From a virus (taxonomy: Duplodnaviria; Heunggongvirae; Uroviricota; Caudoviricetes), in the IMG/VR virus record IMGVR_UViG_2623620505_000004, positions 1-36,147 of that record: a DNA stretch of 36,147 bases; one strand, 5' to 3'. Below the pieces are notes generated by a model. The model made no database searches. It worked only from the letters and a program-made list of their open reading frames with translations, and was not told the origin of the DNA. This document shows positions 1-36,147 of this stretch, piece by piece (positions within the stretch are counted from its first letter, which is position 1; the number at the start of each line of letters is the position of its first letter). The position numbers were made by a program, and so were the translations under genes.

Positions 1-61
1 GGTATCCGTTCTGCTGAAGTGTCATGGCGTTGATTTTACGGTGACTCTTCGACAGTGAAAA

Positions 62-83
62 GAAAAAAGGCCGCAGAGCGGCC
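62..83 (-). terminator. Putative intrinsic terminator (GGCCGC-AGA-GCGGCC hairpin)
   Basis: Perfect 6-bp GC stem at 69-74/78-83 preceded on the plus strand by an A-run (62-68), i.e. a U-tract 3' of the hairpin on the minus strand; lies downstream of minus-strand ORF 190-585. Confidence 0.45.
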
Positions 84-189
84 ATAAACACAAACAAAAA
101 TCAACAAGTTAGATAATTATCAAAGACTTACAGACACACAAAAACACAGCCAACCACAACAAATAACAGGGGTGTGGTCACTTTGTGGA

Positions 190-585
190 TCATTCGTTCC
201 CCTCTTTTTCCTTATTTCGTTGAACGCCAATTGCGACACACGTACTAAGCAAATCTTTACATTTCTCTACGTCTTCAGACTTACGCAATTTGATACTTTT
301 TACAGACTGCGGGCTACTGTCCGTAGCACGATACATCGTTATTTCAATATCATTTCGGTTTAAGAGTCCCATAATGGCTTTTGCAACCTCCACACCCTTC
401 TTCGCGAAATCAAAGAACAGAGCAAGTTTATATGGATTTTCGACGGAAAAAACTTCAATTTTGCTAAAACCAACATCGTGTAGAGAAAAATATTGCTCAA
501 CCTCATCTCGAAGTTCTGGATCGCATACAATATCTATTCTCCAGTACTGACCTAAATGCAAATCGCTATTAACTGTTTTTTCCAC
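190..585 (-). CDS. Hypothetical protein, AT-rich cargo ORF between integrase and left end
   Basis: ORF track 190-606 has a TTG first codon; a GTG at 585-583 sits 5 nt after a perfect AAGGAGG. No ATG near the 5' end. No recognisable motif. AT-rich codon usage unlike the phage backbone. Confidence 0.5.
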   Translation of the reverse strand: MEKTVNSDLHLGQYWRIDIVCDPELRDEVEQYFSLHDVGFSKIEVFSVENPYKLALFFDFAKKGVEVAKAIMGLLNRNDIEITMYRATDSSPQSVKSIKLRKSEDVEKCKDLLSTCVAIGVQRNKEKEGNE

Positions 586-595
586 AACATCCTCC

Positions 596-1570
596 TTACC
601 CAGCAATAGGATTAAATCTCACCGCATCCTGCAAGTAATCCGGCGCAAGATGGGCATAAATCATCGTTGTCTGAATCTTTGCGTGCCCCAGAATTTTCTG
701 GAGCGTCAGAATATTGCCGCCGTTCATCATGAAATGACTGGCGAAGGTGTGGCGCAGCGCATGAACAGCCTGGCCGTCAGGAACATCAGGTGCGACCGTT
801 TTGATGACATCGCGAACCAATGGATAATCCAGCGTCGGAAACACCAGTTTCCCGCCCCGTTTTTTGATCTTTTCAAACAGGCTTTCAGAAATAGGAACGG
901 TACGGTTTTTGCTGTTCTTCGTTTTTGAAAAAGTGATTCGACAATGAAGAACACGGCGCTGCTCCAGTGCCGCTACCTCGCCCCATCGCGCCCCGGTCGA
1001 CAGAAGGATTTCGACGGCCAGCCGTTCATCGGGATTTTCAGCCAGTGCATCCAGCAACTGAACACATTCAGACTTACTCAGATATCCCATTTCACGCTCG
1101 TTAACCTTCATTCCTTTAAGGCCTTGAACGGGGTTATCGTTAAGAAAATGGCCGGATGAGATGAGTGCGGTAAACATCGCGCTTAACGCCCCAATCTCTC
1201 GATTTATGGTGCTGGGCTGTATCCCCTGCTCTATCCTGGACACACGTAGCTCGGTGAGCATCGTTGTATTAAGTTTATGCACGCACGGGTCATCCATTGC
1301 CTCACTCAAGCGCAGCAATTTAAGGCGCGTGTTATGCCCTGACTTCATTAGCTGGCCGTGGTATTTCCACCACAAGTCAATAAGCACTGACAGCGGACGG
1401 CGATCAATGGAGTTTCCTTTCCACTCATTGTTATGCTGTTGCGCCAGCACCCACCGCTCATATAAAACTGCATCCGATTTCGTTTTAAATTTTTTGCGAA
1501 TGCGTTTGCCTTTACGCCCCTCAGGACGCATGTCAAGAAGATACCCTCCCGGAATTGATTTTATGCTCAT
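596..1570 (-). CDS. int: Tyrosine integrase (P2 Int-like)
   Basis: Translation from ATG 1570-1568 begins MSIKSIPGGYLLDMRPEGRKGKRIRKKF and ends with the catalytic region HALRHTFASHF...ILGHAKIQTTMIYAHL (R-H-R-Y tyrosine recombinase box). The upstream part of the ORF-track frame (596-1720) is not used. Confidence 0.92.
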   Translation of the reverse strand: MSIKSIPGGYLLDMRPEGRKGKRIRKKFKTKSDAVLYERWVLAQQHNNEWKGNSIDRRPLSVLIDLWWKYHGQLMKSGHNTRLKLLRLSEAMDDPCVHKLNTTMLTELRVSRIEQGIQPSTINREIGALSAMFTALISSGHFLNDNPVQGLKGMKVNEREMGYLSKSECVQLLDALAENPDERLAVEILLSTGARWGEVAALEQRRVLHCRITFSKTKNSKNRTVPISESLFEKIKKRGGKLVFPTLDYPLVRDVIKTVAPDVPDGQAVHALRHTFASHFMMNGGNILTLQKILGHAKIQTTMIYAHLAPDYLQDAVRFNPIAG

Positions 1571-1619
1571 TCGTGAAGCCCCAGCGTTACAAGACCACCA
1601 TGCCCCCAGCGTTCCATGA

Positions 1620-1931
1620 TTAGCCGGGCTGTGTGCCAGTCTTGCGGGATTTTTGAGAAGACGATGTGTTTTCTGGCCCATCAGGGGAGAGAGAAGGACT
1701 GATCTGCCCAGCAGCCTCATTTGTTTCGTTACTCATCAACCACGTAGTGTATTTTTTAAATTCCGGGTGCATTGTGATTTTCAGTAAAACCTCCGTTCCC
1801 ACACCTCGAATACCAGTCTCGTATTGCTTAACCGTACCAACCGCAATACCTATTGAATCCGCGAACTTTGCCTGACTAAGCCCCTCAGATTCTCGAATTG
1901 CTTTTAGCTTCTTTGATATCTCTATTGACAT
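1620..1931 (-). CDS. C: Immunity repressor C (P2 C-like, HTH)
   Basis: ATG at 1931-1929 gives MSIEISKKLKAIRESEGLSQAKFADSIGIAVGTVKQYETG (HTH), then ...EFKKYTTWLMSN...GQISP, resembling the P2 C C-terminus as remembered. Located immediately upstream of int, divergent from cox. Confidence 0.8.
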   Translation of the reverse strand: MSIEISKKLKAIRESEGLSQAKFADSIGIAVGTVKQYETGIRGVGTEVLLKITMHPEFKKYTTWLMSNETNEAAGQISPSLSPDGPENTSSSQKSRKTGTQPG

Positions 1932-1954
1932 GGTGTGCACCTGAATACTATATT
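1925..1954 (+). promoter_or_regulatory. Candidate early promoter Pe (TTGACA-N18-TATATT) in the C/cox switch region
   Basis: TTGACA at 1925-1930 and TATATT at 1949-1954, reading toward cox. A direct repeat GGTTATCA occurs at 1955-1962 and 2015-2022 (60 bp apart), candidate C operator half-sites. Confidence 0.4.
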
Positions 1955-2026
1955 GGTTATCAGTTGAGTACCACTTGACGCTACAAAGAGCCACAAATAG
2001 CACCAGATTGAATAGGTTATCACACC

Positions 2027-2305
2027 ATGGCAAAAGTCCTTAACACATACGAACAAGCGGATTTTGAGCGTTTGGCGGCGTTCTACCCATACCGTAATGA
2101 ACATGGGCTACCGGTACTTGAAGAAAGCCTAGAGGATTATGCGAAACGCACAAATCAAAGCATTCTCGCTGTAAGAAGGCAGGCTGATAGATCGGTAATT
2201 CCCGTTACTCAAGAAGGAAGAAACACAAAACGCAAAGTAAATCTCTTCGCAATTTTCCTGAAAACCATCAGAAACGCAGAGAAATACGTGCAGATGACAA
2301 AATAA
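2027..2305 (+). CDS. cox: Cox-like excisionase / switch regulator
   Basis: 92-aa ORF first on the rightward early transcript, divergent from C. Segment ILAVRRQADRSVIPV resembles the P2 Cox HTH region as remembered; rest diverged. Confidence 0.65.
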   Translation: MAKVLNTYEQADFERLAAFYPYRNEHGLPVLEESLEDYAKRTNQSILAVRRQADRSVIPVTQEGRNTKRKVNLFAIFLKTIRNAEKYVQMTK

Positions 2306-2319
2306 CGAGGTGTCATTTT

Positions 2320-2658
2320 ATGCTGAAGCAACGCCGTAATTTTTGTACCGGAACAGAACGCCACGCTAACCGTTTCACTACCAGTGCATCACGCAGCAAC
2401 ATCCGCTACAGCCTGAGTGATACACACGCAACGCCGGATGGCTACCCAGTAAAACAAATCGGCGAGCACGCCTGGCTGATTGAGAAAGCTGGAATCGTGA
2501 TCCACAAATGCCCACGCAATCCGTTTACCGGAAACCGCATTTTTGCACTGAGCTGTGGCGACAATCAGTTCGGGCAGGATTTCACATTATACGAAGCACT
2601 TCGCACGGTTGATCGTCTGCTTCGCGGGCAAAGTTTTATTAAACAGGCTGATTTATAA
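2320..2658 (+). CDS. Hypothetical early protein
   Basis: ATG at 2320 with upstream ACGAGG; 112 aa; in the cox-A early operon. No motif recognised. Confidence 0.55.
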   Translation: MLKQRRNFCTGTERHANRFTTSASRSNIRYSLSDTHATPDGYPVKQIGEHAWLIEKAGIVIHKCPRNPFTGNRIFALSCGDNQFGQDFTLYEALRTVDRLLRGQSFIKQADL

Positions 2659-2668
2659 CAGGTGCTTT

Positions 2669-2956
2669 ATGACCAAAGACCATGCACAAGGTGTATTTAT
2701 CCGTTTTATTGATTTTCGCGGTGAACTGTTATTACGTGCATCCGCTATTGACGGAGTGACTCCGGCGGGTAAAAACGGAGCCGACGAAGCCACTTACGTT
2801 TATCTGAACGGCACGCGACTGCTTGTGGAACTTCCGTACCAGACCGTACGAGAAATCATCAGCGAAGCTGAAAAGGCACGCCAGGTTAATGGCGATGAAC
2901 CCTATATCGAAATTATTTGTATGGATTCAGAGGCTGAAATACAGAAAGCAGATTAA
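2669..2956 (+). CDS. Hypothetical early protein
   Basis: ATG at 2669 (MTKDHAQGVF...); 95 aa. The ORF-track frame starts further upstream (2555) and overlaps the preceding gene. Confidence 0.55.
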   Translation: MTKDHAQGVFIRFIDFRGELLLRASAIDGVTPAGKNGADEATYVYLNGTRLLVELPYQTVREIISEAEKARQVNGDEPYIEIICMDSEAEIQKAD

Positions 2957-2967
2957 AGGGCGTTGTG

Positions 2968-3210
2968 ATGGGCAAAGAATATAAAACTCTCATTAACAAA
3001 GCACTTGAGCGTTTTTATTTTCGCTTAAGTGCATCAGGCGCTCATGCTGAACGTGCGGCCCGTGACTCATTGACCAGAGCAATCCGAAGTCTGTATGACG
3101 TGGCTTTTTACGCTGATGATCTGGATGCACTTAACGAACTTTCCGAGCTGATCTGTGCCGCAGAATGCGGGGAACATATTGAACCGTATAAGCTGGGAAA
3201 TATCGCATGA
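2968..3210 (+). CDS. Hypothetical early protein
   Basis: ATG at 2968 preceded by AAAGGG; the ORF-track start at 2965 is GTG. 80 aa. Confidence 0.55.
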   Translation: MGKEYKTLINKALERFYFRLSASGAHAERAARDSLTRAIRSLYDVAFYADDLDALNELSELICAAECGEHIEPYKLGNIA

Positions 3211-3320
3211 GTATATTTATTTCATGGCTTGTTCTGATTATTTCGGTGGTCTGCGCCATTGGGATTATGCGAATTATTAATTCAGTAAAAAAGATTGAAC
3301 GCTTTTTCACTGAAGAATAA
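3207..3320 (+). CDS. Small hydrophobic peptide (37 aa, single predicted TM helix)
   Basis: ATG at 3207 overlaps the upstream TGA (ATGA coupling). Translation MSIFISWLVLIISVVCAIGIMRIINSVKKIERFFTEE. Below the 60-aa cutoff of the ORF track. Confidence 0.4.
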   Translation: MSIFISWLVLIISVVCAIGIMRIINSVKKIERFFTEE

Positions 3321-3406
3321 CCGCGCAAATAAGACCCCAGGTTAAATAAGAAAATGTGAAAACAATCCGCATTCGCGGAGGTATTCGCACACGCCAAGGA
3401 GGCGTA

Positions 3407-3610
3407 ATGGCAATTAAGCATTTTCCTGTCGTTCGTTTCACCTCCAGAGGACGTGAATACGAAGTTGACGAACGCCTGATTACCACAATCGACAAACACC
3501 GTTCAGAAAAGGATGCACATCACATCTATCTCACTGACGGCACTTACTTCTGCGCCACCAACGTGGTGCAGGTGAATCTTATCAGACAGGTACAGGAGTC
3601 ACGCAGATGA
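3407..3610 (+). CDS. Hypothetical early protein
   Basis: ATG at 3407 preceded by perfect AAGGAGG (MAIKHFPVVRF...); the ORF-track start at 3356 is GTG. 67 aa. Confidence 0.5.
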   Translation: MAIKHFPVVRFTSRGREYEVDERLITTIDKHRSEKDAHHIYLTDGTYFCATNVVQVNLIRQVQESRR

Positions 3611-3852
3611 CCATTCTGGACTACATCGCTGCCAATCCGGGTTGTAGCAGTGGAGAAATCGCCGCAGCACTGAATACACCAACCACAACCATTAATGCGG
3701 AGCTACGCCGTCTCTGGCGCAGCGATTTAGTCACAAGAAAAGAGCGCAAAACAGGCGGTCGCTTTTCTTATCAGGTAAACCTGATGCCGTTTGGGTGTAG
3801 CAACCCACTAACCCAGATGTTCAACCAGCTACTGAGGGAAATCAGAGCATGA
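3607..3852 (+). CDS. Putative winged-helix DNA-binding protein
   Basis: ATG at 3607 with CAGGAG upstream; 81 aa; segment SSGEIAAALNTPTTTINAELRRLWRSDLV looks like a MarR/winged-helix recognition region. Family not assignable by eye. Confidence 0.5.
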   Translation: MTILDYIAANPGCSSGEIAAALNTPTTTINAELRRLWRSDLVTRKERKTGGRFSYQVNLMPFGCSNPLTQMFNQLLREIRA

Positions 3853-3993
3853 GCACCTCCAACTGCCGGAAACCACGTCGGGCTTCAGCAGCTCATCCGG
3901 CAGCAAAACAAACTCCATTAATTCCTGTCCCGGGCCTTTCCTGCACCTTGCGGCGGGAGGCCTTCGCACATCTGTAACAAGAGGATTGCCGCA

Positions 3994-4359
3994 ATGATTC
4001 TCGCCAACGACTTTCTTGAATACCTGCTCAACACAGAGCGTGATCTTGCCGCTCGCGTGCGTGATCGTTATGACATGTACCTGAAATCCCTGCCTGTACC
4101 GCAGCTCGCTGACGGAAAGATTGTTATTGATGGTCGCTACATGATTGACAGCCACGAGGGAAATTACAGGCTTTACCGCATTGAAGGTGGCACCCCGTCC
4201 GTTATTGGCATTTACCAGCGCCCATCCTCTGCAATCGTCGATGTGATTGCCGACAGCATCCGCATCACACATCGCCATGCCGACACAGAAGACACCGTGC
4301 TGGAAATTCAGCGGCTGGCTACAGTCTGCCGCGACACCCTGAATGGCATGACGAAGTAA
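3994..4359 (+). CDS. Hypothetical early protein
   Basis: ATG at 3994 with GAGGA upstream; 121 aa; directly precedes gpA. Confidence 0.55.
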   Translation: MILANDFLEYLLNTERDLAARVRDRYDMYLKSLPVPQLADGKIVIDGRYMIDSHEGNYRLYRIEGGTPSVIGIYQRPSSAIVDVIADSIRITHRHADTEDTVLEIQRLATVCRDTLNGMTK

Positions 4360-4365
4360 ATCACT

Positions 4366-7188
4366 ATGACGGCAGAGTACATCAGGGACTGGCAACAACC
4401 GCGCCACGCAGTGGGGCGTGAAGGAACGGGGATCCCCGCTCCTGAATCCGCGCTTTCCTCCTGGCTGGATGCCTACCGGGTAGAGAACGAGCGCCGCCAG
4501 GAAATGGCTGATGCGGCCTTCTCCGCCACGCCACTGGGCAACCTGATTAATAAAAGCCTGGACGCACAGGAAAAACAGGACAAAACCATCACACTGGCAG
4601 GAGACGCCAGAAAACAGGCACGCGGCGCGGTGGATGAAGCCATGGCCTCGCTGCGCCTGCTGCCGTCCTATCTGCGCGATCCGCTTATTCGCCACCTCTC
4701 CTTCCTGCGCAAAAAACAGGAAGCCGATCGCCGGAAAGGCAAAAAGAGCTGGCAGGCGGAACGCTATGCACGCGGAACCCTGCGCAAAATATTCGAACGT
4801 CTGGATCGCACTGACGGACACTGGCTGACACCGGGTTATCGCTCCCTTGCCGGACGCGAACGCCTGGACGATTTGCTTTACCTGCCGCAGCTCAACAAAC
4901 ACCAGATACAGACGCTGGCCACCATGACGGCGGCGATGTTCAGCAGCACCTTCGAAAAACTCTGCGATGGCTTTGGCGCGACCGATGGCGAACTGACCAT
5001 GGATGTAACGCTGAAGGCGTATCAGATGCTGGCCCGCATGGCGTTACACCTGCACATCATGCCTCCACATTATGACGCACTGACAACAGATAAAGACCGG
5101 AGGAACGAACCGGACACGGAGCTGCTGCCGGGCGCAATCCTTCGCCTGACCTGTGCGGAATGGTGGAAACGCAAACTGTGGCTGTTACGTTGCGAGTGGA
5201 GAGAAGAACAACTCCGCGCCGCCTGTCTGGTTTCCAGAAAAACATCACCCTATCTGAGCCAGGACGCGTTAAGCGAGTTTCGCGCACAGCGCGAGAAAAC
5301 ACGCGATTTCCTGAAAAGTTTCATGCTGGAAAACGAAGACGGGTTCACGATTGATCTCGAGACAGTGTATTACGCGGGAGTAAGTAACCCGGTTCACCGT
5401 AAGGCAGAAATGATGGCCACCATGAAGGGGCTGGAACTTCTGGCCGAAGCCCGTGGCGACAAAGCGGTGTTTCTGACTGTCACCTGCCCGTCAAAATACC
5501 ACGCCACAACAGAGAACGGTCATCCGAATCCCAAATGGAACGGGGCCACCATGCGCGACTCCAGCGATTACCTGGTTAACACGTTTTTTGCAGCGGTCCG
5601 CAAGAAACTGAACCGCGACGGCCTGCGCTGGTATGGCATCCGCACGGTGGAGCCTCACCATGACGGCACCGTGCACTGGCATATGATGGTCTTTGCTCAT
5701 CCGGAAGAAATCGACACCATTGTGTCCCACACCCGCGATATTGCCATTCAGGAAGATCGTCACGAGCTGGGTGATGATATTACCCCACGCTTTAAGGCGG
5801 AGTACGTCGACGGCTCAAAAGGCACGCCAACCAGCTACATCGCCACCTACATCGGAAAGAACCTGGACAGCCGCGCCGTGGATGGCATCGACCCGAAAAC
5901 GGGCAAGCCACGCGTTGACCACGAAACAGGTAAATCAATGGCCGAGAGCGTGGAGCGCGCCATCGGCTGGGCGCGCCTTCACCGGGTCCGCCAGTTCCAG
6001 TTCTTTGGCATCCCCTCCCGTCAGGTGTGGCGTGAACTCCGCCGCCTTGCCAGCCAGATGGCACGCAACCCGGAAGGCCCGCAACGGCTGAAGGATGACG
6101 CAATGGATGCGGTACTCGCTGCCGCTGATGCCGGATGTTTTGCCACCTACATTGAAAAACAGGGTGGCGTACTTGTTCCGCGCAAGGACTACCTGATTCG
6201 CACAGCCTACGACCTCGCAGATGAGCTGAACGATTACGGCGAACAGAGTGTACAGATTTACGGGATCTGGTCGCCATTCATCGGGGAATCCTCCCGTGTG
6301 TGCACGCATCCGGATAACTGGAAGCTGGTAAGACGTAAACCGGAAGCGGAAGACAGCGCCCGCGAAAATGGTTTTGACCTTCAGGGCGGCCCTGCCGCCC
6401 CTTGGACTCGTGGCAATAACTGTCCCCGTGTACAGGAAACGGACAACAACGGGACAGAACAGCCGGAAGAACGGCCAGCACCGTGGCCGCAGCTCCCTGA
6501 CGGCGTTGAAGTGAACGAATGGATGCGCTCACTGAAACGGCACGAACGCCGGGCGCTGATGCGTTCGCTGCGTGACAAACAGGCAAAAAACAGCAGTGAT
6601 GAAATGCAGAGCTGGACACAGAGCCGCAAACAGCAGCGGCCTTTGCCTGATAACCACGAATTACTCGCTAAAGAATGGCGGGAGTCTGCTGAATCTCTCG
6701 GCCTGCATATCGGTGAACAACAGATGCAGCACCTGTTACGGGGCGGCAGTCTGTACGTTGACGGCAGCATCATTGCACCGCAGGGATTTGAAATTGTACG
6801 CAAACCGGATACCCGCCCGGACAGCCGAATCACGCAGCTCTGGCAACGCCTGAGCCGTAATCACGGCGTAAGCAGCACGGAGATCCGCCATAACCCGGTC
6901 GCCAGTTATCTGGAACAGCTGGGGGCATCAGACAATGAAGCCGCAGCACGCCTGGCATCCACACTTCAGCAGGACCAGAACACCATGAACCCCCCCGTTA
7001 CCGTGCTTTCTGACATGCTGCGCGCCATCCGTGACGCAGAGCACGCACAAAGAATCAATGAAACCACTGAACGCGTCCGCCGCAAAGCAGACCTGCTGCG
7101 GGGTGGACTAACCAGTGAAAACAAAAAACAGACAAAAACGGGATTCACAAATCCCGTAAATGAGCAAAAAACGCGCCGCGATATATGA
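4366..7188 (+). CDS. A: Replication initiation protein gpA (rolling-circle HUH endonuclease), with long C-terminal extension
   Basis: Motifs TVEPHHDGTVHWHMMVF (HUH metal site) and SYIATYIGKNLD (active-site tyrosines) match the P2 A signature. 940 aa against about 760 for P2 A as remembered; the extra C-terminal region is polar and low-complexity. Confidence 0.9.
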   Translation: MTAEYIRDWQQPRHAVGREGTGIPAPESALSSWLDAYRVENERRQEMADAAFSATPLGNLINKSLDAQEKQDKTITLAGDARKQARGAVDEAMASLRLLPSYLRDPLIRHLSFLRKKQEADRRKGKKSWQAERYARGTLRKIFERLDRTDGHWLTPGYRSLAGRERLDDLLYLPQLNKHQIQTLATMTAAMFSSTFEKLCDGFGATDGELTMDVTLKAYQMLARMALHLHIMPPHYDALTTDKDRRNEPDTELLPGAILRLTCAEWWKRKLWLLRCEWREEQLRAACLVSRKTSPYLSQDALSEFRAQREKTRDFLKSFMLENEDGFTIDLETVYYAGVSNPVHRKAEMMATMKGLELLAEARGDKAVFLTVTCPSKYHATTENGHPNPKWNGATMRDSSDYLVNTFFAAVRKKLNRDGLRWYGIRTVEPHHDGTVHWHMMVFAHPEEIDTIVSHTRDIAIQEDRHELGDDITPRFKAEYVDGSKGTPTSYIATYIGKNLDSRAVDGIDPKTGKPRVDHETGKSMAESVERAIGWARLHRVRQFQFFGIPSRQVWRELRRLASQMARNPEGPQRLKDDAMDAVLAAADAGCFATYIEKQGGVLVPRKDYLIRTAYDLADELNDYGEQSVQIYGIWSPFIGESSRVCTHPDNWKLVRRKPEAEDSARENGFDLQGGPAAPWTRGNNCPRVQETDNNGTEQPEERPAPWPQLPDGVEVNEWMRSLKRHERRALMRSLRDKQAKNSSDEMQSWTQSRKQQRPLPDNHELLAKEWRESAESLGLHIGEQQMQHLLRGGSLYVDGSIIAPQGFEIVRKPDTRPDSRITQLWQRLSRNHGVSSTEIRHNPVASYLEQLGASDNEAAARLASTLQQDQNTMNPPVTVLSDMLRAIRDAEHAQRINETTERVRRKADLLRGGLTSENKKQTKTGFTNPVNEQKTRRDI

Positions 7189-7233
7189 AGCGCGCACAAA
7201 ACAGGCAAAAGAGGGATTTAAAAATCCCGTAAA
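7139..7233 (+). repeat. Two direct copies of a palindromic 21-bp motif upstream of parM (candidate parC / ParR operator)
   Basis: CGGGATTCACAAATCCCGTAAA at 7139-7160 and GGGATTTAAAAATCCCGTAAA at 7213-7233, each an inverted repeat (GGGATTT...AAATCCC). The first lies in the last codons of gpA, the second just upstream of the parM start. Confidence 0.45.
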
Positions 7234-7264
7234 CGATTAATTAATCAACATAAGGAAAATCGAC

Positions 7265-8224
7265 ATGAAAATTTGTATCGACGACGGCTCCACCAACATC
7301 AAGCTGGCATGGACTGAGAACGGCGAACGCCGCAACGCCATCAGCCCGAACAGCTTCAAGTCGGAATGGTCTGCGCCGTTCGGTGGCTCGCAGCCTGCGA
7401 ACTACATGCTTGATGGCGTGCGCTATGGTTTTGATCCGGTCAGCGATCGCTTTGTCCAGACGACCGACACGCAATACCAGTACAGCGATGTGAATGTAAT
7501 CGCCATTCACCACGCGCTGGTCAAATCAGGCATCACACCACAGGAGGTGGATGTGGTTGTCACCCTGCCACTGAGCGAGTATTTCGACACAAACGCACAG
7601 CCGGACATGGCCAACATCAACCGCAAAAAAGCGAACGTTATGCGCCCGGTGGAGTACCAGAACGGCGAAGCATTCACTATCCGTAACGTGCGGGTTATGC
7701 CTGAATCCATTCCGGCTGGCTTTAAGGCACTGGCTGACATGAGTCCGTTTGAATCCCTGCTGATTGTGGATTTGGGCGGAACCACGCTGGATGTGGCAAA
7801 GGTTCAGGGGCAACTGGCAGGTATCAGCCAGGTGTTTTGCGATCCACACGTAGGCGTTTCTCTGATGGCCGATGCCGTACTGTCGGTGATGGCCACTAAC
7901 GGTATGCGCACCAGTCACCACATCGCCAATACCATTATCGAACATCGCCATGATGAAGCCTGGCTGCGCCAGCACATCCACAATGACGCGCATTACGACA
8001 GCCTGATGGCGGTTATTCGTGAAAAGGAAGAAACGCTGAAACAACGAGTGATCCGCGCGCTGGCGGGTTTTTCGGGTTACGGGCGGGTGATGGTTGTCGG
8101 TGGAGGGGCGGAGATTGTGGCACCCGCTATCCGCGAAGCCTGCGGAGTTAATGCGACTTTCATCGCGGACGGGGTGCCACAGTTTGCTCTGGTCAATGGT
8201 TTGTACGCAATGGACAAGGAGTAA
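7265..8224 (+). CDS. parM: ParM/StbA-like actin-type segregation ATPase
   Basis: N-terminus MKICIDDGSTNIKLAW and internal LLIVDLGGTTLDV, VMVVGGGAE align with plasmid R1 ParM (MLVFIDDGSTNIKLQW..., IIDLGGTTLDI, VIGGGAE) as remembered, along most of the length. Confidence 0.85.
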   Translation: MKICIDDGSTNIKLAWTENGERRNAISPNSFKSEWSAPFGGSQPANYMLDGVRYGFDPVSDRFVQTTDTQYQYSDVNVIAIHHALVKSGITPQEVDVVVTLPLSEYFDTNAQPDMANINRKKANVMRPVEYQNGEAFTIRNVRVMPESIPAGFKALADMSPFESLLIVDLGGTTLDVAKVQGQLAGISQVFCDPHVGVSLMADAVLSVMATNGMRTSHHIANTIIEHRHDEAWLRQHIHNDAHYDSLMAVIREKEETLKQRVIRALAGFSGYGRVMVVGGGAEIVAPAIREACGVNATFIADGVPQFALVNGLYAMDKE

Positions 8225-8228
8225 ACCA

Positions 8229-8540
8229 ATGACGACACCAACCAGACGGATAAGTCTCTATCTGAAGCCCGCCGCCGTCAAGAACGAAGGCGAAGCATGC
8301 GCCTGGCTGGACAGCCTTACACCAGAAGCCCGCAAAAGCGGCCAACGCGTGGCTTTTCTGGCCGGGCTGGCACTTCTGAAAATGAATCCGGCAGAGGCTT
8401 ACCGACTGGCTGCATGGGCTGACGATGAGGCGTTATCAGTGACACAAACCAGGGCAGAACGCCACATGTTACAGACAGCCCCCACCGCACAGATAACCAG
8501 TCAGATGGCCGGAAATATCCGGGCGTTATTTCCCGATTAG
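8229..8540 (+). CDS. parR: ParR/StbB-like centromere-binding adaptor (putative)
   Basis: ATG at 8229 after AAGGAG; 103 aa immediately downstream of parM. Segment LDSLTPEARKSGQRVAFLAGLAL resembles R1 ParR (LDSIPQGERSRLNRAALTAGLAL) as remembered. Confidence 0.6.
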   Translation: MTTPTRRISLYLKPAAVKNEGEACAWLDSLTPEARKSGQRVAFLAGLALLKMNPAEAYRLAAWADDEALSVTQTRAERHMLQTAPTAQITSQMAGNIRALFPD

Positions 8541-8610
8541 AACTTTGCACGGGAGGTTTCCAGTTCTGAAAACAATCAACAAATAAGGAGTCGAACGTCA
8601 AAGATATAAG

Positions 8611-8637
8611 GCCGCCTAGCTGGCGGTCTTGTGTCTT
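8611..8637 (+). terminator. Putative intrinsic terminator after parR
   Basis: GCCGCC-TAGCT-GGCGGT hairpin followed by CTTGTGTCTT. Confidence 0.4.
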
Positions 8638-8670
8638 AAAATATGTTTATCTTAATGAGGACTATTATTT

Positions 8671-9189
8671 TTATAAAAAATAATCATCATGAGAGGAAAC
8701 ATGAAAATTATAATCTCTCAATTGGGGGATAATCCCTCTACTCCAAAGCAACGTTTTATTTAGTCCAAGTCCATCTAATTTCATCATCCTGTTGCGCAGC
8801 GCAATGAATTCATTCTTGAAGTTATCTGCAGAGATGATCTTTGGGCAAAAACAAGAATACAACTTTCTATTACTTACACCACAAGCATTGGCAAGCTCAT
8901 CCTCAAAATTGCTTGTTTGTTGAAATAGGTGGATTGTGTGTTTTTTCGCCTTTAATAGATTGAGATTATTCTTAAATCTATCAAGATTCTCAATCCTATC
9001 CGTATCAAAAACCACTATGATTTCGCTATTTTCGGTTAATGCTGGCATGTATTTATTTATATTAACATTCCATAAATTAGCAATTACTATTTTCTTAATA
9101 GGATAGCCTAGCAATGTTTTGAAATCCTGAAACAATGCTTTTTCCGTATCTCCCTCAACAAGAATAATAGCAAATTTCTTAACTGCCAT
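8671..9189 (-). CDS. Small TOPRIM-clan protein (OLD/DUF4435/RloB-like), putative nuclease partner of the upstream ATPase
   Basis: ATG at 9189 (GAGGA upstream) 2 nt after the ATPase stop; the ORF-track start at 9195 is TTG. 172 aa. AILVEGDTEK (TOPRIM glutamate) and IVVFDTDR (DxD) in the expected order. Strongly AT-rich. Confidence 0.6.
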   Translation of the reverse strand: MAVKKFAIILVEGDTEKALFQDFKTLLGYPIKKIVIANLWNVNINKYMPALTENSEIIVVFDTDRIENLDRFKNNLNLLKAKKHTIHLFQQTSNFEDELANACGVSNRKLYSCFCPKIISADNFKNEFIALRNRMMKLDGLGLNKTLLWSRGIIPQLRDYNFHVSSHDDYFL

Positions 9190-9191
9190 AA

Positions 9192-10391
9192 TCAATCCTC
9201 AAATAGCATCTCTTCGATTAATGAAACGTCAGGTATTGTTGCAAAACAGTCATTTTTTACTTTATTTAAAAGATTGCGATCATTCTTTTTATGATGTGTG
9301 GTAGCTTCAACAAAAGTGGTTACACCATCTACTTTTTTAGTAAAAGTATATGAATGCGTAGGCAGATCTAAGCTCAAGATATCATAATTATGTGTGGTGT
9401 ATATAAATTGACCATATCTGCAAAGCTTAGATATAATCAGCGTGACCATCATTTTTTCTAATTCAGTATGAGTGAAGGCCATTTTCTCATCCAAAAAGTA
9501 CACCCCACTGCAAGGGAAATTGAACTCTCGCTCTTCTATTTTATCTTCAAGCACTCCTGACAGGAGATGGGATATTTTTACTGCCTCATAAGTACCACGA
9601 GACAGTCTATCTTTATTTGTTATATCACCTTCCATATCAATAATAACTCTATCTCCATTATTGAAGACTACTGAATAACCCTGCAAATCCTCCTTTCCCT
9701 CATCATCTTTAAGAGTGAGTCCTGAGACAGATTTAACAGTATTGTCAAAGGTTTTTAATATGCTATTAAGCACATTCTTCTTAATTCGTGATATTTTATC
9801 CGTGTTCTCTTGGTTTTCAGATAGAATGAAATGCCAACCAAGAACAAAGTCCAAATCCTCTAAATATTGGGAAAATTCTTTTGAGTTAGCGTTTTCGGTT
9901 GAAAAAAATCTATTTTGACCATTTAATTCAAACTTTTGCGCATCCCACACAGCATCCAGTCTTTTGGTCGTCTTTGCGCATGATTCCGAGCTTCTTAAAT
10001 CAACAGATGCCATTGCAATTTTTTCTACAACAACAGACTCATCCATAGCCCTAAGCCAGACACCTGCCCTAAACAAACATTTTAAATGACTCTGGAAAAA
10101 GTCAACCTCTATATATGCAGGTTTTCTTTTGTCAGTAATTTTTAACGGTTCTGGATTGAAAACACCACTACTGAGAAAACGCAACACAGAAAGCATCACG
10201 CGACCAAGAGATGTTTTACCAGATGCATTAGCACCAGAAACGATGCAAACCTTTTTGAAGTAGAACTTTTCAAATCCATCAATGTACTCACCTTCCAGTG
10301 AGCTGTTGATCGGGGGTCTGGAGAAGCTTAAGTCAAGGATGCTATTTTCAAAGCAAAACAGATTATCGATTCTGATTTTTGTAAAAGCCAT
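9192..10391 (-). CDS. ABC/AAA-type ATPase (AAA_15/AAA_21-like), putative defense ATPase
   Basis: ATG at 10391 with GGTGG RBS. Walker A GANASGKTS, signature-like LSRGTYEAV, Walker B VYFLDE, H-loop-like TTHN. 399 aa, AT-rich, tightly coupled to the downstream TOPRIM gene. Confidence 0.75.
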   Translation of the reverse strand: MAFTKIRIDNLFCFENSILDLSFSRPPINSSLEGEYIDGFEKFYFKKVCIVSGANASGKTSLGRVMLSVLRFLSSGVFNPEPLKITDKRKPAYIEVDFFQSHLKCLFRAGVWLRAMDESVVVEKIAMASVDLRSSESCAKTTKRLDAVWDAQKFELNGQNRFFSTENANSKEFSQYLEDLDFVLGWHFILSENQENTDKISRIKKNVLNSILKTFDNTVKSVSGLTLKDDEGKEDLQGYSVVFNNGDRVIIDMEGDITNKDRLSRGTYEAVKISHLLSGVLEDKIEEREFNFPCSGVYFLDEKMAFTHTELEKMMVTLIISKLCRYGQFIYTTHNYDILSLDLPTHSYTFTKKVDGVTTFVEATTHHKKNDRNLLNKVKNDCFATIPDVSLIEEMLFED

Positions 10392-10476
10392 TTTGTTCCA
10401 CCTTTTGGAAGTAAATATTGCTACCTGTTGAGTTTACATGTAATGAGCTGGTAAGCAATACAGGGATTCGATTTAG

Positions 10477-10504
10477 CGCACAATAGTGCACAAATTTGCA
10501 CAAT
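10477..10504 (-). promoter_or_regulatory. Three tandem TTGTGC(A/G)C repeats upstream of the ATPase gene (candidate operator)
   Basis: Minus strand reads TTGTGCAAAT TTGTGCACTA TTGTGCGC, just upstream of a possible TTGCTT-N16-TAAACT sigma70 promoter and the ATPase RBS. Confidence 0.3.
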
Positions 10505-10573
10505 TTTTTTGAACGAATTTTTGCCCTTCTGGCCCGCGTGGCGGCTGGATCCGTCAGGGATCCGTGCGTGCAC

Positions 10574-10599
10574 AAAAAAACGCGCTTTTTCTGCGCGCA
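10574..10599 (-). terminator. Putative intrinsic terminator on minus strand (insulates the island from Q-P read-through)
   Basis: Minus strand GCGCGC-AGAAAAA-GCGCG followed by a run of seven T (plus-strand A-run 10574-10580). Confidence 0.4.
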
Positions 10600-10873
10600 G
10601 GTGACGGGGGAACAGCCCGCGTTTCAGGGGGTAAATAGCGTTCCCTTAACGATGTCGCAGCGACACGACAGAATGGCCGTATTTCTCACGCTGAGCGTGA
10701 AAAATACGTGAGGGATTCTGGTTTGATGGGGTGAAAGGTAAGGCCGTCAAAATCGCACTGAGGCGGCGAGAACATGCAGTCAGCGCAGTGGGATTGCGTA
10801 AGAATCTGACCGTCGATGATGGCAATAAGCAGGAAAGCGTCGTGAAATTATCTGACTGATACAGGAGCTGGAG

Positions 10874-10900
10874 AGTCGGGGCATAAATTTTTTATGCCCC
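10874..10900. terminator. Strong palindromic hairpin just downstream of portal gene Q
   Basis: CCGGGGCATAAA-TTTT-TTATGCCCCGG, a near-perfect inverted repeat; no clean U-tract on either side, so function (terminator or processing site) is uncertain. Confidence 0.35.
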
Positions 10901-10927
10901 GGCGAAGCAGCAGACAAGCGAAGCGCG

Positions 10928-11974
10928 TCAGGATGTGGGCTGGGTATCTAACAGTGCGTAAGGGTTAAAGCGGATCACCTCTTCGCCAAGCCAGTCATTG
11001 ATGTGCTTCATGGCCTCCATGACGGGCATCAGCTCGTTAATTGCGTAAACCCGCGCGGCCTTCTCCACATCACCAAACGCACTTTTTTCGCCCGGCATCG
11101 CCCCCATCAGTTGCGGCGGAACGCGGTGCGCAGCCAGCACATCATCACGGGATGCCGCCTTAACATTCATGAACTCATCCTTTGCGGTGATCTGCTGGAA
11201 CGGCAAAATTTGCACCCCCTCTTTGCCCCCGTTGGGCGCATGAATGAGCACGTTTTTAAACGCACCACCACCACGTGCCCCCTGTAGCGTTTCTTTCAGG
11301 GAGTCCATGCTTTCGCGGTTTACCTGCGCTGCACCGATGTAGATGATGCACCCGGCGTGGGATCCGTTGTCGTAGTACAGTTTTCTGAACATGTCCGCCG
11401 AATGAGAAAGGCTGGCCGAGAGTAATGCGCCAAGATATTCCGGCATGCCGTAGATTTCCTGGTTAATATCCGGATTCATCAGGTGGCACACTTTGCCAGG
11501 ACGAAACTGAAACGCATCCTTGCCATCCTGCACATACCACCATGATTCAAGATCGCTTCCGCGTCGCATGTATTTCGCCAGGGCGTGCCGTAATTTAAGC
11601 GGTTCGCCGAGCATATTGCTCCGAAGCTCAAGGAATGCGTTACCGAACACAAACCAGTCCAGCGCCAGCGCCGAGAAATCCTGCCGGGAAAGCAGCGGGT
11701 GCGGAATATAGCAGCCGAGCAATACATTGCGCTTAAAGTAAAGCGCAGACTGATGCCAGGACGTTTGCCGGGCAGCTCTTGCCAGACCGTACCAGTCCAC
11801 CGGGGTTTCATACCACCGCCCGTTATCAGCACAGTACATATTGTCCAGCAGGTCATGCCCGGTCAGGCGATAAGGACCATCAAATGTGAATGCACTGAGC
11901 GATGATTCTTTCCTGAGCGCATCAGCGAGATCAATGCGTGAACTCATGCGCACTTTTTTATTTTTTCTGCTCAT
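10928..11974 (-). CDS. Q: Portal protein gpQ
   Basis: 348 aa, position and size as P2 Q; start ATG overlaps the terminase stop by 1 nt (TGATG). First gene product of the leftward Q-P late operon's downstream end. Confidence 0.88.
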   Translation of the reverse strand: MSRKNKKVRMSSRIDLADALRKESSLSAFTFDGPYRLTGHDLLDNMYCADNGRWYETPVDWYGLARAARQTSWHQSALYFKRNVLLGCYIPHPLLSRQDFSALALDWFVFGNAFLELRSNMLGEPLKLRHALAKYMRRGSDLESWWYVQDGKDAFQFRPGKVCHLMNPDINQEIYGMPEYLGALLSASLSHSADMFRKLYYDNGSHAGCIIYIGAAQVNRESMDSLKETLQGARGGGAFKNVLIHAPNGGKEGVQILPFQQITAKDEFMNVKAASRDDVLAAHRVPPQLMGAMPGEKSAFGDVEKAARVYAINELMPVMEAMKHINDWLGEEVIRFNPYALLDTQPTS

Positions 11975-13725
11975 CAGAACTCCATAACCGTGAAACGCTC
12001 GTTTTCTCCTTCGCCGCCAATCGGTTCATTAATGACAGCAAGCATGGTTGCCCACGCAAGGTCGCCGTGGCTGATCCCCCTCGCTCGGTCCGTTTCGTAA
12101 GTGATAAAGCCGCCCGGTGTTTTCACCTTACGCACGGCGTTAAAGGCCGCGACCAGCTCGCGTTCGGCGCGATCGTATTCCCACCGCCCGGCACGCATTA
12201 TTTGCAGCATTTTCAGTACCAGCGACCGTTTTGATGACAGCGTGAAGGTGTACGGAATAGCAGCAGGGAAAAACCGTTTCACTATCTGATAAACGGCATC
12301 CCCGTGCCCGCCAGTCGCATCAATGCCGATGTGTTCCACGTTGTAGCGACACGTGAACTCTTCAATGACTCTGGCCTGTTCTTCAAACTCCAGCCCCTGA
12401 ACGCGTCGCGTCTCCACCGTTCGAAAACGGCCACCAGGAACAGCCGGAGGAACCACCACGGACACAGCGCCGCTGTCGCCGTTTCCACTGCTGCCGTTTG
12501 CGTCATACCCAATCCATACCGGACGATTCCCCATCGGGCGGGGAGCAAAAGGTTTCCAGTCTTTCCAGTCGTCGTATCCATCAACACCGCAGCCAATCAG
12601 GATATTCAGGTTAAATGCCGATTCCCCTTCGCGGACAAACTCACACATATAGAGATTGCGGAACTCGTCTTCGGTGTTTTCATCACGAATTTCATCAATA
12701 TCGGTGTGTTTCCAGCCGTGATTAACCACATCTTCCAGCGTGACAATTTGCCGCCACGTCCGGTCGGGGCAGATAAGCCCGTTATGCAGCGTTTTCCAGT
12801 CCACAGAAAAACGCTGGCGTTTATGCGCGGCCTTTTTCTCGTTCCAGCGGTCGCCGTTCCAATAGACGTATGCCTCGTGCGTTTCGGTGGATGGCGTGGA
12901 GAAGTAGGTGCGTCGCAGCCCGCTGAGGGTTGCCATAGCGCCAGCCACCTTGCGCAGTTCAGCAAAGCGACTGACCCAGAAAAATTCATCAAAATAAAAA
13001 TTGCCTGTGTAGGACTGTGCCGTCGCAGCAGAAGTACCGAGAAAATGCAGTTCTGCGCCGTTGGAGAGGATGATTTTATCGCCCCCTTTCAGCTCCACAT
13101 CAACTTCAGCCGCGGCCTTCTGAATAATGCTTTTAAACTGGAACGCCTGACGACGCGACGCAGACAAAAAAATCTGGTTACGCTGGTAAGGTTGTGCCAC
13201 ATCGTCACGCAGCGCCATCAGCAGTGCTTCCTGTGCAAAATACCAGGTCGCCCCAATCTGTCGGGATTTCAGGATCATCCTGTTACGTATCCCGGCTTCA
13301 CTGCAAAGGGTCAGGGAGTCAAACCAGCCCCGCTGATGCCACTCCAGCCTGCTGATGATTTTTTCCCGCAGTGCGGCAATCTGCTCCGGCGTGAAATGAT
13401 TTTTAAGTTTTTTCGCCCGGCCTTTCTTTCCTGTGGCCGTCGCATCCGGCTGGCCATCATGCAGTTTTTTAAGCTGCCGGGTCAGCAGGTCTATTTCCTT
13501 AAAGTCACCACCTGTTTTATTCTGTTTTTCAGTAAGCTGGATGAGGCGCGCATCGATGGACTGCGTGACACGCTGCACGGGTGGCGTTTCATCCCACTGG
13601 TCGCGTTTTTTCCACGCATAAATCGTGTTCGGGTTTATTCCCATCAGACGTGATATTTCTGCGGGCGGATAACCCTGCCAGTAAAGTTGCCGCGCACGCT
13701 GGCGCACAAAAGCGTCCTGAATCAT
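11974..13725 (-). CDS. P: Terminase large (ATPase) subunit gpP
   Basis: 583 aa, ATG at 13725; size and position as P2 P; N-terminal HTH-like region (GYPPAEISRLMGINPNTIYAWKKR) and nuclease-like C-terminal half. Confidence 0.88.
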   Translation of the reverse strand: MIQDAFVRQRARQLYWQGYPPAEISRLMGINPNTIYAWKKRDQWDETPPVQRVTQSIDARLIQLTEKQNKTGGDFKEIDLLTRQLKKLHDGQPDATATGKKGRAKKLKNHFTPEQIAALREKIISRLEWHQRGWFDSLTLCSEAGIRNRMILKSRQIGATWYFAQEALLMALRDDVAQPYQRNQIFLSASRRQAFQFKSIIQKAAAEVDVELKGGDKIILSNGAELHFLGTSAATAQSYTGNFYFDEFFWVSRFAELRKVAGAMATLSGLRRTYFSTPSTETHEAYVYWNGDRWNEKKAAHKRQRFSVDWKTLHNGLICPDRTWRQIVTLEDVVNHGWKHTDIDEIRDENTEDEFRNLYMCEFVREGESAFNLNILIGCGVDGYDDWKDWKPFAPRPMGNRPVWIGYDANGSSGNGDSGAVSVVVPPAVPGGRFRTVETRRVQGLEFEEQARVIEEFTCRYNVEHIGIDATGGHGDAVYQIVKRFFPAAIPYTFTLSSKRSLVLKMLQIMRAGRWEYDRAERELVAAFNAVRKVKTPGGFITYETDRARGISHGDLAWATMLAVINEPIGGEGENERFTVMEF

Positions 13726-13879
13726 TGCTCCCCCTGAGTAATTACAGGAAGATTACCCGCGCGCGAAACCGTTCTCCTTAACCCCCTGTTCTGGCCGTTT
13801 TCTTACAACAAAAGCCCTTTGTATCAGCCTGTTACGCTTTGCCATCATGACTGAAGAACCAGTCAGAGGGGCAAAAACT
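13726..13879. promoter_or_regulatory. Divergent late promoter region (P-Q leftward, O-N-M-L rightward)
   Basis: Intergenic between divergently oriented P and O, the position of the Ogr-dependent late promoters in P2. A clean TGT-N12-ACA dyad was not confirmed by eye. Confidence 0.4.
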
Positions 13880-14716
13880 ATGGCTAATGAAAAAAAGACA
13901 TCCCGCAAAAAGTTTCGCGTGGCTGTCTCCGGATCAACTGTTGATGGCCGTGAAATCAGTCCGGTGCATCTGCGTGAAGCCGCCGAGAACTTCAACCCGG
14001 ATGTTTACGCTGCCCGCGTGAACGTTGAGCACTATCTCTCGCCATGCCCGTCAAGCGAATTTTCCGCAATGGGCGATGTCACCGCACTGAGTACGGAAGA
14101 CATTACGGAAGGTCCGCTGGCCGGACGTACTGCGCTGTATGCAGAAATCGAACCGACCGAGCGCATGAAGCAGCTTGTCGCGGACGGCAAGAAAATCTAT
14201 TCCAGTATCGAACTGCACCCGCAGTTCTCCGTTAACGGGCGCGCCTATCTGGTCGGGCTGGCGATGACCGACACCCCGGCAAGCCTGGGCACTGAGCGCC
14301 TGAAATTCACGGCACAGCAACGTCAGGCGGTGATGACGTTCAACAGTGTCCAGGGTGAAGCACCGCTCATTTCCGAAGCCATCGAGTCTGAAATCATCGA
14401 AATGGCAGAACAACGCCAGGAAGAAGGCACCCAGTGGTTTAACCGCGTAATGGGGATTATTGGTCGTGGCCGCAAAGCGGATGACGCCAGTTTCTCCCGT
14501 ATTCAGGAAGCGGTGGAAGGCGTCGCAACGTCACAGGCCGACATTATCGACCGTTTTAATGTGCTGGAAACCCGCCATCAGCAGGACCGCCAGAAAATCA
14601 CGTCACTGACCACAGAGCTGACAGCACTGAAGGAAAAACTGCGCACGCAGGACGGCGATCCGCAGAACCGCTTCACCGCAACGGGCGCAGCCTCCGACCA
14701 GCTGGCTGACTTCTGA
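13880..14716 (+). CDS. O: Capsid scaffolding protein gpO
   Basis: ATG at 13880 after AGAGGG (MANEKKTSRKKFRVAVSGSTVDGREISP...); matches the P2 O N-terminus and YLVGLAMTDTPASLGTE region as remembered. The ORF-track start at 13847 lies upstream. Confidence 0.85.
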   Translation: MANEKKTSRKKFRVAVSGSTVDGREISPVHLREAAENFNPDVYAARVNVEHYLSPCPSSEFSAMGDVTALSTEDITEGPLAGRTALYAEIEPTERMKQLVADGKKIYSSIELHPQFSVNGRAYLVGLAMTDTPASLGTERLKFTAQQRQAVMTFNSVQGEAPLISEAIESEIIEMAEQRQEEGTQWFNRVMGIIGRGRKADDASFSRIQEAVEGVATSQADIIDRFNVLETRHQQDRQKITSLTTELTALKEKLRTQDGDPQNRFTATGAASDQLADF

Positions 14717-14738
14717 TAAGACAAAGGAGCAAATTTTT

Positions 14739-15791
14739 ATGAATCTGGTGATGTCAGATATTACCCGCAACAAGCTGGGTTGCTATATGGCGCAGCAGGC
14801 GTCGCTTAACAATATCCCGGTATCTGCACTGGTATCGCGATTTACCGTGGAACCCTCGGTGCAGCAGCGTTTTGAAAACGCAGTAAAGGAGAGCACTGAA
14901 TTTACAAAAAAAATTAACGTGTTCGGTGTGACTGACCAGAAAGGCGAAAAAATCCTCCTGGACACCACCGGGCCGATTGCGCGCACGAATACCAGTTATG
15001 ACGGCACAAAACGCCGTAACCCGAATAACGTGGTTGATCTGAAAAACCGCAAATACCAGTGCGAACAGGTGAACTACGACACGTTTATTTCGTATCCGCA
15101 GCTTGATGCCTGGGCGGCACACCCTGATTTTCAGTCCCGCGTCAGCACACAGATTGCCCGGCAGGTGGCGCTTGACCGCATCATGATCGGTTTCAACGGC
15201 ACGTCTCACGCGGATGAGTCCAACTTCAGCACTAACAAGCTGCTTCAGGACGTTAACGTGGGATGGCTGGAGCACATCAGAACCGACGCCAGCGAGCGCG
15301 TTATGAATGATGTAACGCTGACCTCCCGCAACATGGACAACACCGTGGCGCACGCGGGTAAATATGCGAACGCTGATGCACTGGTACAGGACGCGCGCTC
15401 ATCCCTGCTGGATGAATGGCACAAGGAAGCTGACGACCTCGTGGTGATTATGGGGCGCAACCTGTTTAACTCGCTGCGTCTGCCCGTGCTGAACAGCATC
15501 AGCGGCCAGAATCCCAATGCGGAATTACTTGCCGGACAGCTCATCCTGTCATCGCGCGCCATTGGCGGGCTGGATGTATTCCTTGCGCCGTTCTTCCCGG
15601 ATGCAACGATGCTGATCACCTCGTTCAACAACCTGTCAATTTACTGGCAGAAAGGAACAATGCGTCGCCTGATGAAAGACGAGCCGGAATACAACCGCAT
15701 CGCCACCTACCAGTCCATCAATGACGCTTATGTCGTTGAAGACTATGGCAAGTGCGCGATGGTCACTGGCCTGAAGTTCGCCGACAGCTAA
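14739..15791 (+). CDS. N: Major capsid protein gpN
   Basis: AAGGAG RBS; blocks TVEPSV, NRKYQCEQVNYDTFISYPQLDAWA, IMIGFNG, NLSIYWQ, YVVEDYG align with P2 N as remembered. Confidence 0.9.
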   Translation: MNLVMSDITRNKLGCYMAQQASLNNIPVSALVSRFTVEPSVQQRFENAVKESTEFTKKINVFGVTDQKGEKILLDTTGPIARTNTSYDGTKRRNPNNVVDLKNRKYQCEQVNYDTFISYPQLDAWAAHPDFQSRVSTQIARQVALDRIMIGFNGTSHADESNFSTNKLLQDVNVGWLEHIRTDASERVMNDVTLTSRNMDNTVAHAGKYANADALVQDARSSLLDEWHKEADDLVVIMGRNLFNSLRLPVLNSISGQNPNAELLAGQLILSSRAIGGLDVFLAPFFPDATMLITSFNNLSIYWQKGTMRRLMKDEPEYNRIATYQSINDAYVVEDYGKCAMVTGLKFADS

Positions 15792-15836
15792 TCACCTCAC
15801 GGCGGGCATCATGCCCGCCTGTAACGGAGAGAAAAA

Positions 15837-16637
15837 ATGATTACTCCTGCACAGCAACACTGGCAGAACGTGATGGCACAGCGCGCAGGCCGGGCGAATG
15901 AAGGCGTGGACCACGCCGCGCGTACCGCGCATGAAGAGGTGCTGTATCGTCTGCGTCTGGCACAGGCCCGGCTTAAGGGCGTACAGGCCAGAAGCGCGAA
16001 AGCCGCCATCAAAAAAGAGTTATTGCCGGACTTTTCCGGCTGGATTGAGGGAACGCTGGAGGCTGACGGCGGGCAGCAGGATGAAGTGATTGCCACGCTG
16101 ATGGTGTGGGCGATTGACTGCGGCGATCTTCCGCTGGCGCTGCGTATTGGTGCATATGTGGTCCGTCACAACCTCATCATGCCGGATAACTTTGGACGTA
16201 CTGCTGCCACGGTACTGACCGAAGAAATCTGTAATCCGGTACTGACGCAGGCCGGGACGGATGCCGACGCGGATTTGTCCGCCTTTATCGAACCACTGGA
16301 CACCCTCCGGGAGATTGTCACCGACCAGGACATGCCGGACGAAGTGCGCGCCAAATTATGCAAAGCGTGCGCCTTTGCCCGCCGTGGCCTGACCGATGCG
16401 GACAGCATGGCCTCATCACTGAAGCTGCTGCGCGAAGCGATGCACCTGAACCCGAACGCAGGTGTGAAACGCGAGATTGCAACCCTTTCCCGCGCCCTGA
16501 AAAAAGCCGATTCCGCAGCCGCACCAGAAGATGCCAGCACACCGCAGGCGCAGGACGAAAGCAGCAAAAGTAAAAAGACAACGCGGAAGCCTGCAACACG
16601 AAAAACCACCGCGACGCAGAAGGCGAAGCGCGGTTAA
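15837..16637 (+). CDS. M: Terminase small (endonuclease) subunit gpM
   Basis: MITPAQQHW..., KKELLP, PDEVRAKL, AGVKREI and a basic C-terminal tail align with P2 M as remembered. Confidence 0.85.
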   Translation: MITPAQQHWQNVMAQRAGRANEGVDHAARTAHEEVLYRLRLAQARLKGVQARSAKAAIKKELLPDFSGWIEGTLEADGGQQDEVIATLMVWAIDCGDLPLALRIGAYVVRHNLIMPDNFGRTAATVLTEEICNPVLTQAGTDADADLSAFIEPLDTLREIVTDQDMPDEVRAKLCKACAFARRGLTDADSMASSLKLLREAMHLNPNAGVKREIATLSRALKKADSAAAPEDASTPQAQDESSKSKKTTRKPATRKTTATQKAKRG

Positions 16638-16738
16638 CGACTGACCCCGTCAGCGGGCGGCGTGCGCGGTGTTCCGGTTTGACTCCGTGACCGTTTACAC
16701 CGCGCACCCACCGCCCGATTTTTTCAGGAGTGAACCCC

Positions 16739-17233
16739 ATGAGTATGGTTGCCAGAACCAACCCCGGACCCGCAGAGGACGACATCACCGATACCGATGA
16801 TGGTGATACCCGTATTTCAGCAGGTGCATTCTGGCCGGATATTGTGCTGCGTGAGCTGCGTCTGGCGGTACGACTGCCGGGCCGTGTGACCACCTCCCGC
16901 CTGCTGCATACCGCCACCGGGGCCGTGGCACACGTTACCCGCGAGCTGGAAGCGTGGCAGCAGGAACAGCAGGCGGCTGGCCATCAGACGCTGGCCGATG
17001 TTCCGGCACCCGTAATTAACGGAGAAAGCGTCAATCTCTGGCACTGGCGCAATGCGGTTTACACCGCCACACGCGCCCTGATTCTGGAGCGTTACCGCGA
17101 TGCGGACACAACGGACAAGGGCGACCGCCGGGCGGACGCACTGGATATACAGACATCGGATTTGTGGCGCGATGTGAGCTGGGCCATCTCTGACATTCTG
17201 TGCCGCCCGCGAATCTTTGCGGAGTTGTGCTGA
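16739..17233 (+). CDS. L: Head completion/stabilization protein gpL
   Basis: ATG at 16739 after AGGAG; the ORF-track start at 16730 is GTG. About 164 aa, in the P2 L position. Confidence 0.75.
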   Translation: MSMVARTNPGPAEDDITDTDDGDTRISAGAFWPDIVLRELRLAVRLPGRVTTSRLLHTATGAVAHVTRELEAWQQEQQAAGHQTLADVPAPVINGESVNLWHWRNAVYTATRALILERYRDADTTDKGDRRADALDIQTSDLWRDVSWAISDILCRPRIFAELC

Positions 17234-17433
17234 TGAAAGTGAAGGCACTGGAAGGCGACACCGTGGATTCGCTCTGTTTCCGGTACTACGGCACGACGCA
17301 GGGCGTCACCGAAAAGGTGCTGGATGCCAACCCCGGACTCTGTCAGCAGGTATTTCTGGACGCCGGGCAGGAAGTGGAGATGCCGGAGCCGGAGAAGAAG
17401 AAACGAGAAATGATTCAGTTGTGGGGGGAGTAG
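17233..17433 (+). CDS. X: Tail protein gpX (LysM-like)
   Basis: ATG at 17233 overlaps the L stop; MKVKALEGDTVDSLCFRYYGTTQGVTEKVLDANPGL resembles P2 X as remembered. Confidence 0.75.
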   Translation: MKVKALEGDTVDSLCFRYYGTTQGVTEKVLDANPGLCQQVFLDAGQEVEMPEPEKKKREMIQLWGE

Positions 17434-17435
17434 CA

Positions 17436-17759
17436 GTGAGCACCATTCAAACAGGGATCACAGAGCAGGTTATTGCGTGGCTCTTTGACCACCTGCCAAC
17501 GGTGTATGCAGTAGGCGCGGCGGTCAGCATTTCCGCGCTGATGAGTCTTTATGACGGACGAACACTGGTTCAGACCGTAACGGGATCGCTGGCGTGCGGC
17601 GTTCTTGCCATGGCCGTGGCCGGGTCGTTGCGCTTCTTCGGTTTTCCTGAAGATGCCGTGACGTTTATCGGCGCATCAATCGGTTTTATGGGGGCAGAGA
17701 AAGCACGCGACAAGGTTATTGCGGCCTTTAATCGCAGGGTGAAGGAGAAAGACGAATGA
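17436..17759 (+). CDS. Putative holin (GTG start)
   Basis: GTG at 17436, 6 nt after GGGGGAG; about 107 aa with hydrophobic helices (AWLFDHLPTVYAVGAAVSISALMSLY, SLACGVLAMAVAGSL); directly upstream of the endolysin. Confidence 0.5.
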   Translation: MSTIQTGITEQVIAWLFDHLPTVYAVGAAVSISALMSLYDGRTLVQTVTGSLACGVLAMAVAGSLRFFGFPEDAVTFIGASIGFMGAEKARDKVIAAFNRRVKEKDE

Positions 17760-18148
17760 GCAACACATTTAAATTCAGCAGCCGGAGCGAAAAGAATTTG
17801 CAGGGCGTAAATCCTGATCTGGTGAAAGTGACCCGACGGGCACTGGAAATCTCGGAAGTGGATTTTGGTATCACCGAAGGGTTGCGCAGCCGTTACCGCC
17901 AGAAGCAACTTGTGGCCACAGGTAAGAGCCAGACCATGAACAGCCGCCACCTTACGGGGCATGCCGTGGATGTTGTGGCTTATATCGGCAGCCAGGTGTC
18001 ATGGGAATGGCCGCTGTACGAAAAAATCGCAGCAGCATTCAGACAGGCCAGCCGGGAACTGAATATTCCGGTGGAATGGGGCGGCGACTGGAAGACCCTG
18101 AAAGACGGACCGCATTTTCAGTTACCACACGGAGCCTATCCGGCATGA
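17756..18148 (+). CDS. Endolysin, peptidase M15 (L-alanyl-D-glutamate endopeptidase) type
   Basis: SRHLTGHAVDV and GGDW motifs typical of zinc M15/VanY-type peptidoglycan peptidases; 130 aa. Not the P2 K lysozyme type. Confidence 0.75.
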   Translation: MSNTFKFSSRSEKNLQGVNPDLVKVTRRALEISEVDFGITEGLRSRYRQKQLVATGKSQTMNSRHLTGHAVDVVAYIGSQVSWEWPLYEKIAAAFRQASRELNIPVEWGGDWKTLKDGPHFQLPHGAYPA

Positions 18149-18552
18149 AGCTCTGGCCCACGCTGGGCGTCGCTTTCCTTCTGATTGCCGCATGGGGAAC
18201 ATCCATGCGTCTGTCGTGGTCGCTGGGCCGGGAGAACGCCAGAAACGAAGCGCAGGCCAGCACCCTGAAAAGTACCGTCGACACCCTGAATATCATCAGC
18301 GCCGGGGTACAGGATATGCAGCAGGTGCTGGCACAACTCCGCGTGGAAAATCAGCAACGCAATCAGGACGGAGAAGCCAGACGTGAACAGCTACGCAACG
18401 ATATTGCAAAAGATGAATGCGCCCACGCTTTGCCTGATGCTCGTTTTACTGACAGGTTGCGCAGGCACGCTGAACGCGCCACGGCCAGCGCCGTCAGTCC
18501 GGCTTATACCGCAGACGCTGACCATACCGATAACGCCTCCCCCCGTCCCTGA
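18145..18552 (+). CDS. Rz-like i-spanin
   Basis: ATG at 18145 overlaps the endolysin stop; N-terminal signal-anchor MKLWPTLGVAFLLIAAWG followed by a charged coiled-coil-like region; about 135 aa. Confidence 0.6.
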   Translation: MKLWPTLGVAFLLIAAWGTSMRLSWSLGRENARNEAQASTLKSTVDTLNIISAGVQDMQQVLAQLRVENQQRNQDGEARREQLRNDIAKDECAHALPDARFTDRLRRHAERATASAVSPAYTADADHTDNASPRP

Positions 18553-18703
18553 CACTCCCACATGGGGAAATCTCGGTATATGGGGCGACCGCCTTCTGGA
18601 TGCACTGGAAACCTGTAACGCGGATAAACGGGCCATTGAATTACTGGAACAGCGCAGGCTGCAACGACTGAACAACGAGGACAACAACCATGCTGAAAAC
18701 TGA
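18413..18703 (+). CDS. Rz1-like o-spanin lipoprotein (overlapped frame)
   Basis: MNAPTLCLMLVLLTGCAG carries a lipobox (LTGC), followed by a proline-rich segment; starts inside the Rz frame and extends past its stop. Confidence 0.5.
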   Translation: MNAPTLCLMLVLLTGCAGTLNAPRPAPSVRLIPQTLTIPITPPPVPDTPTWGNLGIWGDRLLDALETCNADKRAIELLEQRRLQRLNNEDNNHAEN

Positions 18704-19157
18704 TTCCCTGCGTGAAGCCATGACCCGTTCATGCCGATGGTGTCAGGCCAACCCGGAAAAATTCACCATTTTCGTGGAGAGCGGCAACATTGAAACGACC
18801 GGAGAAACTCCCTCGTTTGTTTACCGCTATCAGATGGTGATGTTTGTCATGGATTACGCCGGGGAGCTGGACGACCTCACGCTGCCGCTGCTGGCGTGGT
18901 TATCCGAAAATCAGCCACAGTTGTTGCTCAACCCTGAGCGTAATCAGGACATCAAATTCTCCGCCGTTATCAATGACGATGACAGCGCCGATCTCCTGTT
19001 TACGCTTCCCCTGCGGGAACGCGTTCGCATCACGCGCAGCAGTCAGGGCACACCGCAGGCAGAACACCTGCCGGAGCCAAAACCCCGCCTGCCATCTTCC
19101 GAAGGCGACTGGTCGCATGTATTCCAGGATGTGACGTGGGGTGAAAGCGATGGATAA
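18690..19157 (+). CDS. R: Tail completion protein gpR
   Basis: MLKTDSLREAMT..., LLAWLSENQP align with P2 R (MLKPDSLR..., VLAWLRENQP) as remembered. Confidence 0.8.
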   Translation: MLKTDSLREAMTRSCRWCQANPEKFTIFVESGNIETTGETPSFVYRYQMVMFVMDYAGELDDLTLPLLAWLSENQPQLLLNPERNQDIKFSAVINDDDSADLLFTLPLRERVRITRSSQGTPQAEHLPEPKPRLPSSEGDWSHVFQDVTWGESDG

Positions 19158-19785
19158 GGCATTCACCCGCGTGGATGAAACCTTTGAGGCTATCCGCGAC
19201 AGCCTGAATCAGCAGGCCATCAATAACATCGCCAGAAAGCTGGCACAGGATTTACGTCGCGCCCAGCAGGCACGTATCCGGTCACAGAAAGCGCCGGACG
19301 GGACTGCATGGACACCACGCAGACGCCGCGTAACCCGGATACAGGAGCGCATTCGCTTTATCTGGAATAACGAAGCACGCACGCTGAAAAACTGGCATCA
19401 CGACACGGGGAAATACGGGCGAACCATTACCGGGTGGGATGAGGATAAAAACAATATCCGCACGTTTTACCGGGATGACATCGACCGTTTTCTGGAAATA
19501 CGCACCCGGCGCATCAACCAGGACAGCACAAAGCGCGTCCCCATGTTCGTGAAACTGCGCACCGCCCGCTACCTGAAAGCCCGTGCAGATGCTTCCGGTG
19601 TGACGGTGGGTTACAGCGGCGTGGCCGCACGTATTGCCCGCGTTCATCAGTTCGGTGAGCGCGATCAGGTTGCGCCGGGCATTTTCACCGATTACCCGGT
19701 ACGTGAGCTGTTGGGTATCAGCCAGGCAGATGAGCGCCTGATTTATAACACGGTGCTGGGCCGGATTGCGGAGGCTGTACGGTGA
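19150..19785 (+). CDS. S: Tail completion / virion morphogenesis protein gpS
   Basis: ATG at 19150 overlapping the R stop (ORF-track start 19141 is GTG); in the P2 S position; longer than P2 S as remembered. Confidence 0.65.
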   Translation: MDKAFTRVDETFEAIRDSLNQQAINNIARKLAQDLRRAQQARIRSQKAPDGTAWTPRRRRVTRIQERIRFIWNNEARTLKNWHHDTGKYGRTITGWDEDKNNIRTFYRDDIDRFLEIRTRRINQDSTKRVPMFVKLRTARYLKARADASGVTVGYSGVAARIARVHQFGERDQVAPGIFTDYPVRELLGISQADERLIYNTVLGRIAEAVR

Positions 19786-20363
19786 GCGCTGAACTCATGC
19801 GACTGCTGAGCAACATCATCCGTACCGGGATCATCTCTGAAGTTGATGAGGAATCCTGGTGCGTGCGCGTTCGCAGCGGCGAACTGGAAACAGGCTGGCT
19901 GCGCTGGAACACCACGCGCGCGGGTGCCTTCAATGTGTGGTTGCCGCCATCACCCGGCGAACAGGTGGTAATTGCCTGCATCGGCGGCAACCCGGAAACC
20001 GCCATGATAATTGGCAGTCTGTGGAGTGATGCCATTCCGGCACCCGGCAAAAGCCTGAAAGAAATCGTGGTCAGCGCGCCGGATGGCGCGGTGTTCCGCT
20101 ACGACGCGGACGCAGGCGCACTGAGCGCCAGCGGCATGAAAACGGCCACCCTGCAGGCATCCGTCAGTGTGACACTGGACACACCTGTCGTGGAATGCAC
20201 AGACCTTCTGAGAACAGCGACGCTTGACGTCACAAAAGGAGGAAAGATGAGCGGCAATATCACGCACAGCGGCGGCAACTTCACCTCAAACGGCATTACC
20301 GTGCATACGCATAAACACGGTGGCGTGAAAGGCGGCAGCGATTCGACAGGAGGCCCGCAGTGA
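19782..20363 (+). CDS. V: Baseplate spike protein gpV (GTG start)
   Basis: GTG at 19782 after GGAGG; IIRTGIISEVD, WLPPSPGEQVVIACIGG, GNITHSGGNFTSNGITVHTHKHGG align with P2 V as remembered. Confidence 0.85.
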   Translation: MSAELMRLLSNIIRTGIISEVDEESWCVRVRSGELETGWLRWNTTRAGAFNVWLPPSPGEQVVIACIGGNPETAMIIGSLWSDAIPAPGKSLKEIVVSAPDGAVFRYDADAGALSASGMKTATLQASVSVTLDTPVVECTDLLRTATLDVTKGGKMSGNITHSGGNFTSNGITVHTHKHGGVKGGSDSTGGPQ

Positions 20364-20710
20364 CAACCCGCTACACAGGAATGAATCCGGACGGGACGGG
20401 AAACCTGAACGATATGGAGCACCTGAAACAGTCAGTCAGGGATATCCTGACCACCCCGCTGGCAAGCCGGGTTATGCGACGGGAATATGGCAGCCTTGTG
20501 CCTGATTTGATTGACGAACCCATGAATAACACCACGCGTCTGCAATGCATGAGTGCTGCCGTGATTGCGCTGACACGATGGGAACCCCGCATTGCCCTGG
20601 ATGCCATCGACGTTGTCTGGAAAGCGGGAGGCCGCGCCGGGGTGACGCTGTCGGGCACTGTCATGCAGACCATGCAGAATGTTGAGTTAACCATCACGCT
20701 GAGGGAGTAA
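20360..20710 (+). CDS. W: Baseplate wedge protein gpW (GTG start)
   Basis: GTG at 20360 after CAGGAGG; (M)TTRYTGMN...RVMRREYGSL aligns with P2 W (MTARYLGMN...RVMRRDYGSL) as remembered. Confidence 0.85.
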   Translation: MTTRYTGMNPDGTGNLNDMEHLKQSVRDILTTPLASRVMRREYGSLVPDLIDEPMNNTTRLQCMSAAVIALTRWEPRIALDAIDVVWKAGGRAGVTLSGTVMQTMQNVELTITLRE

Positions 20711-20713
20711 ATC

Positions 20714-21610
20714 ATGCCCGCCGTTGATCTTTCCCAGTTACCGGAACCCGCCATCATCGCGGAGCCTGACTTTGAGGCAATTCTGGCTGACACAAAGGCC
20801 ATGATGATTGCGGCTTATCCCGCCGAACAGCGTGAAGCCGTCTCCGCCGCGCTGGAGCTGGAATCGGAACCCCTGAACGTTATCGCCCAGACAACAGCGT
20901 TTCGTGAAATGCTGTTACGCCAGCGGGTCAATGAGGGGGCACGCGCCTGCATGTTAAGCCACAGCGCCGGGACAGACCTGGACAACCTCGCGGGCAATAT
21001 GAACACAAAGCGCCTGACCATCACTCCGGCAACGGATACCACCGACGCGGTGATGGAGAGCGACACCTCGCTGAGACTGCGGGCGCAGCGGGCGTATGAC
21101 GGCCTGAGTGTTGCAGGCCCGTCAGGCGCATACGAGTATTTTGCACGCAGCGCCAGCGGTCTGGTGCGTGATGCGCGGGCCATCAGCCCGTCTCCGGCCT
21201 GTGTGACGGTTTCCATTCTGTCCACTGAAGGCGACGGCACAGCAACGGAGGCGTTGCTTAATACCGTTCGCGCCGTTCTGAATGCAGAGGATACCCGCCC
21301 GGTGGCCGACCGCCTTACTGTACAGAGCGCCAGAATCGTGACATGGCGGCTGAATGCAAAACTGTACTTTTACCCCGGCCCGGAATCCGAACCTATTCTG
21401 GCCGCGGCGGAATCGTCATTCAGGAAGTGGCTGGCTGAACAGGGGCTTATCGGTCAGGACGTGGCGTTGTCCGCCATTGCTGCCGCACTGCATGTGCACG
21501 GTGTGCAACGCGTGGAGATAATCGAACCCACACAGAATATGGCCATCAGCGACATACAGGCGGCGCGCTGTGAGTCATTCACCATCAGCGAAGGTGGACG
21601 CAATGAGTAA
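20714..21610 (+). CDS. J: Baseplate assembly protein gpJ
   Basis: 298 aa, GAGGGAG RBS, position between W and I. Confidence 0.8.
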   Translation: MPAVDLSQLPEPAIIAEPDFEAILADTKAMMIAAYPAEQREAVSAALELESEPLNVIAQTTAFREMLLRQRVNEGARACMLSHSAGTDLDNLAGNMNTKRLTITPATDTTDAVMESDTSLRLRAQRAYDGLSVAGPSGAYEYFARSASGLVRDARAISPSPACVTVSILSTEGDGTATEALLNTVRAVLNAEDTRPVADRLTVQSARIVTWRLNAKLYFYPGPESEPILAAAESSFRKWLAEQGLIGQDVALSAIAAALHVHGVQRVEIIEPTQNMAISDIQAARCESFTISEGGRNE

Positions 21611-22211
21611 TTCGTTGTTACCACCATCAGCCAGCAATTTCATGCGTTGTGCCGAAGCCGTCGGAACACGCATTACAGACATTCCGGTAGACCTCAACAC
21701 GCTGTGGTCGCCGGACACCTGCCCGGTGCATCTGCTGCCTTATCTCGCCTGGGCGTTTTCCGTTGACCGCTGGGATCGCAACTGGCCGGAAGAGACAAAG
21801 CGACAGGTGATTCGTGATGCATGGCTGATACACCGACACAAAGGGACCATCAGCGCACTGCGAAGAGCCGTGGAGCCTCTCGGCTACCTGATTGAAGTAA
21901 AGGAGTGGTGGCAACTCAACGAGGAGCCGGGAACATTTCGCATTGTTGTCGGAGTACTTGATCAGGGCATCACCGATGAAATGTATCAGGAACTTGAGCG
22001 CCTTATTGCGGATGCAAAACCAGTAAGTCGCCATCTGACGGGGCTGGCGATCAGCCTGAGTGTGAACGGAAAGATTTTCGTTGGTACGGGATGCTATCAC
22101 GGCGATGCCCTGACGGTTTATCCCTACACCCCGGAGTCCATTATTGTCGAAGGGGATTATTTCCCTGCCCCGGCCATTCATTTAATTGATAATCTGAGAG
22201 TAAACGCATGA
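21603..22211 (+). CDS. I: Baseplate protein gpI
   Basis: ATG at 21603 overlapping the J stop (ATGAGTAA); about 202 aa. Confidence 0.75.
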
Positions 22212-23692
22212 CAGTGAAATACTACGCCATTCTGACTAATCAGGGCGCGGCACGACTGGCTAACGCGACGATGCTCGGCAGTAAGCTGAATCTGACGCAA
22301 ATGGCCGTTGGTGATGCAAATGGTGTGTTACCAACACCAGACCCTGCACAAACAAAACTGATTAACCAGAAACGCATTGCACCGCTGAATCTTCTGAGTA
22401 TTGACCCGAACAACCAGAACCAGATTATCGCGGAGCAAATCATCCCTGAGAACGAGGGCGGATTCTGGATCCGTGAGATTGGTCTTTATGATGATGAAGG
22501 CGTACTCATTGCGGTGGCAAACTGCCCGGAAACGTACAAACCGCAGTTGCAGGAAGGCAGTGGACGCACCCAGACTATCCGCATGATTCTGGTTGTCACG
22601 AACACCGAAGCCATCACGCTGAAAATCGACCCGTCTGTGGTTCTGGCAACCCGCAAATATGTGGATGACAAAATCTCAGAGCACGAGCAGTCACGACGTC
22701 ACCCGGACGCCTCGCTGACTGTAAAAGGTTTTACTCAGTTAAGCAGCGCAATTAACAGTGAATCAGAAACACTGGCCGCAACACCGAAAGCGGTTAAGAC
22801 TGCATATGACCTGGCTAACGGGAAATATACCGCCCAGAACGCCACCACAACACAAAAAGGGATTGTTCAGCTCAGTAGCGCCACAAACAGCACGTCTGAA
22901 ACGCTGGCAGCGACACCAAAAGCTGTTAAGGCGGTAATGGATGAAACGAGCAAGAAAGCACCATTAAACAGCCCGGCACTGACCGGAACGCCAACAACAC
23001 CAACAGCACCACAGGGGACTAATAGTACCCAGATCGCAAGCACGGCTTTCGTTATGGCCGCGATTGCCGCACTTGTAGATTCGTCACCTGATGCACTGAA
23101 CACGCTGAACGAACTGGCTGCGGCGCTGGGCAATGACCCGAATTTTGCGACCACCATGACTAACGCGCTTGCGGGTAAGCAACCGAAGGATGCCACCCTG
23201 ACGGCGCTGGCGGAGCTTGCTACATCAGCAGATAAACTCCCATATTTTACAGGGGCAGATCGTGCCGCGTTAACCGCGTTGACAAGTGTTGGACGTGCCA
23301 TTCTTAGTAAAACCAGCACTCAGGGAGTTCTTGATTACCTTGGTTTGGGAGAAGCGGCTAAAAGGAATGTAGGGACAGGTGCGAATCAGATACCTGATAT
23401 GGGTAGTTTTATGCTTTCTGCTACAGTTCCTGGATATCAAAAATTGCCATCCGGTTTAATTATTCAATGGGGGCCAATTGATGTTCCGCTGACGTCTCAG
23501 GACACAGCAACCTATTTTCCGATTGCATTTCCGAACAGATGTCTGCGGGTATTTGCGACTCAGGATTACACTCCCGGCAGTGCAAATGTTGGCTATATAG
23601 CTTGTGCCGGTTATAACCAGGACCCAGTGAAATTTATTTCCAGAGCAGGCGTACCCGGTATCGGTGCTTCATTTTTCGCATTAGGGTGTTAA
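22208..23692 (+). CDS. H: Tail fiber protein gpH (constant N-terminal part plus currently expressed variable C-terminus)
   Basis: N-terminal and central blocks ([48 protein letters not shown] repeats, [55 protein letters not shown]) are near-identical to P2 H as remembered; the C-terminus after LDYLGLGE diverges. Confidence 0.88.
22736..22930 (+). repeat. In-frame tandem repeat in gpH ([19 protein letters not shown] twice)
   Basis: Two 63-nt units at 22736-22798 and 22868-22930 encode near-identical 21-aa segments; the same repeat exists in P2 H as remembered. Confidence 0.6.
23328..23353. promoter_or_regulatory. Left recombination (gix/cix-like) crossover site inside gpH
   Basis: TTCTTGATTACCTTGGTTTGGGAGAA; its reverse complement TTCTCCCAAACCAAGG... 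shares a 14-nt core with the site at 25168-25193 in inverted orientation. Encodes LDYLGLGE at the constant/variable junction of H. Confidence 0.6.
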
Positions 23693-23718
23693 TTTCTTTT
23701 AACTATATGGAGTGAAAA

Positions 23719-24159
23719 ATGAATTACATATATTCCGCGACTACAAACTCTTTCTATCCGCTGGAGATGAAAGAGGATTACACTCAAGCTGACTCATGGC
23801 CAGATGATGCTGTTGAAGTTGATGAGCAAGTGTATATTGAGTTTTCCGGATTACCGCCGAAAGGAAAAATCCGTATCGCTGGAGAAAATGGTTTTCCTGC
23901 ATGGTCTGAAATTCCACCACCAACACATGAGGAACAGATTGCTGCAGCCGAATTGAAAAAGCAGCAATTGATTAATCAGGCCAACGATTATATGAACAGT
24001 AAACAATGGGCTGGTAAAGCGGCTATTGGTCGTCTGAAAGGTGAGGAACTGGCGCAATATAATTTGTGGCTGGATTATCTGGACGCACTGGAGCTGGTCG
24101 ATACTTCCAGTGCGCCAGATATTGAATGGCCTACTCCTCCGGCAGTTCAGGCCAGATGA
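23719..24159 (+). CDS. Tail fiber assembly protein (Tfa/gpG-like), currently expressed copy
   Basis: 146 aa immediately after H; C-terminal DYLDALELVDTSSAPDIEWPTPP matches the C-terminus of the opposite-strand copy (DYIDAVTATDTSTAPDVIWPELPE). Confidence 0.8.
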   Translation: MNYIYSATTNSFYPLEMKEDYTQADSWPDDAVEVDEQVYIEFSGLPPKGKIRIAGENGFPAWSEIPPPTHEEQIAAAELKKQQLINQANDYMNSKQWAGKAAIGRLKGEELAQYNLWLDYLDALELVDTSSAPDIEWPTPPAVQAR

Positions 24160-24727
24160 CATCCGGCGCGGTGCTGGTATCTGTTGCCGTCACCGCGTCA
24201 ATGTAATCCAGCACAGCGTTAAGCCGGGTTGTTTCTGCCTGCGTCAGTTTCCGCCCGGCCCGTAATTTCAGCTGAATCAGACTAATGGAAGCCATTGCTG
24301 CATCAATAAGTGACTGGCGCTGTGCTTCTGCCGCTTCTACTGCGGCACCGTGTTGTGCCTCAGAATCTGTCACCCATTTCTCACCATCCCATTTATCGTA
24401 TGGCGTTAACGGTGAAAGCGTGACATAACCGTCTTTGATGGCACCGATATAATCCACTGTAACAGCTGCACCATTTTCTGTTGAGTAAACAGTCTCATTG
24501 CGATGGTCTTCTTCATGGCTCCATCCCTTACCCGTAAATACTGCCACTTTTCCCGGAATGTTTTCGCCCGGGTCAATACCAGTGGAACAGGCGGGCATAC
24601 TTACACCAGTATTAATATATTCATCAGACCAGCCCGTATATTCATACGTTACTGCATCATAATAAAAACAACGCATATCGCCCGGCACTGTAGCCAGTCC
24701 ATTTTCATCAAAAATTGGGGTCATCAT
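24131..24727 (-). CDS. Alternative tail fiber assembly protein (Tfa'), opposite strand inside invertible segment
   Basis: 198 aa; convergent with and overlapping the plus-strand Tfa 3' end; conserved Tfa C-terminus; start ATG overlaps the stop of the alternative fiber cassette (ATGA). Confidence 0.75.
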   Translation of the reverse strand: MMTPIFDENGLATVPGDMRCFYYDAVTYEYTGWSDEYINTGVSMPACSTGIDPGENIPGKVAVFTGKGWSHEEDHRNETVYSTENGAAVTVDYIGAIKDGYVTLSPLTPYDKWDGEKWVTDSEAQHGAAVEAAEAQRQSLIDAAMASISLIQLKLRAGRKLTQAETTRLNAVLDYIDAVTATDTSTAPDVIWPELPEE

Positions 24728-25167
24728 TTAGCCCTCACCAGAAAGTTAAATGCAATATTTCGCGGTCTGACGGCAACAAAATTCACACCATCACCCACAG
24801 AGTTACTGGTGAAATTAAATCGTGAAAATCCTGGCTGATTTCCGGCGATACCATCATGAAAATTAATTGCGTGGCCCGCACCATCGCCTATATTCCCGGC
24901 AAACTGAGAAAAGTTTGTAGCTGCCTGCCAGCTTAATAATTCGCGACCACCGTCTACACCTCGCCCGTCATCCCAGATACGAATGAAATCACCGCGGGCT
25001 TCAGGTAATACCAGCGAAGGAAACACTTTCGCCAGCACAGGGTAATCAGTGGCAGAAAATTTCGCCCCGTTGAACTTCAAAAACACCATACTGGACCAGC
25101 TGTCGATTACAGTATTTGGCATTGCCGCGGAGGGCCAGAAGAACGGAACGCCAATAGCTGGAGTACC
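24724..25167 (-). CDS. Alternative tail fiber C-terminal cassette (start-less; fuses to gpH after inversion)
   Basis: Minus-strand frame reads through the right crossover site as ...FLNVGLGEG..., continuous with the H junction motif LGLGE; no plausible own start. Confidence 0.6.
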   Translation of the reverse strand, partial: GTPAIGVPFFWPSAAMPNTVIDSWSSMVFLKFNGAKFSATDYPVLAKVFPSLVLPEARGDFIRIWDDGRGVDGGRELLSWQAATNFSQFAGNIGDGAGHAINFHDGIAGNQPGFSRFNFTSNSVGDGVNFVAVRPRNIAFNFLVRAK

Positions 25168-25193
25168 TTCTCCCAAACCAACGTTTAAGAAAA
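25168..25193. promoter_or_regulatory. Right recombination (gix/cix-like) crossover site
   Basis: TTCTCCCAAACCAACGTTTAAGAAAA, an inverted copy of the 23328-23353 core, about 55 bp upstream of the invertase gene. Confidence 0.6.
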
Positions 25194-25248
25194 TGCAGAG
25201 ATTACGGCTAACTGGCATCATCCCCGGTTTTTATTCAGGGGATCCATC

Positions 25249-25848
25249 ATGCTTATTGGCTATGTCCGCGTATCAACAAATGACCAGAATACAGAATTGC
25301 AGCGTAACGCGCTGGAGTGCGCAGGATGTGAACTGATTTTTGAAGATAAAATCAGCGGAACGAAATCAGCCAGACCGGGATTGAAAAAACTGCTCAGAAC
25401 GCTATCAGAAGGAGATACGCTGGTTGTCTGGAAGCTGGACAGACTGGGCAGAAGTATGAAACACCTGATCACGCTTATTGAGGAATTGCGGGAAAAAGGT
25501 GTTAATTTCCGTAGTCTGACGGACAGCATTGACACATCAACACCCATGGGGCGTTTCTTTTTTCACGTCATGGGGGCTTTAGCCGAAATGGAACGTGAAT
25601 TAATTGTAGAGCGTACACTGGCCGGGCTGGCAGCAGCACGCGCACAAGGACGCATTGGCGGACGTCGCCCGAAGTTGACAAAAGAACAACACGAGCAAAT
25701 AGCGAGGCTGATTAAAAACGGTCATGACAGGAAACAACTGGCGATCATTTACGACATCGGCATATCGACGATTTATCGTTATCACCCTGTAGGCGATATA
25801 CAGGCTGAAGAAACAACCAGGCAGACTCAGGAAAATAAAAACCGCTAA
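25249..25848 (+). CDS. Serine DNA invertase (Gin/Cin/Hin/Pin family)
   Basis: MLIGYVRVSTNDQNTELQRNAL..., VVWKLDRLGRSMKHL, C-terminal HTH; 199 aa, the classic small serine recombinase/invertase architecture. Confidence 0.9.
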   Translation: MLIGYVRVSTNDQNTELQRNALECAGCELIFEDKISGTKSARPGLKKLLRTLSEGDTLVVWKLDRLGRSMKHLITLIEELREKGVNFRSLTDSIDTSTPMGRFFFHVMGALAEMERELIVERTLAGLAAARAQGRIGGRRPKLTKEQHEQIARLIKNGHDRKQLAIIYDIGISTIYRYHPVGDIQAEETTRQTQENKNR

Positions 25849-25867
25849 TCTGACCATTAGCGGTTTT
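25840..25867. terminator. Bidirectional intrinsic terminator between convergent invertase and gpU
   Basis: AACCGCTAA-TCTGACCA-TTAGCGGTT, a 9-bp stem, flanked by A-run upstream and TTTG downstream. Confidence 0.55.
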
Positions 25868-25874
25868 GCGTTAA

Positions 25875-26369
25875 TCAAAACAGCCCTTTAACGGAGCTGG
25901 CCGCGCTGTTAAGGGATGATGTGACCTTATCTTTGAAGCCGGACAGCATATCACTGAACGATGAGGATTGCAGGCGCTCCCGCAAATCCTCATCACAGCG
26001 TTCAAGAGTCAGTGAAAATTCTATCTTTTTCGCCTTACCGTAGCGATCAAACTCGGAACGGGTCGTATTCGTTTCAGTCAGTACATACATGCCGTAAATC
26101 TGCCCGACACCATCAATCAGAGGCCAGGGGCGTCCTGTATATGCCTGCGTGGTCAGCAACGAAAGCGACACTTCGCCACCTGTAATTTCAGGATAAAGCA
26201 CGCCGGAAAGCACGATGCGATCATCACCTGCGCCGATATATTGCCAGCTTGCTGAACGATTAACGCGTTCATTTTTCACATGCCGCCAGCTTTTGTTTTG
26301 CTGTAACTGCTGATGCGGCAATGTGCGCAGCTCAAAAACAAACATGCCGTAGATCATCATCATGGCCAT
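25875..26369 (-). CDS. U: Tail protein gpU
   Basis: MAMMMIYGMFVFELRTLPHQQLQ...WRH..N.RVNR...LSGVLYPE.TGG aligns with the P2 U N-terminus as remembered. Confidence 0.85.
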   Translation of the reverse strand: MAMMMIYGMFVFELRTLPHQQLQQNKSWRHVKNERVNRSASWQYIGAGDDRIVLSGVLYPEITGGEVSLSLLTTQAYTGRPWPLIDGVGQIYGMYVLTETNTTRSEFDRYGKAKKIEFSLTLERCDEDLRERLQSSSFSDMLSGFKDKVTSSLNSAASSVKGLF

Positions 26370-26375
26370 GACTCC

Positions 26376-29192
26376 TCAATCTTTATCGTAAAAACTGCCA
26401 CGTCCGGCACGGTCGCGTCGTTCCAATTCTGCCCTGACCATTTCACCGACCAGTTTCGCCAGTTCGCGGGGATTCTGCGTAACAACGTTATGCAGATGAA
26501 CATGAATTTCACCGCCAAATCCGGAGACAACAGGCTCCCGGTTACGGGAAGTTGCAGGAACTGATGCCACTGGCGATCGTATGGCCTCCGCCACCGGGCG
26601 GGAGCTGGCCGCAACAACAGGGACCAGCGCCGGAGGCAGAGGAGTCGGGACCACGGGTGTGATGTTGATTGCGGAAGCAGGCTTACTGACCTGCGCAATC
26701 TTCCGCTCCTGCCACTCCCCACGAACAGCAAGTGCGCGGGGCAGGTTCTTAAAGACAATATCGCCGGGGCCAATGCGTTTTTTCGTCTCATCAACCAGCT
26801 TACCTGTGTTATCAGCAATTTTGCTGAGTCTGCGTAGCGTACCGGTATTGCTGTCTGTGAGCGGTTTGTTGTCTTTGGGTTTATCACCTCCGGTGCCATT
26901 GCCATTTTCCACAGGCTTCGGCGGATTGATTTTCGCCAGGTCCCCCTGAAGCAAGGCAACCTTGTCCTGAAGAATGGCCGCACGCTGTGCGTCTTCGATT
27001 TTCTTGCGCGCCCTTTCCGCTTCATCCGGAAGGACGCCAAGTTTTTCAAGTATCCACGCCAGCGTATCCAGTAGCATTTTTGCAGGCGTCAGAACAAGTT
27101 GTAACGCACCGCCAAGAACGTTACCGAATATCTCGCCAGCACTGGTACATTTATCCAGCGTTTCCTTGCTGGACTCCATCGGTGACAGCAGCGATTTAAA
27201 CCAGTTAAACACCTGGCTGATCCCGCTTCCGATTGCGTCAAAAACAGGACCAAACCGTTCAAAGGTTTCGCGCAACGGGGCCAGCCTTTCCATAATCCCG
27301 CTGAACACCCCGGCAAAAAATGCCCTGATGGGATCCCAGTATTTCCAGATAAGAACGGCAGCTCCGGCAAGTGCAGCCACGATAAGACCAACCGGACTGA
27401 ACAGCGCCCCGATAGCGCCTCCCAGTAAAGAAACGGAACCCGTCACCATTCCCCATAGTGCTGGCAGGACCCTGACAGCATTCATTGATCCGGTCAGGAG
27501 AGAAAAACCAAGACGCAGTTTTGCCAGCGGACCAGCAAGCATACCAATAGCCAGCGACAACGAGCCAACCGTTGCAGTCATTGCCAGCAACGCACCGCCT
27601 GCTATCAGTAGCTGGCGCGTCAGTGCCGGATGGGCCTGCGCCAGCGCCGTCACCCTTGATACCACCCGCGTGAGCCACTGCGTGACAGAACGCAGCGGAC
27701 CGTCAATCAGATCTGCAATGCGGATGCGCAACCCTTCCCATGCACTGCCGAGTGATTTCAGATCGCCGTCAAGGTTGTTGGCCATAACCTTTGCTGTGCG
27801 TTCAGCCTCACCGCGCGCGCCTTCAAGTTCTTTTCTCAGTTTGGGTAAGGAACCGTCACCCGCTGCATCAACGAGCGCCATAAACGATGTGAAAGCCTCT
27901 TCTCCGGCAATGTCCTTAAAGAACGATACCCGGTCAACTTCCCCGTATTTGCGGGTGGCTTTATAAAGGTCGGCCAGCACATCCTCCATCGGGCGCATTT
28001 TGCCCCCGGCATCCGAGACGGACACGCCCAGCTCTTTCAGAGCTTCTGCCGCCGCCTTTGGCGGTGATGCCAGACGAGCCAGGCTGGCACGCATTGCCGT
28101 CCCGGCATCACTCCCTCTGATGCCCATATTCGCCAGCACGCCAGCCATCGCTGCGGCCTGCTCCAGCGATATTCCCAGCTTACCCGCCACCGGACCTGCA
28201 TATTTCATGGTTTCGCCCAGTGCGCGAAGGTCAGTGTTGGTACGGGTAAACGCTGCGGTGAGTGTGTCACCGACCCGGTCCATCTGGTCAGCAGAAAGGC
28301 CGAACTGCGTCAGGATATTTGAGCCAATATCTGCCGTCTCGCCGAGATCCATACCGCCAGCCGTTGCCATGCTCAGCACTCCGGGAAGCGCAGCCTGAAT
28401 GGCCTGCGGTGTGAAGCCAGCCATTGCAAGAAATGCCTGCCCACTGGCGGCATCGCCTGCGGTGAACTGCGTTTCAGAGCCAAGTTTTAACGCCTGCTCA
28501 CGCAGCGCCTTAAACTGCGGGCTGTTCTGGTCGATTCGCGTCAGCGCCTGAACGCGGGACATCTCTTTGCCGAACCCGATCGCGGGCTGCAAAAAACGCC
28601 CGGCAGCATAGCCGCCCGCCGCTGCCGCACCAATTGCCAGCGCACCACCTGTTTTCAGTTTTCCCGCGGTTTCCTGCGCGCGCGAATACCGCTCACGCGC
28701 CCGCGTTACACGCGCAAGCGCCTGCCGTTCGCGTTCAAGCTGGTTGTTGTACTGTTCGGTGCGTCTGATGGCCTGCTGGATGGTGTTATCGCTGCCTGTC
28801 AGGGAAATGCCGTGGCGTTTCAGCTCTCCGCCAAGTTCCCGCATTTTCTGAATTTCCCGTGTGCGCGATTCATTCAGGCGTTCAAGCCGGGTGCTTAACT
28901 GCTGCATCAGCTTTTGTTGTTTTTCGCTGAGCACTGTACCCGTGCGTTGTAACTGATTAAGGGCGTTAAGCTGGCGTCGTGCTTTCACGATGCCCGCATC
29001 CGCTTTACTGACAGCGTCACGGGCGCGCTCAAACGAACGCGCCTGACGCTCGAGATTTTTGATCGCCCCCTGCGTTCGCTGGATGGAGTCACCAAACTGC
29101 CCCATCAGGCGGCGGGCGTTTTCGGCAGGCCGGGTCAGCCTGTCAACGGCGCTGAAAGCGACCCGGATATCAAGAGTCTTCATTGTCTGCAT
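26376..29192 (-). CDS. T: Tail tape measure protein gpT
   Basis: About 940 aa, alanine/glycine-rich with hydrophobic central segments. Start ambiguous: GTG at 29219 (ORF track), ATG at 29192 and 29183. Confidence 0.85.
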   Translation of the reverse strand: MQTMKTLDIRVAFSAVDRLTRPAENARRLMGQFGDSIQRTQGAIKNLERQARSFERARDAVSKADAGIVKARRQLNALNQLQRTGTVLSEKQQKLMQQLSTRLERLNESRTREIQKMRELGGELKRHGISLTGSDNTIQQAIRRTEQYNNQLERERQALARVTRARERYSRAQETAGKLKTGGALAIGAAAAGGYAAGRFLQPAIGFGKEMSRVQALTRIDQNSPQFKALREQALKLGSETQFTAGDAASGQAFLAMAGFTPQAIQAALPGVLSMATAGGMDLGETADIGSNILTQFGLSADQMDRVGDTLTAAFTRTNTDLRALGETMKYAGPVAGKLGISLEQAAAMAGVLANMGIRGSDAGTAMRASLARLASPPKAAAEALKELGVSVSDAGGKMRPMEDVLADLYKATRKYGEVDRVSFFKDIAGEEAFTSFMALVDAAGDGSLPKLRKELEGARGEAERTAKVMANNLDGDLKSLGSAWEGLRIRIADLIDGPLRSVTQWLTRVVSRVTALAQAHPALTRQLLIAGGALLAMTATVGSLSLAIGMLAGPLAKLRLGFSLLTGSMNAVRVLPALWGMVTGSVSLLGGAIGALFSPVGLIVAALAGAAVLIWKYWDPIRAFFAGVFSGIMERLAPLRETFERFGPVFDAIGSGISQVFNWFKSLLSPMESSKETLDKCTSAGEIFGNVLGGALQLVLTPAKMLLDTLAWILEKLGVLPDEAERARKKIEDAQRAAILQDKVALLQGDLAKINPPKPVENGNGTGGDKPKDNKPLTDSNTGTLRRLSKIADNTGKLVDETKKRIGPGDIVFKNLPRALAVRGEWQERKIAQVSKPASAINITPVVPTPLPPALVPVVAASSRPVAEAIRSPVASVPATSRNREPVVSGFGGEIHVHLHNVVTQNPRELAKLVGEMVRAELERRDRAGRGSFYDKD

Positions 29193-29438
29193 TCCCGCTG
29201 CGAAGTGCCGCCCGCTCACGCCAGCTAACCACTTCGCCGGGCGTCATCATGAAGATTTCGGCGGGCGACCAGTTAAAAATGGCGGCGATATCTGCCACCA
29301 GATCTTCGATGTGCTCAAAGCACACCAGGGTGATTACGCTGCCGTCTCCTGCACGCTCTTCGCGCCAGAGTCTGGCTCGCTCATAAAATTTACAGCTACA
29401 GCGCACAACTGAATAAAATCGCGTGACGACATTTTTTT
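29170..29438 (-). CDS. gpE' extension reached by programmed -1 frameshift from gpE (E+E' product)
   Basis: A7 run on the coding strand (plus 29432-29438 is T7) within ...ATT AAA AAA ATG... of gpE; the -1 frame is open from 29436 down to the stop at 29172-29170. Frame arithmetic (E codon starts at positions congruent to 2 mod 3, E' to 0 mod 3) fits a -1 slip. Confidence 0.5.
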
Positions 29439-29708
29439 AATCATCACTTCATCCAGTCGTGGCGAGGTCACGCGAGGCAACAGCGTGAACATGGTATCCG
29501 CTTTCAGATTCAGCACATCAGACAGCGACAGACCACGCAGGGATCCAGCCTGTTCAATAGCCCCGGTGATCTCCACATACGTGATTTTTTCGCCACCACG
29601 CTCAATTGGTCGGGTCAGTTTTACGCCACGTTCGACAGCCATATCCTCACCTGCCGTCACATCATCCGCCACGGTGTTATTCCGGGTTTCAGTATCGATG
29701 TCTTTCAT
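29334..29708 (-). CDS. E: Tail assembly chaperone gpE
   Basis: ATG at 29708 after AAGGAG; 124 aa; between the tail tube and tape measure genes. Confidence 0.8.
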   Translation of the reverse strand: MKDIDTETRNNTVADDVTAGEDMAVERGVKLTRPIERGGEKITYVEITGAIEQAGSLRGLSLSDVLNLKADTMFTLLPRVTSPRLDEVMIKKMSSRDFIQLCAVAVNFMSEPDSGAKSVQETAA

Positions 29709-29763
29709 CAGTTGTCTCCTTTTCAGTCAGAGGCGACGCACTGCGCCGCCTGCATATTACTTA

Positions 29764-30276
29764 TCAGCCAAGCCCAAGCGCGGAACGGATACGGTCAGGC
29801 ACAATGTCCTTGCCGTCCTTCCGGTAGATGTGGTTCAACAGGTCGATTTCCCACAGCGGGCGATCGTTAACGCTCAGCTTGTAGTAGGTGTTTTTGACAG
29901 CGTAAGTGTGTGATGTGGCTTCGCCCTGTTTGGCTTCCCCCATATCAATTTCCGTCACACGTCCGCGCATCTCGATTTCATACAGATCGCTTTCTGCATC
30001 GGTGTAGTATTCACCCGCAAAACGCAGCAGCGTGCCGTCAATCGTGCCGCCATATTTAAGGAACAGCGCACGAACAGCTCCCCCCATAACAAAACTCGCA
30101 TCAAGCGCGGAGTCGTCCAGACCGAGATCAATACTTACCGCCCCCATCATGCCACCACCACGATAGCTGTCGGTTTTGCGCGTCAGTTTGGGCGGCGTGA
30201 CGGATGTCACTTTACCCACTTCGTTTTCACCATCCACAAACAACGTAAAAAAGCGAAGATGTTTTGGTACAGCCAT
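29764..30276 (-). CDS. FII: Tail tube protein gpFII
   Basis: MAVPKHLRFFTLFVDG...VTPPKLTRKTDSYRGGGMMG...LRFAGEY aligns with P2 FII as remembered; start overlaps the FI stop (TGATG). Confidence 0.9.
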   Translation of the reverse strand: MAVPKHLRFFTLFVDGENEVGKVTSVTPPKLTRKTDSYRGGGMMGAVSIDLGLDDSALDASFVMGGAVRALFLKYGGTIDGTLLRFAGEYYTDAESDLYEIEMRGRVTEIDMGEAKQGEATSHTYAVKNTYYKLSVNDRPLWEIDLLNHIYRKDGKDIVPDRIRSALGLG

Positions 30277-31460
30277 CAGGCACCTCCCAGCACCGCAAAT
30301 GCGGGACCAAAGAATTCATCAGTAAACGTCTGGTAAAGCTCCATGTCTTCCAGTGGCGGAACGGGCGTATATTTGTAGCGAATACGCACACGTCCCTGAC
30401 GTAAATTCGTGGTGCCGTTATCCACCACGTCATACCAGCACTCCGCACCAATCAGTTTCCCGGCAGTAACCAGCGAATCCAGTTTTGCCCTGATGGCACT
30501 GATAACATCCTTCACGTTCGCAGGCGTCAGTGGACTGTCGATGGTTTCAAACTGCGCTTCCGCAATTGAATCAGCCAGCACCTGTGCGGTTCGGGTATAC
30601 ACCTCAAAGATGTAGGCGTTCGTTTCCGGTGTGCGGTTGCCCCAGAAGCGGAACCCGTTGCGGCGAATGATGGTGGTGATTTCCTTGTTGTTGAGGCTGT
30701 TGGCGTCACTGTCCTCGGCCTGTAACGACCAGAAAACATGTTGTGACATGCCCAGGACATTTTTAACCGGAACATTGGACAGCGATTTGTGCCAGCCCTG
30801 CTCATGGTCAATATACGCACGAAGGCCGCACGCATAAGCAGGCGCGGGGAACGTTTCGTTTTTACCACTTTTCGGGTTGTAGGCGATGAAGTCAGGCCAT
30901 AAGAGCATCACCTCACGTTCGTTGAATTTCTGGCGGTAGGTAATCGCCTCAGCCATCGTGTTACAGCCGTGACATGAGGCATACACAAACGCGCGCAGTT
31001 TACCCGCAATCACGCACAGGGATTTTGTTACCGCCTCCGTGTCCAGCTCCGGCGCGGCCAGAATACGCGGACGGTATCCGATGCTTTCATCCTGCTCTGC
31101 AACAAGCAGCGCATACATCCCCGTATAGCTGCCGTCATCCTCAGAACCACCGATAACCAGTTGATCCTGCGTCTTTCCGTCTTCTTCTTTGTGTTCAGCC
31201 ACGCGAACGACGATCACCTTTGTGCTCACCTGGTCTGCGATGGCCTTAAGCGCACGATAAAGCGTCCCCGTTGTCCCGCATTTTCCCAGCACGTCATTGA
31301 CGCGGGTCAGCAGTGTGGGCTTGTTCAGCGGGAACAGCTTCGCGTCCGCATCATCCGCCGTTGCCACGATACCGATAACGCTGGAATCAACATCGTTAAT
31401 CGCTGTTACCAGGTCGGTACTTTCCGTAACACGGGCACCATGAAAACGAGTTTCACTCAT
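30276..31460 (-). CDS. FI: Contractile tail sheath protein gpFI
   Basis: 394 aa, MSETRFHGARVTE...; size, position and order FI-FII-E-T-U as in P2. Confidence 0.9.
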   Translation of the reverse strand: MSETRFHGARVTESTDLVTAINDVDSSVIGIVATADDADAKLFPLNKPTLLTRVNDVLGKCGTTGTLYRALKAIADQVSTKVIVVRVAEHKEEDGKTQDQLVIGGSEDDGSYTGMYALLVAEQDESIGYRPRILAAPELDTEAVTKSLCVIAGKLRAFVYASCHGCNTMAEAITYRQKFNEREVMLLWPDFIAYNPKSGKNETFPAPAYACGLRAYIDHEQGWHKSLSNVPVKNVLGMSQHVFWSLQAEDSDANSLNNKEITTIIRRNGFRFWGNRTPETNAYIFEVYTRTAQVLADSIAEAQFETIDSPLTPANVKDVISAIRAKLDSLVTAGKLIGAECWYDVVDNGTTNLRQGRVRIRYKYTPVPPLEDMELYQTFTDEFFGPAFAVLGGA

Positions 31461-31617
31461 AGCTTCAGCCCCTTGTATCCGTTAAATGATTCGGCAACAA
31501 TCATCACCCACCACGCGCGTAATCTCACCCCTGCGCCGTTCTCCCGACCCGGCGACAACAAAAAGCAGTAACCCCCTCCGCACGCACATGCGACCATGCC
31601 GCACAGGGAGAGAACAG
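31461..31617. promoter_or_regulatory. Divergent promoter region between FI (minus) and D (plus)
   Basis: Intergenic region that must carry promoters for the minus-strand FI-U block and for plus-strand D; no confident Ogr dyad recognised. Confidence 0.35.
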
Positions 31618-32727
31618 ATGACCGATACCACCATGCAATTGCTCAGTCAGGGCACAGACCCCGTGAAAATGCCGGATTTTGATATTCTCGCAGAGGGTAA
31701 AACGCTGTCCGGCGTGGCAGAACGCCTGATGAGCCTGTCGCTGACCGACAACCGGGGATTTGAAGCGGACCAGCTCACCATCAAGCTGGATGATGCGGAT
31801 GGTCAGTTGCAGCTACCGCCACGGGGCGCGCGCCTGACGGTTCTCATTGGCTGGAAAGGAGAACCGCTGACAGAAAAAGGCACTTACATTGTTGATGAAA
31901 TCGCTCACGAAGGACCGCCGGACAGGCTGACTGTTTCAGCCAGAAGCGCAGATTTTCGGGATGAATTTAACGTTAAACGTGAGGTGTCCTGGCATGATGT
32001 GACCGTTGAACGCGTGGTATCCGCCATCGCTCATCGGTACGGCCTGAAACCGCAAATCAGCGAAATGCTGATGGATATCGAAATCGACCACGCCGACCAG
32101 ACTGAAGAAAGCGACATGTCCTTCCTTACGCGCATGGCGGAAATGCTGGGCGCAATCACCACGGTAAAAAGCGGTAATCTGTTATTCATCATGCCCGGTG
32201 GTGGCGTGAACGCACAGGGTCAGCCGTTGCCATCGTTTGCCATCACACGCAACAGCGGCGATCGCCATCAGTTCCGCATTGCTGACCGCGAGGCGTATAC
32301 GGGTGTACGCGCCTACTGGCTTGATCTTAATTACGGGAAAAAGAAAAAAGTCAGCGTGAAACGCCGCAAACCGCCAAAACCCAAAAAGGAGAAAAGTAGC
32401 AGCCGTGAAGGTGATTATATGGAAGGCGCGGAAGGCAATGTGTTTGTGTTACGCAAGACTTATCAAAACGAGCAGGCAGCAAGACGCGCAGCGGCGGCAA
32501 AGTGGCAGCAGCTACAACGCGGAGCCGCAGCGTTCTCCATCACACTGGCACGTGGACGCGCAGAACTCTACCCCGAAATGCATGGCACGGTAACAGGATT
32601 TAAAAGCGAGATTGATAATCAGGACTGGATTATTGCGAAAGCCGAGCACACCATTGATAACAGCGGCTTTACCACGCAGCTTGAGCTTGAAGCAAAAATC
32701 CCGGAGTGGATAGCAGAAACAGAGTAA
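31618..32727 (+). CDS. D: Late tail protein gpD
   Basis: ATG at 31618 after GGAG; blocks SWHDVTVERV, ESDMSFLTRMA, GNLLF, WLDLNYGKKKKVSVKRR, AKWQQLQRGAAAFSITLARG align with P2 D as remembered. The ORF-track start at 31486 lies upstream. Confidence 0.85.
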   Translation: MTDTTMQLLSQGTDPVKMPDFDILAEGKTLSGVAERLMSLSLTDNRGFEADQLTIKLDDADGQLQLPPRGARLTVLIGWKGEPLTEKGTYIVDEIAHEGPPDRLTVSARSADFRDEFNVKREVSWHDVTVERVVSAIAHRYGLKPQISEMLMDIEIDHADQTEESDMSFLTRMAEMLGAITTVKSGNLLFIMPGGGVNAQGQPLPSFAITRNSGDRHQFRIADREAYTGVRAYWLDLNYGKKKKVSVKRRKPPKPKKEKSSSREGDYMEGAEGNVFVLRKTYQNEQAARRAAAAKWQQLQRGAAAFSITLARGRAELYPEMHGTVTGFKSEIDNQDWIIAKAEHTIDNSGFTTQLELEAKIPEWIAETE

Positions 32728-32815
32728 ACAACTTAAATGTATAAGCTAAGATATTAGCTGGAACGCTTGCTGCACAGAGGCAGCCCCAATTTGACAATCA
32801 CTTCTATGACAGAAG

Positions 32816-32838
32816 CGCTACCTTATTATAAGGTAGCG
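32816..32838. repeat. Perfect 10-bp inverted repeat (CGCTACCTTA-tta-TAAGGTAGCG) in the D / ATPase intergenic region
   Basis: Read directly; no adjacent U-tract, so it may be a protein-binding palindrome rather than a terminator. Confidence 0.4.
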
Positions 32839-32978
32839 TAGATTGAGCAATCTATATCGTGCTAAAAACACATGTTGAATATTTAGATATCGATGTGATA
32901 TTAACGTTATATCAAGAGAGTTAATGTTCTACCGAACCTTATTATCAGAGTTTATTATAGATAAACAATTACTATCAA

Positions 32979-33016
32979 TAAGAGCCACGCACGCAATATT
33001 TTGAGGCTGTGGCTCT
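32979..33016 (-). terminator. Putative terminator hairpin downstream of the 712-aa ATPase gene
   Basis: AAGAGCCAC...GTGGCTCTT 9-bp stem with about 20-nt loop, roughly 25 nt after the minus-strand stop at 33040; moderately T-rich 3' side on the minus strand. Confidence 0.35.
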
Positions 33017-33039
33017 TATCTGTGAACCTACGAGGTTCG

Positions 33040-35178
33040 TCAGGCAATCTCGCGACCAACATCGTCATTTGCCGCAAAAGCTGATAGTAACAAATTATCA
33101 CACTCAGTTATGACATATTCTGGAATGAGATCGAATCTAGCCGGATCCAGCTGGCAGATAAACTCATTTTCGATATGATAGGTTTCATTAATAAATTTCT
33201 GAATTACAGAGTTTGTATGCTCAATACCCATTAACCTGAAAACTTGCAATTTTTCGTAGCTACTTTTGCAACTGAAATAAAGCGTGGTGAGAAAGTTTTC
33301 GCAGGTGATTTTTGCTAGCTCTACCTTATAGTTGAAATCTGGAATATGATTAATTATTTCGTGACAACCTAAATTTTCACTAACTTCTGACATTAACGAA
33401 TATTCCCCGTCGATCTTCGCCAAGCGCCTATCCTCCAGAAATTCCCGCTTATGAAAAAGATTTGAAAGCACTTGATAGGCATCCCCCAGATCATCAAGGA
33501 TTTCGTAATGACGGCGAAGATATATCAACTTAATAATATCGTCACTCACAGACTGTAGAGCCGATGTGCAGATTTGAGCAAAAGTTTTGATATCCGAATT
33601 TGAAATTGGTTGCTCTGTAATAACACCATTACTGTAGCGGAGATAAGCTGCTGAAACTTGATTATCAAATTGCTGCCTAACAGCGCGAATAGTATCGATG
33701 ATTGGCTCAACATCATGCGTCAACATCAGCACTGTTTTACTCTTAAGACAATCAGATGGCTCTCTACGAAAAAGCATTTCAAGAATCGCAAACTTCTTAT
33801 TTTTATCGAACGAGGAAATGGGATCATCCAAAATAATCAGACTTGGTTTTCTAGAAAGACATTCATACATGAAGAGCACGAGGGCAAACGCATTTCTTTC
33901 ACCGTAACTTAGATGTTGGCTACCACCAGTGACGACATCTGTATGATCTACATGATAGAGTTGTAGTCGTGGCTGTGCATCGTCTGTTATCCGCACACGG
34001 TAACGATAACCAGCATAGGATAGAAAATCATTGATATTTTTTTGGTGCTTTATAACGAGCTGGCGTACTTTATTCCGCTGCTGATTCAGTTTACCCTGAA
34101 GTGGTCCAGCGCTTGCAATTAGATCAGTCAGAGAAGTATTGAGTGCATCAACAATACGTGTGGTTTCTTCTGATTGAAGTTCAGTAAAGAAGTCCAGATT
34201 CAACTTGTAAGAGGCGAGTTTAGCAGCTACATCGTCTCCTTCTGTGAAGCTAAATCCGGAAAGCGTTTTAAGCACGGTAAGTTTATCTATTAGATCATCT
34301 GTTTGAGATTTAAGGGTGATAAGATATGTTTCATGCTGCTGCTCAAGACCATTAGGAAGGGTTGTGATTTCTTTAAGACGATCACGGGCAGAGTCAGTAA
34401 GGTAAATTCCTAAACGCTGAATGACATCAACAAGCTCCATCAAATTTTTGATGACAGCTTGGTCATATTCTACTCCAACCTGTTGAATTCGTTGTTGTTG
34501 TTGTTCGGTAGATTCACTACTGCAATAAGGACAGTACTCACCCGCAAGTTCACCAAACTCTGTTAGCCCTTTTGTCTGCCAAGCAATCCACTGCACACTT
34601 TTATTACTAGTTATCATGTTTCTGTACGGTTCAAGTGCGGCAGGGATATGAAGAAGTTTATTACCTCCAGCAAGCGCTTTCATACCCTTTGTACTTTTAC
34701 TAAGAGCAGATGCTGCAGTGACTTTAAATGCACTGGATAAAACAGTGAGATCGCTCAATAGGGTTTCCAGTTGTGTATGCTCGGTAAACACCTGACGGAT
34801 CGTCGAAATAATTAATTCTATTTCACTCTCTGTTCTGATATACGCGTCAGTTTTGATTAATATGTCGAAACTGTTGGCTACAAGCTCATCCTGACGGAAT
34901 GTGAACTGGCTAACATACTCCTCATTGAAACACATTATATTATCTAGTTGTTCCATTCCGGTCACAGAGGGCGCAACATTATCGGGGTTATTTGCCCTGA
35001 ATTTAAAAGGAAGTAATTCTGCCAAACAAGCTTCCTGCCCAGGCAAACTGAACTGCATCGCCCGAGCAATAGTGCTTTTCCCTGTACCATTCGGCGCAAA
35101 ACGAATATTCAACTTTTTTTCGGCTAGAGAAACAGTAGCAAAGTCAATGCTATTACAGTAACTAATTTCAATTTCCAT
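33040..35178 (-). CDS. Rad50/SMC-like ABC ATPase with coiled-coil CxxC hook and C-terminal HEPN-like domain (RloC/AAA_13-like); candidate single-gene defense protein
   Basis: ATG at 35178 after GAAGG. Walker A APNGTGKST near the N-terminus; long helical insert containing CPYC; signature LSYGERN, Walker B LIILDDP and H-loop LMLTHD about 450 residues later; C-terminal about 200 aa with RLMGIEH (Rx5H). AT-rich island. Confidence 0.75.
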   Translation of the reverse strand: MEIEISYCNSIDFATVSLAEKKLNIRFAPNGTGKSTIARAMQFSLPGQEACLAELLPFKFRANNPDNVAPSVTGMEQLDNIMCFNEEYVSQFTFRQDELVANSFDILIKTDAYIRTESEIELIISTIRQVFTEHTQLETLLSDLTVLSSAFKVTAASALSKSTKGMKALAGGNKLLHIPAALEPYRNMITSNKSVQWIAWQTKGLTEFGELAGEYCPYCSSESTEQQQQRIQQVGVEYDQAVIKNLMELVDVIQRLGIYLTDSARDRLKEITTLPNGLEQQHETYLITLKSQTDDLIDKLTVLKTLSGFSFTEGDDVAAKLASYKLNLDFFTELQSEETTRIVDALNTSLTDLIASAGPLQGKLNQQRNKVRQLVIKHQKNINDFLSYAGYRYRVRITDDAQPRLQLYHVDHTDVVTGGSQHLSYGERNAFALVLFMYECLSRKPSLIILDDPISSFDKNKKFAILEMLFRREPSDCLKSKTVLMLTHDVEPIIDTIRAVRQQFDNQVSAAYLRYSNGVITEQPISNSDIKTFAQICTSALQSVSDDIIKLIYLRRHYEILDDLGDAYQVLSNLFHKREFLEDRRLAKIDGEYSLMSEVSENLGCHEIINHIPDFNYKVELAKITCENFLTTLYFSCKSSYEKLQVFRLMGIEHTNSVIQKFINETYHIENEFICQLDPARFDLIPEYVITECDNLLLSAFAANDDVGREIA

Positions 35179-35555
35179 TTTTTTGCCTTCTTATTACGTT
35201 AGTAAGGCAATCACAATACCAACAATTCATTAATAAGTTTACTGCTGGATTCAAAACAAACCAACTTGTGTCACAATATTTAAATTCTATACAGTTTTTC
35301 CGTTTCTCCCCCCTTATGAATGAGGGTTCTATTGCAAGCCTTTCGAGCATAAAGCATCAGTTCCTAGTACATATCGTGGCTTTTCTTACAATTGAGCGCA
35401 TGGCCTGTTTTTCCATTTATTTGTATGTGACATAAGCAAAATCACTTTTTTATAGTAAAAATGTACATCCTCCTCTCGACAAAAGCTGTCTGGCAGTTGG
35501 AGCTTGAGTCAAGACAACTTAAAATAGCGACAGCACCACGTTAAGGGAGGTCGCT

Positions 35556-35816
35556 ATGTTCCGTTGTCCGCTTTGTGGCGCATCTGCCCGTATCCGCACA
35601 AGTCGCCCTGAAAATGATTCGAATACCGTGCGGCAAAAATATTACCAGTGTAACAACCTGGAATGCGGCGTATGCTTCTCAACACTGGAAGCCTTCCATA
35701 AATTCACATCGAAACACGCCTCCAGCGCTCACTCTTCGGAGAGTATCCCTTGGCATGATCTGCCAGCTTCACACAGAGGAAACAATCAGATGAGTTTGCC
35801 CTTACCTCAGAATTAA
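35556..35816 (+). CDS. ogr: Ogr/Delta-family zinc-finger late gene activator
   Basis: MFRCPLCGASARIRTSR...YYQCNNLECGVCFSTLE aligns with P2 Ogr (MFHCPLCQHAAHARTSR...YHQCQNVNCSATF) including both Cys pairs; AAGGGAGG RBS. Confidence 0.85.
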   Translation: MFRCPLCGASARIRTSRPENDSNTVRQKYYQCNNLECGVCFSTLEAFHKFTSKHASSAHSSESIPWHDLPASHRGNNQMSLPLPQN

Positions 35817-35876
35817 CAGGCAGAATTGCCGGAGTAACAAAAAAGCGATAGATTACGCGCGGGTGCCTTTCGGCTG

Positions 35877-36140
35877 ATGGTCGGAGGGAATACCCGAAGG
35901 CCAGATGTGGAAAGGCCCCGGAAAACATCTCTGTTTAACCGAGGCCCTAACCGCATTACCTTGACAAGTGAAAGGTTAGCGCCTCTCCGGAAAAGGAGCA
36001 AGTGCTATGTCGCAAAAATCGCTTACGGCCATCACGTTCTGCGTGACGGCAATCCTCATCATCTGGATGTTGCACGGTTCGCTGTGCGAAATACGGATGA
36101 GCTTCTGGGGAGCGGAGTTTGCGGCGTTCTTACAGTGTAA
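35877..36140 (+). CDS. Possible mok-like overlapping frame of the hok locus
   Basis: 87-aa ORF overlapping the hok frame and ending 7 nt before the hok stop, the arrangement of mok in hok/sok loci. No sequence signature. Confidence 0.3.
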   Translation: MVGGNTRRPDVERPRKTSLFNRGPNRITLTSERLAPLRKRSKCYVAKIAYGHHVLRDGNPHHLDVARFAVRNTDELLGSGVCGVLTV

Positions 36141-36147
36141 GCAGTAA
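36007..36147 (+). CDS. Hok/Gef-family type I toxin peptide
   Basis: 46-aa ORF MSQKSLTAITFCVTAILIIWMLHGSLCEIRMSFWGAEFAAFLQCKQ: one TM helix, then the family motif SLCE and AAF near the C-terminus; preceded by a GC-rich structured leader and AAGGAG. Stop codon is the last triplet of the window. Confidence 0.7.
   Translation: MSQKSLTAITFCVTAILIIWMLHGSLCEIRMSFWGAEFAAFLQCKQ

Follow-up and report, generated by a model that had tools for sequence, protein, structure and literature searches.

A probable accessory gene in a variable slot separating the integrase from the att core of a P2-like prophage at the ihfA terminator of Escherichia coli

The 131-aa open reading frame (ORF) located between the integrase gene (int) and the att core of the prophage studied here is most reasonably regarded as a phage accessory ('moron') gene, which occupies an exchangeable cassette of a described P2 hotspot, would be expressed in lysogeny and perhaps takes part in competition between phages. 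We put the probability of this reading at about 0.6. The DNA analysed, here called the window, was a stretch of 36,147 nt of virus DNA (IMGVR_UViG_2623620505_000004:1-36147), and the features at its int-proximal end are listed in Table 1. The prophage separates btuC from ihfA, being integrated in the terminator of the latter, and the slot next to int holds three alternative, unrelated cassettes between identical flanks. The evidence for both statements, the probable expression and history of the ORF and the possible roles of its product are presented below.

Table 1 Features at the int-proximal end of the prophage (coordinates are those of the window)
Feature	Position	Strand	Remarks
Host DNA, btuC leader/promoter region	1-58	minus	btuC start codon immediately left of position 1
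att core, 25 bp, AAAGAAAAAAGGCCGCAGAGCGGCC	59-83		Identical to the host ihfA intrinsic terminator
Core hairpin GGCCGC-AGA-GCGGCC	69-83	minus	U-run 68-59, TTTTTTCTTT; 6-bp all-GC stem, 3-nt loop
P' arm of attL	84-193		Phage DNA common to all prophages at the site, whatever the cargo
Putative tandem arm-type Int sites TGTGGTCActtTGTGGATCA	173-192	plus	TGTGGTCA 173-180, TGTGGATCA 184-192
ORF, 131 aa	190-585	minus	Start GTG at 585, stop TGA 192-190
Exchangeable cargo cassette	194-608 (about)	minus	Limits: outer arm-type site and last 3-4 int codons
Shine-Dalgarno sequence AAGGAGG	597-591	minus	5 nt upstream of the ORF GTG
int, P2-family tyrosine integrase, 325 aa	596-1573	minus	Pfam Int_N and Phage_integrase
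C-type immunity repressor (HTH)	1620-1931	minus	Homologue annotated HTH in the H22, SE11 and Salmonella loci
cox-position gene	2027-2305		From the ORF list

Results

Integration site and arm-type sites

Window positions 1-83 were found to be (near-)identical in 5425 of the 5426 complete E. coli genomes. In an empty site of the MG1655 type (L001) they correspond to the spacer from the ihfA stop codon to the btuC start codon, where they align to positions 3001-3083, directly upstream of btuC, and the host-identical sequence ends at position 83. A promoter-like site was also noted on the minus strand of this host region (61 to 33). The core AAAGAAAAAAGGCCGCAGAGCGGCC occurs once in the empty site, where it follows ihfA and qualified as a Rho-independent terminator in a sequence scan, and at each of the two junctions in strain H22, which contains a complete prophage with the ORF; the both-junction evidence is that of H22, as the window stops short of the other junction. 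A 25-nt duplication 'between btuC and ihfA' has previously been reported for prophage PP_SE11-4 of strain SE11 (PMC2608844).

The ORF was present in 157 of the 5426 E. coli genomes, always beside the phage int, and was missing from the empty btuC-ihfA site. As it lies inside the core, it moves with the phage. The initial annotation had considered that the ORF might instead belong to host DNA outside the prophage, conserved in prophage-free strains, and had suggested a comparison with an empty site. On the basis of the host limit at position 83, the empty site without the ORF and the above distribution, this reading is refuted and retains practically no probability. The same annotation had placed the att core further to the left of the arm-type repeats, which was correct. 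It had also described a clean terminator hairpin past the ORF; the hairpin is indeed present, but it is not the ORF's own, being the host ihfA terminator and the att core.

The phage attP contains one copy of the core, and the matching sequence in attB comes from the host. After integration, ihfA retains a full hairpin and U-run as its predicted terminator, and the copy on the int side would end the leftward transcript of the repressor gene (C), int and the ORF and thereby shield btuC. The core hairpin, 106 nt past the ORF stop codon, is the only terminator-like site downstream of C-int-ORF on the minus strand.

Two further observations were made at this locus. The spacer between the ihfA 3' end and btuC in the empty site (L001 3001-3159) matched the Rfam sRNA family STnc540 above threshold (67 bits; gathering score, 38). 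Integration of the prophage divides this stretch at the hairpin, leaving a half in the window that reaches only 21 bits. Any RNA that stops at the terminator would, given the duplicated core, be preserved on the side of ihfA. In strain ET881, a degraded prophage (L002 3190-4084) is identical to window 1-1000 and has an intact ORF beside an N-terminally truncated integrase pseudogene.

The position of the core also bears on a 2026 survey in which the BtuC permease was counted among the auxiliary metabolic genes of P2-like viruses (PMC13100340). This listing may be a boundary artefact, since P2-like prophages integrate immediately beside btuC. The att anatomy described here, comprising base-level prophage limits, a core on the ihfA terminator and the arm sites, should help to correct prophage boundaries where btuC could pass as phage cargo.

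The P' arm contains the only two IHF-consensus matches that a pattern scan found in the window (99-111 and 118-130), and at its outer end the tandem repeats TGTGGTCActtTGTGGATCA, the sole such pair in the window and one that was contained in none of 100 shuffles. The outer repeat, TGTGGATCA, overlaps the stop codon of the ORF (190-192), and all int-linked homologues show this same overlap of the ORF stop with the outer P' arm site. Salmonella and a third lineage (L006) retain the pair despite diverged flanks. The other arm, as seen in H22, contains TGTGGACAcaTGGTGGAA (a TGTGGACA pair), with an IHF consensus between this pair and the core. Taken together, an adjacent int of the P2 family, a duplicated core and at least two direct arm repeats were found, which are sequence features of a P2-type att site.

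A slot with alternative cargo

The conserved arm (84 to ~196) was identified in 295 E. coli genomes, 157 of which have the ORF; the remaining 138 prophages lack it while possessing the same arm and int. Two types of alternative cargo were recognised: a pair of unrelated coiled-coil genes (86 of the 295 genomes, SE11 among these) and a DUF1640/CCDC90-like gene (39 genomes). All three cargo types align near-identically from the core to ~193 and again from ~609, which defines the limits of the slot. No match to known defence systems was obtained for either alternative cassette. The int-att slot has been reported as a minor defence hotspot of P2-like phages (PMC13586616), and the context considered for defence systems, that is, a variable hotspot, alternative cargo and conserved flanks, was found here. 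The two alternative cassettes represent equally uncharacterised candidates.

It had been proposed in the initial annotation that the ORF is independently acquired cargo at an int-proximal variable site. The exchange of three cassettes bears out the variable site, but the acquisition does not appear to be recent in this lineage, as the synonymous divergence (dS) of the ORF equals that of int (see below).

Gene structure, selection and probable expression

The basic description in the initial annotation, an AT-rich ORF of about 131 aa beyond int with a GTG start codon after a perfect AAGGAGG, agreed with our analysis. The GC content of the ORF is 38.6% (GC3, 34.1%), compared with 49.3% for int and 51.5% for the window. 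The same 131-aa protein has been called by PGAP in other genomes (WP_000416305/6). It is a soluble, mildly acidic protein (pI 5.3, 15 kDa) with no signal peptide or membrane segment.

Pairwise dN/dS values of 0.20-0.34 were obtained for the ORF and 0.07-0.08 for int, with similar dS, so that nonsynonymous change is 3-4 times faster in the ORF; its dN/dS was nevertheless well under 1 in every pair compared. Among int-linked homologues, the ORF protein showed 47-78% identity where Int showed 80-92%. Length is also conserved (126-133 aa across 44 aligned family members). Considering the dN/dS values, the conserved length and a confident AF2 model, the ORF is a real gene under purifying selection. 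When E. coli versions are compared with those of Salmonella, the ORF and int show equal synonymous divergence, so that the two genes have long moved as a unit and have been co-inherited since these versions split.

The arrangement of the genes points to a common transcript. A gap of 10 nt separates the int stop from the ORF start, the int stop codon TAA (598-596) falls within the Shine-Dalgarno sequence of the ORF, and no promoter-like or terminator-like site was found on the minus strand from C to the core hairpin. According to the P2 record, transcription from the promoter Pc runs through C and int toward attP. The short gap, the overlap of int stop and Shine-Dalgarno sequence, the lack of an intervening promoter or terminator and the P2 gene order imply that the ORF is probably co-transcribed with C and int. 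The ORF would then be the third gene of a leftward C-int-ORF message from the lysogenic promoter Pc, could be translated at a low level beside int given the GTG and TTG starts, and its product would hence be made in the lysogen. Start codons of the homologues are GTG, TTG or ATG. With regard to RNA features, Rfam returned nothing within the ORF or int region, and folding of the 3' UTR was no better than that of shuffles (z = -0.76).

Homologues and predicted structure

The initial annotation had treated the ORF as an orphan with no recognisable motif, and had recommended remote-homology search and structure prediction. The first part did not hold: the protein matched the phrog_14142 HMM end to end (E=3.9e-70, residues 1-128 of the 128-position profile), as did all 44 aligned relatives, this family being annotated as function unknown. 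A single-sequence search returned 13 homologue clusters from E. coli and Salmonella, and a profile search extended these to about 70 clusters (90% identity), all from Enterobacterales (Citrobacter, Enterobacter, Klebsiella, Yersinia, Pectobacterium, Pantoea and others) and all named 'hypothetical'. When 1.8 billion representative proteins were searched exhaustively with a profile, only 15 were returned. Shortened versions of the homologue also exist (clusters of 57-117 aa).

The second part was borne out, in that no match to the ORF protein was obtained in Pfam or NCBIfam scans, and no family of PADLOC-DB 2.0 was hit at E<=1. No nuclease, ATPase or toxin-like motif was detected in the protein, nor any enzyme, regulator, HTH or DNA-binding motif. 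Two AF2 models agreed with each other and showed three beta-alpha-beta units (pLDDT 80.5 and 82.1). No fold could be assigned when both models were compared with PDB and one with BFVD by Foldseek (best E 0.09-0.14, TM <0.45), and a profile search of PDB sequences gave noise alone (E >= 0.38). By tblastn, none of the 50,697 deposited phage genomes in INPHARED, that is, no isolated phage, encodes the ORF protein. Megablast with window 1-2400 gave nothing useful, and a literature search with the RefSeq accessions and the PHROG identifier found nothing.

Two candidate assignments were rejected. One 128-aa relative, once among the cluster members read, carried the name PD-(D/E)XK nuclease; the Foldseek matches in PDB contained no nuclease (best E 0.09-0.14, TM <0.4), and there was no Pfam match. 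A conserved His/Cys metal site is unlikely, because C45 is replaced by Val in the window protein and C116 by Leu in the 128-aa subfamily.

The genomic neighbourhoods of the homologues fall into two patterns. All close homologues (at least 47% identity) show the order repressor, int, a gap of 10-11 nt, ORF, arm repeats and hairpin core. Members of the 128-aa subfamily (~30-39% identity) are situated at the opposite end of the prophage, unlinked to int, as the first gene inward from arm-type repeats and a host-terminator core (raiA or dsbB), and are convergent with hok or, in another group, with ogr. On a circular map, all versions lie in the interval from ogr/hok through attP to int; in the phage of the window, attP is between hok and the ORF. 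The raiA and dsbB cores are hairpins of the form ACGC(G/T)CCTTCGGGCGCG followed by a T-run (L050/L051 5600-5760; L041 4860-5000), and these prophages have P2-type arm repeats (TCCACA...CCACA) 45-65 bp inside the core. A scan of GTDB with one genome per species returned only a truncated remnant, in Symbiopectobacterium sp. RP (L010 4971-5544). This homologue lies 8 nt from a convergent ogr, with no att between the two and with transposase-like ORFs around, and the locus appears to be a rearranged prophage remnant.

Other genes of the prophage

Several other regions of the window were noteworthy. A two-gene AbiL-like module on the minus strand (8671-10391) occupies the hotspot between gpA and the portal gene and consists of a 399-aa AAA_15 ATPase (PADLOC AbiLi, E=1e-27) and a 174-aa OLD-like TOPRIM protein with weak AbiLii/GajA matches. 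Between gpD and ogr, a 712-aa AAA_13 ATPase (33040-35178, minus strand) corresponds end to end to the PADLOC candidate PDC-S06 (E=2e-277). The final gene ahead of the other att arm encodes a Hok/Gef toxin (36007-36147, plus strand); its stop codon forms the end of the window. The pairing of the ORF with hok around attP is conserved on the circular map (128-aa subfamily, L050-L052 6534-6674).

A resolvase-family DNA invertase gene (25249-25848, plus strand; Pfam Resolvase, E=6e-52, with HTH_7) adjoins oppositely oriented ORFs (24131-25221, minus strand) and lies downstream of long ORFs (22208-24159). The equivalent region of H22 contains tail-fibre and tail-fibre-assembly genes in both orientations, and the arrangement looks like an invertible host-range switch. 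Two ORFs on the plus strand (7265-8224, encoding 319 aa, and 8094-8540), downstream of the 940-aa gpA-position ORF, occupy positions syntenic with the annotated ParM and partition-protein genes of H22, an assignment made by synteny alone; for a P2-like phage that integrates, genes of this kind are unusual.

Discussion

Within the reading of the ORF as a lysogeny-expressed accessory gene, the role that we favour, tentatively and at less than even odds, is that of a factor in phage-phage conflict, acting in defence or superinfection exclusion. It is preferred because of the location of the gene, the neighbouring cargo and the rate of evolution. The other variable slots of the prophage contain the AbiL-like pair (A-Q), PDC-S06 (D-ogr) and hok (other att arm). 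Some results speak against this role, namely the lack of a PADLOC match, the observation that both alternative cassettes likewise do not appear to be known defence genes, and a machine-learning screen in which no more than 15-32% of unknown P2 genes were scored as antiviral (PMC13586616). The broader explanation also meets with some difficulty: the 128-aa subfamily is unlinked to int, so that the operon link would not be universal in the family, and no phage in INPHARED encodes the protein. A related proposal, that the product is a new single-gene anti-phage exclusion protein, is held with similar reserve. If the ORF does protect lysogens, the P2 hotspot repertoire would gain a small system that consists of one gene and has an unseen fold, and the little-studied int-att slot would be a productive place to look.

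Other roles should also be considered. A lysogenic-conversion or host-physiology factor (stress, metabolism or colonisation), with no bearing on phage sensitivity, would follow the same expression logic as the C-int-ORF reading, and a soluble acidic protein without nuclease, ATPase or toxin-like motif would suit it. Host-directed functions are a known theme among att-adjacent morons, and in phiCTX the ctx gene adjoins attP. We consider such a role unlikely, although not to be neglected, as the protein has no signal peptide, membrane segment, enzyme motif or regulator motif, the remaining cargo of the prophage is of the defence type, and a nonsynonymous rate 3-4 times that of int fits conflict better than housekeeping. 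The ORF product is also small, acidic and fast-evolving, with a novel fold, and is encoded by a single gene, all of which are typical of anti-defence proteins; however, an inhibitor of immune systems, be they of the host or of a rival, which would benefit the phage or its lysogen, seems distinctly improbable here. The place behind the lysogenic C-int unit is unusual for factors needed at the start of infection, a pI of 5.3 is only mildly acidic, unlike that of DNA mimics, and no homology to known anti-defence proteins was found in BFVD or PDB.

The persistent proximity to arm-type sites raises the question of whether the protein modulates site-specific recombination, acting on Int or on the arm sites. 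Besides the overlap between ORF stop and outer P' arm site that all int-linked homologues share, the 128-aa subfamily is likewise found beside arm repeats at the raiA and dsbB cores, and synonymous divergence equals that of int. In this case phrog_14142 would be a new-fold, att-tied factor made from the int message and acting on Int, the arm sites or the integrated or excised state, which would, for example, stabilise lysogeny or sense excision; it would explain the position as first gene next to the arm repeats in two lineages and on either side of attP. There is little chance that this is correct, since unrelated cargo takes the place of the ORF in 138 of the 295 prophages that share the arm and int, the phage has its own cox (2027-2305), the protein is acidic with no DNA-binding motif, and positions beside att simply tolerate cargo. 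An excisionase of the Cox/Apl/Xis type was rejected on the basis of the pI of 5.3, the lack of HTH, the absence from 138 of 295 prophages and the separate cox-position gene. Finally, truncated versions (the 57-117 aa clusters) and the survival of the ORF in the degraded ET881 prophage would be compatible with a neutral passenger or decaying remnant. This has a very slim chance of being right given that every pair gives a dN/dS well below 1, full length is kept across genera and the fold is predicted with confidence.

Comparison with known systems

The genes old, tin and fun(Z) of P2 are exclusion genes expressed in the lysogen, which are AT-rich, non-essential, located in variable slots and active against other phages. 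The ORF resembles them in being AT-rich cargo in a variable slot of a P2-like phage. It differs in the slot occupied and has no sequence or fold similarity to them, and its exclusion activity is only putative.

The att site was compared with attP of P2 (AF063097), whose P' arm contains TGTGGACActgTGTGGACA on the same strand relative to int. The start-to-start distance of the repeats is 11 bp in both P2 and the window, and the distance from the first repeat to the core is 88 bp in P2 and 89 bp in the window. The P2 arm-type consensus is tgTGGaCa (PMC3448106), and TGTGGTCA of the window P' arm is also contained in the P arm of P2. The two integrases share 46% identity over their full length (E=2e-111). 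In sequence, strand, spacing and distance, the repeats at 173-192 therefore match P2-type P' arm Int sites, and may be taken as predicted sites of this type, as their resemblance had led the initial annotation to suggest. There are also clear differences. In P2, int abuts attP, as previously stated and confirmed by the P2 annotation, and the final int codons contain the P' arm repeats, whereas a 415-bp cassette separates int from the repeats in the window. The core of the window is the ihfA terminator hairpin and differs in sequence from that of P2, and the second repeat, TGTGGATCA, has one base more than the P2 type.

The closest parallel for the slot itself is the P2 int-att hotspot (Nucleic Acids Res 2026, PMC13586616), a report that extends the P2/P4 hotspots (Rousset et al. 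2022, PMC9122126). Both occupy the same position between int and att, and both have exchangeable cargo and conserved flanks and are mobilised inside the core. In contrast to the hotspot, the cargo of the window slot matches no known defence system, and its limits are set to the base. The prophage PP_SE11-4 (PMC2608844) has the same integration site, 25-nt duplication, arm and int family as the prophage of the window, and carries a two-gene cassette (WP_000668483 and WP_000829983) where the window carries the ORF.

Follow-up and report, generated by a model that had tools for sequence, protein, structure and literature searches.

A ParM/ParR cassette next to the replication initiator gene of P88-like prophages as a candidate partition system for transient phage circles

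The window, i.e., the whole stretch of 36,147 nucleotides that was analyzed, is a P88-like (Xuanwuvirus) prophage of Escherichia coli and belongs to the P2-like phages. It carries an integrase gene, as the sequence-only reading had stated. Behind gpA, which encodes a rolling-circle replication initiator, two repeats and the genes for an actin-like ATPase and a small downstream protein were found (Table 1). As previously proposed, this cassette adjoins a cargo hotspot of the tin/old type: its place, flanked by gene A and the portal gene, is that of orf91, tin, and old in P2, and it abuts a hotspot of defense cargo. Furthermore, a C-like HTH gene was found within the window, and a hok/gef gene, also found in P88, is located at the att-proximal end of the prophage.

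Table 1. Features of the cassette and its surroundings (positions in the window)
Feature	Position	Strand	Description
Integrase	596-1720		Element is integrase-bearing
gpA	4366-7188	+	Rolling-circle replication initiator, 940 aa; Pfam Phage_GPA, 5e-132
P2 ori nick-site homologue	6392-6423	+	GCCGCCCC/TTGGACTCGTGGCAATAACTGT (slash, nick); alignment to P2
parC (candidate centromere/operator)	7123-7236	+	Two 42-nt direct repeats
Dyad 1	7138-7157		ACGGGATT-CACA-AATCCCGT; within the gpA coding tail
Dyad 2	7211-7230		(GA)GGGATT-TAAA-AATCCCGT; in most relatives ACGGGATT-TCAG-AATCCCGT
ATTAATyAA box (possible, putative -10 element)	7236-7248	+	Upstream of parM, at about 25 nt from its start codon; does not vary in an alignment of E. 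coli, Hafnia, and Plesiomonas sequences
parM	7265-8224	+	Actin-like segregation ATPase, 319 aa
parR	8229-8540	+	ATG start at 8229; ParR/StbB-family adaptor, 103 aa
Strong hairpin	8600-8637	+	Between the convergent parR and cargo genes; also listed on the minus strand

The 319-amino-acid protein had been likened to ParM of plasmid R1, and homology searches bear this out over the full length. It matches Pfam StbA_N (2.1e-82) and the ParM C-terminal domain (9.9e-69), and phmmer against the PDB aligned its residues 2 to 316 with residues 2 to 318 of R1 ParM (1mwk; E = 9.8e-93). Both proteins are identical at 147 of 317 positions (46%), and the nucleotide-binding motifs of the actin/ASKHA fold (DDGSTNIK, MPESIPAG, DLGGTTLD, and VVGGGAE) are intact and align with those of R1 ParM. 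The suggestion that the following protein resembles ParR was likewise confirmed by a match to PF10784 (Plasmid_stab_B; 8.7e-24) and PHROG 2515; the top PDB match of its alignment profile was ParR of pB171 (2jd3; residues 7 to 68 against 9 to 69), at an E value of only 0.022. The protein consists of an invariant N-terminal strand, TRRIS(F/L)YLKP, a hypervariable linker, and a conserved C-terminal tail, NI(R/Q)xxFP(D/E). A C-terminal motif, N(I/V/A)xxLFP(D/E), is common to this ParR, the ParR of IncL/M plasmids, and four other prophage ParRs, and tail residues 87 to 100 are predicted to be helical in an AlphaFold monomer model of poor quality (pLDDT 51). This model does not confirm the ribbon-helix-helix fold that the N-terminal DNA-binding domain of a ParR would have.

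Analysis of 69 distinct parM alleles revealed a dN/dS of 0.058, i.e., strong purifying selection. For parR, dN/dS is 0.10 to 0.15 in the N-terminal part and 0.04 in the type-A tail and reaches 0.45 to 0.54 in the fast-evolving linker; the gene also shows allelic dimorphism. The reading frames of the cassette are intact in 86 of 88 loci, and we regard it as almost certain that ParM and ParR form a genuine pair under selection. Its GC content (51 to 57%) resembles that of the phage backbone, while the adjoining cargo has 32 to 39%. That the cassette is a nonfunctional plasmid remnant hitchhiking in the prophage has a negligible probability: the plasmid ancestry of the family speaks for this and nothing more, and it is effectively refuted by the selection data and intact frames together with the ameliorated GC content and the synteny across genera described below.

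The cassette occurs in 1306 of 5426 complete E. coli genomes (about a quarter). Annotations of it exist in GenBank, RefSeq, and PHROGs, also for the copy in phage P88, and ParM-type systems in other integrating elements are known as well; a literature search yielded no paper on the parMR cassette of P88-like phages. What is new here are the bounds of the module, the purifying selection on ParM, the synteny across genera, and the covariation of the repeats with the DNA-reading strand of ParR.

Upstream of parM, two direct repeats of 42 nucleotides (7122 to 7163 and 7195 to 7236) are 83% identical and lie 73 bp apart from start to start. In each, an A-tract precedes a 20-bp dyad, ACGGGATT-N4-AATCCCGT. 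A palindromic motif of 21 bp had been described here, and this holds for its two copies, the first inside the 3' end of gpA; the repeats as such are longer, with 42 nucleotides and the 20-bp dyad. A search of the window for further iterons found the 21-nucleotide motif GGGATT-N3-AAATCCCGTAAA at 7140 to 7160 and 7213 to 7233 only, i.e., exactly twice compared to 0.03 occurrences expected from shuffled sequences. Across 59 distinct upstream sequences, the arms of dyad 1 are largely conserved; dyad 2 retains its arms, with a dimorphic 4-nucleotide center (pi = 0.25). Within E. coli, variation in the arms (pi of 0.03 to 0.07) is not clearly below that at synonymous sites (pS of 0.078).

Comparison with other prophages allowed us to delimit the module. 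Two prophages whose upstream genes differ from those of the window (L062 and L071) are homologous to it at the nucleotide level from position 7123/7124 onward, which makes repeat 1 the left edge of a mobile par module. In these two independent mosaics, the edge coincides with the first base of repeat 1, which is intergenic in L071; in the window, the last ~22 codons of gpA thus come from the par module. The right edge is the stop codon of parR. Judged from these alignments, recombination breakpoints set the module at 7123 to 8540, and both repeats are therefore part of it.

Furthermore, we found the gene order gpA-(orf)-ParM-ParR-cargo-portal-terminase in P2-like prophages of Hafnia, Plesiomonas, Serratia, and Enterobacter, whose ParMs are 54 to 63% identical to the one examined here. 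In a quick neighbor-joining tree, these prophage ParMs form two groups separate from the ParMs of plasmids and integrative and conjugative elements (ICEs). Two YGGG-N10-CCCR dyads, 72 to 73 bp apart, are also present in the Hafnia and Plesiomonas prophages. Such pairs of dyads go along with a ParR strand of the type TRR(I/V)SFYL, whereas the strand NRKISFYLKP is paired with another inverted repeat of 14 to 20 nucleotides, and the strand NRKCSFYIYP of IncL/M ParR is paired with direct iterons, GTATTTTTCT. The upstream repeats thus change with the DNA-reading strand of ParR, and this supports their reading as a candidate centromere. Together with the module boundaries, the cross-genus comparison backs the earlier suggestion of a centromere or operator at this site, and the dyads are probably the binding sites of ParR. 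With only two dyads, compared to the ten direct iterons of R1 parC, the strength of such a centromere is uncertain.

Alternatively, the repeats could be intrinsic terminators of leftward transcription or serve a different regulator as operators; ParR would then bind at another site or not at all. Both dyads score on the minus strand as a hairpin plus T-run, the 61-nucleotide stretches holding them fold at about -10 kcal/mol as RNA, and arm substitutions in relatives keep minus-strand G-U pairs in about six cases versus two (counted by eye; not significant). However, the Plesiomonas dyads retain only CGGG/CCCG and the 10-nucleotide center, without a T-run, and those of Hafnia have the A-run on the opposite side, yet the dyad geometry and a spacing of 72 bp are retained. 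Moreover, the module boundary takes in both repeats, and a strong hairpin already divides parR from the leftward cargo genes. We consider this explanation unlikely; it concerns the repeats alone, and its probability is independent of those of the alternatives about the purpose of the module.

The stretch from 8590 to 8650 (61 nucleotides) with this hairpin folds at about -28 kcal/mol (z = -7.6), and the hairpin likely marks the end of the rightward transcript. A plus-strand terminator scan found none between gpA and parM, and a scan for consensus sigma-70 promoters gave nothing above threshold for parMR. Since there is neither a convincing promoter of its own nor a terminator after gpA, the module is probably transcribed with the early replication operon. 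It would then act only as long as the phage genome exists as a circle outside the chromosome.

Taken together, 7123 to 8540 may represent a complete type II (R1-like) ParMRC system that partitions transient phage circles, with the module as a long-standing core component of one branch of P2-like phages. To this statement as a whole, the benefit for inheritance included, we assign a probability of about 0.45. ParR dimers would bind the two dyads just upstream of parM, whose spacing of 73 bp corresponds to about seven helical turns of A-tract-rich DNA. The conserved C-terminal tail of ParR would capture the ends of ParM filaments, and ATP-driven polymerization of ParM could then separate two phage DNA circles by pushing. 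Such circles would be present after infection or excision, when rolling-circle replication driven by gpA yields monomeric circles. The likely benefit would be that phage genomes reach both daughter cells before they integrate, an advantage shown for SrpMRC of SXT/R391 ICEs. Our analysis demonstrates the protein identities, the selection, the synteny, the bounds of the module, and the covariation of repeats and ParR; the binding of ParR to the dyads, the timing of expression, and this benefit are what we infer.

A point against a role in inheritance is that a P2-type phage expresses its early operon on going lytic, so that inheritance by daughter cells would matter little. The same machine could instead position or spread replicating circles during lytic growth and thereby aid replication or packaging. 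P2 replication yields monomeric circles, and it is these that are packaged. The parMR genes lie directly downstream of the initiator gene, probably cotranscribed with the early (lytic) operon, and the homologue of the P2 ori nick site is found about 740 bp upstream of the dyads; the nick of P2 itself is annotated at 29892 of the P2 record. AlpA and AlpC of the prophage CGP3 are induced early and are required for its efficient replication (PMC4446434). Nevertheless, R1-type ParM is a bipolar pushing system with segregation as its demonstrated function, and no P2-like phage lacking the cassette, P2 included, is known to need such help. The observations made here fit either purpose, and a role in lytic growth appears possible, if somewhat less likely than one in inheritance.

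Active segregation had been called unexpected for an integrative phage. This is not supported, as SrpMRC (PMC4489591) and AlpAC (PMC4446434) are precedents and the cassette is annotated in P88 and present in about a quarter of complete E. coli genomes. The idea that the element persists extrachromosomally, if taken as a stable state, found no support either: 1452 of the 1454 places of the cassette in complete E. coli genomes are chromosomal and two are on plasmids, with one phage-sized circular "plasmid" record. A stable plasmid lifestyle is not supported by these counts, with a single such circle in PLSDB, nor by the presence of the integrase, and it is more economical to assume a circular stage that is transient.

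Still, P88-like phages might be facultative phage-plasmids in which ParMRC and hok keep a stable episomal prophage in some hosts. The record NZ_CP148288, a circular "plasmid" of 34,461 bp, comprises an entire P88-like phage, including int, parMR, and hok, and the phage has homologues of both stability loci of R1, parMRC and hok. However, this circle could be replicating or excised phage DNA caught by the assembler. In P2, gpA belongs to the early operon, which is shut off from Pe by the C repressor (the operator sites of C are annotated in the P2 record), and a C-like HTH gene is present here as well. Given also the integrase and the overwhelmingly chromosomal places, we consider a stable episome very unlikely. 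In a bolder version, P88-like peduoviruses would be facultative phage-plasmids with a true plasmid-like carrier phase, having parMRC and hok because the circle, once excised and replicated by gpA, can be inherited for several generations. This is quite improbable in our estimate; if true, a quarter of E. coli strains would harbor an active ParMRC centromere in the chromosome.

It was also considered whether the cassette serves the lysogen, e.g., by ParR/parC destabilizing incoming plasmids or phages with a related centromere or by acting on the chromosome. The neighboring defense-cargo hotspot, an intact cassette in a degraded prophage remnant of O157:H7, and the allelic dimorphism and fast-evolving linker of ParR are consistent with this. 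Against it, PADLOC matched neither ParM nor ParR to any defense family, the base composition is that of the backbone and not of the cargo, and no promoter of its own was detected. Moreover, the identity of plasmid ParMs to the prophage ParM does not exceed about 53%, and plasmids use different repeats, which makes cross-reaction unlikely. A service to the lysogen is thus highly improbable.

Among known systems, the ParMRC (parA/stb) loci of R1, IncL/M plasmids, and pB171 share the gene order parC-parM-parR with the prophage module. Over the full length, the prophage ParM has 46% identity to R1 ParM; its identity to IncL/M ParM is 52%, and ParR belongs to the same Pfam family, with the C-terminal tail in common with IncL/M ParR. 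Unlike these plasmid systems, the cassette resides in an integrating P2-like phage beside a rolling-circle initiator. R1 parC consists of two blocks of five 11-bp direct iterons that flank the promoter, whereas the cassette has two 20-bp dyads 73 bp apart as its candidate centromere and no clear promoter of its own.

The SrpMRC system of SXT/R391 ICEs offers a parallel for the lifestyle. These elements combine replication from oriT by the TraI relaxase with SrpMRC, which is expressed only around excision, and a toxin-antitoxin system (PMC4489591). In both cases, a ParM-type system belongs to an element that is integrated as a rule, with replication confined to a transient circular stage; gpA, parMRC, and hok are the counterparts of TraI, SrpMRC, and the toxin-antitoxin system. 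Here, the integrase, the rolling-circle initiator, the ori nick-site homologue, and the chromosomal places of the cassette indicate a host element that integrates and replicates as a transient circle, and parMR may likewise be expressed only along with excision and replication. According to PMC4489591, R1 ParM is only a distant relative of SrpM, and a ParR domain is not recognizable in SrpR, whereas ParM and ParR of the P88-like prophage are close members of the R1 family, and the host is a phage and not an ICE.

The prophage CGP3 of Corynebacterium glutamicum encodes AlpAC/alpS, an actin-like ATPase and an adaptor that binds upstream of the operon, and what has been demonstrated for AlpAC is a role in efficient replication rather than in segregation (PMC4446434, PMC5539076). 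As in our case, an integrated prophage supplies both proteins; the alpAC genes are early ones, and their products act on circular phage DNA. Unlike the actinobacterial operon, which is named alpAC, the ATPase gene parM comes first in the P88-like module, and the two systems are likened by description, not by sequence. Among the other phage records of the collection, a related ParM (48% identity) was found only in that of D6, a 91-kb P1-like phage-plasmid, where the annotation reads "StbA type plasmid stability protein." In contrast to D6, the P88-like element has an integrase and is found integrated.

The gene content of the window is that of a P2-like prophage, with the features listed in the table below. 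Its segment 6900-8536 shows 94 to 96% DNA identity to Escherichia phage P88 and other members of Xuanwuvirus (Peduoviridae), in whose records the two genes of the partition cassette already carry the annotations "plasmid segregation protein ParM" and "partition protein." In PHROGs, ParM and ParR are likewise each already present as partition-protein families. No matches were obtained when the window was scanned for Rfam families and for tRNAs.

Features of the prophage and of its partition module (empty cells, no value reported)
Feature	Position	Strand	Remarks
138-aa ORF	190-606	minus	11-base overlap with integrase start
Integrase	596-1720	minus	
C-type repressor gene			
gpA	4366-7188		
P2 ori nick-site homologue	6392-6423		inside gpA; clear homologue of the nick site annotated in P2
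Candidate parC	7123-7236		
Dyad 1	7138-7157		
Dyad 2	7211-7230		
parM	7265-8224	plus	319 aa; both Pfam ParM domains (2.1e-82 and 9.9e-69)
parR	8229-8540	plus	103 aa; PF10784 (StbB/ParR family), 8.7e-24
Hairpin 3' of parR	8600-8637		
Two-gene cargo	8671-10391	minus	GC 32-39%; tin/old-equivalent hotspot; directed towards parR
Portal gene	10928-11974	minus	
Terminase gene	11974-13725	minus	
Tail genes			
712-aa AAA_13/ABC-type ATPase	33040-35178	minus	between gpD and ogr
ogr	35556-35816		
hok/gef gene	36007-36147	plus	runs past window end; adjoins ogr; Pfam 4.1e-7, above cut-off

The sequence-only reading had taken the 319-aa protein for a ParM and the 103-aa protein behind it for a ParR, and both assignments hold. 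Besides its Pfam domains, ParM shows a full-length alignment to the solved R1 ParM (E = 9.8e-93, 46% identity), with both the phosphate-binding and the adenosine motifs preserved. The dN/dS of parM across 86 loci is 0.058, i.e., purifying selection on ParM is strong, and the probability that the cassette has no function is small. For ParR, identification comes from the PF10784 match. A single-sequence search against the PDB gave no match, a profile of ParR relatives found the solved pB171 ParR (2jd3) as a weak top match (E = 0.022), and an AlphaFold monomer model from 21 sequences (pLDDT 51) was not good enough to be used in a fold search.

ParR is modular. Its N-terminal 63 residues evolve at a dN/dS of 0.10 to 0.15, with a nearly invariant segment, MTTPTRRISFYLKP, while the linker between this part and the tail reaches 0.45 to 0.54 and falls into two allele families. 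In type A alleles, the C-terminal tail NI(R/Q)xxFP(D/E) has a dN/dS of 0.04. An IncL/M plasmid and four other prophages have ParRs that end in the same motif, as would be expected for a ParM-binding peptide; in R1, it is the C terminus of ParR that binds ParM. Comparison of the window with two further loci (L002, on the chromosome of E. coli O157:H7 7.1_Anguil, and L003) and IMG/VR loci showed that the two ParR allele families of E. coli prophages, the window type and the O157:H7 type, are about 53% identical. Next to both, ParM is 98 to 99% conserved and the upstream region does not change, and the recombination breakpoints between them lie inside parR, at ~8283 and ~8374. No correlation was found between allele type (A or B) and the variant at the dyad center.

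A palindromic motif of 21 nt upstream of parM had been described in two copies, and exactly two occurrences are present in the 36 kb, with 0.03 expected. The described length falls short, since the motif is part of two direct repeats of 42 nt with a spacing of 73 bp; in each, a 20-bp dyad, ACGGGATT-N4-AATCCCGT, comes after an A-tract. The suggestion that these repeats are a candidate centromere or operator is supported by comparison across genera. Since a genome-contig scan with ParM returned only three near-identical loci and was useless for divergence, the divergent contexts were obtained via protein search and contig look-ups. In group 1 (E. coli, Hafnia, and Plesiomonas), the DNA-reading strand of ParR is TRR(I/V)SFYL, and two YGGG-N10-CCCR dyads lie 72 to 73 bp apart within otherwise diverged DNA. 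In group 2 (Serratia and Enterobacter), the strand reads NRKISFYLKP and is accompanied by an inverted repeat of 14 to 20 nt, GGGAACnAnATAGAAAAAT, with 26 to 28 nt between its arms; in an IncL/M plasmid, the strand is NRKCSFYIYP and the repeats are direct iterons of GTATTTTTCT. The repeats never lie farther than about 150 bp upstream of parM and vary together with the ParR strand, which is our main argument for regarding 7123-7236 as a putative parC, i.e., the centromere and operator of ParR. Dyad-arm diversity within E. coli was not clearly below the synonymous level; it is uninformative and was hence not used as evidence.

On the minus strand, both dyads resemble intrinsic terminators, and the 61-nt stretches that contain them fold with about -10 kcal/mol, so that termination instead of partition has to be considered as their function. 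In Plesiomonas, however, the dyad arms are only 4 bp long without a T-run, and in Hafnia the A-run lies on the opposite side of the dyad, while geometry and spacing are kept in both. Because terminator features are lost and the arrangement persists, we regard termination as a minor rival to a centromere function. Two candidates for the phage replication origin were also considered and rejected, namely, the dyads themselves and the GC-rich palindrome between the repeats (7173-7194), which is variable among relatives; the homologue of the P2 nick site lies elsewhere, inside gpA, and reads GCCGCCCC|TTGGACTCGTGGCAATAACTGT in the window versus GCCGCGCC|TCGGAGTCCTGTCAATAACTGT in P2.

The borders of the module are sharp. 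In two IMG/VR prophages (L062 and L071), DNA homology to the window begins with repeat 1, whose first base is at 7123/7124, and on the right side every match ends at the parR stop codon; the recombination unit is therefore repeat 1-repeat 2-parM-parR, 7123-8540. In the window, the par module contributes the last ~22 codons of gpA (KQTKTGFTNPVNEQKTRRDI; 7123-7188), and the corresponding DNA lies at ~2859-2925 in L062 and L071. In L062, this module-encoded tail is fused to a gpA whose C-terminal domain is another one, resembling a zinc finger, and in L071 a divergent 773-aa gpA is followed by an unrelated 159-aa ORF that ends before the module, leaving repeat 1 intergenic. The GC content of parMR (51 to 57%) is that of the phage backbone; the neighboring cargo is at 32 to 39%.

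Neither a plus-strand terminator between gpA and parM nor a sigma-70 consensus promoter within 6800-8800 was found, and a strong hairpin follows parR (~-28 kcal/mol for the folded stretch). The simplest reading is that the early replication operon and parMR would be co-transcribed. About 25 nt before the parM start codon, a conserved ATTAATyAA box leaves room for a weak, ParR-controlled promoter.

Of the two cargo proteins encoded beyond parR, one is an ATPase of 399 aa (PADLOC AbiLi, 1.1e-27; Pfam AAA_15) and the other an OLD-like TOPRIM protein of 174 aa (AbiLii, 6e-5; Pfam OLD-like_TOPRIM), and this pair looks like an AbiL-type defense system. The 712-aa ATPase matches the candidate defense family PDC-S06 over almost its whole length (E = 9.7e-277), which points to another cargo hotspot, the second of this prophage. 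The 138-aa ORF next to the integrase had no match in Pfam or PADLOC and may be att-proximal cargo. The Hok/Gef-family toxin gene of the window has annotated counterparts in phage P88 and in a circular P88-like "plasmid"; such phages thus have homologues of both R1 stability loci, parMRC and hok.

The cassette occurs in 1,306 of 5,426 complete E. coli genomes (about one in four). Related ParMs among 50,697 phage records were found only in Xuanwuvirus and, at 48% identity, in phage D6, a P1-like phage-plasmid. ParMs with 54 to 63% identity occupy the same position in prophages of Hafnia, Plesiomonas, Serratia, and Enterobacter, with the common gene order gpA, optional ORF, ParM, ParR, cargo, portal, and terminase, and relatives with at most 53% identity stand in plasmid-type contexts. 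In a quick neighbor-joining tree without bootstrap, indicative only, the prophage ParMs split into two groups, both separate from the ParMs of plasmids and of integrative and conjugative elements (ICEs). A Dickeya chromosome also carries a ParM/ParR pair (ParM 49% identical) in an ICE context with integrase and TraG_N, a further case of an R1-family partition cassette in an integrating element. In the O157:H7 locus L002, a degraded P2-like remnant, gpA, parM, and parR are intact and adjoin an IS3 pseudogene and tail fragments.

The cassette had also been taken to suggest extrachromosomal persistence. As a stable state this is not supported, since 1,452 of 1,454 places in complete E. coli genomes are chromosomal and PLSDB holds one phage-sized circle among seven near-identical copies; the probability of a stable plasmid state is small. 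That record (NZ_CP148288; 34,461 bp) is an entire P88-like phage deposited as an E. coli plasmid and supports a circular stage that can be abundant enough for assembly. Near its attP, a DNA methyltransferase and a Com-like regulator are encoded. The annotation "plasmid segregation protein" on a chromosome should not count as evidence of a plasmid.

In the mechanism we propose, ParR bound to the two dyads would link phage DNA circles to ParM filaments, which would push the circles apart, with this action confined to the interval in which the genome is a gpA-replicated extrachromosomal circle. The main benefit would then be that both daughters inherit the transient circle before integration, to which we assign a probability of about 0.45. 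SrpMRC has been shown to play this role in SXT/R391 ICEs (PMC4489591). A module whose main task is lytic replication or positioning, the part played by AlpAC in prophage CGP3 (PMC4446434), is a somewhat less likely alternative, and the probability of a role in the lysogen or in incompatibility is small.

The annotation of the cassette in databases is already known. Searches of the literature (ParM/P2-like prophages, P88, Xuanwuvirus, and ParMRC/prophage) found no functional or experimental work on it, and its status as a conserved core module in this P2-like branch, its precise boundaries, the dyad centromere candidate, and its prevalence appear to be undescribed there. With inducible P88, E. 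coli genetics, and the R1 ParMRC tools, the module offers a tractable case of what active partition does for an integrating virus, be it transient-circle inheritance or organized lytic replication; strong purifying selection and its retention at one genome position across prophages from several genera of enterobacteria add to its interest. Active segregation had been called unexpected for an integrative phage. SrpMRC and AlpAC are parallels by lifestyle, as partition systems of integrating elements, and it is therefore not unprecedented. By sequence, ParM and ParR belong to the R1 family, but the candidate centromere, with its two dyads, is unusual and would be one of the smallest in the ParR family.

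Follow-up and report, generated by a model that had tools for sequence, protein, structure and literature searches.

What does a P2-family prophage carry in the position where P2 itself has old and tin? The window, a stretch of 36,147 nucleotides, comes from a P88-like P2-family prophage of E. coli, and the position is occupied by two minus-strand genes for an ATPase and a small TOPRIM partner. We consider this cassette to be probably a two-gene anti-phage system that the prophage carries as an accessory cargo, or "moron," in its gpA-gpQ hotspot near cos and that falls in the group of split ABC-ATPase and TOPRIM systems that includes AbiL, RloAB, MADS3-4, and PARIS. An initial annotation made from the sequence had placed an ABC ATPase with a TOPRIM partner in the tin/old hotspot of P2 and proposed an anti-phage role, for which the pair remains a reasonable candidate. 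The same annotation called the family unassigned, which does not hold: the split ABC and TOPRIM systems (PARIS, AbiL, MADS3-4) are a recognised group, the AbiLi profile of PADLOC is matched by every member of the ATPase family scanned (42/42), and Table S5B of Rousset et al. (2022) already contains this very pair as P2-hotspot system #90, annotated "AAA_15/AAA_21/SMC_N" and "RloB," with 37 occurrences.

A variable island at the cos-proximal hotspot

The island lies between gpA-like/parMR and cos/portal, with the position and orientation of old-tin in P2, and has the character of cargo in the cos-proximal defence hotspot of P2-like phages, being a variable insert between gpA and gpQ that adjoins cos. 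Gene order and orientation agree with the placement in the tin/old hotspot made initially, and the GC content (0.29–0.40 in the island, 0.52–0.60 in the flanks) with its description as AT-rich. Alignment with P88 sets the right edge at 10477/10478. The P2 cos 19-mer is absent from the window, and P88-like phages therefore use a different cos. Since megablast finds the flanks in 1108/5426 E. coli genomes and the island in just 6, the site behaves as a hotspot, and Rousset et al. (2022) documented the P2 hotspot as a reservoir of defence systems; pair #90 is absent from their table of evaluated systems. The island copies in the 6 unrelated E. coli strains are 99.6–100% identical, with intact ORFs.

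Table 1. Features of the island and its surroundings, in window coordinates
Feature	Position	Strand	Description	Basis
parM, parR-like	7265-8224, 8229-8540	+	Neighbouring partition genes	PGAP
Cargo island (hotspot insert)	8541..10477		From the parR stop to the start of conserved backbone	GC profile, megablast flank boundaries, P88 alignment
GC hairpin CCGCC-AGCTA-GGCGG	8612..8626	-	Candidate terminator with weak T-tract	Terminator-like scan, sequence
TOPRIM gene	8671..9189	-	Predicted 172-aa stand-alone TOPRIM protein, WP_000279222	
Gene junction	9186..9206	-	ATPase TGA 9194-9192, 2 nt, partner ATG 9189-9187	Read from sequence
ATPase gene	9192..10391	-	Predicted 399-aa Rad50/SMC-type ABC ATPase, WP_000885991, annotated "hypothetical"	ORF and PGAP
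Island-specific 86-bp leader	10392..10477	-	5' of the ATPase ATG, with GGTGGA Shine-Dalgarno	Sequence
Three TTGTGC repeats	10478..10503	-	Starts at 10478, 10488, and 10498, in 10-bp phase	Pattern search
Backbone intrinsic-terminator-like hairpin with T7 run	10580..10598	-	3' of the portal/terminase operon	Scan

Both ORFs and their minus-strand orientation are as first described; E. coli 1303 is 100% identical, and PGAP makes the same calls there. The GAGGA Shine-Dalgarno sequence of the TOPRIM gene lies within the 3' end of the ATPase gene, and together with the 2-nt junction it is consistent with translational coupling, as had been suggested. Where the parMR and island operons converge, the GC hairpin sits 45 nt 3' of the stop codon of the TOPRIM gene. 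At the opposite end, the initial annotation gave the island its own promoter-like region with triple TTGTGC repeats and an insulating terminator. These elements exist but are not owned by the island: the repeats sit at the exact hotspot boundary, on its backbone side, and both repeats and terminator are assigned to the phage backbone because they are base-for-base the same in P88, a phage without the island whose own cargo is on the plus strand. This identity rules out the repeats as an island-specific regulatory region; they could have a promoter or regulatory role for whatever cargo occupies the hotspot, and the backbone hairpin would be a candidate limit on Q-P read-through into any such cargo. 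TTGTGC is not enriched across the window (27 found against 32.6 expected).

The leader contains only weak promoter candidates (e.g., TTGCTT-16-TAAACT), and a search of the minus strand 5' of the ATPase found no sigma-70-like site of at least 9/12, a result we counted against the defence reading. The rarity of the cassette, with any homolog at all in only 6/5426 complete genomes of E. coli and two phage records, was counted in the same way. Rarity and the want of a clear promoter are also what one might see in a remnant that is decaying or silent and no longer has a function. We regard such decay as very unlikely, given that both ORFs are intact with all family-invariant catalytic residues kept, that neither the Shine-Dalgarno sites nor the coupling of the genes has been lost, and that the copies in unrelated strains are near-identical.

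The two proteins

The ATPase contains a Walker A motif (GANASGKT; G53, K59, and T60), an ABC signature (LSRGT; S264, G266, and T267), a Walker B motif (YFLDE; D301 and E302), and an H-loop (TTHN; T332, T333, H334, and N335), all four of them invariant among 42 homologs; the first three had been recognised in the initial annotation. Pfam AAA_15, one of the models proposed there as a check, passes its cut-off (34.1 bits against 32.1). The AF2 model (pLDDT 89.5) retrieves PtuA, Rad50, SMC, and TsOLD in Foldseek at E values from 2e-11 to 9e-9. Motifs, AAA_15 match, and modelled ABC fold together identify the predicted product as an ABC ATPase of Rad50/SMC/OLD type, whose homologs among the matches listed are 366–447 aa long. 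PADLOC AbiLi matches it at 1.1e-27 over profile positions 50-290 of 326 (~74%), mad3 at 2.7e-11, and AriA weakly at 5e-8; among its relatives, mad3 is matched by 39/42 and AriA by 23/42.

This fold, nearest to Rad50, the SMC head, and PtuA, is also one that a DNA-repair or recombination pair might use. RecF is an ABC ATPase and RecR a small TOPRIM protein, the layout that the cassette has, and a RecF-RecR-like pair, or some other phage-borne housekeeping nucleoprotein function, was weighed and judged extremely unlikely.

The partner is made up of a TOPRIM core (residues 1-91) and a C-terminal helical bundle (95-172). The TOPRIM glutamate (VEGDTE, E12) and DxD (DTD, D62/D64) on which its first identification rested are real, being invariant among 76 diverse homologs; E12, E16, D62, D64, E96, and E98 form a putative two-metal site, and K125 is invariant. 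The model has a strand-helix-strand-strand-helix-strand topology (pLDDT 92.7), and OLD-like_TOPRIM scores just above its cut-off (24.2 bits against 23.2). Glutamate, DxD, modelled topology, and this score place the predicted protein in the TOPRIM superfamily. Fold searches by themselves are not discriminating for the assignment: Foldseek with the TOPRIM model against the PDB retrieved just generic alpha/beta folds, none of them with E below 0.03. Neither protein had a meaningful match among PDB chains by sequence or profile, a search of NCBIfam found no family close to its cut-off, and PHROGs gave full-length family matches labelled "unknown function."

No Pfam family covers the partner well. 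Of the models proposed initially as checks on it, RloB (PF13707) scores 17.6 bits, below its cut-off of 31.5, and DUF4435 (PF14491) has no match at E up to 1; among the 76 relatives, RloB is matched weakly by just 3 (best E 0.0017), and DUF4435 by none at E up to 0.01. The DUF4276 model (PF14103) likewise has no match to the partner at E up to 1. PADLOC AbiLii matches it weakly (E 6e-5, 21.7 bits, with the best stretch at profile positions 29-53 of 170) and 23/76 relatives weakly (best 1.1e-5), and mad4 matches it at 2.3e-4 and 1/76 relatives. One relative with 60% identity carries the NCBI label "DUF4276 domain-containing."

The partner was first described as minimal and unusually small, a description that its family does not bear out. 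The family comprises 747 clusters at 50% identity, mostly of 160–190 aa, and the best 150 partner matches span 94–195 aa; because ~170 aa is the native size across these clusters, the protein has not been cut down, and it is about as large as the isolated OLD catalytic region (6nk8 chain, 204 aa). A truncated RloB or AriB is ruled out by the same length distribution. The family has the invariant signature E-x3-E / DxD / Q-x2-N-x-E-x-E / K. More tentatively, the ~170-aa partner may represent an unnamed TOPRIM clade of its own, made up of stand-alone nucleases that are captured neither by RloB, DUF4276, or DUF4435 nor by the solved OLD, GajA, and AriB structures. Together with the dedicated ~400-aa ATPase it would then constitute split OLD-like immunity of a separate class, having a trigger and a substrate of its own and able to act autonomously in prophage hotspots or plugged into restriction-modification (R-M) operons; we think this possible but doubtful.

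Homologous pairs and related systems

We compared the cassette with 8 other sampled loci, at 25–47% identity. A partner homolog of 159–187 aa lies directly 3' of the ATPase gene in 8/8 of them, with an intergenic gap of -8 to +10 nt, and the pairing of ATPase and TOPRIM is obligate. The context of these pairs is defence or mobile-element cargo: we find them in a Klebsiella P2-like hotspot without parMR, on a P4-like satellite, as integrase-proximal prophage cargo, beside a Cap4 nuclease, in an island that has further pairs of AAA_15 and small proteins, and, in Glaesserella L004, inside a type I R-M operon, between hsdR and hsdM.

These loci bear on whether the cassette belongs with the parM/parR genes that it directly adjoins. 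According to a suggestion of Rousset et al., P2-like phages with parMR may persist as plasmids, and AAA and TOPRIM pairs act as toxin-antitoxin pairs; the two genes might thus work with parMR in prophage or plasmid addiction (post-segregational killing), with a TOPRIM toxin and an ATPase antitoxin stabilising an episomal P88-like prophage. Against this, pairing with parMR is not conserved, since the same parMR stands beside different cargo in P88 and PhiR44_2, and homologous pairs occur without parMR in the Klebsiella P2 hotspot, the P4-like satellite, the R-M operon, and chromosomal islands. In addition, when 72,556 plasmids were searched by tblastn with the ATPase, only one gave a match, a record from Acinetobacter, and none came from Lactococcus. 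We therefore take parMR to be a separate module, outside the ATPase and TOPRIM system, and addiction to be unlikely, noting that toxin-antitoxin behaviour and defence can coexist.

The Glaesserella operon speaks instead for an R-M accessory of RloAB or MADS3-4 type, which would need a methylation or restriction partner and would be an orphan here, with little or no autonomous activity. The matches to mad3 and mad4 point the same way: MADS depends on both genes inside an 8-gene methylation system, and the RloB family was defined from type I R-M loci. We rate this dependence as quite unlikely, for the hotspot in the window has no R-M genes and R-M genes are adjacent in only 1/8 of the other loci (none adjacent in 7/8), while the island persists near-identically with intact ORFs in 6 genomes and the pair recurs in the count of Rousset et al.

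OLD, PARIS, Gabija, and AbiL/RloAB, the relatives named in the initial annotation, are the right neighbourhood by profile and fold matches, and each differs from the cassette in some respect. AbiL of Lactococcus lactis, compared here through PADLOC profiles, also has two genes, ATPase then TOPRIM, and its AbiLi profile fits the ATPase, but the match of the partner to AbiLii, read in published work as an RloB/OLD-type TOPRIM, covers only ~25 profile positions. RloA/RloB of Campylobacter type I R-M loci likewise set an AAA_15/21 ATPase before a TOPRIM-clan protein of ~200 aa, whereas the partner here, labelled "RloB" by Rousset et al. through HHpred-type annotation, falls below the Pfam cut-off and has no R-M system in the window. 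In MADS, mad3 and mad4 are a pair of ATPase and small TOPRIM (DUF4276-type) protein, both needed for defence, but within a methylation-linked locus (mad6-8, methyltransferase) of which the cassette has none of the remaining genes. PARIS (AriA and AriB) shares the split into ABC ATPase sensor and TOPRIM effector and is P2/P4 hotspot cargo; however, AriB is ~35 kDa, against ~20 kDa for the partner, which is without DUF4435, and no AriA or AriB chain is among the best 50 ATPase or the best 60 TOPRIM fold-search matches.

In P2 Old, class 1-2 OLD, and GajA both domains are fused in one polypeptide, in contrast to the stable split into two separate ORFs here, and no fused form occurs among the listed ATPase matches or the best 150 partner matches. 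No helicase lies near the cassette that would correspond to the UvrD-like partner of class 2 OLD. Sequence similarity to OLD and GajA is marginal: hhalign of the two family profiles against P2 Old gives colinear motifs with weak E values (0.0035 and 0.00055).

Proposed mechanism

The structure of the two genes, the identity of their domains, the conserved motifs, the obligate pairing, and the location in a hotspot and on mobile elements are best read as an abortive or toxin-antitoxin-type defence resembling AbiL/RloAB, in which the ATPase would control a two-metal TOPRIM nuclease. Because defence activity, the toxin/antitoxin relationship, substrate, and trigger are drawn by analogy, we infer them from the related systems, among which PARIS is the best mechanistic template, with sequestration and then release of a tRNase. 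Both proteins would be made from one coupled transcript in a fixed ratio, and the Rad50/SMC-type ATPase might dimerise or oligomerise, serving as sensor and as the antitoxin that keeps the small nuclease inactive. ATP binding or hydrolysis, combined with an infection cue that could be a protein of the phage or a nucleic acid of aberrant structure, would then release or activate the nuclease, whose putative site (E12/E16/D62/D64/E96/E98, with K125) would cut nucleic acid. Candidate substrates are the tRNA of the host or DNA; AriB and P2 OLD are tRNases under the control of their ABC domains, and GajA cleaves DNA. The resulting arrest, of the invading phage or of the cell that it infects, would protect the resident prophage and the population of lysogens.

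If active, the cassette would add a compact 1.7 kb member to ABC-ATPase and TOPRIM immunity, at the prophage position of P2 old. Its value is incremental: architecture, hotspot, and exact gene pair have all been published before; as an E. coli-native cassette, it could be a convenient model for asking whether the toxin is sequestered as in PARIS, whether tRNA or DNA is cut, and what the trigger is. The same two-protein logic, set beside the cassette by description, is found in the NetFlax study (Ernits et al. 2023; PMC10440598), which validated two AAA and TOPRIM_OLD/RloB-like pairs, AAA(D29):TOPRIM_OLD(D44/D60), in which the TOPRIM protein is toxic and the AAA protein neutralises it; those pairs come from Clostridium and Streptococcus.

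A P2-type hotspot and its catalogued cargo

The window is a P88-like prophage (Xuanwuvirus, Peduoviridae; P2 family). E. coli 1303 (NZ_CP009166) carries it at 100% identity, integrated beside btuC. Its genes run in the order gpA-like replication endonuclease, parM, parR, TOPRIM partner, ATPase, cos-proximal non-coding DNA, portal (Q), and terminase (P), which bears out the initial annotation in placing the two-gene island where P2 carries old and tin; these P2 genes are likewise on the minus strand, reading from the cos side toward A. The island is as sharply AT-rich as had been described, with a GC content of 0.29-0.40 over 8600-10400 versus 0.52-0.60 in both flanks. We found the flanks in 1108/5426 complete E. 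coli genomes and the island in only 6 (99.6-100% identity), and the related phages P88 and PhiR44_2 share parMR and the cos-proximal DNA with the window but carry different, plus-strand cargo. The island is a hotspot insert and qualifies as P2-like hotspot cargo.

In P2-like phages, the cos-proximal hotspot between gpA and gpQ has been defined as a defence reservoir, with a partition system in about one-quarter of these phages, for which plasmid-like maintenance was speculated (Rousset et al. 2022). The window also has a ParM/ParR-like module inside the hotspot; that the ATPase/TOPRIM pair is an addiction module serving such parMR-based episomal maintenance is made less probable by the independent assortment of the pair and parMR. 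At 940 aa, the gpA-like endonuclease exceeds P2 A (761 aa; 2286 bp in NC_001895) and so has a sizeable extension.

The description of the pair as of unassigned family is superseded by the supplement of Rousset et al. 2022, in which Table S5A lists WP_000279222 and its ATPase between StbA and Plasmid_stab_B, and curated Table S5B gives the exact pair as system #90 (domain labels "AAA_15/AAA_21/SMC_N" and "RloB"; 37 occurrences), with an ATPase differing from the window's by one residue. The pair does not appear in the same study's table of experimentally evaluated systems. The hotspot, the kind of system, and the pair itself are already known, and the remaining point of novelty is the partner clade.

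Features of the island and the surrounding hotspot in the window
Feature	Coordinates	Strand	Details
gpA-like replication endonuclease	4366-7188		
ParM/ParR-like partition module	7265-8540		
TOPRIM partner gene, 172 aa	8671-9189	minus	ORF; PGAP, WP_000279222
ATPase gene, 399 aa	9192-10391	minus	ORF; PGAP 'hypothetical protein', WP_000885991
Island-specific leader, 86 bp	10392-10477		Good Shine-Dalgarno GGTGGA
TTGTGC/GCACAA repeats, three	10478, 10488, 10498 (span 10478-10503)		Exact 10-bp phase; pattern search
Fourth GCACAA/TTGTGC copy	10570-10575		
Hairpin/T-run terminator	10580-10598		Terminator-like scan
15-nt inverted repeat	10678-10708		93% complementary; CGTATTTCTCACGCT/AGCGTGAAAAATACG
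11-bp inverted repeat	10877-10901		Perfect, 3-nt loop; CGGGGCATAAA/TTTATGCCCCG

The ATPase and its TOPRIM partner

Both minus-strand genes were recovered as initially annotated (see table). The ATPase stop TGA is separated by 2 nt from the partner ATG, with GAGGA within the ATPase 3' end; PGAP and the initial annotation agree on this ATG, and the ORF lister prolongs the partner to a TTG two codons upstream. Naming is uneven: the ATPase (EC1303_RS09630) is still a 'hypothetical protein' in RefSeq despite a Pfam AAA_15 match above the gathering score, its close relatives are called 'AAA family ATPase', and partner relatives appear inconsistently as hypothetical, DUF4276, RloB, or TOPRIM, depending on the source.

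The ABC-type motifs are invariant or nearly so across 42 homologs with identity down to 34%: Walker A (G53, N55, G58, K59, T60), signature (S264, G266, T267), Walker B (D301, E302), and H-loop (T332, T333, H334, N335). The AAA_15 cut-off is narrowly passed (34.1 vs 32.1 bits). Sequence search of solved structures gave no relative; the confident AlphaFold model (pLDDT 89.5, pTM 0.89) matches Septu PtuA (2e-11), Rad50, the SMC head, retron-associated PtuA, and T. scotoductus OLD (9e-9) in Foldseek, all at 10-16% identity, and this predicted fold groups the ATPase with defence-associated ABC ATPases of the Rad50/SMC type. Its best PADLOC model is AbiLi (1.1e-27, ~74% of the profile), which matches 42/42 of its relatives, followed by MADS mad3 (39/42) and AriA (23/42).

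The partner barely passes Pfam OLD-like_TOPRIM (24.2 vs 23.2 bits), stays under the RloB cut-off (17.6 vs 31.5), and has no DUF4435 or DUF4276 match. The proposed TOPRIM glutamate and DxD hold firmly: E12, G13, D62, D64, E98, and K125 are invariant over 76 diverse members, and E16, N38, N75, Q91, N94, E96, L138, and W149 are at least 90% conserved. This pattern (E-x3-E, DxD, a third acidic pair, and a lysine) would fit a putative two-metal OLD-type site, and hhalign of the family against P2 Old pairs VEGxTE with VEGKTE and DTD with DCD, weakly (E 0.0035, probability 9%). A RecF/RecR-like repair pair would also combine these two kinds of protein, but it is improbable given that the acidic site is complete and of nuclease type and that the pair is distributed sporadically, on mobile, AT-rich DNA; the intact ORFs and conserved catalytic residues similarly weaken the reading of the pair as a silent remnant.

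The confident partner model (pLDDT 92.7) has a strand-helix-strand-strand-helix-strand core (1-91) and a helical bundle (95-172); Foldseek found nothing for it in the PDB. An exhaustive profile search retrieved 747 cluster representatives at E<=1e-3 (507 at <=1e-10), and nearly all of the best 150 matches are 160-190 aa and align end to end, showing that proteins of this large family are natively ~170 aa long and ruling out a truncation. The catalytic construct of BpOLD is 204 aa, so a stand-alone 172 aa is not unusually 'minimal', as the partner had been called. Among the 76 members, OLD-like_TOPRIM matches 7, RloB 3 (all weak), mad4 1, and PADLOC AbiLii 23 (best 1e-5), and the clade is poorly covered by named families. 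It is large, sharply conserved, and uncaptured by RloB, DUF4276, DUF4435, or any solved structure.

Pairing across loci and a candidate anti-phage function

In 8/8 sampled loci encoding ATPase homologs (32-47% identical to the window's), a partner homolog of 159-187 aa follows at -8 to +10 nt, and V11, E12, G13, E16, D62, D64, Q91, E96, E98, F124, and K125 are kept in 9/9 partners. The pairing is obligate across these loci and the window, and the domains are split as initially reported, no fused form appearing among the matches listed. The pair lies in a P2-like gpQ-gpA hotspot without parMR in Klebsiella (L007, L008), is integrase-proximal prophage cargo in E. coli (L003) and Acinetobacter phage Ab105-3phi (L013), adjoins a Cap4 nuclease in Psychrobacter (L009), and is stand-alone in Taylorella (L005). 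In Proteus mirabilis (L011, 1644-10949) its neighbours are an 886-aa P4-alpha-like primase (Toprim_2/Toprim_3), an Ogr/Delta gene, and two integrases; the element is probably a P4-like satellite, so that the cassette family would occupy P2-type and P4-type hotspots alike. At the Oligella urethralis locus (L010, 991-7706), three AAA_15-type ATPase and small-protein pairs adjoin one another (427+145 aa; 166 aa with a 190-aa ATPase fragment, beside an IS element; 395+173 aa), together making a small island in which the two-gene modules are paralogous.

In Glaesserella parasuis (L004, 418-7237), the ATPase and a 163-aa partner lie within a type I R-M operon, flanked by hsdR and hsdM, a classic 'R-linked ORF' layout, suggesting that the module can also serve as an R-M add-on. 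Together with the MADS model matches, this lends some support to the less likely reading of the pair as an R-M accessory, orphaned in the window's prophage; 7/8 sampled loci are R-M-free, which weakens that reading.

PARIS, AbiL, and MADS3-4 are a recognised group of split ABC ATPase + TOPRIM systems, and RloB and DUF4276 are likewise established as TOPRIM proteins that act as effectors. MADS defence requires mad3 and mad4, and in AriB and P2 OLD an ABC module gates tRNase activity. For two AAA + TOPRIM_OLD/RloB-like pairs, experiments show that TOPRIM is the toxin and AAA the antitoxin (PMC10440598). Because the partner lacks the Pfam RloB score and the DUF4435 of PARIS, the system is split rather than a single polypeptide like OLD/GajA, the window has no MADS locus, and, for AbiL, the ATPase matches AbiLi clearly but the partner family matches AbiLii weakly and in a minority of members (23/76), we file the cassette as AbiL/RloAB-like split ABC ATPase + TOPRIM, a placement short of confirmed membership in any one named system.

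The sequence analysis establishes the architecture, the motif conservation, the obligate linkage of the two genes, and their mobile-element or defence surroundings. We regard an autonomous, AbiL/RloAB-like two-gene anti-phage cassette as moderately probable, and infer its activity, substrate, trigger, and toxin/antitoxin relation from these analogies. Gene coupling would fix the stoichiometry of the two proteins, the ABC ATPase acting as sensor and antitoxin that keeps its small TOPRIM nuclease partner in check. Release or activation of the nuclease would follow from an infection cue with ATP turnover, and its cutting of tRNA or DNA would abort the infection and so shield the lysogen and its prophage.

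Repeats and terminators at the hotspot edge

The triple TTGTGC repeats and the hairpin/T-run terminator exist, but neither is the island's own promoter region or insulator, as had been proposed: homology to island-less P88 starts exactly at 10478, with both elements base-for-base the same, and both therefore belong to the phage backbone that is conserved along the edge of the hotspot. Even so, they could influence whichever cargo occupies the hotspot. The island-specific leader contains no sigma-70 match of at least 9/12, and the window shows no excess of TTGTGC (27 copies vs 32.6 expected). The three phased units form overlapping palindromes with a GTGCAC core exactly at the border of variable and conserved DNA. 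They may be an array bound by a protein (terminase, IHF, or a regulator) or, alternatively, part of a promoter for cargo in the hotspot.

The 19-nt cos end of P2 does not occur in the window, and the P88-like group thus uses a different cos. The 15-nt inverted repeat lies in the cos-proximal segment conserved in P88 and PhiR44_2. The 11-bp repeat, just past the portal stop and also present in PhiR44_2, is likely a Q-P operon terminator or cos-region element.

Follow-up and report, generated by a model that had tools for sequence, protein, structure and literature searches.

A predicted tail fibre switch of the Gin/Pin inversion type in a P88-like prophage

Results

Organization of the tail fibre locus

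The window analysed here is a stretch of 36,147 nucleotides of tailed-phage DNA (IMG/VR record IMGVR_UViG_2623620505_000004), in which a tail fibre gene, two fibre assembly genes, an alternative fibre tip and a DNA invertase gene follow one another (Table 1). The H reading frame (22208–23692, plus strand) encodes 494 amino acid residues. Its constant N-terminal part, Hc, features the Pfam domain Phage_tail_fib (1–150; E = 7e-63) and Phage_fiber_2 repeats, and its DNA is 81% identical to P2 H over 22424–23254. The original prediction, made from the letters of the DNA alone, had placed the left crossover site at the junction of the P2-like and the divergent parts of H. The site is indeed inside H, but the similarity to P2 stops at 23254, about 85 nt before it.

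Table 1. Features of the tail fibre locus (positions refer to the window)
Feature	Position	Strand	Description	Basis
Hc, constant N-terminal part of tail fibre gene H	22208–23339	+	about 377 codons, outside the segment	
Left crossover site	23328–23353		26 bp, TTCTTGATTACC-TT-GGTTTGGGAGAA, central TT 23340–23341, inside H	consensus search
Tip Sv, now fused to Hc (H, 494 aa)	23339–23692	+	gp53-like / R-pyocin-fibre-like C-terminal domain	
Invertible segment	23340–25181		1,842 bp between the central dinucleotides	in-silico inversion; found inverted in public contig L009
Tfa	23719–24159	+	146-aa tail fibre assembly chaperone paired with Sv	Pfam Caudo_TAP, E = 2e-38; phrog_188, E = 8e-67
Tfa′	24131–24727	−	198-aa chaperone paired with Sv′	Pfam Caudo_TAP, E = 4e-28; phrog_105, E = 8e-84
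Tip Sv′, silent alternative C-terminus	24724–25184	−	153 codons, T4 gp37-like ‘tail collar’ tip	
Right crossover site	25168–25193		26 bp, TTCTCCCAAACC-AA-CGTTTAAGAAAA, central AA 25180–25181	consensus search
Serine DNA invertase, Gin/Cin/Pin/Hin group	25249–25848	+	199 aa	Pfam Resolvase, E = 6e-52, and HTH_7
Putative recombinational enhancer, in the invertase gene	25271–25333		Fis-like 15-mers 25271–25285 and 25319–25333, 48 bp apart	
Hairpin, candidate terminator	25838–25867		12-bp stem, between the convergent invertase and gpU genes	

The two tips resemble different kinds of fibre, as emerged from the comparison with known fibre domains that had been proposed as a check. The expressed tip, Sv, has a Gp53-like_C domain at residues 412–494 (Pfam, E = 3e-17) and matches PDB 4mtm (E = 7e-5), the R2 pyocin fibre 6ct8 (E = 2e-4) and tail-fibre families of PHROG. 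The alternative tip, Sv′, matches phrog_3100 (E = 2e-53) and phrog_523 (E = 4e-42), in both cases at the C-terminal ends of the fibre profiles, and shows a weak match to the T4 gp37 tip (2xgf, E = 0.009). This reading frame had been described as a start-less alternative tip. An alternative tip is present on the minus strand, but the frame has in-frame ATGs at 25221 and 25218, which lie outside the segment. Each of the two tips has its own Caudo_TAP gene downstream, the gene behind Sv′ being the second, opposite-strand Tfa gene that had been predicted. The 3′ end of Tfa′ overlaps Tfa by 29 bp, and e14 and pro483 have the identical 29-bp overlap. In NCBIfam, neither the fibre nor the Tfa proteins matched a specific family, and the invertase had sub-threshold matches only. 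A promoter scan in and next to the segment gave nothing above chance, and the terminator scan called the hairpin at the end of the invertase gene only on the minus strand, on which the stem is followed by a run of T.

The gene order of the window is that of P88, in which the block from sheath to U lies on the strand opposite to V-W-J-I-H and D, and the sheath/D junction is 98.7% identical to that of P88. Judged by gene order and sequence, this E. coli prophage is a member of the P88 lineage (genus Xuanwuvirus) rather than of P2 proper. The sheath-tube-E-T-U block (25875–31460), which abuts the invertase gene, is opposite in strand to the P2 order, and we considered whether it might constitute a second invertible segment. 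We rejected this candidate, since P88-like phages normally have their genes in this arrangement, which 1,109 of 5,426 E. coli genomes contain, since no inverted repeat was found at the ends of the block, and since the window has no third crossover-like site at up to three mismatches.

Two inverted crossover sites bound the segment

To locate crossover sites, we searched the whole window with the 26-bp consensus of the Hin/Gin/Cin/Pin-type family, TTMTCNNAAACCNNGGTTTNNGAKAA, allowing up to three mismatches. Exactly two matches were obtained, against 0.01 expected, and no additional crossover-like site appeared in the window at this threshold. The two matches occupy precisely the 26-nt intervals within which inverted copies of a 14-nt core had been predicted. 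The same consensus, applied to Mu, recovered exactly the annotated boundaries of the G segment and, applied to P1, exactly the annotated cixL and cixR, with nothing else in either locus.

The shared 14-nt core, TTGGTTTGGGAGAA (23340–23353), is the reverse complement of TTCTCCCAAACCAA (25168–25181). The sites are thus inverted relative to each other, and their central TT and AA are the same dinucleotide read on opposite strands. The perfect inverted match covers 15 nt (23340–23354 versus 25167–25181), and the inverted-repeat search extended it to 18 nt with one mismatch, the arms being separated by 1,812 nt. As a bare inverted repeat it is unexceptional, being only the fourth longest of the 70 pairs found within 6.5 kb; what makes it significant is the match to the 26-bp family consensus. 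Away from the shared core, the outer half-sites are degenerate, and the left site has three mismatches to the consensus. The right site is identical in 25 of 26 positions to the invertase-proximal sites of e14 and pro483. Both sites are translated in one and the same register with respect to the central TT, as had been proposed; the peptide encoded at the left site is the expected LGLGE, while the right site, on the minus strand, reads VGLGE instead.

The invertase and a putative enhancer within its gene

The product of the adjacent gene aligns with Mu Gin (PDB 4m6f) at E = 1.3e-91, gapless over residues 1–185, which bears out its assignment to the Gin family of serine invertases. It retains the conserved residues Ser9, Arg7, and Asp64-Arg65 with Arg68, as well as the YVRVS and DRLGR motifs, and its His106 and Met114 are those of the wild type. 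At least 23 contigs encode the identical 199-residue protein. Between the right site and the ATG of the invertase gene, the promoter scan called no sigma-70-like promoter.

Near the 5′ end of the gene are two 15-mers that fit a Fis consensus attributed to Huebner and Arber (1989). Both are found at nucleotides 23–37 and 71–85 of the gene in all six invertase genes compared, and these positions fall inside the enhancer that the P1 record annotates at nucleotides 19–90 of cin. Synonymous-codon identity was 0.61 in the putative enhancer as compared with 0.46 in the remaining gene, a modest excess, as 10 of 154 sliding windows scored equally high. In the Hin system, the centres of the Fis sites are 47 bp apart and the enhancer lies about 100 bp from a hix site (PMC3798978). 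We infer that the switch described here would likewise depend on Fis and on the putative enhancer.

Both orientations occur in otherwise identical DNA

Inversion of the segment in silico, over the approximately 1.8 kb originally predicted, keeps the frame and creates an in-frame fibre, H′, of 529 residues, and this product is found in nature: H′ is identical in 526 of 529 residues to an annotated fibre of E. coli CFIAFB20190157, and the flipped 401-nt junction occurs in public sequence at 99.8% identity.

The clearest case is a public contig (L009) whose flanks are 100.000% identical to the window over 2,106 and 4,682 nt and in which 23340–25184 is inverted with one mismatch in 1,845 (99.946%). 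The alignments overlap only in the 15–18-nt shared core, placing the breakpoints inside the sites. Thus, both orientations exist in otherwise identical DNA, and tip and chaperone are exchanged between identical flanks, as had been anticipated by analogy with Mu G and P1 C. This evidence is a comparison between genomes, the window itself showing one orientation only. Not one substitution separates the 6.8 kb of flanks in this contig from the window, although its segment has the opposite orientation, so the flip postdates any point mutation in these flanks.

Three further public sequences (L011, L012 and L003) are also flipped relative to the window, and collinearity with all four breaks inside the left site; in L003, the stretch matching window 23355–23895 is additionally replaced by unrelated sequence. 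Strain 06-00048 is collinear with the window. In e14-like elements, which are 92.6% identical to the segment, the sub-strains BH100 and BH100N have opposite orientations, and RIVM isolates have them at nearly the same chromosomal coordinates. Both orientations are present in RefSeq chromosome records of complete-genome level. Six contigs (L013–L018) begin either 0–5 bases before or 8–16 bases after the start of the right site (25168), and the exact 494-residue H was found in one contig only, which ends about 25 nt short of that site. Inversion in e14 and in two P2-like prophages has been shown by sequencing, and for e14 and one P2-like locus also by PCR (PMC4272514).

Relation to known inversion switches

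The layout of the locus is that of the P segment of e14 with its invertase PinE: constant part of stf, site, tip and Tfa, reversed Tfa′ and tip′, site, pin. E14-like elements annotated with pinE are 92.6% identical to window 23337–25689, the similarity starting exactly at the left site. The surroundings differ, e14 having a lambdoid side-tail-fibre gene in a defective element and the window a P2-type H in a complete-looking Peduoviridae prophage. The e14 of K-12 itself is partly similar (88% over the 3′ halves of tfa and 76% over pinE), and we rejected it as the closest relative because the similarity is partial and the 92.6% matches are to e14-like elements in other strains. The invertase has 199 residues in the window and 184 in e14, and its C-terminal third, read side by side, looks closer to that of P88.

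With Mu G/Gin and P1 C/Cin, the locus shares the class of mechanism, the gene logic (Sc, Sv-U, U′-Sv′, invertase), the 26-bp site architecture and the place, in the invertase gene, of what is here a putative enhancer. Its segment, at 1.8 kb, is smaller than those of Mu (about 3 kb) and P1 (4.2 kb); its core dinucleotide is TT/AA, as in P1 cix, and not TC/GA as in Mu gix. The tips bear no relation to S and S′ of Mu, and the phage backbone is a different one. Salmonella Hin/hix shares the enzyme family and the 26-bp sites, and its Fis-bound enhancer, in the invertase gene about 100 bp from one site (PMC3798978), has a putative counterpart in the window; Hin, however, flips a promoter, whereas in the window a coding-sequence fusion is switched.

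Among P2-like phages, P88 has the same succession of fibre, Tfa, Tfa′ (−), fibre′ (−), invertase (+), U-T-E-tube-sheath (−) and D (+), but its cassettes are Mu/P1-like, and the search of P88 yielded a single gix-like site, whose core is TC. The Peduovirus pro483 has the same switch with pix-like sites but its sheath block in the P2 orientation. Neither record annotates sites or a segment, and the P88 paper makes no mention of an invertase or inversion. As the original prediction had stated, P2 has no invertible segment at this place, where H and G are followed by fun(Z) on the opposite strand and then FI. By published description, the P2-like prophages of EPEC E2348/69 are similar in that an invertase and inverted repeats invert the C-termini of tail fibres; the segments, of about 1.8–2.2 kb, were detected by whole-genome sequencing (Goldberg et al. 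2014, PMC4272514), and one locus has three repeats and four variants (PMC4272514).

Discussion

Alternative explanations

We consider it very probable that, in this P88-like prophage (Peduoviridae, Xuanwuvirus), the tail fibre is switched by site-specific inversion of the Gin/Pin type. The anatomy could instead be that of a fossil, kept while flipping has ceased because the invertase is unexpressed or the outer half-sites are unbound, the differences in orientation then being old events. The missing promoter-like site upstream of the invertase, the three mismatches in the left site and the single orientation in the window would fit such a history. We regard it as very unlikely, given an intact invertase with every catalytic residue kept, the recurrence of the identical protein across contigs, and the opposite orientation between flanks without a substitution; the six contigs that begin near the start of the right site are also consistent with mixed orientations in the sequenced cultures. 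Repeats of 15–18 nt are too short for efficient homologous recombination, which counts against the notion that the orientation differences arose without the invertase, by RecA-dependent recombination, horizontal cassette replacement or assembly errors. Cassette replacement does occur, as in L003, the module shared with e14-like elements sets in exactly at the left site, and the clearest flips come from draft assemblies, some of them short-read. Nevertheless, the breakpoints map exactly to the central dinucleotide within the 26-bp sites, both orientations are represented among complete chromosomes, and an 18-nt repeat, being shorter than assembly k-mers, should not produce a false inversion. 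An origin independent of the invertase is therefore, in our judgement, exceedingly improbable.

The switch might also flip and serve mainly something other than phage host range, as a domesticated element of the host or in the control of neighbouring genes. It has been speculated that prophage switches of this kind may be put to use by the host (Goldberg et al., PMC4272514), and translation from an in-frame ATG beyond the segment might in principle yield a free Sv′ fragment. The prophage, however, looks complete, with integrase, gpA, portal, terminase, capsid, lysis, baseplate, sheath, tube, tape measure and D genes; a flip alters only the frame of the fibre tip and the identity of the downstream chaperone, and promoter-like elements inside the segment do not exceed chance. 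A principal role outside host range thus seems highly unlikely.

Proposed mechanism and implications

For a tail fibre switch, the following course of events can be proposed. The late V-W-J-I-H operon would read into the segment, and only the tip and chaperone lying in plus orientation beside Hc would be expressed, from the upstream late promoter as in the family. In the state seen in the window, this would be Hc-Sv, the 494-residue fibre with the gp53-like tip, together with Tfa. Dimers of the invertase would bind both 26-bp sites, and the sites would then meet at the Fis-bound enhancer within the invertase gene. By the chemistry of the family, Ser9 would cut at the central TT/AA, and rotation by 180 degrees and religation would follow. 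The product would be Hc fused in frame to Sv′, the 529-residue fibre with the T4 gp37-like tip, with Tfa′ behind it.

As a flip swaps both tip and chaperone, a lysogen population would release two kinds of virion differing in receptor specificity. The tips come from different families (gp53-like/R-pyocin-like and T4 gp37-like), which makes different receptors likely; the two orientations probably bind different receptors and so change the host range. More tentatively, and with considerable doubt, we suggest that the switch is a portable module, with the left site as its junction, that moves between unrelated prophages, lambdoid e14-like and P2-like, and whose invertase might also flip the segments of co-resident prophages in trans. 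We count in favour of this that the e14-like similarity begins exactly at the left site, that 25 of 26 positions agree among the invertase-proximal sites of e14, pro483 and the window, and that many E. coli genomes have several related copies (median 2, maximum 12 places in a genome). Such movement could proceed through invertase-mediated recombination between DNA molecules, and flipping in trans of near-identical segments might couple the fibre states of several prophages in a cell.

The type of switch is already known, textbook matter since Mu G and P1 C, and it involves no new principle; P2-like phages commonly have an invertase at this position, as has been described before, and the presence of such switches in P2-like prophages has been annotated and experimentally shown. 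For annotation, the ‘incomplete tail protein, missing N-terminus’ beside the recombinase would be the silent half of a two-state fibre gene, not a pseudogene, and predicting the host range of this prophage therefore needs both tips. The switch would also account for the breaks that draft assemblies of such lysogens show here.

Gene order of the prophage

The window looks like a complete prophage of the P2 family (see table). It is not P2 proper: the block from sheath to U is on the − strand and D is on the + strand, as in phage P88 (genus Xuanwuvirus), for which this gene order is standard. The genes concerned (sheath, tube, E, tape measure and U on the − strand, D on the +) occupy 25875-32727, in an arrangement inverted relative to the FI-FII-E-T-U-D operon of P2. 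The same sheath/D layout was found in 13 phage records and in 1,109 of 5,426 E. coli genomes. We rejected 25875-32727 as a second invertible segment, since its arrangement is the normal P88-like order. The D reading frame as listed has 413 aa and starts 25 nt from the sheath start; because its Pfam match begins only at residue 136, the true start and the divergent late promoters probably lie within the first ~250 nt.

Features of the prophage and of its invertible tail-fibre segment
Feature	Position	Strand	Remark
Integrase	596-1720	−	
gpA	4366-7188		
Portal and terminase	10928-13725	−	
Capsid, lysis and baseplate genes		+	
Tail fibre gene H	22208-23692	+	494 aa
Left crossover site	23328-23353		TTCTTGATTACC-TT-GGTTTGGGAGAA; Hin/Gin/Cin/Pin type, full 26 bp
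Tfa chaperone	23719-24159	+	146 aa
Tfa', second Tfa chaperone	24131-24727	−	198 aa
Sv' fibre-tip reading frame	24724-25184	−	
Right crossover site	25168-25193		TTCTCCCAAACC-AA-CGTTTAAGAAAA; Hin/Gin/Cin/Pin type, full 26 bp
Recombinase	25249-25848	+	199 aa
Fis-like 15-mers	25271-25285 and 25319-25333		48 bp apart

Three further loci lie outside the switch. The early region (7265-8224, +) encodes a ParM-type actin-like segregation protein (StbA_N and ParM C-terminal domain, E=2e-82), an unusual gene in a P2-like phage that integrates; in a related prophage of strain 06-00048, a partition or stability gene adjoins the ParM-type gene. Between the replication/partition genes and the portal gene, the position of P2's old/tin hotspot, a two-gene pair (8671-10391, −) encodes a 399-aa AAA_15 ATPase (AbiLi-like, E=1e-27) and a 174-aa OLD-like TOPRIM protein with weak AbiLii and GajA matches; the pair probably forms a defence system of the AbiL or PARIS type. 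A 712-aa AAA_13/ABC-type ATPase (33040-35178, −), encoded downstream of D and close to the right prophage end, aligns along its entire length with the PADLOC candidate defence family PDC-S06 (E=2e-277); in P2-like phages this region has been described as a hotspot for defence genes.

Crossover sites and fibre cassettes

The original prediction placed inverted copies of a 14-nt core within H and at 25168-25193, and both are present; the shared core extends to 15 nt perfectly and to 18 nt with one mismatch (23337-23354 versus 25167-25184). Among inverted repeats as such it does not stand out, ranking 4th of 70 pairs in 6.5 kb; it is significant because each copy forms a complete 26-bp site of Hin/Gin/Cin/Pin type. 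A search of the 36-kb window with the family pattern TTMTCNNAAACCNNGGTTTNNGAKAA, allowing up to 3 mismatches, returned exactly these two sites, against 0.01 expected. We validated this pattern on known systems: Mu gave no matches other than the two annotated boundaries of its G segment, P1 none other than cixL and cixR as annotated, and the lambdoid prophage e14 and the Peduovirus phage pro483 gave two sites each, where expected. The invertase-proximal sites of e14 and pro483 are identical to that of the window at 25 of 26 positions.

Outside the segment, H carries Phage_tail_fib and Phage_fiber_2 domains and, up to 23254, P2 H shares 81% DNA identity with it. Sv, the tip that is in frame in the window, is a C-terminal domain of the gp53-like kind, akin to R-pyocin fibre tips. 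The silent tip, Sv', belongs to 'tail collar' fibre families and weakly resembles the T4 gp37 tip, including its C-terminal NIAFN..VR motif. A separate Caudo_TAP chaperone gene lies downstream of each tip. Read from the central TT, the two sites encode GLGE in one common frame, and inversion of 23340-25181 in silico yields an uninterrupted 529-aa fibre, H'. The alternative tip had also been called start-less, but strictly it is not: two in-frame ATGs lie outside the segment (25218-25223, −), 12-13 codons upstream of the crossover site, giving a 165-aa reading frame. No obvious ribosome-binding-site spacing was seen before these ATGs.

The cassettes are mosaic (window 23337 onward and 24592-25186; 9455-10726 of the closest complete genome). 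The module is common to e14-like elements from exactly the left site (23337) onward; Sv' and the first part of Tfa' (24592-25186) recur at 90% in the lambdoid phages mEp213 and mEp043, and the closest complete genome has unrelated sequence in place of 23355-23895, which covers the Sv tip and the beginning of Tfa.

The invertase and a putative enhancer

The recombinase adjoining the segment is of the Gin family, as predicted: it has Resolvase and HTH_7 domains, aligns with Mu Gin without gaps over 185 residues (E=1.3e-91) and keeps the DRLGR motif and Ser9, the nucleophile. His at position 106 and Met at 114 are the wild-type residues; crystallised Gin has Val at 114, the sole difference there in its alignment with Met114 of the window, and this crystallised form is a Fis-independent mutant. 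Beside other invertases the protein looks mosaic. Read side by side, without region-by-region identities, the first ~60 residues most resemble pro483 and PinE, and the DNA-binding C-terminal third (~120-180) most resembles that of P88. Despite this last likeness, the single P88 site that was found is gix-like, whereas those of the window are pix-like.

In the P1 record, the enhancer of Cin is annotated at nt 19-90 of cin. Fis-like 15-mers occur at gene nt 23-37 and 71-85 in all six invertase genes compared (window, Cin, Gin, PinE, pro483 and P88). Synonymous-codon identity is 0.61 in the enhancer stretch versus 0.46 in the rest of the gene, a modest excess, as 10 of 154 sliding windows reach the former value. 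In Hin, the 65-bp enhancer has 15-bp Fis sites at both ends, with centres 47 bp apart, and lies ~100 bp from one hix site (PMC3798978). The geometry of the putative enhancer fits this system, and we infer that Fis may bind there. A scan between the right site and the invertase ATG found no promoter-like site for the invertase.

Both orientations occur in public genomes

Four comparative lines of evidence say that the segment flips. The predicted H' is identical at 526 of 529 residues to an annotated 529-aa fibre of E. coli CFIAFB20190157, in which the segment has the opposite orientation, the predicted 401-nt flipped junction is found at 99.8% identity, and the adjoining recombinase matches that of the window at 197 of 199 residues. 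Strain 06-00048, with the same recombinase accession (again 197/199), is collinear with the window.

Exact look-up of the invertase protein retrieved a locus (L009) whose flanks are 100.000% identical to window 21249-23354 and 25167-29848 (2,106 and 4,682 nt), with 23340-25184 inverted between them at a single mismatch over 1,845 nt. Overlap of the alignments is confined to the 15-18-nt core common to both sites. Two more loci (L011 and L012) have the segment inverted likewise. Six contigs with the identical invertase start 0-5 bases before or 8-16 after 25168, the start of the right site. Mixed orientations in a culture would give such starts, and so could repeats at other places in those genomes. 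One of the six (L016) includes 15 nt of the segment, in flipped orientation.

The e14-like elements match window 23337-25689 at 92.6% identity; among them, sub-strains BH100 and BH100N differ in the orientation of the segment, and so do RIVM isolates at nearly equal chromosomal coordinates. Coexisting orientations have been shown experimentally for e14 and two EPEC P2-like prophages, all three detected via sequencing, with PCR confirmation for e14 and one P2-like locus (PMC4272514).

Relation to known switches and proposed mechanism

The predicted invertible tail-fibre switch at 23328-25848 is real and was correctly read. As far as sequence can tell, it has all the defining features of Gin/Cin/Pin/Hin and phage fibre-inversion systems apart from the enhancer, a candidate whose conservation fits. 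The anatomy, the family membership, the kept reading frame and the existence of both states are shown. By analogy with the family, we propose as most likely that the late operon V-W-J-I-H is transcribed into the segment, so that the tip and chaperone facing the same way as H would be the ones made. The invertase, with Fis at the enhancer, would exchange DNA at the central dinucleotides and swap tip and chaperone; a lysogen could then release virions of two receptor specificities.

P2, with the order H, G, fun(Z) on the other strand and FI, has no invertible segment, as the original prediction stated. According to a recent survey, the Z/fun hotspot of P2-like phages 'often' contains a DNA invertase, with adjacent genes inverted (bioRxiv 10.1101/2024.10.15.618418). 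In P88, the position corresponding to that in the window is annotated with a DNA invertase and with fibre and Tfa genes that run in reverse, pro483 has the same switch, and the P segment of e14 is the closest known system. The switch is already known in kind, and essentially the same module is present in many public genomes. On the least ordinary reading, lambdoid and P2-like prophages may exchange the module at its crossover site, and the invertase may act in trans on co-resident segments. Invertases of the Gin/Cin/Pin/Hin type are interchangeable; such exchange and trans action, if true, would introduce no new principle and would extend this interchangeability.

Follow-up and report, generated by a model that had tools for sequence, protein, structure and literature searches.

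The window analysed was the whole of IMG/VR virus record IMGVR_UViG_2623620505_000004 (36,147 nt, Caudoviricetes). Gene identities in the tail region were established with Pfam, and the encoded proteins were compared with those of phage P2 by tblastn. Homologues of FI, FII, E/E', T, U and D were all present, as expected of the contractile-tail module of a P2-like phage (Peduoviridae), with module identities to P2 of 33-48%. FI, FII, E/E', T and U all lie on the minus strand (25875-31460) and are flanked by an invertase gene and by D, both on the plus strand (Table 1). Pfam identities and strands thereby confirmed the order FI-FII-E-E'-T-U described for this locus in a first-pass annotation made from the DNA letters. 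In the P2 record FI-FII-E-E'-T-U-D-ogr are carried on a single strand behind the promoter pF, which confirms the earlier description of the 5.6-kb block as inverted relative to P2. gpD keeps the P2 orientation and lies outside the inverted block. The canonical F operon, with FI-FII-E-T-U-D co-oriented behind pF, is thus not the organisation of the window.

Table 1. Coordinates of tail genes, predicted control elements and crossover sites in the window
Feature	Position	Strand	Evidence or remark
Left-hand crossover site of the invertible tail-fibre segment, ACCTTGGTTTGGGAGAAG	23337-23354		Inverted repeat (I8), 94% complementary; outside the tail block
Right-hand crossover site of the invertible tail-fibre segment, CTTCTCCCAAACCAACGT	25167-25184		Inverted repeat; 18-mer match
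Gene for the Din-family serine DNA invertase of the fibre segment	25249-25848	+	Resolvase E 6e-52; HTH_7 E 1e-12
Bidirectional intrinsic-terminator hairpin between the convergent invertase gene and U	25838-25867		12-bp stem, T-runs on both strands
gpU tail protein, final gene of the inverted operon	25875-26369	-	Phage_P2_GpU E 5.5e-39; 46% identical to P2 gpU
gpT tape measure protein	26376-29183	-	PhageMin_Tail E 3.7e-58; P88 homologue 2808 nt
E' extension, -1 frame	29170-29406	-	Phage_P2_GpE E 2e-12
gpE tail assembly chaperone	29334-29708	-	Phage_TAC_7 E 4.7e-4, under the curated cut-off; 35% identity to P2 gpE (tblastn)
gpFII tail tube protein	29764-30276	-	Phage_tube E 2e-45
gpFI tail sheath protein, first gene of the inverted operon	30276-31460	-	Three sheath domains; 45% identical to P2 FI
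Divergent control region between FI and D, 157 bp	31461-31617		Spacer of divergent genes
FI operon promoter (pF), predicted -10 element GATGAT	31500-31505	-	46 bp from dyad centre; predicted start near 31493
Putative Ogr-type activator dyad, GTTCT-N12-ACAAC (contains TCT-N12-ACA)	31538-31559		Centre 31548.5
D promoter, predicted -10 element GACCAT	31592-31597	+	46 bp from dyad centre; predicted start near 31604
gpD baseplate hub protein	31618-32727	+	Phage_GPD E 4e-17; about 48-49% identical to P2 gpD
ogr homologue, late-gene activator	35556-35816	+	Ogr_Delta zinc finger (PF04606) E 4.5e-14; 42% identical to P2 Ogr
Exact dyad copy in the divergent P/O spacer	13788-13809		Offset of -10-like hexamers 55 towards P and 56 towards O

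Gene starts were assigned as follows. The T reading frame extends upstream to a GTG at 29219, and the ATG at 29183 was taken as the likely true start, as in the P88 annotation. The E' reading frame, in the -1 frame, overlaps the end of E, and its stop overlaps the start of T. A heptamer AAATTTT near 29384, within the E/E' overlap, is a candidate slippery site, and E' would be made by -1 frameshifting, as annotated in P2. For D the ATG at 31618 was used, which has a GGGAGAG Shine-Dalgarno sequence and agrees with the P88 annotation; it is supported by the alignment of P2 gpD, which starts at residue 63 of the longer D reading frame. The first ATG of that longer frame is at 31486 and would leave a gap of only 25 bp to FI. 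The divergence of FI and D from a 157-bp spacer, as first described, holds with the start at 31618, which this length presumes.

The phage encodes an Ogr/Delta zinc-finger activator, the ogr product carrying a CX2C...CX4C motif in addition to its PF04606 match; a 2.8-kb cargo insertion lies between D and ogr. No exact direct repeat that could represent att sites was shared by the two window ends over the lengths searched (12 to 40 nt), and the window contains no tRNA or tmRNA genes.

At the other end of the block the stop codons of the invertase gene (25848) and U (25875) are 26 nt apart, and the two genes converge tail-to-tail, as had been stated. The hairpin between them has predicted folding energies of -14.7 and -15.6 kcal/mol on the two strands (z -3.8 and -4.4). 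The neighbouring gene is annotated as a DNA invertase in both P88 and phiSM. The two breakpoints had been placed exactly at operon boundaries. This was correct for the FI side, which matches a boundary in P2; the U/D breakpoint falls inside the P2 F operon.

The FI-D spacer was searched for late promoters. The consensus TGT-N12-ACA and the four late operons of P2 were taken from the literature (PMC3931495). A strict search of the window with this consensus gave 7 matches, which is no excess over chance, and none was in a late intergenic region; the motif was therefore built from the P/O and FI/D spacers of the phage itself. The resulting dyad occurs exactly at 13788, 27098 and 31538 only (3 copies in the window against an estimated 0.07 or so expected), and the FI-D spacer holds one copy. 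It is one base off the consensus (TCT for TGT) and was scored as an Ogr-type dyad; a perfect GTTGT-N12-ACAAC is present in several relatives, including 3LV2017 and KSP20. The ATG of FI lies 88.5 nt from the dyad centre and that of D 69.5 nt. In most of the clade the centre is 80.5-88.5 nt away from the FI ATG, compared with 81.5 nt in P2 pF.

In a P2-type late promoter the centre of the activator site is expected some 55 bp ahead of the transcription start. Hexamers resembling -10 elements are found on both sides of the dyad at one and the same spacing from its centre (Table 1), which would be consistent with such starts, the corresponding spacing in P2 pF being 47 bp. The pattern nAnn[AC]T was present at the exact FI-side offset (55) in 95% of 38 distinct relatives (background 12%) and at the exact D-side offset (55) in 89% (background 6%); the 38 promoter regions are phylogenetically related, and these counts overstate their independence. 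D starts extrapolated from tblastn were scattered and unreliable, and annotated starts and dyad-aligned sequences were used instead. A conserved CGCGCGCGCAT-like element precedes the D-side hexamer. Scanning 31461-31617 with the sigma-70 consensus found no promoter-like site; activator-dependent promoters would be expected to give such a result, which was therefore not counted against them. Two other dyad copies, one within T (27098) and one within an open reading frame of the lysis region (18216, one mismatch), were tried as promoters and rejected, both lacking the two-sided hexamer geometry. Judged from these comparisons, the FI-D spacer is probably a bidirectional Ogr-dependent late promoter that would give D its own transcript. 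The proposal that the inversion places D on its own promoter thus has comparative support in the conserved dyad and hexamer geometry.

Orientation was then compared among relatives. Eight Xuanwuvirus phages each aligned as one collinear megablast piece at 92-97% identity, with matching annotated strands where these were compared (P88, phiSM), and the FI/D junction is 97% identical to P88-type genomes. The window prophage was classed as P88-like (Xuanwuvirus, Peduoviridae) by its identity over 25250-32740 and at the FI/D junction. The 7.5-kb stretch running from the invertase gene and U through FI to D was collinear in 1348 of 5426 complete E. coli genomes, E2348/69 among them, and D and FI diverged in all 80 IMG/VR loci examined. 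The inverted block was also present in four further ICTV genera (Novemvirus, Reginaelenavirus, Reipivirus and Senquatrovirus) and in Serratia KSP20, and the inverted order was found in 38 species-level prophages from about 20 Enterobacterales genera. In a survey of one-genome-per-species contigs, every locus with an FI at least 54% identical to that of the window was inverted, and every locus with an FI of 51% identity or less was canonical. No orientation polymorphism was seen among more than 1400 loci, and near-identical genomes were not found in both orientations; all close relatives examined were alike.

The inverted order is a fixed, inherited trait of a large clade of P2-like prophages that comprises the P88-like phages and at least four sister genera. 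The gene order itself was already known from deposited annotated genomes, where it has been visible since KSP20 and P88. An explicit description of the FI-U inversion was not found in the literature searched (Xuanwuvirus, P88, SEN4/5, and P2-like gene order and late promoters). The first-pass annotation had considered a lineage-specific arrangement, a rearrangement by a recombinase and an assembly error, and had proposed alignment to P2-like relatives as a check. It had regarded the same orientation in close relatives, with conserved promoters, as the mark of an ordinary lineage feature. The alignments agree with a lineage-specific arrangement, the orientation being common to P88-like phages and their sister genera and the promoter elements conserved.

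An artefact in the assembly of this particular sequence is excluded. Identical junctions are present in all 1348 of the complete E. coli genomes above, in 80 independent IMG/VR contigs and in phage genomes from induced or infective particles, namely P88 (PMC5285337) and phiSM (PMC6456863). Both junctions moreover bear functional-looking signals, the bidirectional terminator at one and the conserved divergent promoter at the other. It is also very improbable that the Din-family invertase, or another site-specific recombinase, flipped or still flips the 5.6-kb block through secondary gix-like sites. The invertase gene does adjoin the U end of the block, and enzymes of the Din type flip DNA between inverted crossover sites, a real pair of which lies nearby around the fibre segment. 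With as many as 3 mismatches allowed, however, the window has no copies of the 18-nt crossover core beyond that pair (two matches, 0.03 expected). No gix- or cix-like site was found at 25849-25875 or 31461-31617, no AAACCNNGGTTT-type core at the tail-block ends, and no inverted repeat joining the two intervals, so that the search of both breakpoints suggested at the outset returned nothing. The orientation is also kept without an invertase gene in 27 of the 45 close relatives whose sequence runs from U to H and in four other genera, whereas Fels-2 and many canonical prophages have an invertase beside FI in the canonical order. A recombinase switch is further opposed by the uniform orientation of the more than 1400 loci. 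Insertion in reverse of the FI-U block as a foreign cassette, acquired from some other contractile-tail element, is unlikely as well. P2-like genomes are mosaic, and a J tree did not separate inverted from canonical loci, both of which would suit a cassette. Identity to P2, however, is alike inside the block (FI 45%, FII 42%, U 46%) and outside it (D 48%, Q 47%, P 44%, V 46%), and this even divergence across the late genes argues against a recently imported cassette. Neighbour-joining trees of FI and U (inside the block) and of D (outside) each gave one identical, clean split into 44 inverted and 44 canonical loci; the trees cover the 80 loci most similar in FI. One locus (L091, from CP052639, a Klebsiella record labelled as a 'plasmid'), in which FI is broken and pieces are rearranged, was left out of the trees and of the promoter counts. 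The pF dyad, too, retains its P2 distance to the FI ATG. Apart from the J tree, these comparisons point to a single ancient inversion of the FI-U block.

A further alternative accepts a lineage-wide inversion and concerns the spacer. FI and D may be served by two independent promoters, with read-through or a sigma-70 promoter supplying the D transcript; the symmetry about the dyad would then be coincidental. This is possible but rather doubtful. In its favour, the D-side hexamers (GACCAT, AACCAT) are poor as -10 elements, the conserved GC-rich CGCGCGCGCAT element beside them could be a separate control element, and certain distant loci of the clade (in Xenorhabdus and Photorhabdus) have a best-matching dyad that is weaker or displaced. 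Coincidence is harder to reconcile with a lone dyad in a 157-bp spacer that yielded nothing in the sigma-70 scan, and with a hexamer offset that is equal on the two sides in 89-95% of the 38 regions. The phage's own P/O spacer has equal geometry, and the site there is annotated in P2 as one shared site.

The explanation preferred for the locus is one ancestral inversion of FI-U together with pF, fixed since, with D on its own late promoter (probability roughly 0.85). An ancestor of a large Enterobacterales clade of P2-like phages would have flipped FI-FII-E/E'-T-U once, pF included. The flipped order would have been fixed ever since, and would be neither a switch, nor a product of the invertase, nor a misassembly. 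The event would have separated D (and ogr) from the F operon. A single Ogr-bound site would now drive transcription leftward through FI-U and rightward through D, and the FI-D spacer would in this way copy the divergent pP/pO arrangement of P2, which is seen also in the P/O spacer of the phage itself. Leftward transcription would stop at the bidirectional terminator that the FI-U operon has in common with the convergent invertase gene.

A broader proposal is given somewhat better than even chances. One ancient inversion of FI-U and pF would mark at least five Peduoviridae genera and would have been tolerated because the Ogr-binding site is dyad-symmetric. With D lying beyond the pF dyad, a -10 element at the mirror position would have been enough to create a second late promoter. 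Four late units (P-Q, O through G, FI-U and D) would then be expressed from two shared activator sites, compared with three sites and four promoters in P2. In the window S and V overlap and a pV spacer is absent, which fits a two-site picture. The literature searched contained no explicit account of such a scheme.

As a discovery the arrangement carries little weight, since the order is the norm in a very common type of prophage. In the annotation of P88-like prophages the P2 F-operon structure should not be assumed, and the inverted order should not be taken for a rearrangement or a misassembly. The inversion provides a clean shared derived character that sets Xuanwuvirus, Novemvirus, Reginaelenavirus, Reipivirus and Senquatrovirus apart from genera of the P2, 186 and Fels-2 types. 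If the shared-dyad promoter is real, it would illustrate in a simple way how a symmetric activator site permits an operon to be split by inversion with its regulation retained.

The Xuanwuvirus phages matched were P88, P884B11, phiSM (Citrobacter), 520873, 500465-2, 503458, PhiR44_2 and Chuche. Like the window, they are collinear from the invertase gene to D on equal strands and have the 157-bp FI-D spacer, the dyad and the hexamers; PhiR44_2 and Chuche match only from about window position 25800 onward and appear to be without the invertase gene. They differ from the window in the fibre segment and in cargo, with a PDC-S06-like gene between D and ogr in the window and a hok-like gene at that place in P88. 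The phages of the other genera, Novemvirus phiT5282H, Reginaelenavirus 3LV2017, Reipivirus ST16-OXA48phi5.4 and Senquatrovirus SEN4/SEN5, together with KSP20, have the inverted FI-U block, a divergent D (and ogr), and the dyad and hexamer geometry of the window. Their FI proteins are only 55-76% identical to that of the window, and they have no invertase beside U, other cargo occupying the U-fibre junction.

Fels-2 (Salmonella, Felsduovirus) is also P2-like; between its fibre genes and tail operon it carries an invertible fibre segment and a Din-family invertase. Unlike the window, it has the canonical co-oriented FI-FII-E-T-U-D-ogr, with the invertase directly upstream of FI, and the presence of an invertase beside the tail block is therefore not tied to the inversion. 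The P2 F operon has the same genes in the same internal order, the same -1 overlap of E and E', an E' stop overlapping the T start, and an activator dyad about 81-88 nt upstream of the FI ATG. All of its genes, D included, are co-oriented, whereas in the window FI-U is inverted and D diverges from FI. The nearest parallel to the FI-D spacer is P2 pP/pO, where one activator site is annotated and the two transcription starts, separated by 111 bp, lie 55.5 bp to either side of its centre. In the window the FI/D (157 bp) and P/O (155 bp) spacers each contain one dyad flanked on both sides, at 46-47 bp, by -10-like hexamers. The shared-site architecture confined to P and O in P2 would, in the window, putatively extend to FI and D.

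Each gene assignment in the window, a P2-like prophage, was backed by Pfam (see table). In the P2 record, a single same-strand operon behind pF comprises FI, FII, E, E', T, U, D and ogr. Compared with this operon, the strands in the window show that the FI-U tail block is inverted, as the first-pass annotation had stated. D most likely starts at 31618, a position with a Shine-Dalgarno sequence that is also favoured by the P88 annotation and by alignment with P2 gpD; with this start the previously described 157-bp FI-D spacer holds. T likely starts at the ATG at 29183 rather than the GTG at 29219. The ORF at 29170-29406, in the -1 frame, encodes a GpE domain and is E'; its overlap with E contains the heptamer AAATTTT. 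For O, the ATG at 13881 is more likely than the listed ATG at 13847 (a GAGGGG Shine-Dalgarno sequence, the P88 annotation and the P2 gpO alignment agree), giving a P/O spacer of 155 bp, near that of FI/D. The invertase and U stop codons are separated by 26 nt, and a 12-bp hairpin common to both gene ends (25838-25867) has T-runs on each strand. The description of the breakpoints as lying exactly at operon boundaries was half right: it fails for the U/D cut, which falls inside the P2 F operon.

Coordinates of genes and gene groups in the window
Feature	Position	Strand	Remarks
int	596-1720	-	
A	4366-7188	+	replication gene
ParM/StbA actin-like segregation protein	7265-8224	+	StbA_N E 2e-82, ParM_N E 1e-68
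Small OLD-like TOPRIM/AbiLii-like protein	8671-9195	-	
AbiLi-like ATPase	9192-10391	-	PADLOC E 1e-27
Q and P	10928-13725	-	
O to H and G	up to 24159	+	head/lysis/baseplate/fibre genes
H	22208-23692	+	fibre gene
G	23719-24159	+	Caudo_TAP chaperone gene
Alternative fibre end and chaperone	24131-25221	-	
Serine invertase gene	25249-25848	+	Pfam
U, T, E/E', FII, FI	25875-31460	-	Pfam
D	31618-32727	+	Pfam
712-aa ATPase	33040-35178	-	GC ~0.40; full-length match to PADLOC candidate defence family PDC-S06 (E 2e-277); Pfam AAA_13 domain
Ogr/Delta zinc-finger protein	35556-35816		

Alignment to related P2-like genomes showed the orientation to be common to relatives. Megablast of window positions 23500-33000 recovered the invertase gene through D as a single collinear piece (92-97% identity) in P88, P884B11, Citrobacter phage phiSM, 520873, 500465-2, 503458, PhiR44_2 and Chuche; the annotated strands of P88 and phiSM are those of the window. 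The arrangement is functional, given that P88 came from induction and phiSM was obtained as an active phage (PMC5285337, PMC6456863). The collinear inv-U...FI-D stretch was present in 1348 of 5426 RefSeq complete E. coli genomes, including EPEC E2348/69, when at least 80% of its 7.5 kb was required as one collinear place. D and FI were divergent in all 80 IMG/VR loci examined (80 of 436 relatives found), and the opposite orientation was not seen among the relatives examined. Assembly error, one of three origins considered in the first-pass annotation, is thereby ruled out, as is a recent private rearrangement.

The first-pass annotation had also considered a recombinase-mediated rearrangement, and the invertase gene is adjacent to the block. 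The sole crossover-type inverted repeat in the window (23337-23354 and 25167-25184) flanks the 1.8-kb fibre segment. No similar crossover site was found at the block ends, even at 3 mismatches, nor any inverted repeat or gix-like site. The block is still inverted in 27 of 45 close relatives that span U to H without an invertase gene, and the gene is also missing from Novemvirus, Reginaelenavirus, Reipivirus and Senquatrovirus phages with an inverted block. Conversely, Fels-2 and many canonical prophages carry an invertase directly upstream of FI and keep the canonical order. The neighbouring invertase was rejected as the cause on these grounds. Of the three proposals, a lineage-specific arrangement holds, in agreement with the orientation common to Xuanwuvirus-type phages, their sister genera and the E. 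coli genomes.

The FI/D junction was used as a blastn query and matched, at 65-73% identity, Enterobacter phage phiT5282H (Novemvirus), Klebsiella phages 3LV2017 (Reginaelenavirus) and ST16-OXA48phi5.4 (Reipivirus), Salmonella phages SEN4 and SEN5 (Senquatrovirus) and Serratia phage KSP20. In their annotations, D with ogr lies on the strand opposite to U-T-E-FII-FI; Gegevirus and Fels-2, unlike the window, retain the P2 order. One genome per species was then scanned with an FI alignment and loci were classed by tblastn. All loci with FI at least 54% identical to that of the window were inverted, and all with FI at most 51% identical were canonical. Inverted loci occurred in Salmonella, Citrobacter, Enterobacter, Kosakonia, Symbiopectobacterium, Mixta, Trabulsiella, Erwinia, Klebsiella, Raoultella, Brenneria, Pantoea, Pectobacterium, Yokenella, Providencia, Photorhabdus, Xenorhabdus, Morganella, Yersinia, Dryocola and Serratia. 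The window is an ordinary member of the P88-like phages, a genus in which, as in at least four sister genera, the block is normally inverted. This order has stood in deposited annotated genomes for years; the papers searched on P88, phiSM, SEN4/5 and a KSP20-like prophage make no comment on it.

By neighbour joining, the trees for two block genes (FI and U) and for D, outside the block, each separated 44 inverted from 44 canonical loci by one split. The J tree did not separate them, a pattern consistent with baseplate and fibre modules having been exchanged later. Identity to P2 is even across the late genes (FI 45%, FII 42%, U 46%, D 48%, Q 47%, P 44%, V 46%), which speaks against a foreign cassette having been imported and favours an in-place inversion in a shared ancestor. 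The co-oriented order was taken to be ancestral, since Mu and the R-type pyocins, whose tail modules are related, have it too.

Several other features were recorded. The segment at 23337-25184 is a standard host-range switch: an invertible tail-fibre segment bounded by cix/gix-like sites, carrying alternative H C-termini and two opposed Caudo_TAP chaperone genes (23719-24159, plus; 24131-24727, minus), with the invertase gene just outside. In one related locus (L078, IMGVR_UViG_2654587728_000014, 3499-10681 of a 69.8-kb contig) a break at residue 455 divides the tape-measure gene into oppositely oriented halves, and between them lie two invertase genes with 86% and 98% identity to that of the window; the locus looks like the product of recombination between two P88-like prophages, or like part of a chimeric contig. 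Another (L091, CP052639.1, Klebsiella pneumoniae 'plasmid unnamed', 32.4 kb), in the phage collection though labelled a plasmid, carries a P2-like genome of the inverted clade in which D and ogr lie between two pseudogene fragments of FI; it represents a rearranged element or else a faulty assembly. D and ogr adjoin in most relatives; the 712-aa ATPase gene between them looks like defence cargo in a variable slot, where P88 has a hok-like gene. The two-gene cassette between the replication genes and Q (8671-10391, minus, GC ~0.34) is probably an AbiL-type abortive-infection or defence system. The ParM/StbA gene just after A is also annotated in P88, followed there by a 'partition protein'; an integrating P2-like phage would not be expected to carry a partition module of plasmid type.

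P2 late promoters are Ogr-dependent and have a common TGT-N12-ACA site (PMC3931495). The FI-D spacer contains the dyad GTTCT-N12-ACAAC (31538-31559), which includes TCT-N12-ACA and is a putative Ogr-type activator site; in relatives it is often the perfect palindrome GTTGT-N12-ACAAC. Its 10 specified bases occur in three exact copies in the whole window (~0.07 expected by chance, our estimate), of which the intergenic ones lie only in the P/O (13788) and FI/D spacers. In most of the inverted clade, 80.5-88.5 nt separate the dyad centre from the FI ATG, close to the 81.5 nt of P2 pF; the dyad is thus most simply read as the activator site of pF, moved together with the block. The third exact copy is inside T (27098-27119, minus), on the T sense strand. 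A one-mismatch copy with a spacer closely like that of the FI/D dyad (GTTCTCCCGGCCCAGCGACCAC) is inside a lysis-region ORF (18216-18237, minus). The two-sided -10 geometry described below was not found at either, and these copies may be chance matches or internal late promoters.

Thirty-eight distinct spacers were aligned with the dyad as anchor. Exactly at offset 55 (46 bp centre to centre), a -10-like hexamer, nAnn[AC]T, begins on the FI side in 95% of them (GATGAT, GATTAT, GAATAT and similar) and on the D side in 89% (GACCAT, AACCAT, AATCAT, AACTAT and similar), against 6-12% elsewhere in the spacers. The D side runs CGCGCGCGCAT-like element, hexamer, Shine-Dalgarno sequence and D ATG, the last ~69-71 nt from the dyad centre. 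The GC-rich element (31579-31591; consensus CGCGCGCGCAT, window form CGCACGCACAT) is immediately upstream of the predicted D -10 and conserved across genera, and the predicted P -10 has a similar CGCGCGCGG ahead of it at 13757-13765. The GC-rich element could provide promoter context, as spacer or discriminator-like sequence, or could be a second binding site.

The conserved dyad and D-side hexamer support the earlier suggestion that D has its own promoter. From this geometry we infer that a single Ogr-bound dyad would activate both the leftward FI-U operon (predicted start ~31493) and the rightward D transcript (~31604), with the FI-U operon predicted to end at the bidirectional terminator common to the invertase gene. 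S (19141-19785) overlaps V (19782-20363), so the window has no P2-type pV spacer or orf30. In this lineage, O through G may form a single long transcript, with two bidirectional control regions serving all late genes. A shared-dyad FI/D promoter was not described in the literature searched. It would be a small variation on the P2 pP/pO design: the P2 record annotates one activator-binding site for both promoters, with transcription starts 111 bp apart, and the P/O spacer of the window, with O placed as in P88, has a two-sided geometry like that of FI/D.

Follow-up and report, generated by a model that had tools for sequence, protein, structure and literature searches.

Standalone ABC ATPase gene with a putative CPxC hook in the gpD-ogr gap of a P88-like prophage, a candidate abortive-infection gene of the PrrC/RloC group

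The 712-aa ABC ATPase gene carried between gpD and ogr of a P88-like (P2-type) prophage of E. coli 1303 most probably serves as an anti-phage gene of the suicide type and falls into an already catalogued candidate family, rather than being wholly new. The reading we favor, at somewhat better than even confidence, is that of a standalone prophage-borne defense gene of the abortive-infection type, belonging to a distinct PDLC04889 clade of the PrrC/RloC (AAA_13) group. By this model, the C-terminal domain would be a divergent metal-independent tRNA anticodon-loop RNase, with an active site that may combine R555/E559 with K661/N664/H668 and a helical insertion of about 70 residues separating the two catalytic helices. 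The CPxC motif would join two protomers via Zn, and the ATPase/hook would keep the RNase inactive until phage infection supplies a signal that frees it; candidates for this signal are DNA ends or damage, as with RloC, and the loss of a restriction-modification (R-M) partner, as with PrrC. Once freed, the RNase would halt translation and abort the infection, and the lysogen population, hence the P88-like prophage, would be shielded from other phages.

The insertion was delimited by comparison with phage P88, in which D and ogr are directly adjacent (38-nt gpD-ogr gap). Homology to P88 (95%) was found to end at position 32738 of the window (the whole 36,147-nucleotide stretch of viral DNA analyzed) and to pick up again at 35516; since D and ogr adjoin in P88, the DNA in between is inserted cargo. 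This cargo has a GC content of 0.392 versus 0.544 for the flanking prophage, is placed between an intact gpD (ORF 31486-32727, by alignment) and ogr (35556-35816), and bears the 712-aa ORF, which has an ATG start consistent with all homologs and runs antisense to both flanking genes (Table 1). An earlier sequence-only reading of this DNA had noted a single low-GC gene between gpD and ogr, and this observation was confirmed; that the ORF is not a chance finding follows from the existence of more than 3,800 homologs. P88 lacks the cargo, and no relatives were found in 50,697 phage genomes.

Table 1. Positions of the gene, its encoded motifs and the cassette boundaries in the window (res, residues of the 712-aa protein).
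Feature	Position	Strand	Basis
Inserted cargo cassette, 2,777 bp	32739..35515	.	P88 homology break and GC
Left core direct repeat AACTTAAAT bounding cargo	32730..32738	+	core recurs at four other cargos
Right core repeat AACTTAAAAT	35516..35525	+	core recurs at four other cargos
712-aa ABC/Rad50-like ATPase gene WP_000402003.1, PADLOC PDC-S06 / Pfam AAA_13	33040..35178	-	ORF, profile matches
Shine-Dalgarno-like AAGAAGG, 7 nt before ATG	35186..35192	-	sequence
Stable hairpin, 21 nt after stop, 11-bp outer stem AUAAGAGCCAC/GUGGCUCUUAU	32978..33019	-	fold
Walker A / P-loop APNGTGKST, res 28-36, K34 invariant	35071..35097	-	motif, conservation
Alpha-helical insert, Walker A to signature, res ~100-390	34009..34881	-	AF2 secondary structure
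CPYC putative zinc hook, res 216-219, 13-residue loop	34522..34533	-	conservation, alignment
ABC signature LSYGERN, res 423-429	33892..33912	-	motif, conservation
Walker B + D-loop LIILDDPISSFD, res 447-458, PrrC-style DD...SSxD	33805..33840	-	motif, conservation
H-loop LMLTHD, res 484-489, H488 invariant	33712..33729	-	motif, conservation
C-terminal domain, res 495-712, beta-hairpin + about 9 helices	33043..33696	-	AF2
R555-R556-x-x-E559, proposed counterpart of PrrC R320-N321-x-x-E324	33502..33516	-	conservation, hhalign
Helical segment of ~70-80 residues, res ~579-658, with no equivalent in RloC/PrrC-type nuclease domains	33205..33444	-	deletion scan
RLMGIEH, res 648-654	33217..33237	-	R648 99%, H654 12% in 83 relatives
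K661-x2-N664-x3-H668, proposed counterpart of PrrC R349-x2-N352-x3-H356 (HEPN Rx6H)	33175..33198	-	conservation

As had been proposed, the gene is standalone, with no conserved neighbor gene across homolog contexts, and is preceded by a Shine-Dalgarno-like sequence, AAGAAGG, 7 nt upstream of the ATG; this falls within 26 bp conserved with a Pantoea cassette upstream of the start. The downstream hairpin that had been noted was likewise recovered: the 96-nt segment that holds it (32950-33045) has a dG of -30.3 kcal/mol (z -5.74, with 0 of 200 shuffles as stable), and the hairpin, a probable terminator, is within a region also conserved with the Pantoea cassette. A simple terminator scan did not flag it because its loop exceeds 8 nt. 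No convincing promoter was found for the gene. This last result, together with the foreign codon and GC composition of the cargo gene and the occurrence of the allele at this site in only one of 5,426 complete E. coli genomes, would fit an inert or decaying passenger, acquired horizontally and now without a function in E. coli 1303. We regard this as highly improbable, however, as the ORF is intact and keeps all catalytic and hook residues when compared with relatives at 28-89% identity, the Pantoea cassette shares both the Shine-Dalgarno sequence and the terminator hairpin, and weak expression is expected of PrrC/RloC-type toxins (PMC2610378).

The D-ogr gap is a genuine cassette hotspot in P88-like phages. 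Other cargos found there include PDC-S31, PIN and a ParA-family gene, and the cassettes have a duplicated AACTTARAAT core, terminal inverted repeats of ~12 bp and a conserved right-end frame of ~25 bp that is common to unrelated cargos, while the empty site of P88 holds a single AACTTAGAAT. Of the complete E. coli genomes surveyed (5,426), a single one had this particular cargo at D-ogr. The published P2 defense hotspot is defined as gpQ-gpA (Rousset et al. 2022), and the present cargo is positioned outside the published P2 defense hotspots (gpA-gpQ old/tin; Z/fun); the classical gpA-gpQ site of the same prophage is occupied by an AbiL-like pair. A description of the D-ogr hotspot was looked for in the literature, and none was found. 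The gpD-ogr gap adds a third moron hotspot, with cassette-like boundaries, to P2-family prophages, and single-gene defense candidates can conveniently be sought there.

All motifs named in the earlier reading (APNGTGKST, CPYC, LSYGERN, LIILDDP, LMLTHD and RLMGIEH) are present in the protein. The fold of the ATPase head matches SMC/Rad50/SbcC/RecN, its Walker B core occupies residues 447-453, and K34, S424/E427, D451/D452, S456/D458 and H488 are near-invariant in relatives; the corresponding PrrC motifs are YVFIDD216 and SSLD222 (PMC3025547). The insert between Walker A and the signature (~290 aa) was modeled by AF2 as segmented helices, the longest spanning residues 337-388, and hhalign matched it with the corresponding insert in the RloC-type family. 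Within it, the CPYC motif is conserved across 83 sequences (C216 100%, P217 98%, C219 99%), its loop having a pLDDT of 53-62 in the AF2 monomer model. This motif pairs with CPFC254-257 of the RloC-type protein of APEC O1, as does the upstream W..KG, and the alignment shows CP[FY]C to be homologous in position to the hook of RloC-type proteins.

Profile searches place the protein in a known candidate family. Residues 1-698 match positions 1-688 of 693 in PDLC04889, a sub-model of PADLOC PDC-S06 (E 2.1e-277), which was also matched by 64 of 64 divergent family members. PDC-S06 is a computational candidate made up of about 12 heterogeneous AAA_13-like sub-models, and a literature search turned up neither an experimental test of it nor a mechanism. 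Of the profiles that the sequence-only reading had pointed to, Pfam AAA_13 (PF13166) scored 64.3 bits (cutoff 36), whereas the PADLOC PrrC model (PDLC02360) gave no match at E<=1. The best AAA_13 stretch covers residues 322-491 (model positions 395-572 of 713), and in divergent relatives the alignment extends to model positions 602-658. For the 64 relatives, the listing of 25 matched families, the least-matched of them hit by 10 of the relatives, did not include PrrC. As a positive control for PDLC02360, the APEC O1 protein was matched at 9.7e-13.

A BLASTP comparison of the window protein with this APEC O1 ATPase aligned nothing beyond the ATPase motifs and hook. Full-length hhalign of the window protein against the APEC O1 family gave a probability of 99.8% (E 1.6e-27) over 519 columns, with the CPxC hooks aligned and the alignment ending, at high confidence, with R555 paired to R646 and E559 to E650 of the RloC-type family. 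The first third of the C-terminal domain is aligned to the RloC-type nuclease domain, which shows homology of this part with the RloC/PrrC nuclease domain as far as the catalytic R-x3-E helix. Among 83 relatives, R555 is conserved in 100%, R556 in 90% and E559 in 92%. The RloC-like identity first proposed for the protein was upheld in part, as the homology and the alignment of hooks and R-x3-E support it, but the PrrC HMM, the search for a HEPN fold and the spacing of the catalytic triad do not.

The assignment of the second catalytic motif differs from that first suggested. RLMGIEH had been taken as the HEPN Rx4-6H motif, but this was found to be a chance match on the basis of its poorly conserved H654. 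The motif that is conserved is K661-x2-N664-x3-H668 (96%, 81% and 100%, respectively, in the 83 relatives), in which K661-x6-H668 fits the HEPN Rx4-6H spacing with Lys replacing Arg. Only R555 and H668 are invariant in the C-terminal domain (79 sequences, 35% mean column identity), on par with K34, D451/D452, H488 and C216. The proposed PrrC counterpart, R349-x2-N352-x3-H356, is essential in PrrC and conserved in RloC (PMC3025547), and the best local profile alignment of the domain sets the K661-H668 motif against RYINRGSH of the RloC-type family, although weakly (P 0.11). The catalytic triad of RloC is Arg-X3-Glu-X36-52-His (PMC2610378); no conserved His was found at +36 to +52 in the present family (H606 2%, H611 4%), the invariant His being H668 at +108 from the Glu, about 70 residues farther from R-x3-E than in RloC. 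An unbiased deletion scan is consistent with an intervening segment: dropping residues 589-658, 579-648 or 584-653 yielded the best continuous alignment to the RloC-type C-terminal domain (103-106 columns), which runs through both motifs and lends modest support. The segment so defined contains the conserved K643 and R648. Based on motif conservation and spacing, K661-x2-N664-x3-H668 is likely to be the second catalytic motif.

These data must be weighed against a defense gene whose C-terminal domain is not a PrrC/RloC-type tRNase, but another effector with a fold of its own, a possibility we consider rather unlikely. Here, the ABC/hook would sense DNA or a phage protein, the effector would be a DNase, another RNase, or a nonenzymatic toxic or partner-recruiting domain, and the R-x3-E helix would be a structural linker from an AAA_13 ancestor. 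The AF2 model of the domain is confident (pLDDT 85.8, pTM 0.82), and neither a HEPN nor any other fold match was found when it was compared with solved structures, so the HEPN fold anticipated from the sequence was not borne out. Consistent with a separate effector are also the lack of a PrrC HMM match, C-domain-only profile comparisons with statistics at background, the Lys where PrrC requires Arg, and many extra conserved polar residues undescribed for PrrC (S572, K643, R648, E665, E670, N671 and Q676). Moreover, the domain is locked to one fixed architecture of ~700 aa in 409 representative clusters, and phmmer searches with it stopped short of PrrC- or RloC-sized proteins. Against this, in the anchored alignment R555/E559 coincide with the catalytic Arg/Glu pair of proteins whose family matches the PrrC model, the other invariant residue is the His of a [KR]-x2-N-x3-H motif with PrrC/RloC spacing, and the deletion scan restores a continuous alignment across both motifs.

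Relatives of the gene were found in many phyla, on 911 of 72,556 plasmids (625 of the 911 conjugative) and, through plasmid carriage, in roughly 15% of the complete genomes of E. coli. Their settings are defense islands. In Legionella, homolog contexts include a position directly after hsdMSR and one beside SbcD/SbcC-like genes; plasmid relatives adjoin CBASS, HsdR and VapBC and are also near CcdA; further relatives adjoin Mrr, Abi_2 and an OLD-like ATPase, and another a PRTase/RT module. A fusion to a LexA-like S24 peptidase was seen in one relative. The cargo itself holds no R-M gene. This distribution could also suit an ATPase for mobile-element maintenance or DNA transactions, acting in Rad50/SbcC-like repair or tethering, plasmid stability or exclusion, or addiction. 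The plasmid counts and proximity to the VapBC and CcdA stability genes, the ParA-family cargo at the same D-ogr site, the Rad50/SbcC-like head and the SbcD/SbcC-like neighbors in Legionella are in keeping with such a role. We nonetheless find it distinctly improbable: the window and most of the homolog contexts lack an Mre11/SbcD partner (and the cargo has no phosphoesterase), the insert is short and segmented rather than a long coiled coil, bona fide defense genes surround the gene time and again, and it has both a PADLOC defense-candidate listing and PrrC/RloC-group homology.

A further reading, rather unlikely when taken as a whole, is that the PDLC04889 clade forms a separate effector class and that, independently, the D-ogr gap of P88-like phages is a site-specific cassette-exchange locus, dedicated to the swapping of single-gene defense morons. 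With a C-terminal domain without counterpart among solved structures, an insertion of ~70 residues and a Lys-for-Arg active site, the clade may have a substrate or chemistry unlike those of PrrC/RloC, e.g., another tRNA set or site, rRNA/mRNA, or DNA. The S24 peptidase fusion of one relative hints that DNA damage or RecA* could directly provide the trigger. Should the favored PrrC/RloC-group assignment be correct, a widespread PADLOC candidate would become a mechanistically assigned defense family, the anticodon nuclease group would gain a clade missed by current PrrC/RloC profiles, and Arg349 (replaced by Lys) and fixed triad spacing would be dispensable features of the active site. Such genes may then explain strain-specific resistance of E. 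coli in phage therapy, especially to phages that encode neither tRNAs nor tRNA repair.

Of the known systems, Rad50/SbcC/SMC proteins resemble the window protein in head fold, in the coiled-coil-type insert between Walker A and the signature and in CPxC, but the window protein is unlike them in its lack of an Mre11/SbcD partner, far shorter insert and extra C-terminal effector domain. P2 Old, PARIS AriAB and AbiL are likewise morons of P2-family prophages, each with a nuclease under the control of an ABC ATPase sensor; they differ in having a TOPRIM effector, no CxxC hook and a different hotspot. The OLD and PARIS nucleases cleave tRNA, with P2 OLD reported as an abortive tRNase in a preprint. 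PrrC shares the ABC NTPase motif subtype and the order and internal spacing of the nuclease motifs (R-x3-E; [R/K]-x2-N-x3-H), yet is ~396 aa in length without the helical/hook insert (~290 aa of 712 in the window protein) and is obligately embedded in Type Ic R-M loci, whereas the window gene is standalone in a prophage.

RloC (Geobacillus kaustophilus / Acinetobacter baylyi; AAA_13, COG4694), an anticodon nuclease that excises the wobble nucleotide, is similar in being a single polypeptide whose ABC head has the DD Walker B and SSxD D-loop, whose helical insert has a central CPxC, and whose all-helical C-terminal domain carries an invariant R-x3-E and, after it, an invariant His within x2-N-x3-H; its gene, too, is usually standalone in mobile or defense contexts. 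The window protein departs from RloC in a Glu-to-His distance of 108 versus 36-52 residues (consistent with the helical insertion of ~70 aa), in Lys for the second essential Arg and Arg for the Asn after the first Arg, in having no H295 equivalent that we could find, in an AAA_13 alignment that reaches only the H-loop, and in being about 100 aa shorter than the G. kaustophilus protein, with a shorter and more segmented insert. The APEC O1 P2-prophage ATPase, WP_000423308.1, is very probably the protein that Anantharaman et al. 2013 took as the prophage ABC-HEPN prototype ('APECO1_4465'); it matches AAA_13 at 2e-111 (positions 11-713) and the PADLOC PrrC model through its nuclease domain and has canonical nuclease motifs (R646-x3-E650-x39-S689H690; MRNILE ... 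RYINRGSH). Both this and the window protein are single-gene ABC/hook morons of ~700 aa with a nuclease domain, putative in the window protein, of the PDC-S06 class, in P2-like prophages of E. coli; WP_000423308.1 matches PDLC04886 and resides in the gpA-gpQ (old/tin) hotspot, while the window protein matches PDLC04889 and is encoded at D-ogr. Prophage ABC-HEPN proteins have been proposed to exclude other phages (PMC3710099).

The 712-aa Rad50/ABC-type ATPase was found to match PDLC04889, a sub-model of the PADLOC candidate defence system PDC-S06, over its full length (E 2.1e-277) and, by this profile match, is a member of that catalogued candidate, for which we found no validation in the literature. 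It also matched Pfam AAA_13 above the gathering score, through the ATPase part only, and PHROG 2801, a family of unknown function. More than 3,800 homologs (~700 aa, ~55% identity) were detected across Proteobacteria, Chlorobi, and Cyanobacteria. In the full-length AlphaFold model (pLDDT 75.8), the ABC head was matched by Foldseek to the heads of SMC, Rad50, SbcC, and RecN; a helical insert separates Walker A from the signature motif, and CPYC lies in a 13-residue low-confidence loop of this insert. The motifs listed in the sequence-only reading are all present in the protein, and its proposal of a Rad50/SMC head with a hook motif was supported by the head fold and by CP[FY]C, whose conservation is 98-100% among 83 relatives with identities as low as 28%; the insert is segmented and of ~290 residues. 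One family member, P0201 (848 aa), has a further domain at its C terminus, a Peptidase_S24 (LexA/CI-like autoprotease; E 2e-17), which hints at a possible link of this clade to RecA*/DNA-damage signalling.

Coordinates of the ATPase gene, its motifs, and associated features
Feature	Position	Strand	Basis or remark
gpD ORF	31486-32727	opposite to ATPase gene	
Ends of cassette-like frame	32730-32760 and 35490-35525		junctions also at L015-L018 (loci with other D-ogr cargos)
Hairpin downstream of ATPase gene	32978-33019	minus	fold of 96-nt segment
ATPase ORF, ATG start, 712 aa	33040-35178	minus	ORF prediction
SD-like AAGAAGG	7 nt before ATPase ATG	minus	sequence
ogr	35556-35816	opposite to ATPase gene	
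Walker A	residues 28-36		
CPYC	residues 216-219		
Signature LSYGERN	residues 423-429		
Walker B LIILDDP	residues 447-453		
H-loop LMLTHD	residues 484-489		
RLMGIEH	residues 648-654		
APEC O1 ATPase locus (L013)	NC_008563.1 925932-928148		

The gene for the ATPase (WP_000402003.1; annotation 'AAA family ATPase') lies on the chromosome of E. coli 1303, a bovine-mastitis strain, in a prophage whose genes are ordered and oriented as in P88, a viable phage (Xuanwuvirus, Peduoviridae). The cargo was delimited as 32739-35515 (2,777 bp) because P88 homology breaks at 32738 and returns at 35516; D and ogr are adjacent in P88, and the insertion point is a few nucleotides past the gpD stop codon. An AT-rich gene at this site with its own RBS and a downstream hairpin had been claimed from the sequence, and each element was recovered: the ORF is real and antisense to both flanking genes, the cargo is a low-GC island (0.392 vs 0.544 in the flank), the start codon is preceded by an SD-like element, and the hairpin segment (dG -30.3 kcal/mol, z -5.7) is far above shuffled sequence in stability. 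The unit common to this cargo and a Pantoea cassette (32823-35204, 82.6% nucleotide identity) spans the gene together with 26 bp of upstream sequence and ~217 bp on the downstream side, hairpin included. A 60-aa ORF (35168-35350, minus strand) that shares 11 nt with the start of the ATPase gene is probably spurious, since it is not preserved in the Pantoea cassette, to which similarity extends only 26 bp beyond the ATG on the upstream side; another stretch of 75 bp (35369-35443) is 76% conserved with Pantoea and might be promoter-related. A perfect palindrome with 11-bp arms, CGCTACCTTAT-A-ATAAGGTAGCG (32816-32838), was observed in the 3′ region of the cargo exactly at the end of Pantoea homology (32823), and might mark a recombination boundary or act as a terminator, either a second one or one working in both directions.

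Two other features of the prophage end were noted. In the RefSeq annotation, gpD is split into a shortened protein of 267 aa ('VgrG/Pvc8 family') and an opposite-strand pseudogene fragment; residues 63-413 of the gpD ORF align to the entire gpD (387 aa) encoded by a prophage of E. coli APEC O1, and the shortening looks like an annotation artefact, not truncation. After ogr lies a hok/sok-type module (35861-36147; Hok/Gef ORF start at 36007), also present in P88, with an Rfam sok match of 48.4 bits (E 6e-9), below the gathering score of 59.

The D-ogr site is neither of the only two variable loci cited in P2-like phages by Rousset et al., who studied the gpA-gpQ locus. In a rank-spread sample from 1,143 E. 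coli records with the flanks, 33 sites were empty and 22 held one of at least nine single-gene cargos: PIN, YecA-family, DUF3800, DUF2971 (PADLOC PDC-S31), ParA-family, three hypotheticals, and the window ATPase. Five cargos compared in detail are all low-GC and share (i) the insertion point; (ii) a flanking duplicated 9-10-bp core, AACTTARAAT, of which the empty P88 site has a single copy; and (iii) despite being unrelated, a ~25-bp right-end sequence, CAGTTGGAnnnTGAGnCAnnAC. The cargo ends form a ~12-bp imperfect terminal inverted repeat, GTnTTRRCTCA, and insertion could proceed by site-specific exchange, TSD plus TIR, or excision between repeats. The window allele was found at D-ogr in 1 of 5,426 complete E. 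coli genomes. The family itself is present in 801 of these, mostly on plasmids, and on 911 of 72,556 plasmids (625 of them conjugative); among 50,697 deposited phage genomes, none gave a tblastn match.

No conserved neighbouring gene was detected across homolog contexts in Pantoea, Serratia, Legionella, an E. coli plasmid, and integrase islands, in agreement with the proposed standalone gene. The Pantoea homolog is in a tmRNA-side island, that of Serratia between IS elements, and that of Legionella directly 3′ of hsdM-S-R; integrase-island homologs occur with Mrr, Abi_2, an OLD-like ATPase, and PIN-MazE, and one homolog adjoins a PRTase/reverse-transcriptase module. A 712-aa paralog (WP_000350635.1, ~53% identical), very common on conjugative Enterobacteriaceae plasmids, lies on pEcIMT16316 between a CBASS pair, HsdR, and VapBC; a DUF3800 gene is nearby, a family also seen among the D-ogr cargos.

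A second defence candidate was observed in the prophage beside the portal/terminase genes, at the classical gpA-gpQ hotspot (8671-10391, minus strand): a 399-aa ABC ATPase (AbiLi match, E 1e-27) and, downstream, a 174-aa protein with a weak AbiLii and GajA TOPRIM-region match (E 6e-5), which by these matches look like an AbiL/PARIS/OLD-like pair. In the APEC O1 P2-like prophage the same hotspot holds, at the expected gene index, a 738-aa AAA ATPase that we infer to be APECO1_4465, the type of the prophage-borne ABC-HEPN proteins grouped with PrrC/RloC in a 2013 HEPN survey. This canonical RloC/PrrC-type protein belongs to AAA_13 over its full length (2e-111), is matched by the PADLOC PrrC model via its nuclease domain (1e-12), and has textbook MRNILE ... 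RYINRGSH motifs with an E-to-H spacing of x39. Since the D-ogr junction of that prophage is empty, two different PDC-S06 clades occupy two different P2-family hotspots.

The C-terminal domain was compared with this family using profiles built on 104 relatives of the APEC O1 ATPase. RLMGIEH, earlier taken for a HEPN Rx4-6H motif, was rejected because H654 occurs in only 12% of relatives, though R648 is conserved. Other conserved residues of the domain are R555, R556, E559, S572, K643, K661, E665, H668, E670, N671, and Q676. Only 19 residues are strictly invariant among 79 sequences (35% mean column identity): the catalytic residues of the ATPase, C216 in the hook, and just two in the whole C-domain, R555 and H668. 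Full-length profile-profile alignment of the two families (Prob 99.8%, E 1.6e-27, 519 columns) pairs the hooks, runs beyond the H-loop through a beta-hairpin, and ends at LIYLRRHYEIL vs NIMRNILEYY, placing R555 on R646 and E559 on E650. With the C-domains alone, the best local alignment (KFINETYHIEN vs RYINRGSHSDA) scored 15.6, at control level (12.4-15.0). An unbiased scan of 110 deletions with reversed-profile controls gave its best alignment after removal of ~70 residues within 579-658, continuous over 103-106 columns and covering both motifs. It scored 20.9 (E 0.009) against at most 17.7 in the controls, a gain that may be read as supportive but is not significant after multiple testing. 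Beside these scores stands the rather doubtful alternative of a defence gene whose C-domain is of a non-PrrC/RloC type.

On balance, we favor an RloC-like single-protein abortive-infection system. The ATPase/hook module would keep a C-terminal tRNA-directed RNase silent until a phage-derived cue releases it, perhaps DNA ends or DNA damage of the kind shown for RloC. R555/E559 together with K661/N664/H668 would make up the active site and surround an inserted subdomain of ~70 residues. A wider reading, a defence ATPase-effector encoded by one gene, is on firmer ground and quite probable, as it sums this explanation and the alternative C-domain. Of the earlier RloC-like assignment, the head and hook motif stood, and the R-x3-E helix pairs with that of an RloC/PrrC-type family; we refrain from calling the protein RloC or PrrC proper, since it fails on triad spacing and in the profile tests. 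RloC is defined by R-X3-E-X36-52-H, and the essential PrrC nuclease residues common to RloC are R320, E324, R349, N352, and H356 (plus H295), with N321 also essential in PrrC. The window family carries R555-x3-E559 and K661-x2-N664-x3-H668, in the same order and with the same internal spacing as the PrrC motifs, but has Lys where PrrC has R349 and a spacer of 101 residues vs 24. Its Walker B/D-loop, DDPISSFD, has the DD...SSxD pattern described for PrrC. P2-family prophages repeatedly carry tRNases under the control of an ABC ATPase.
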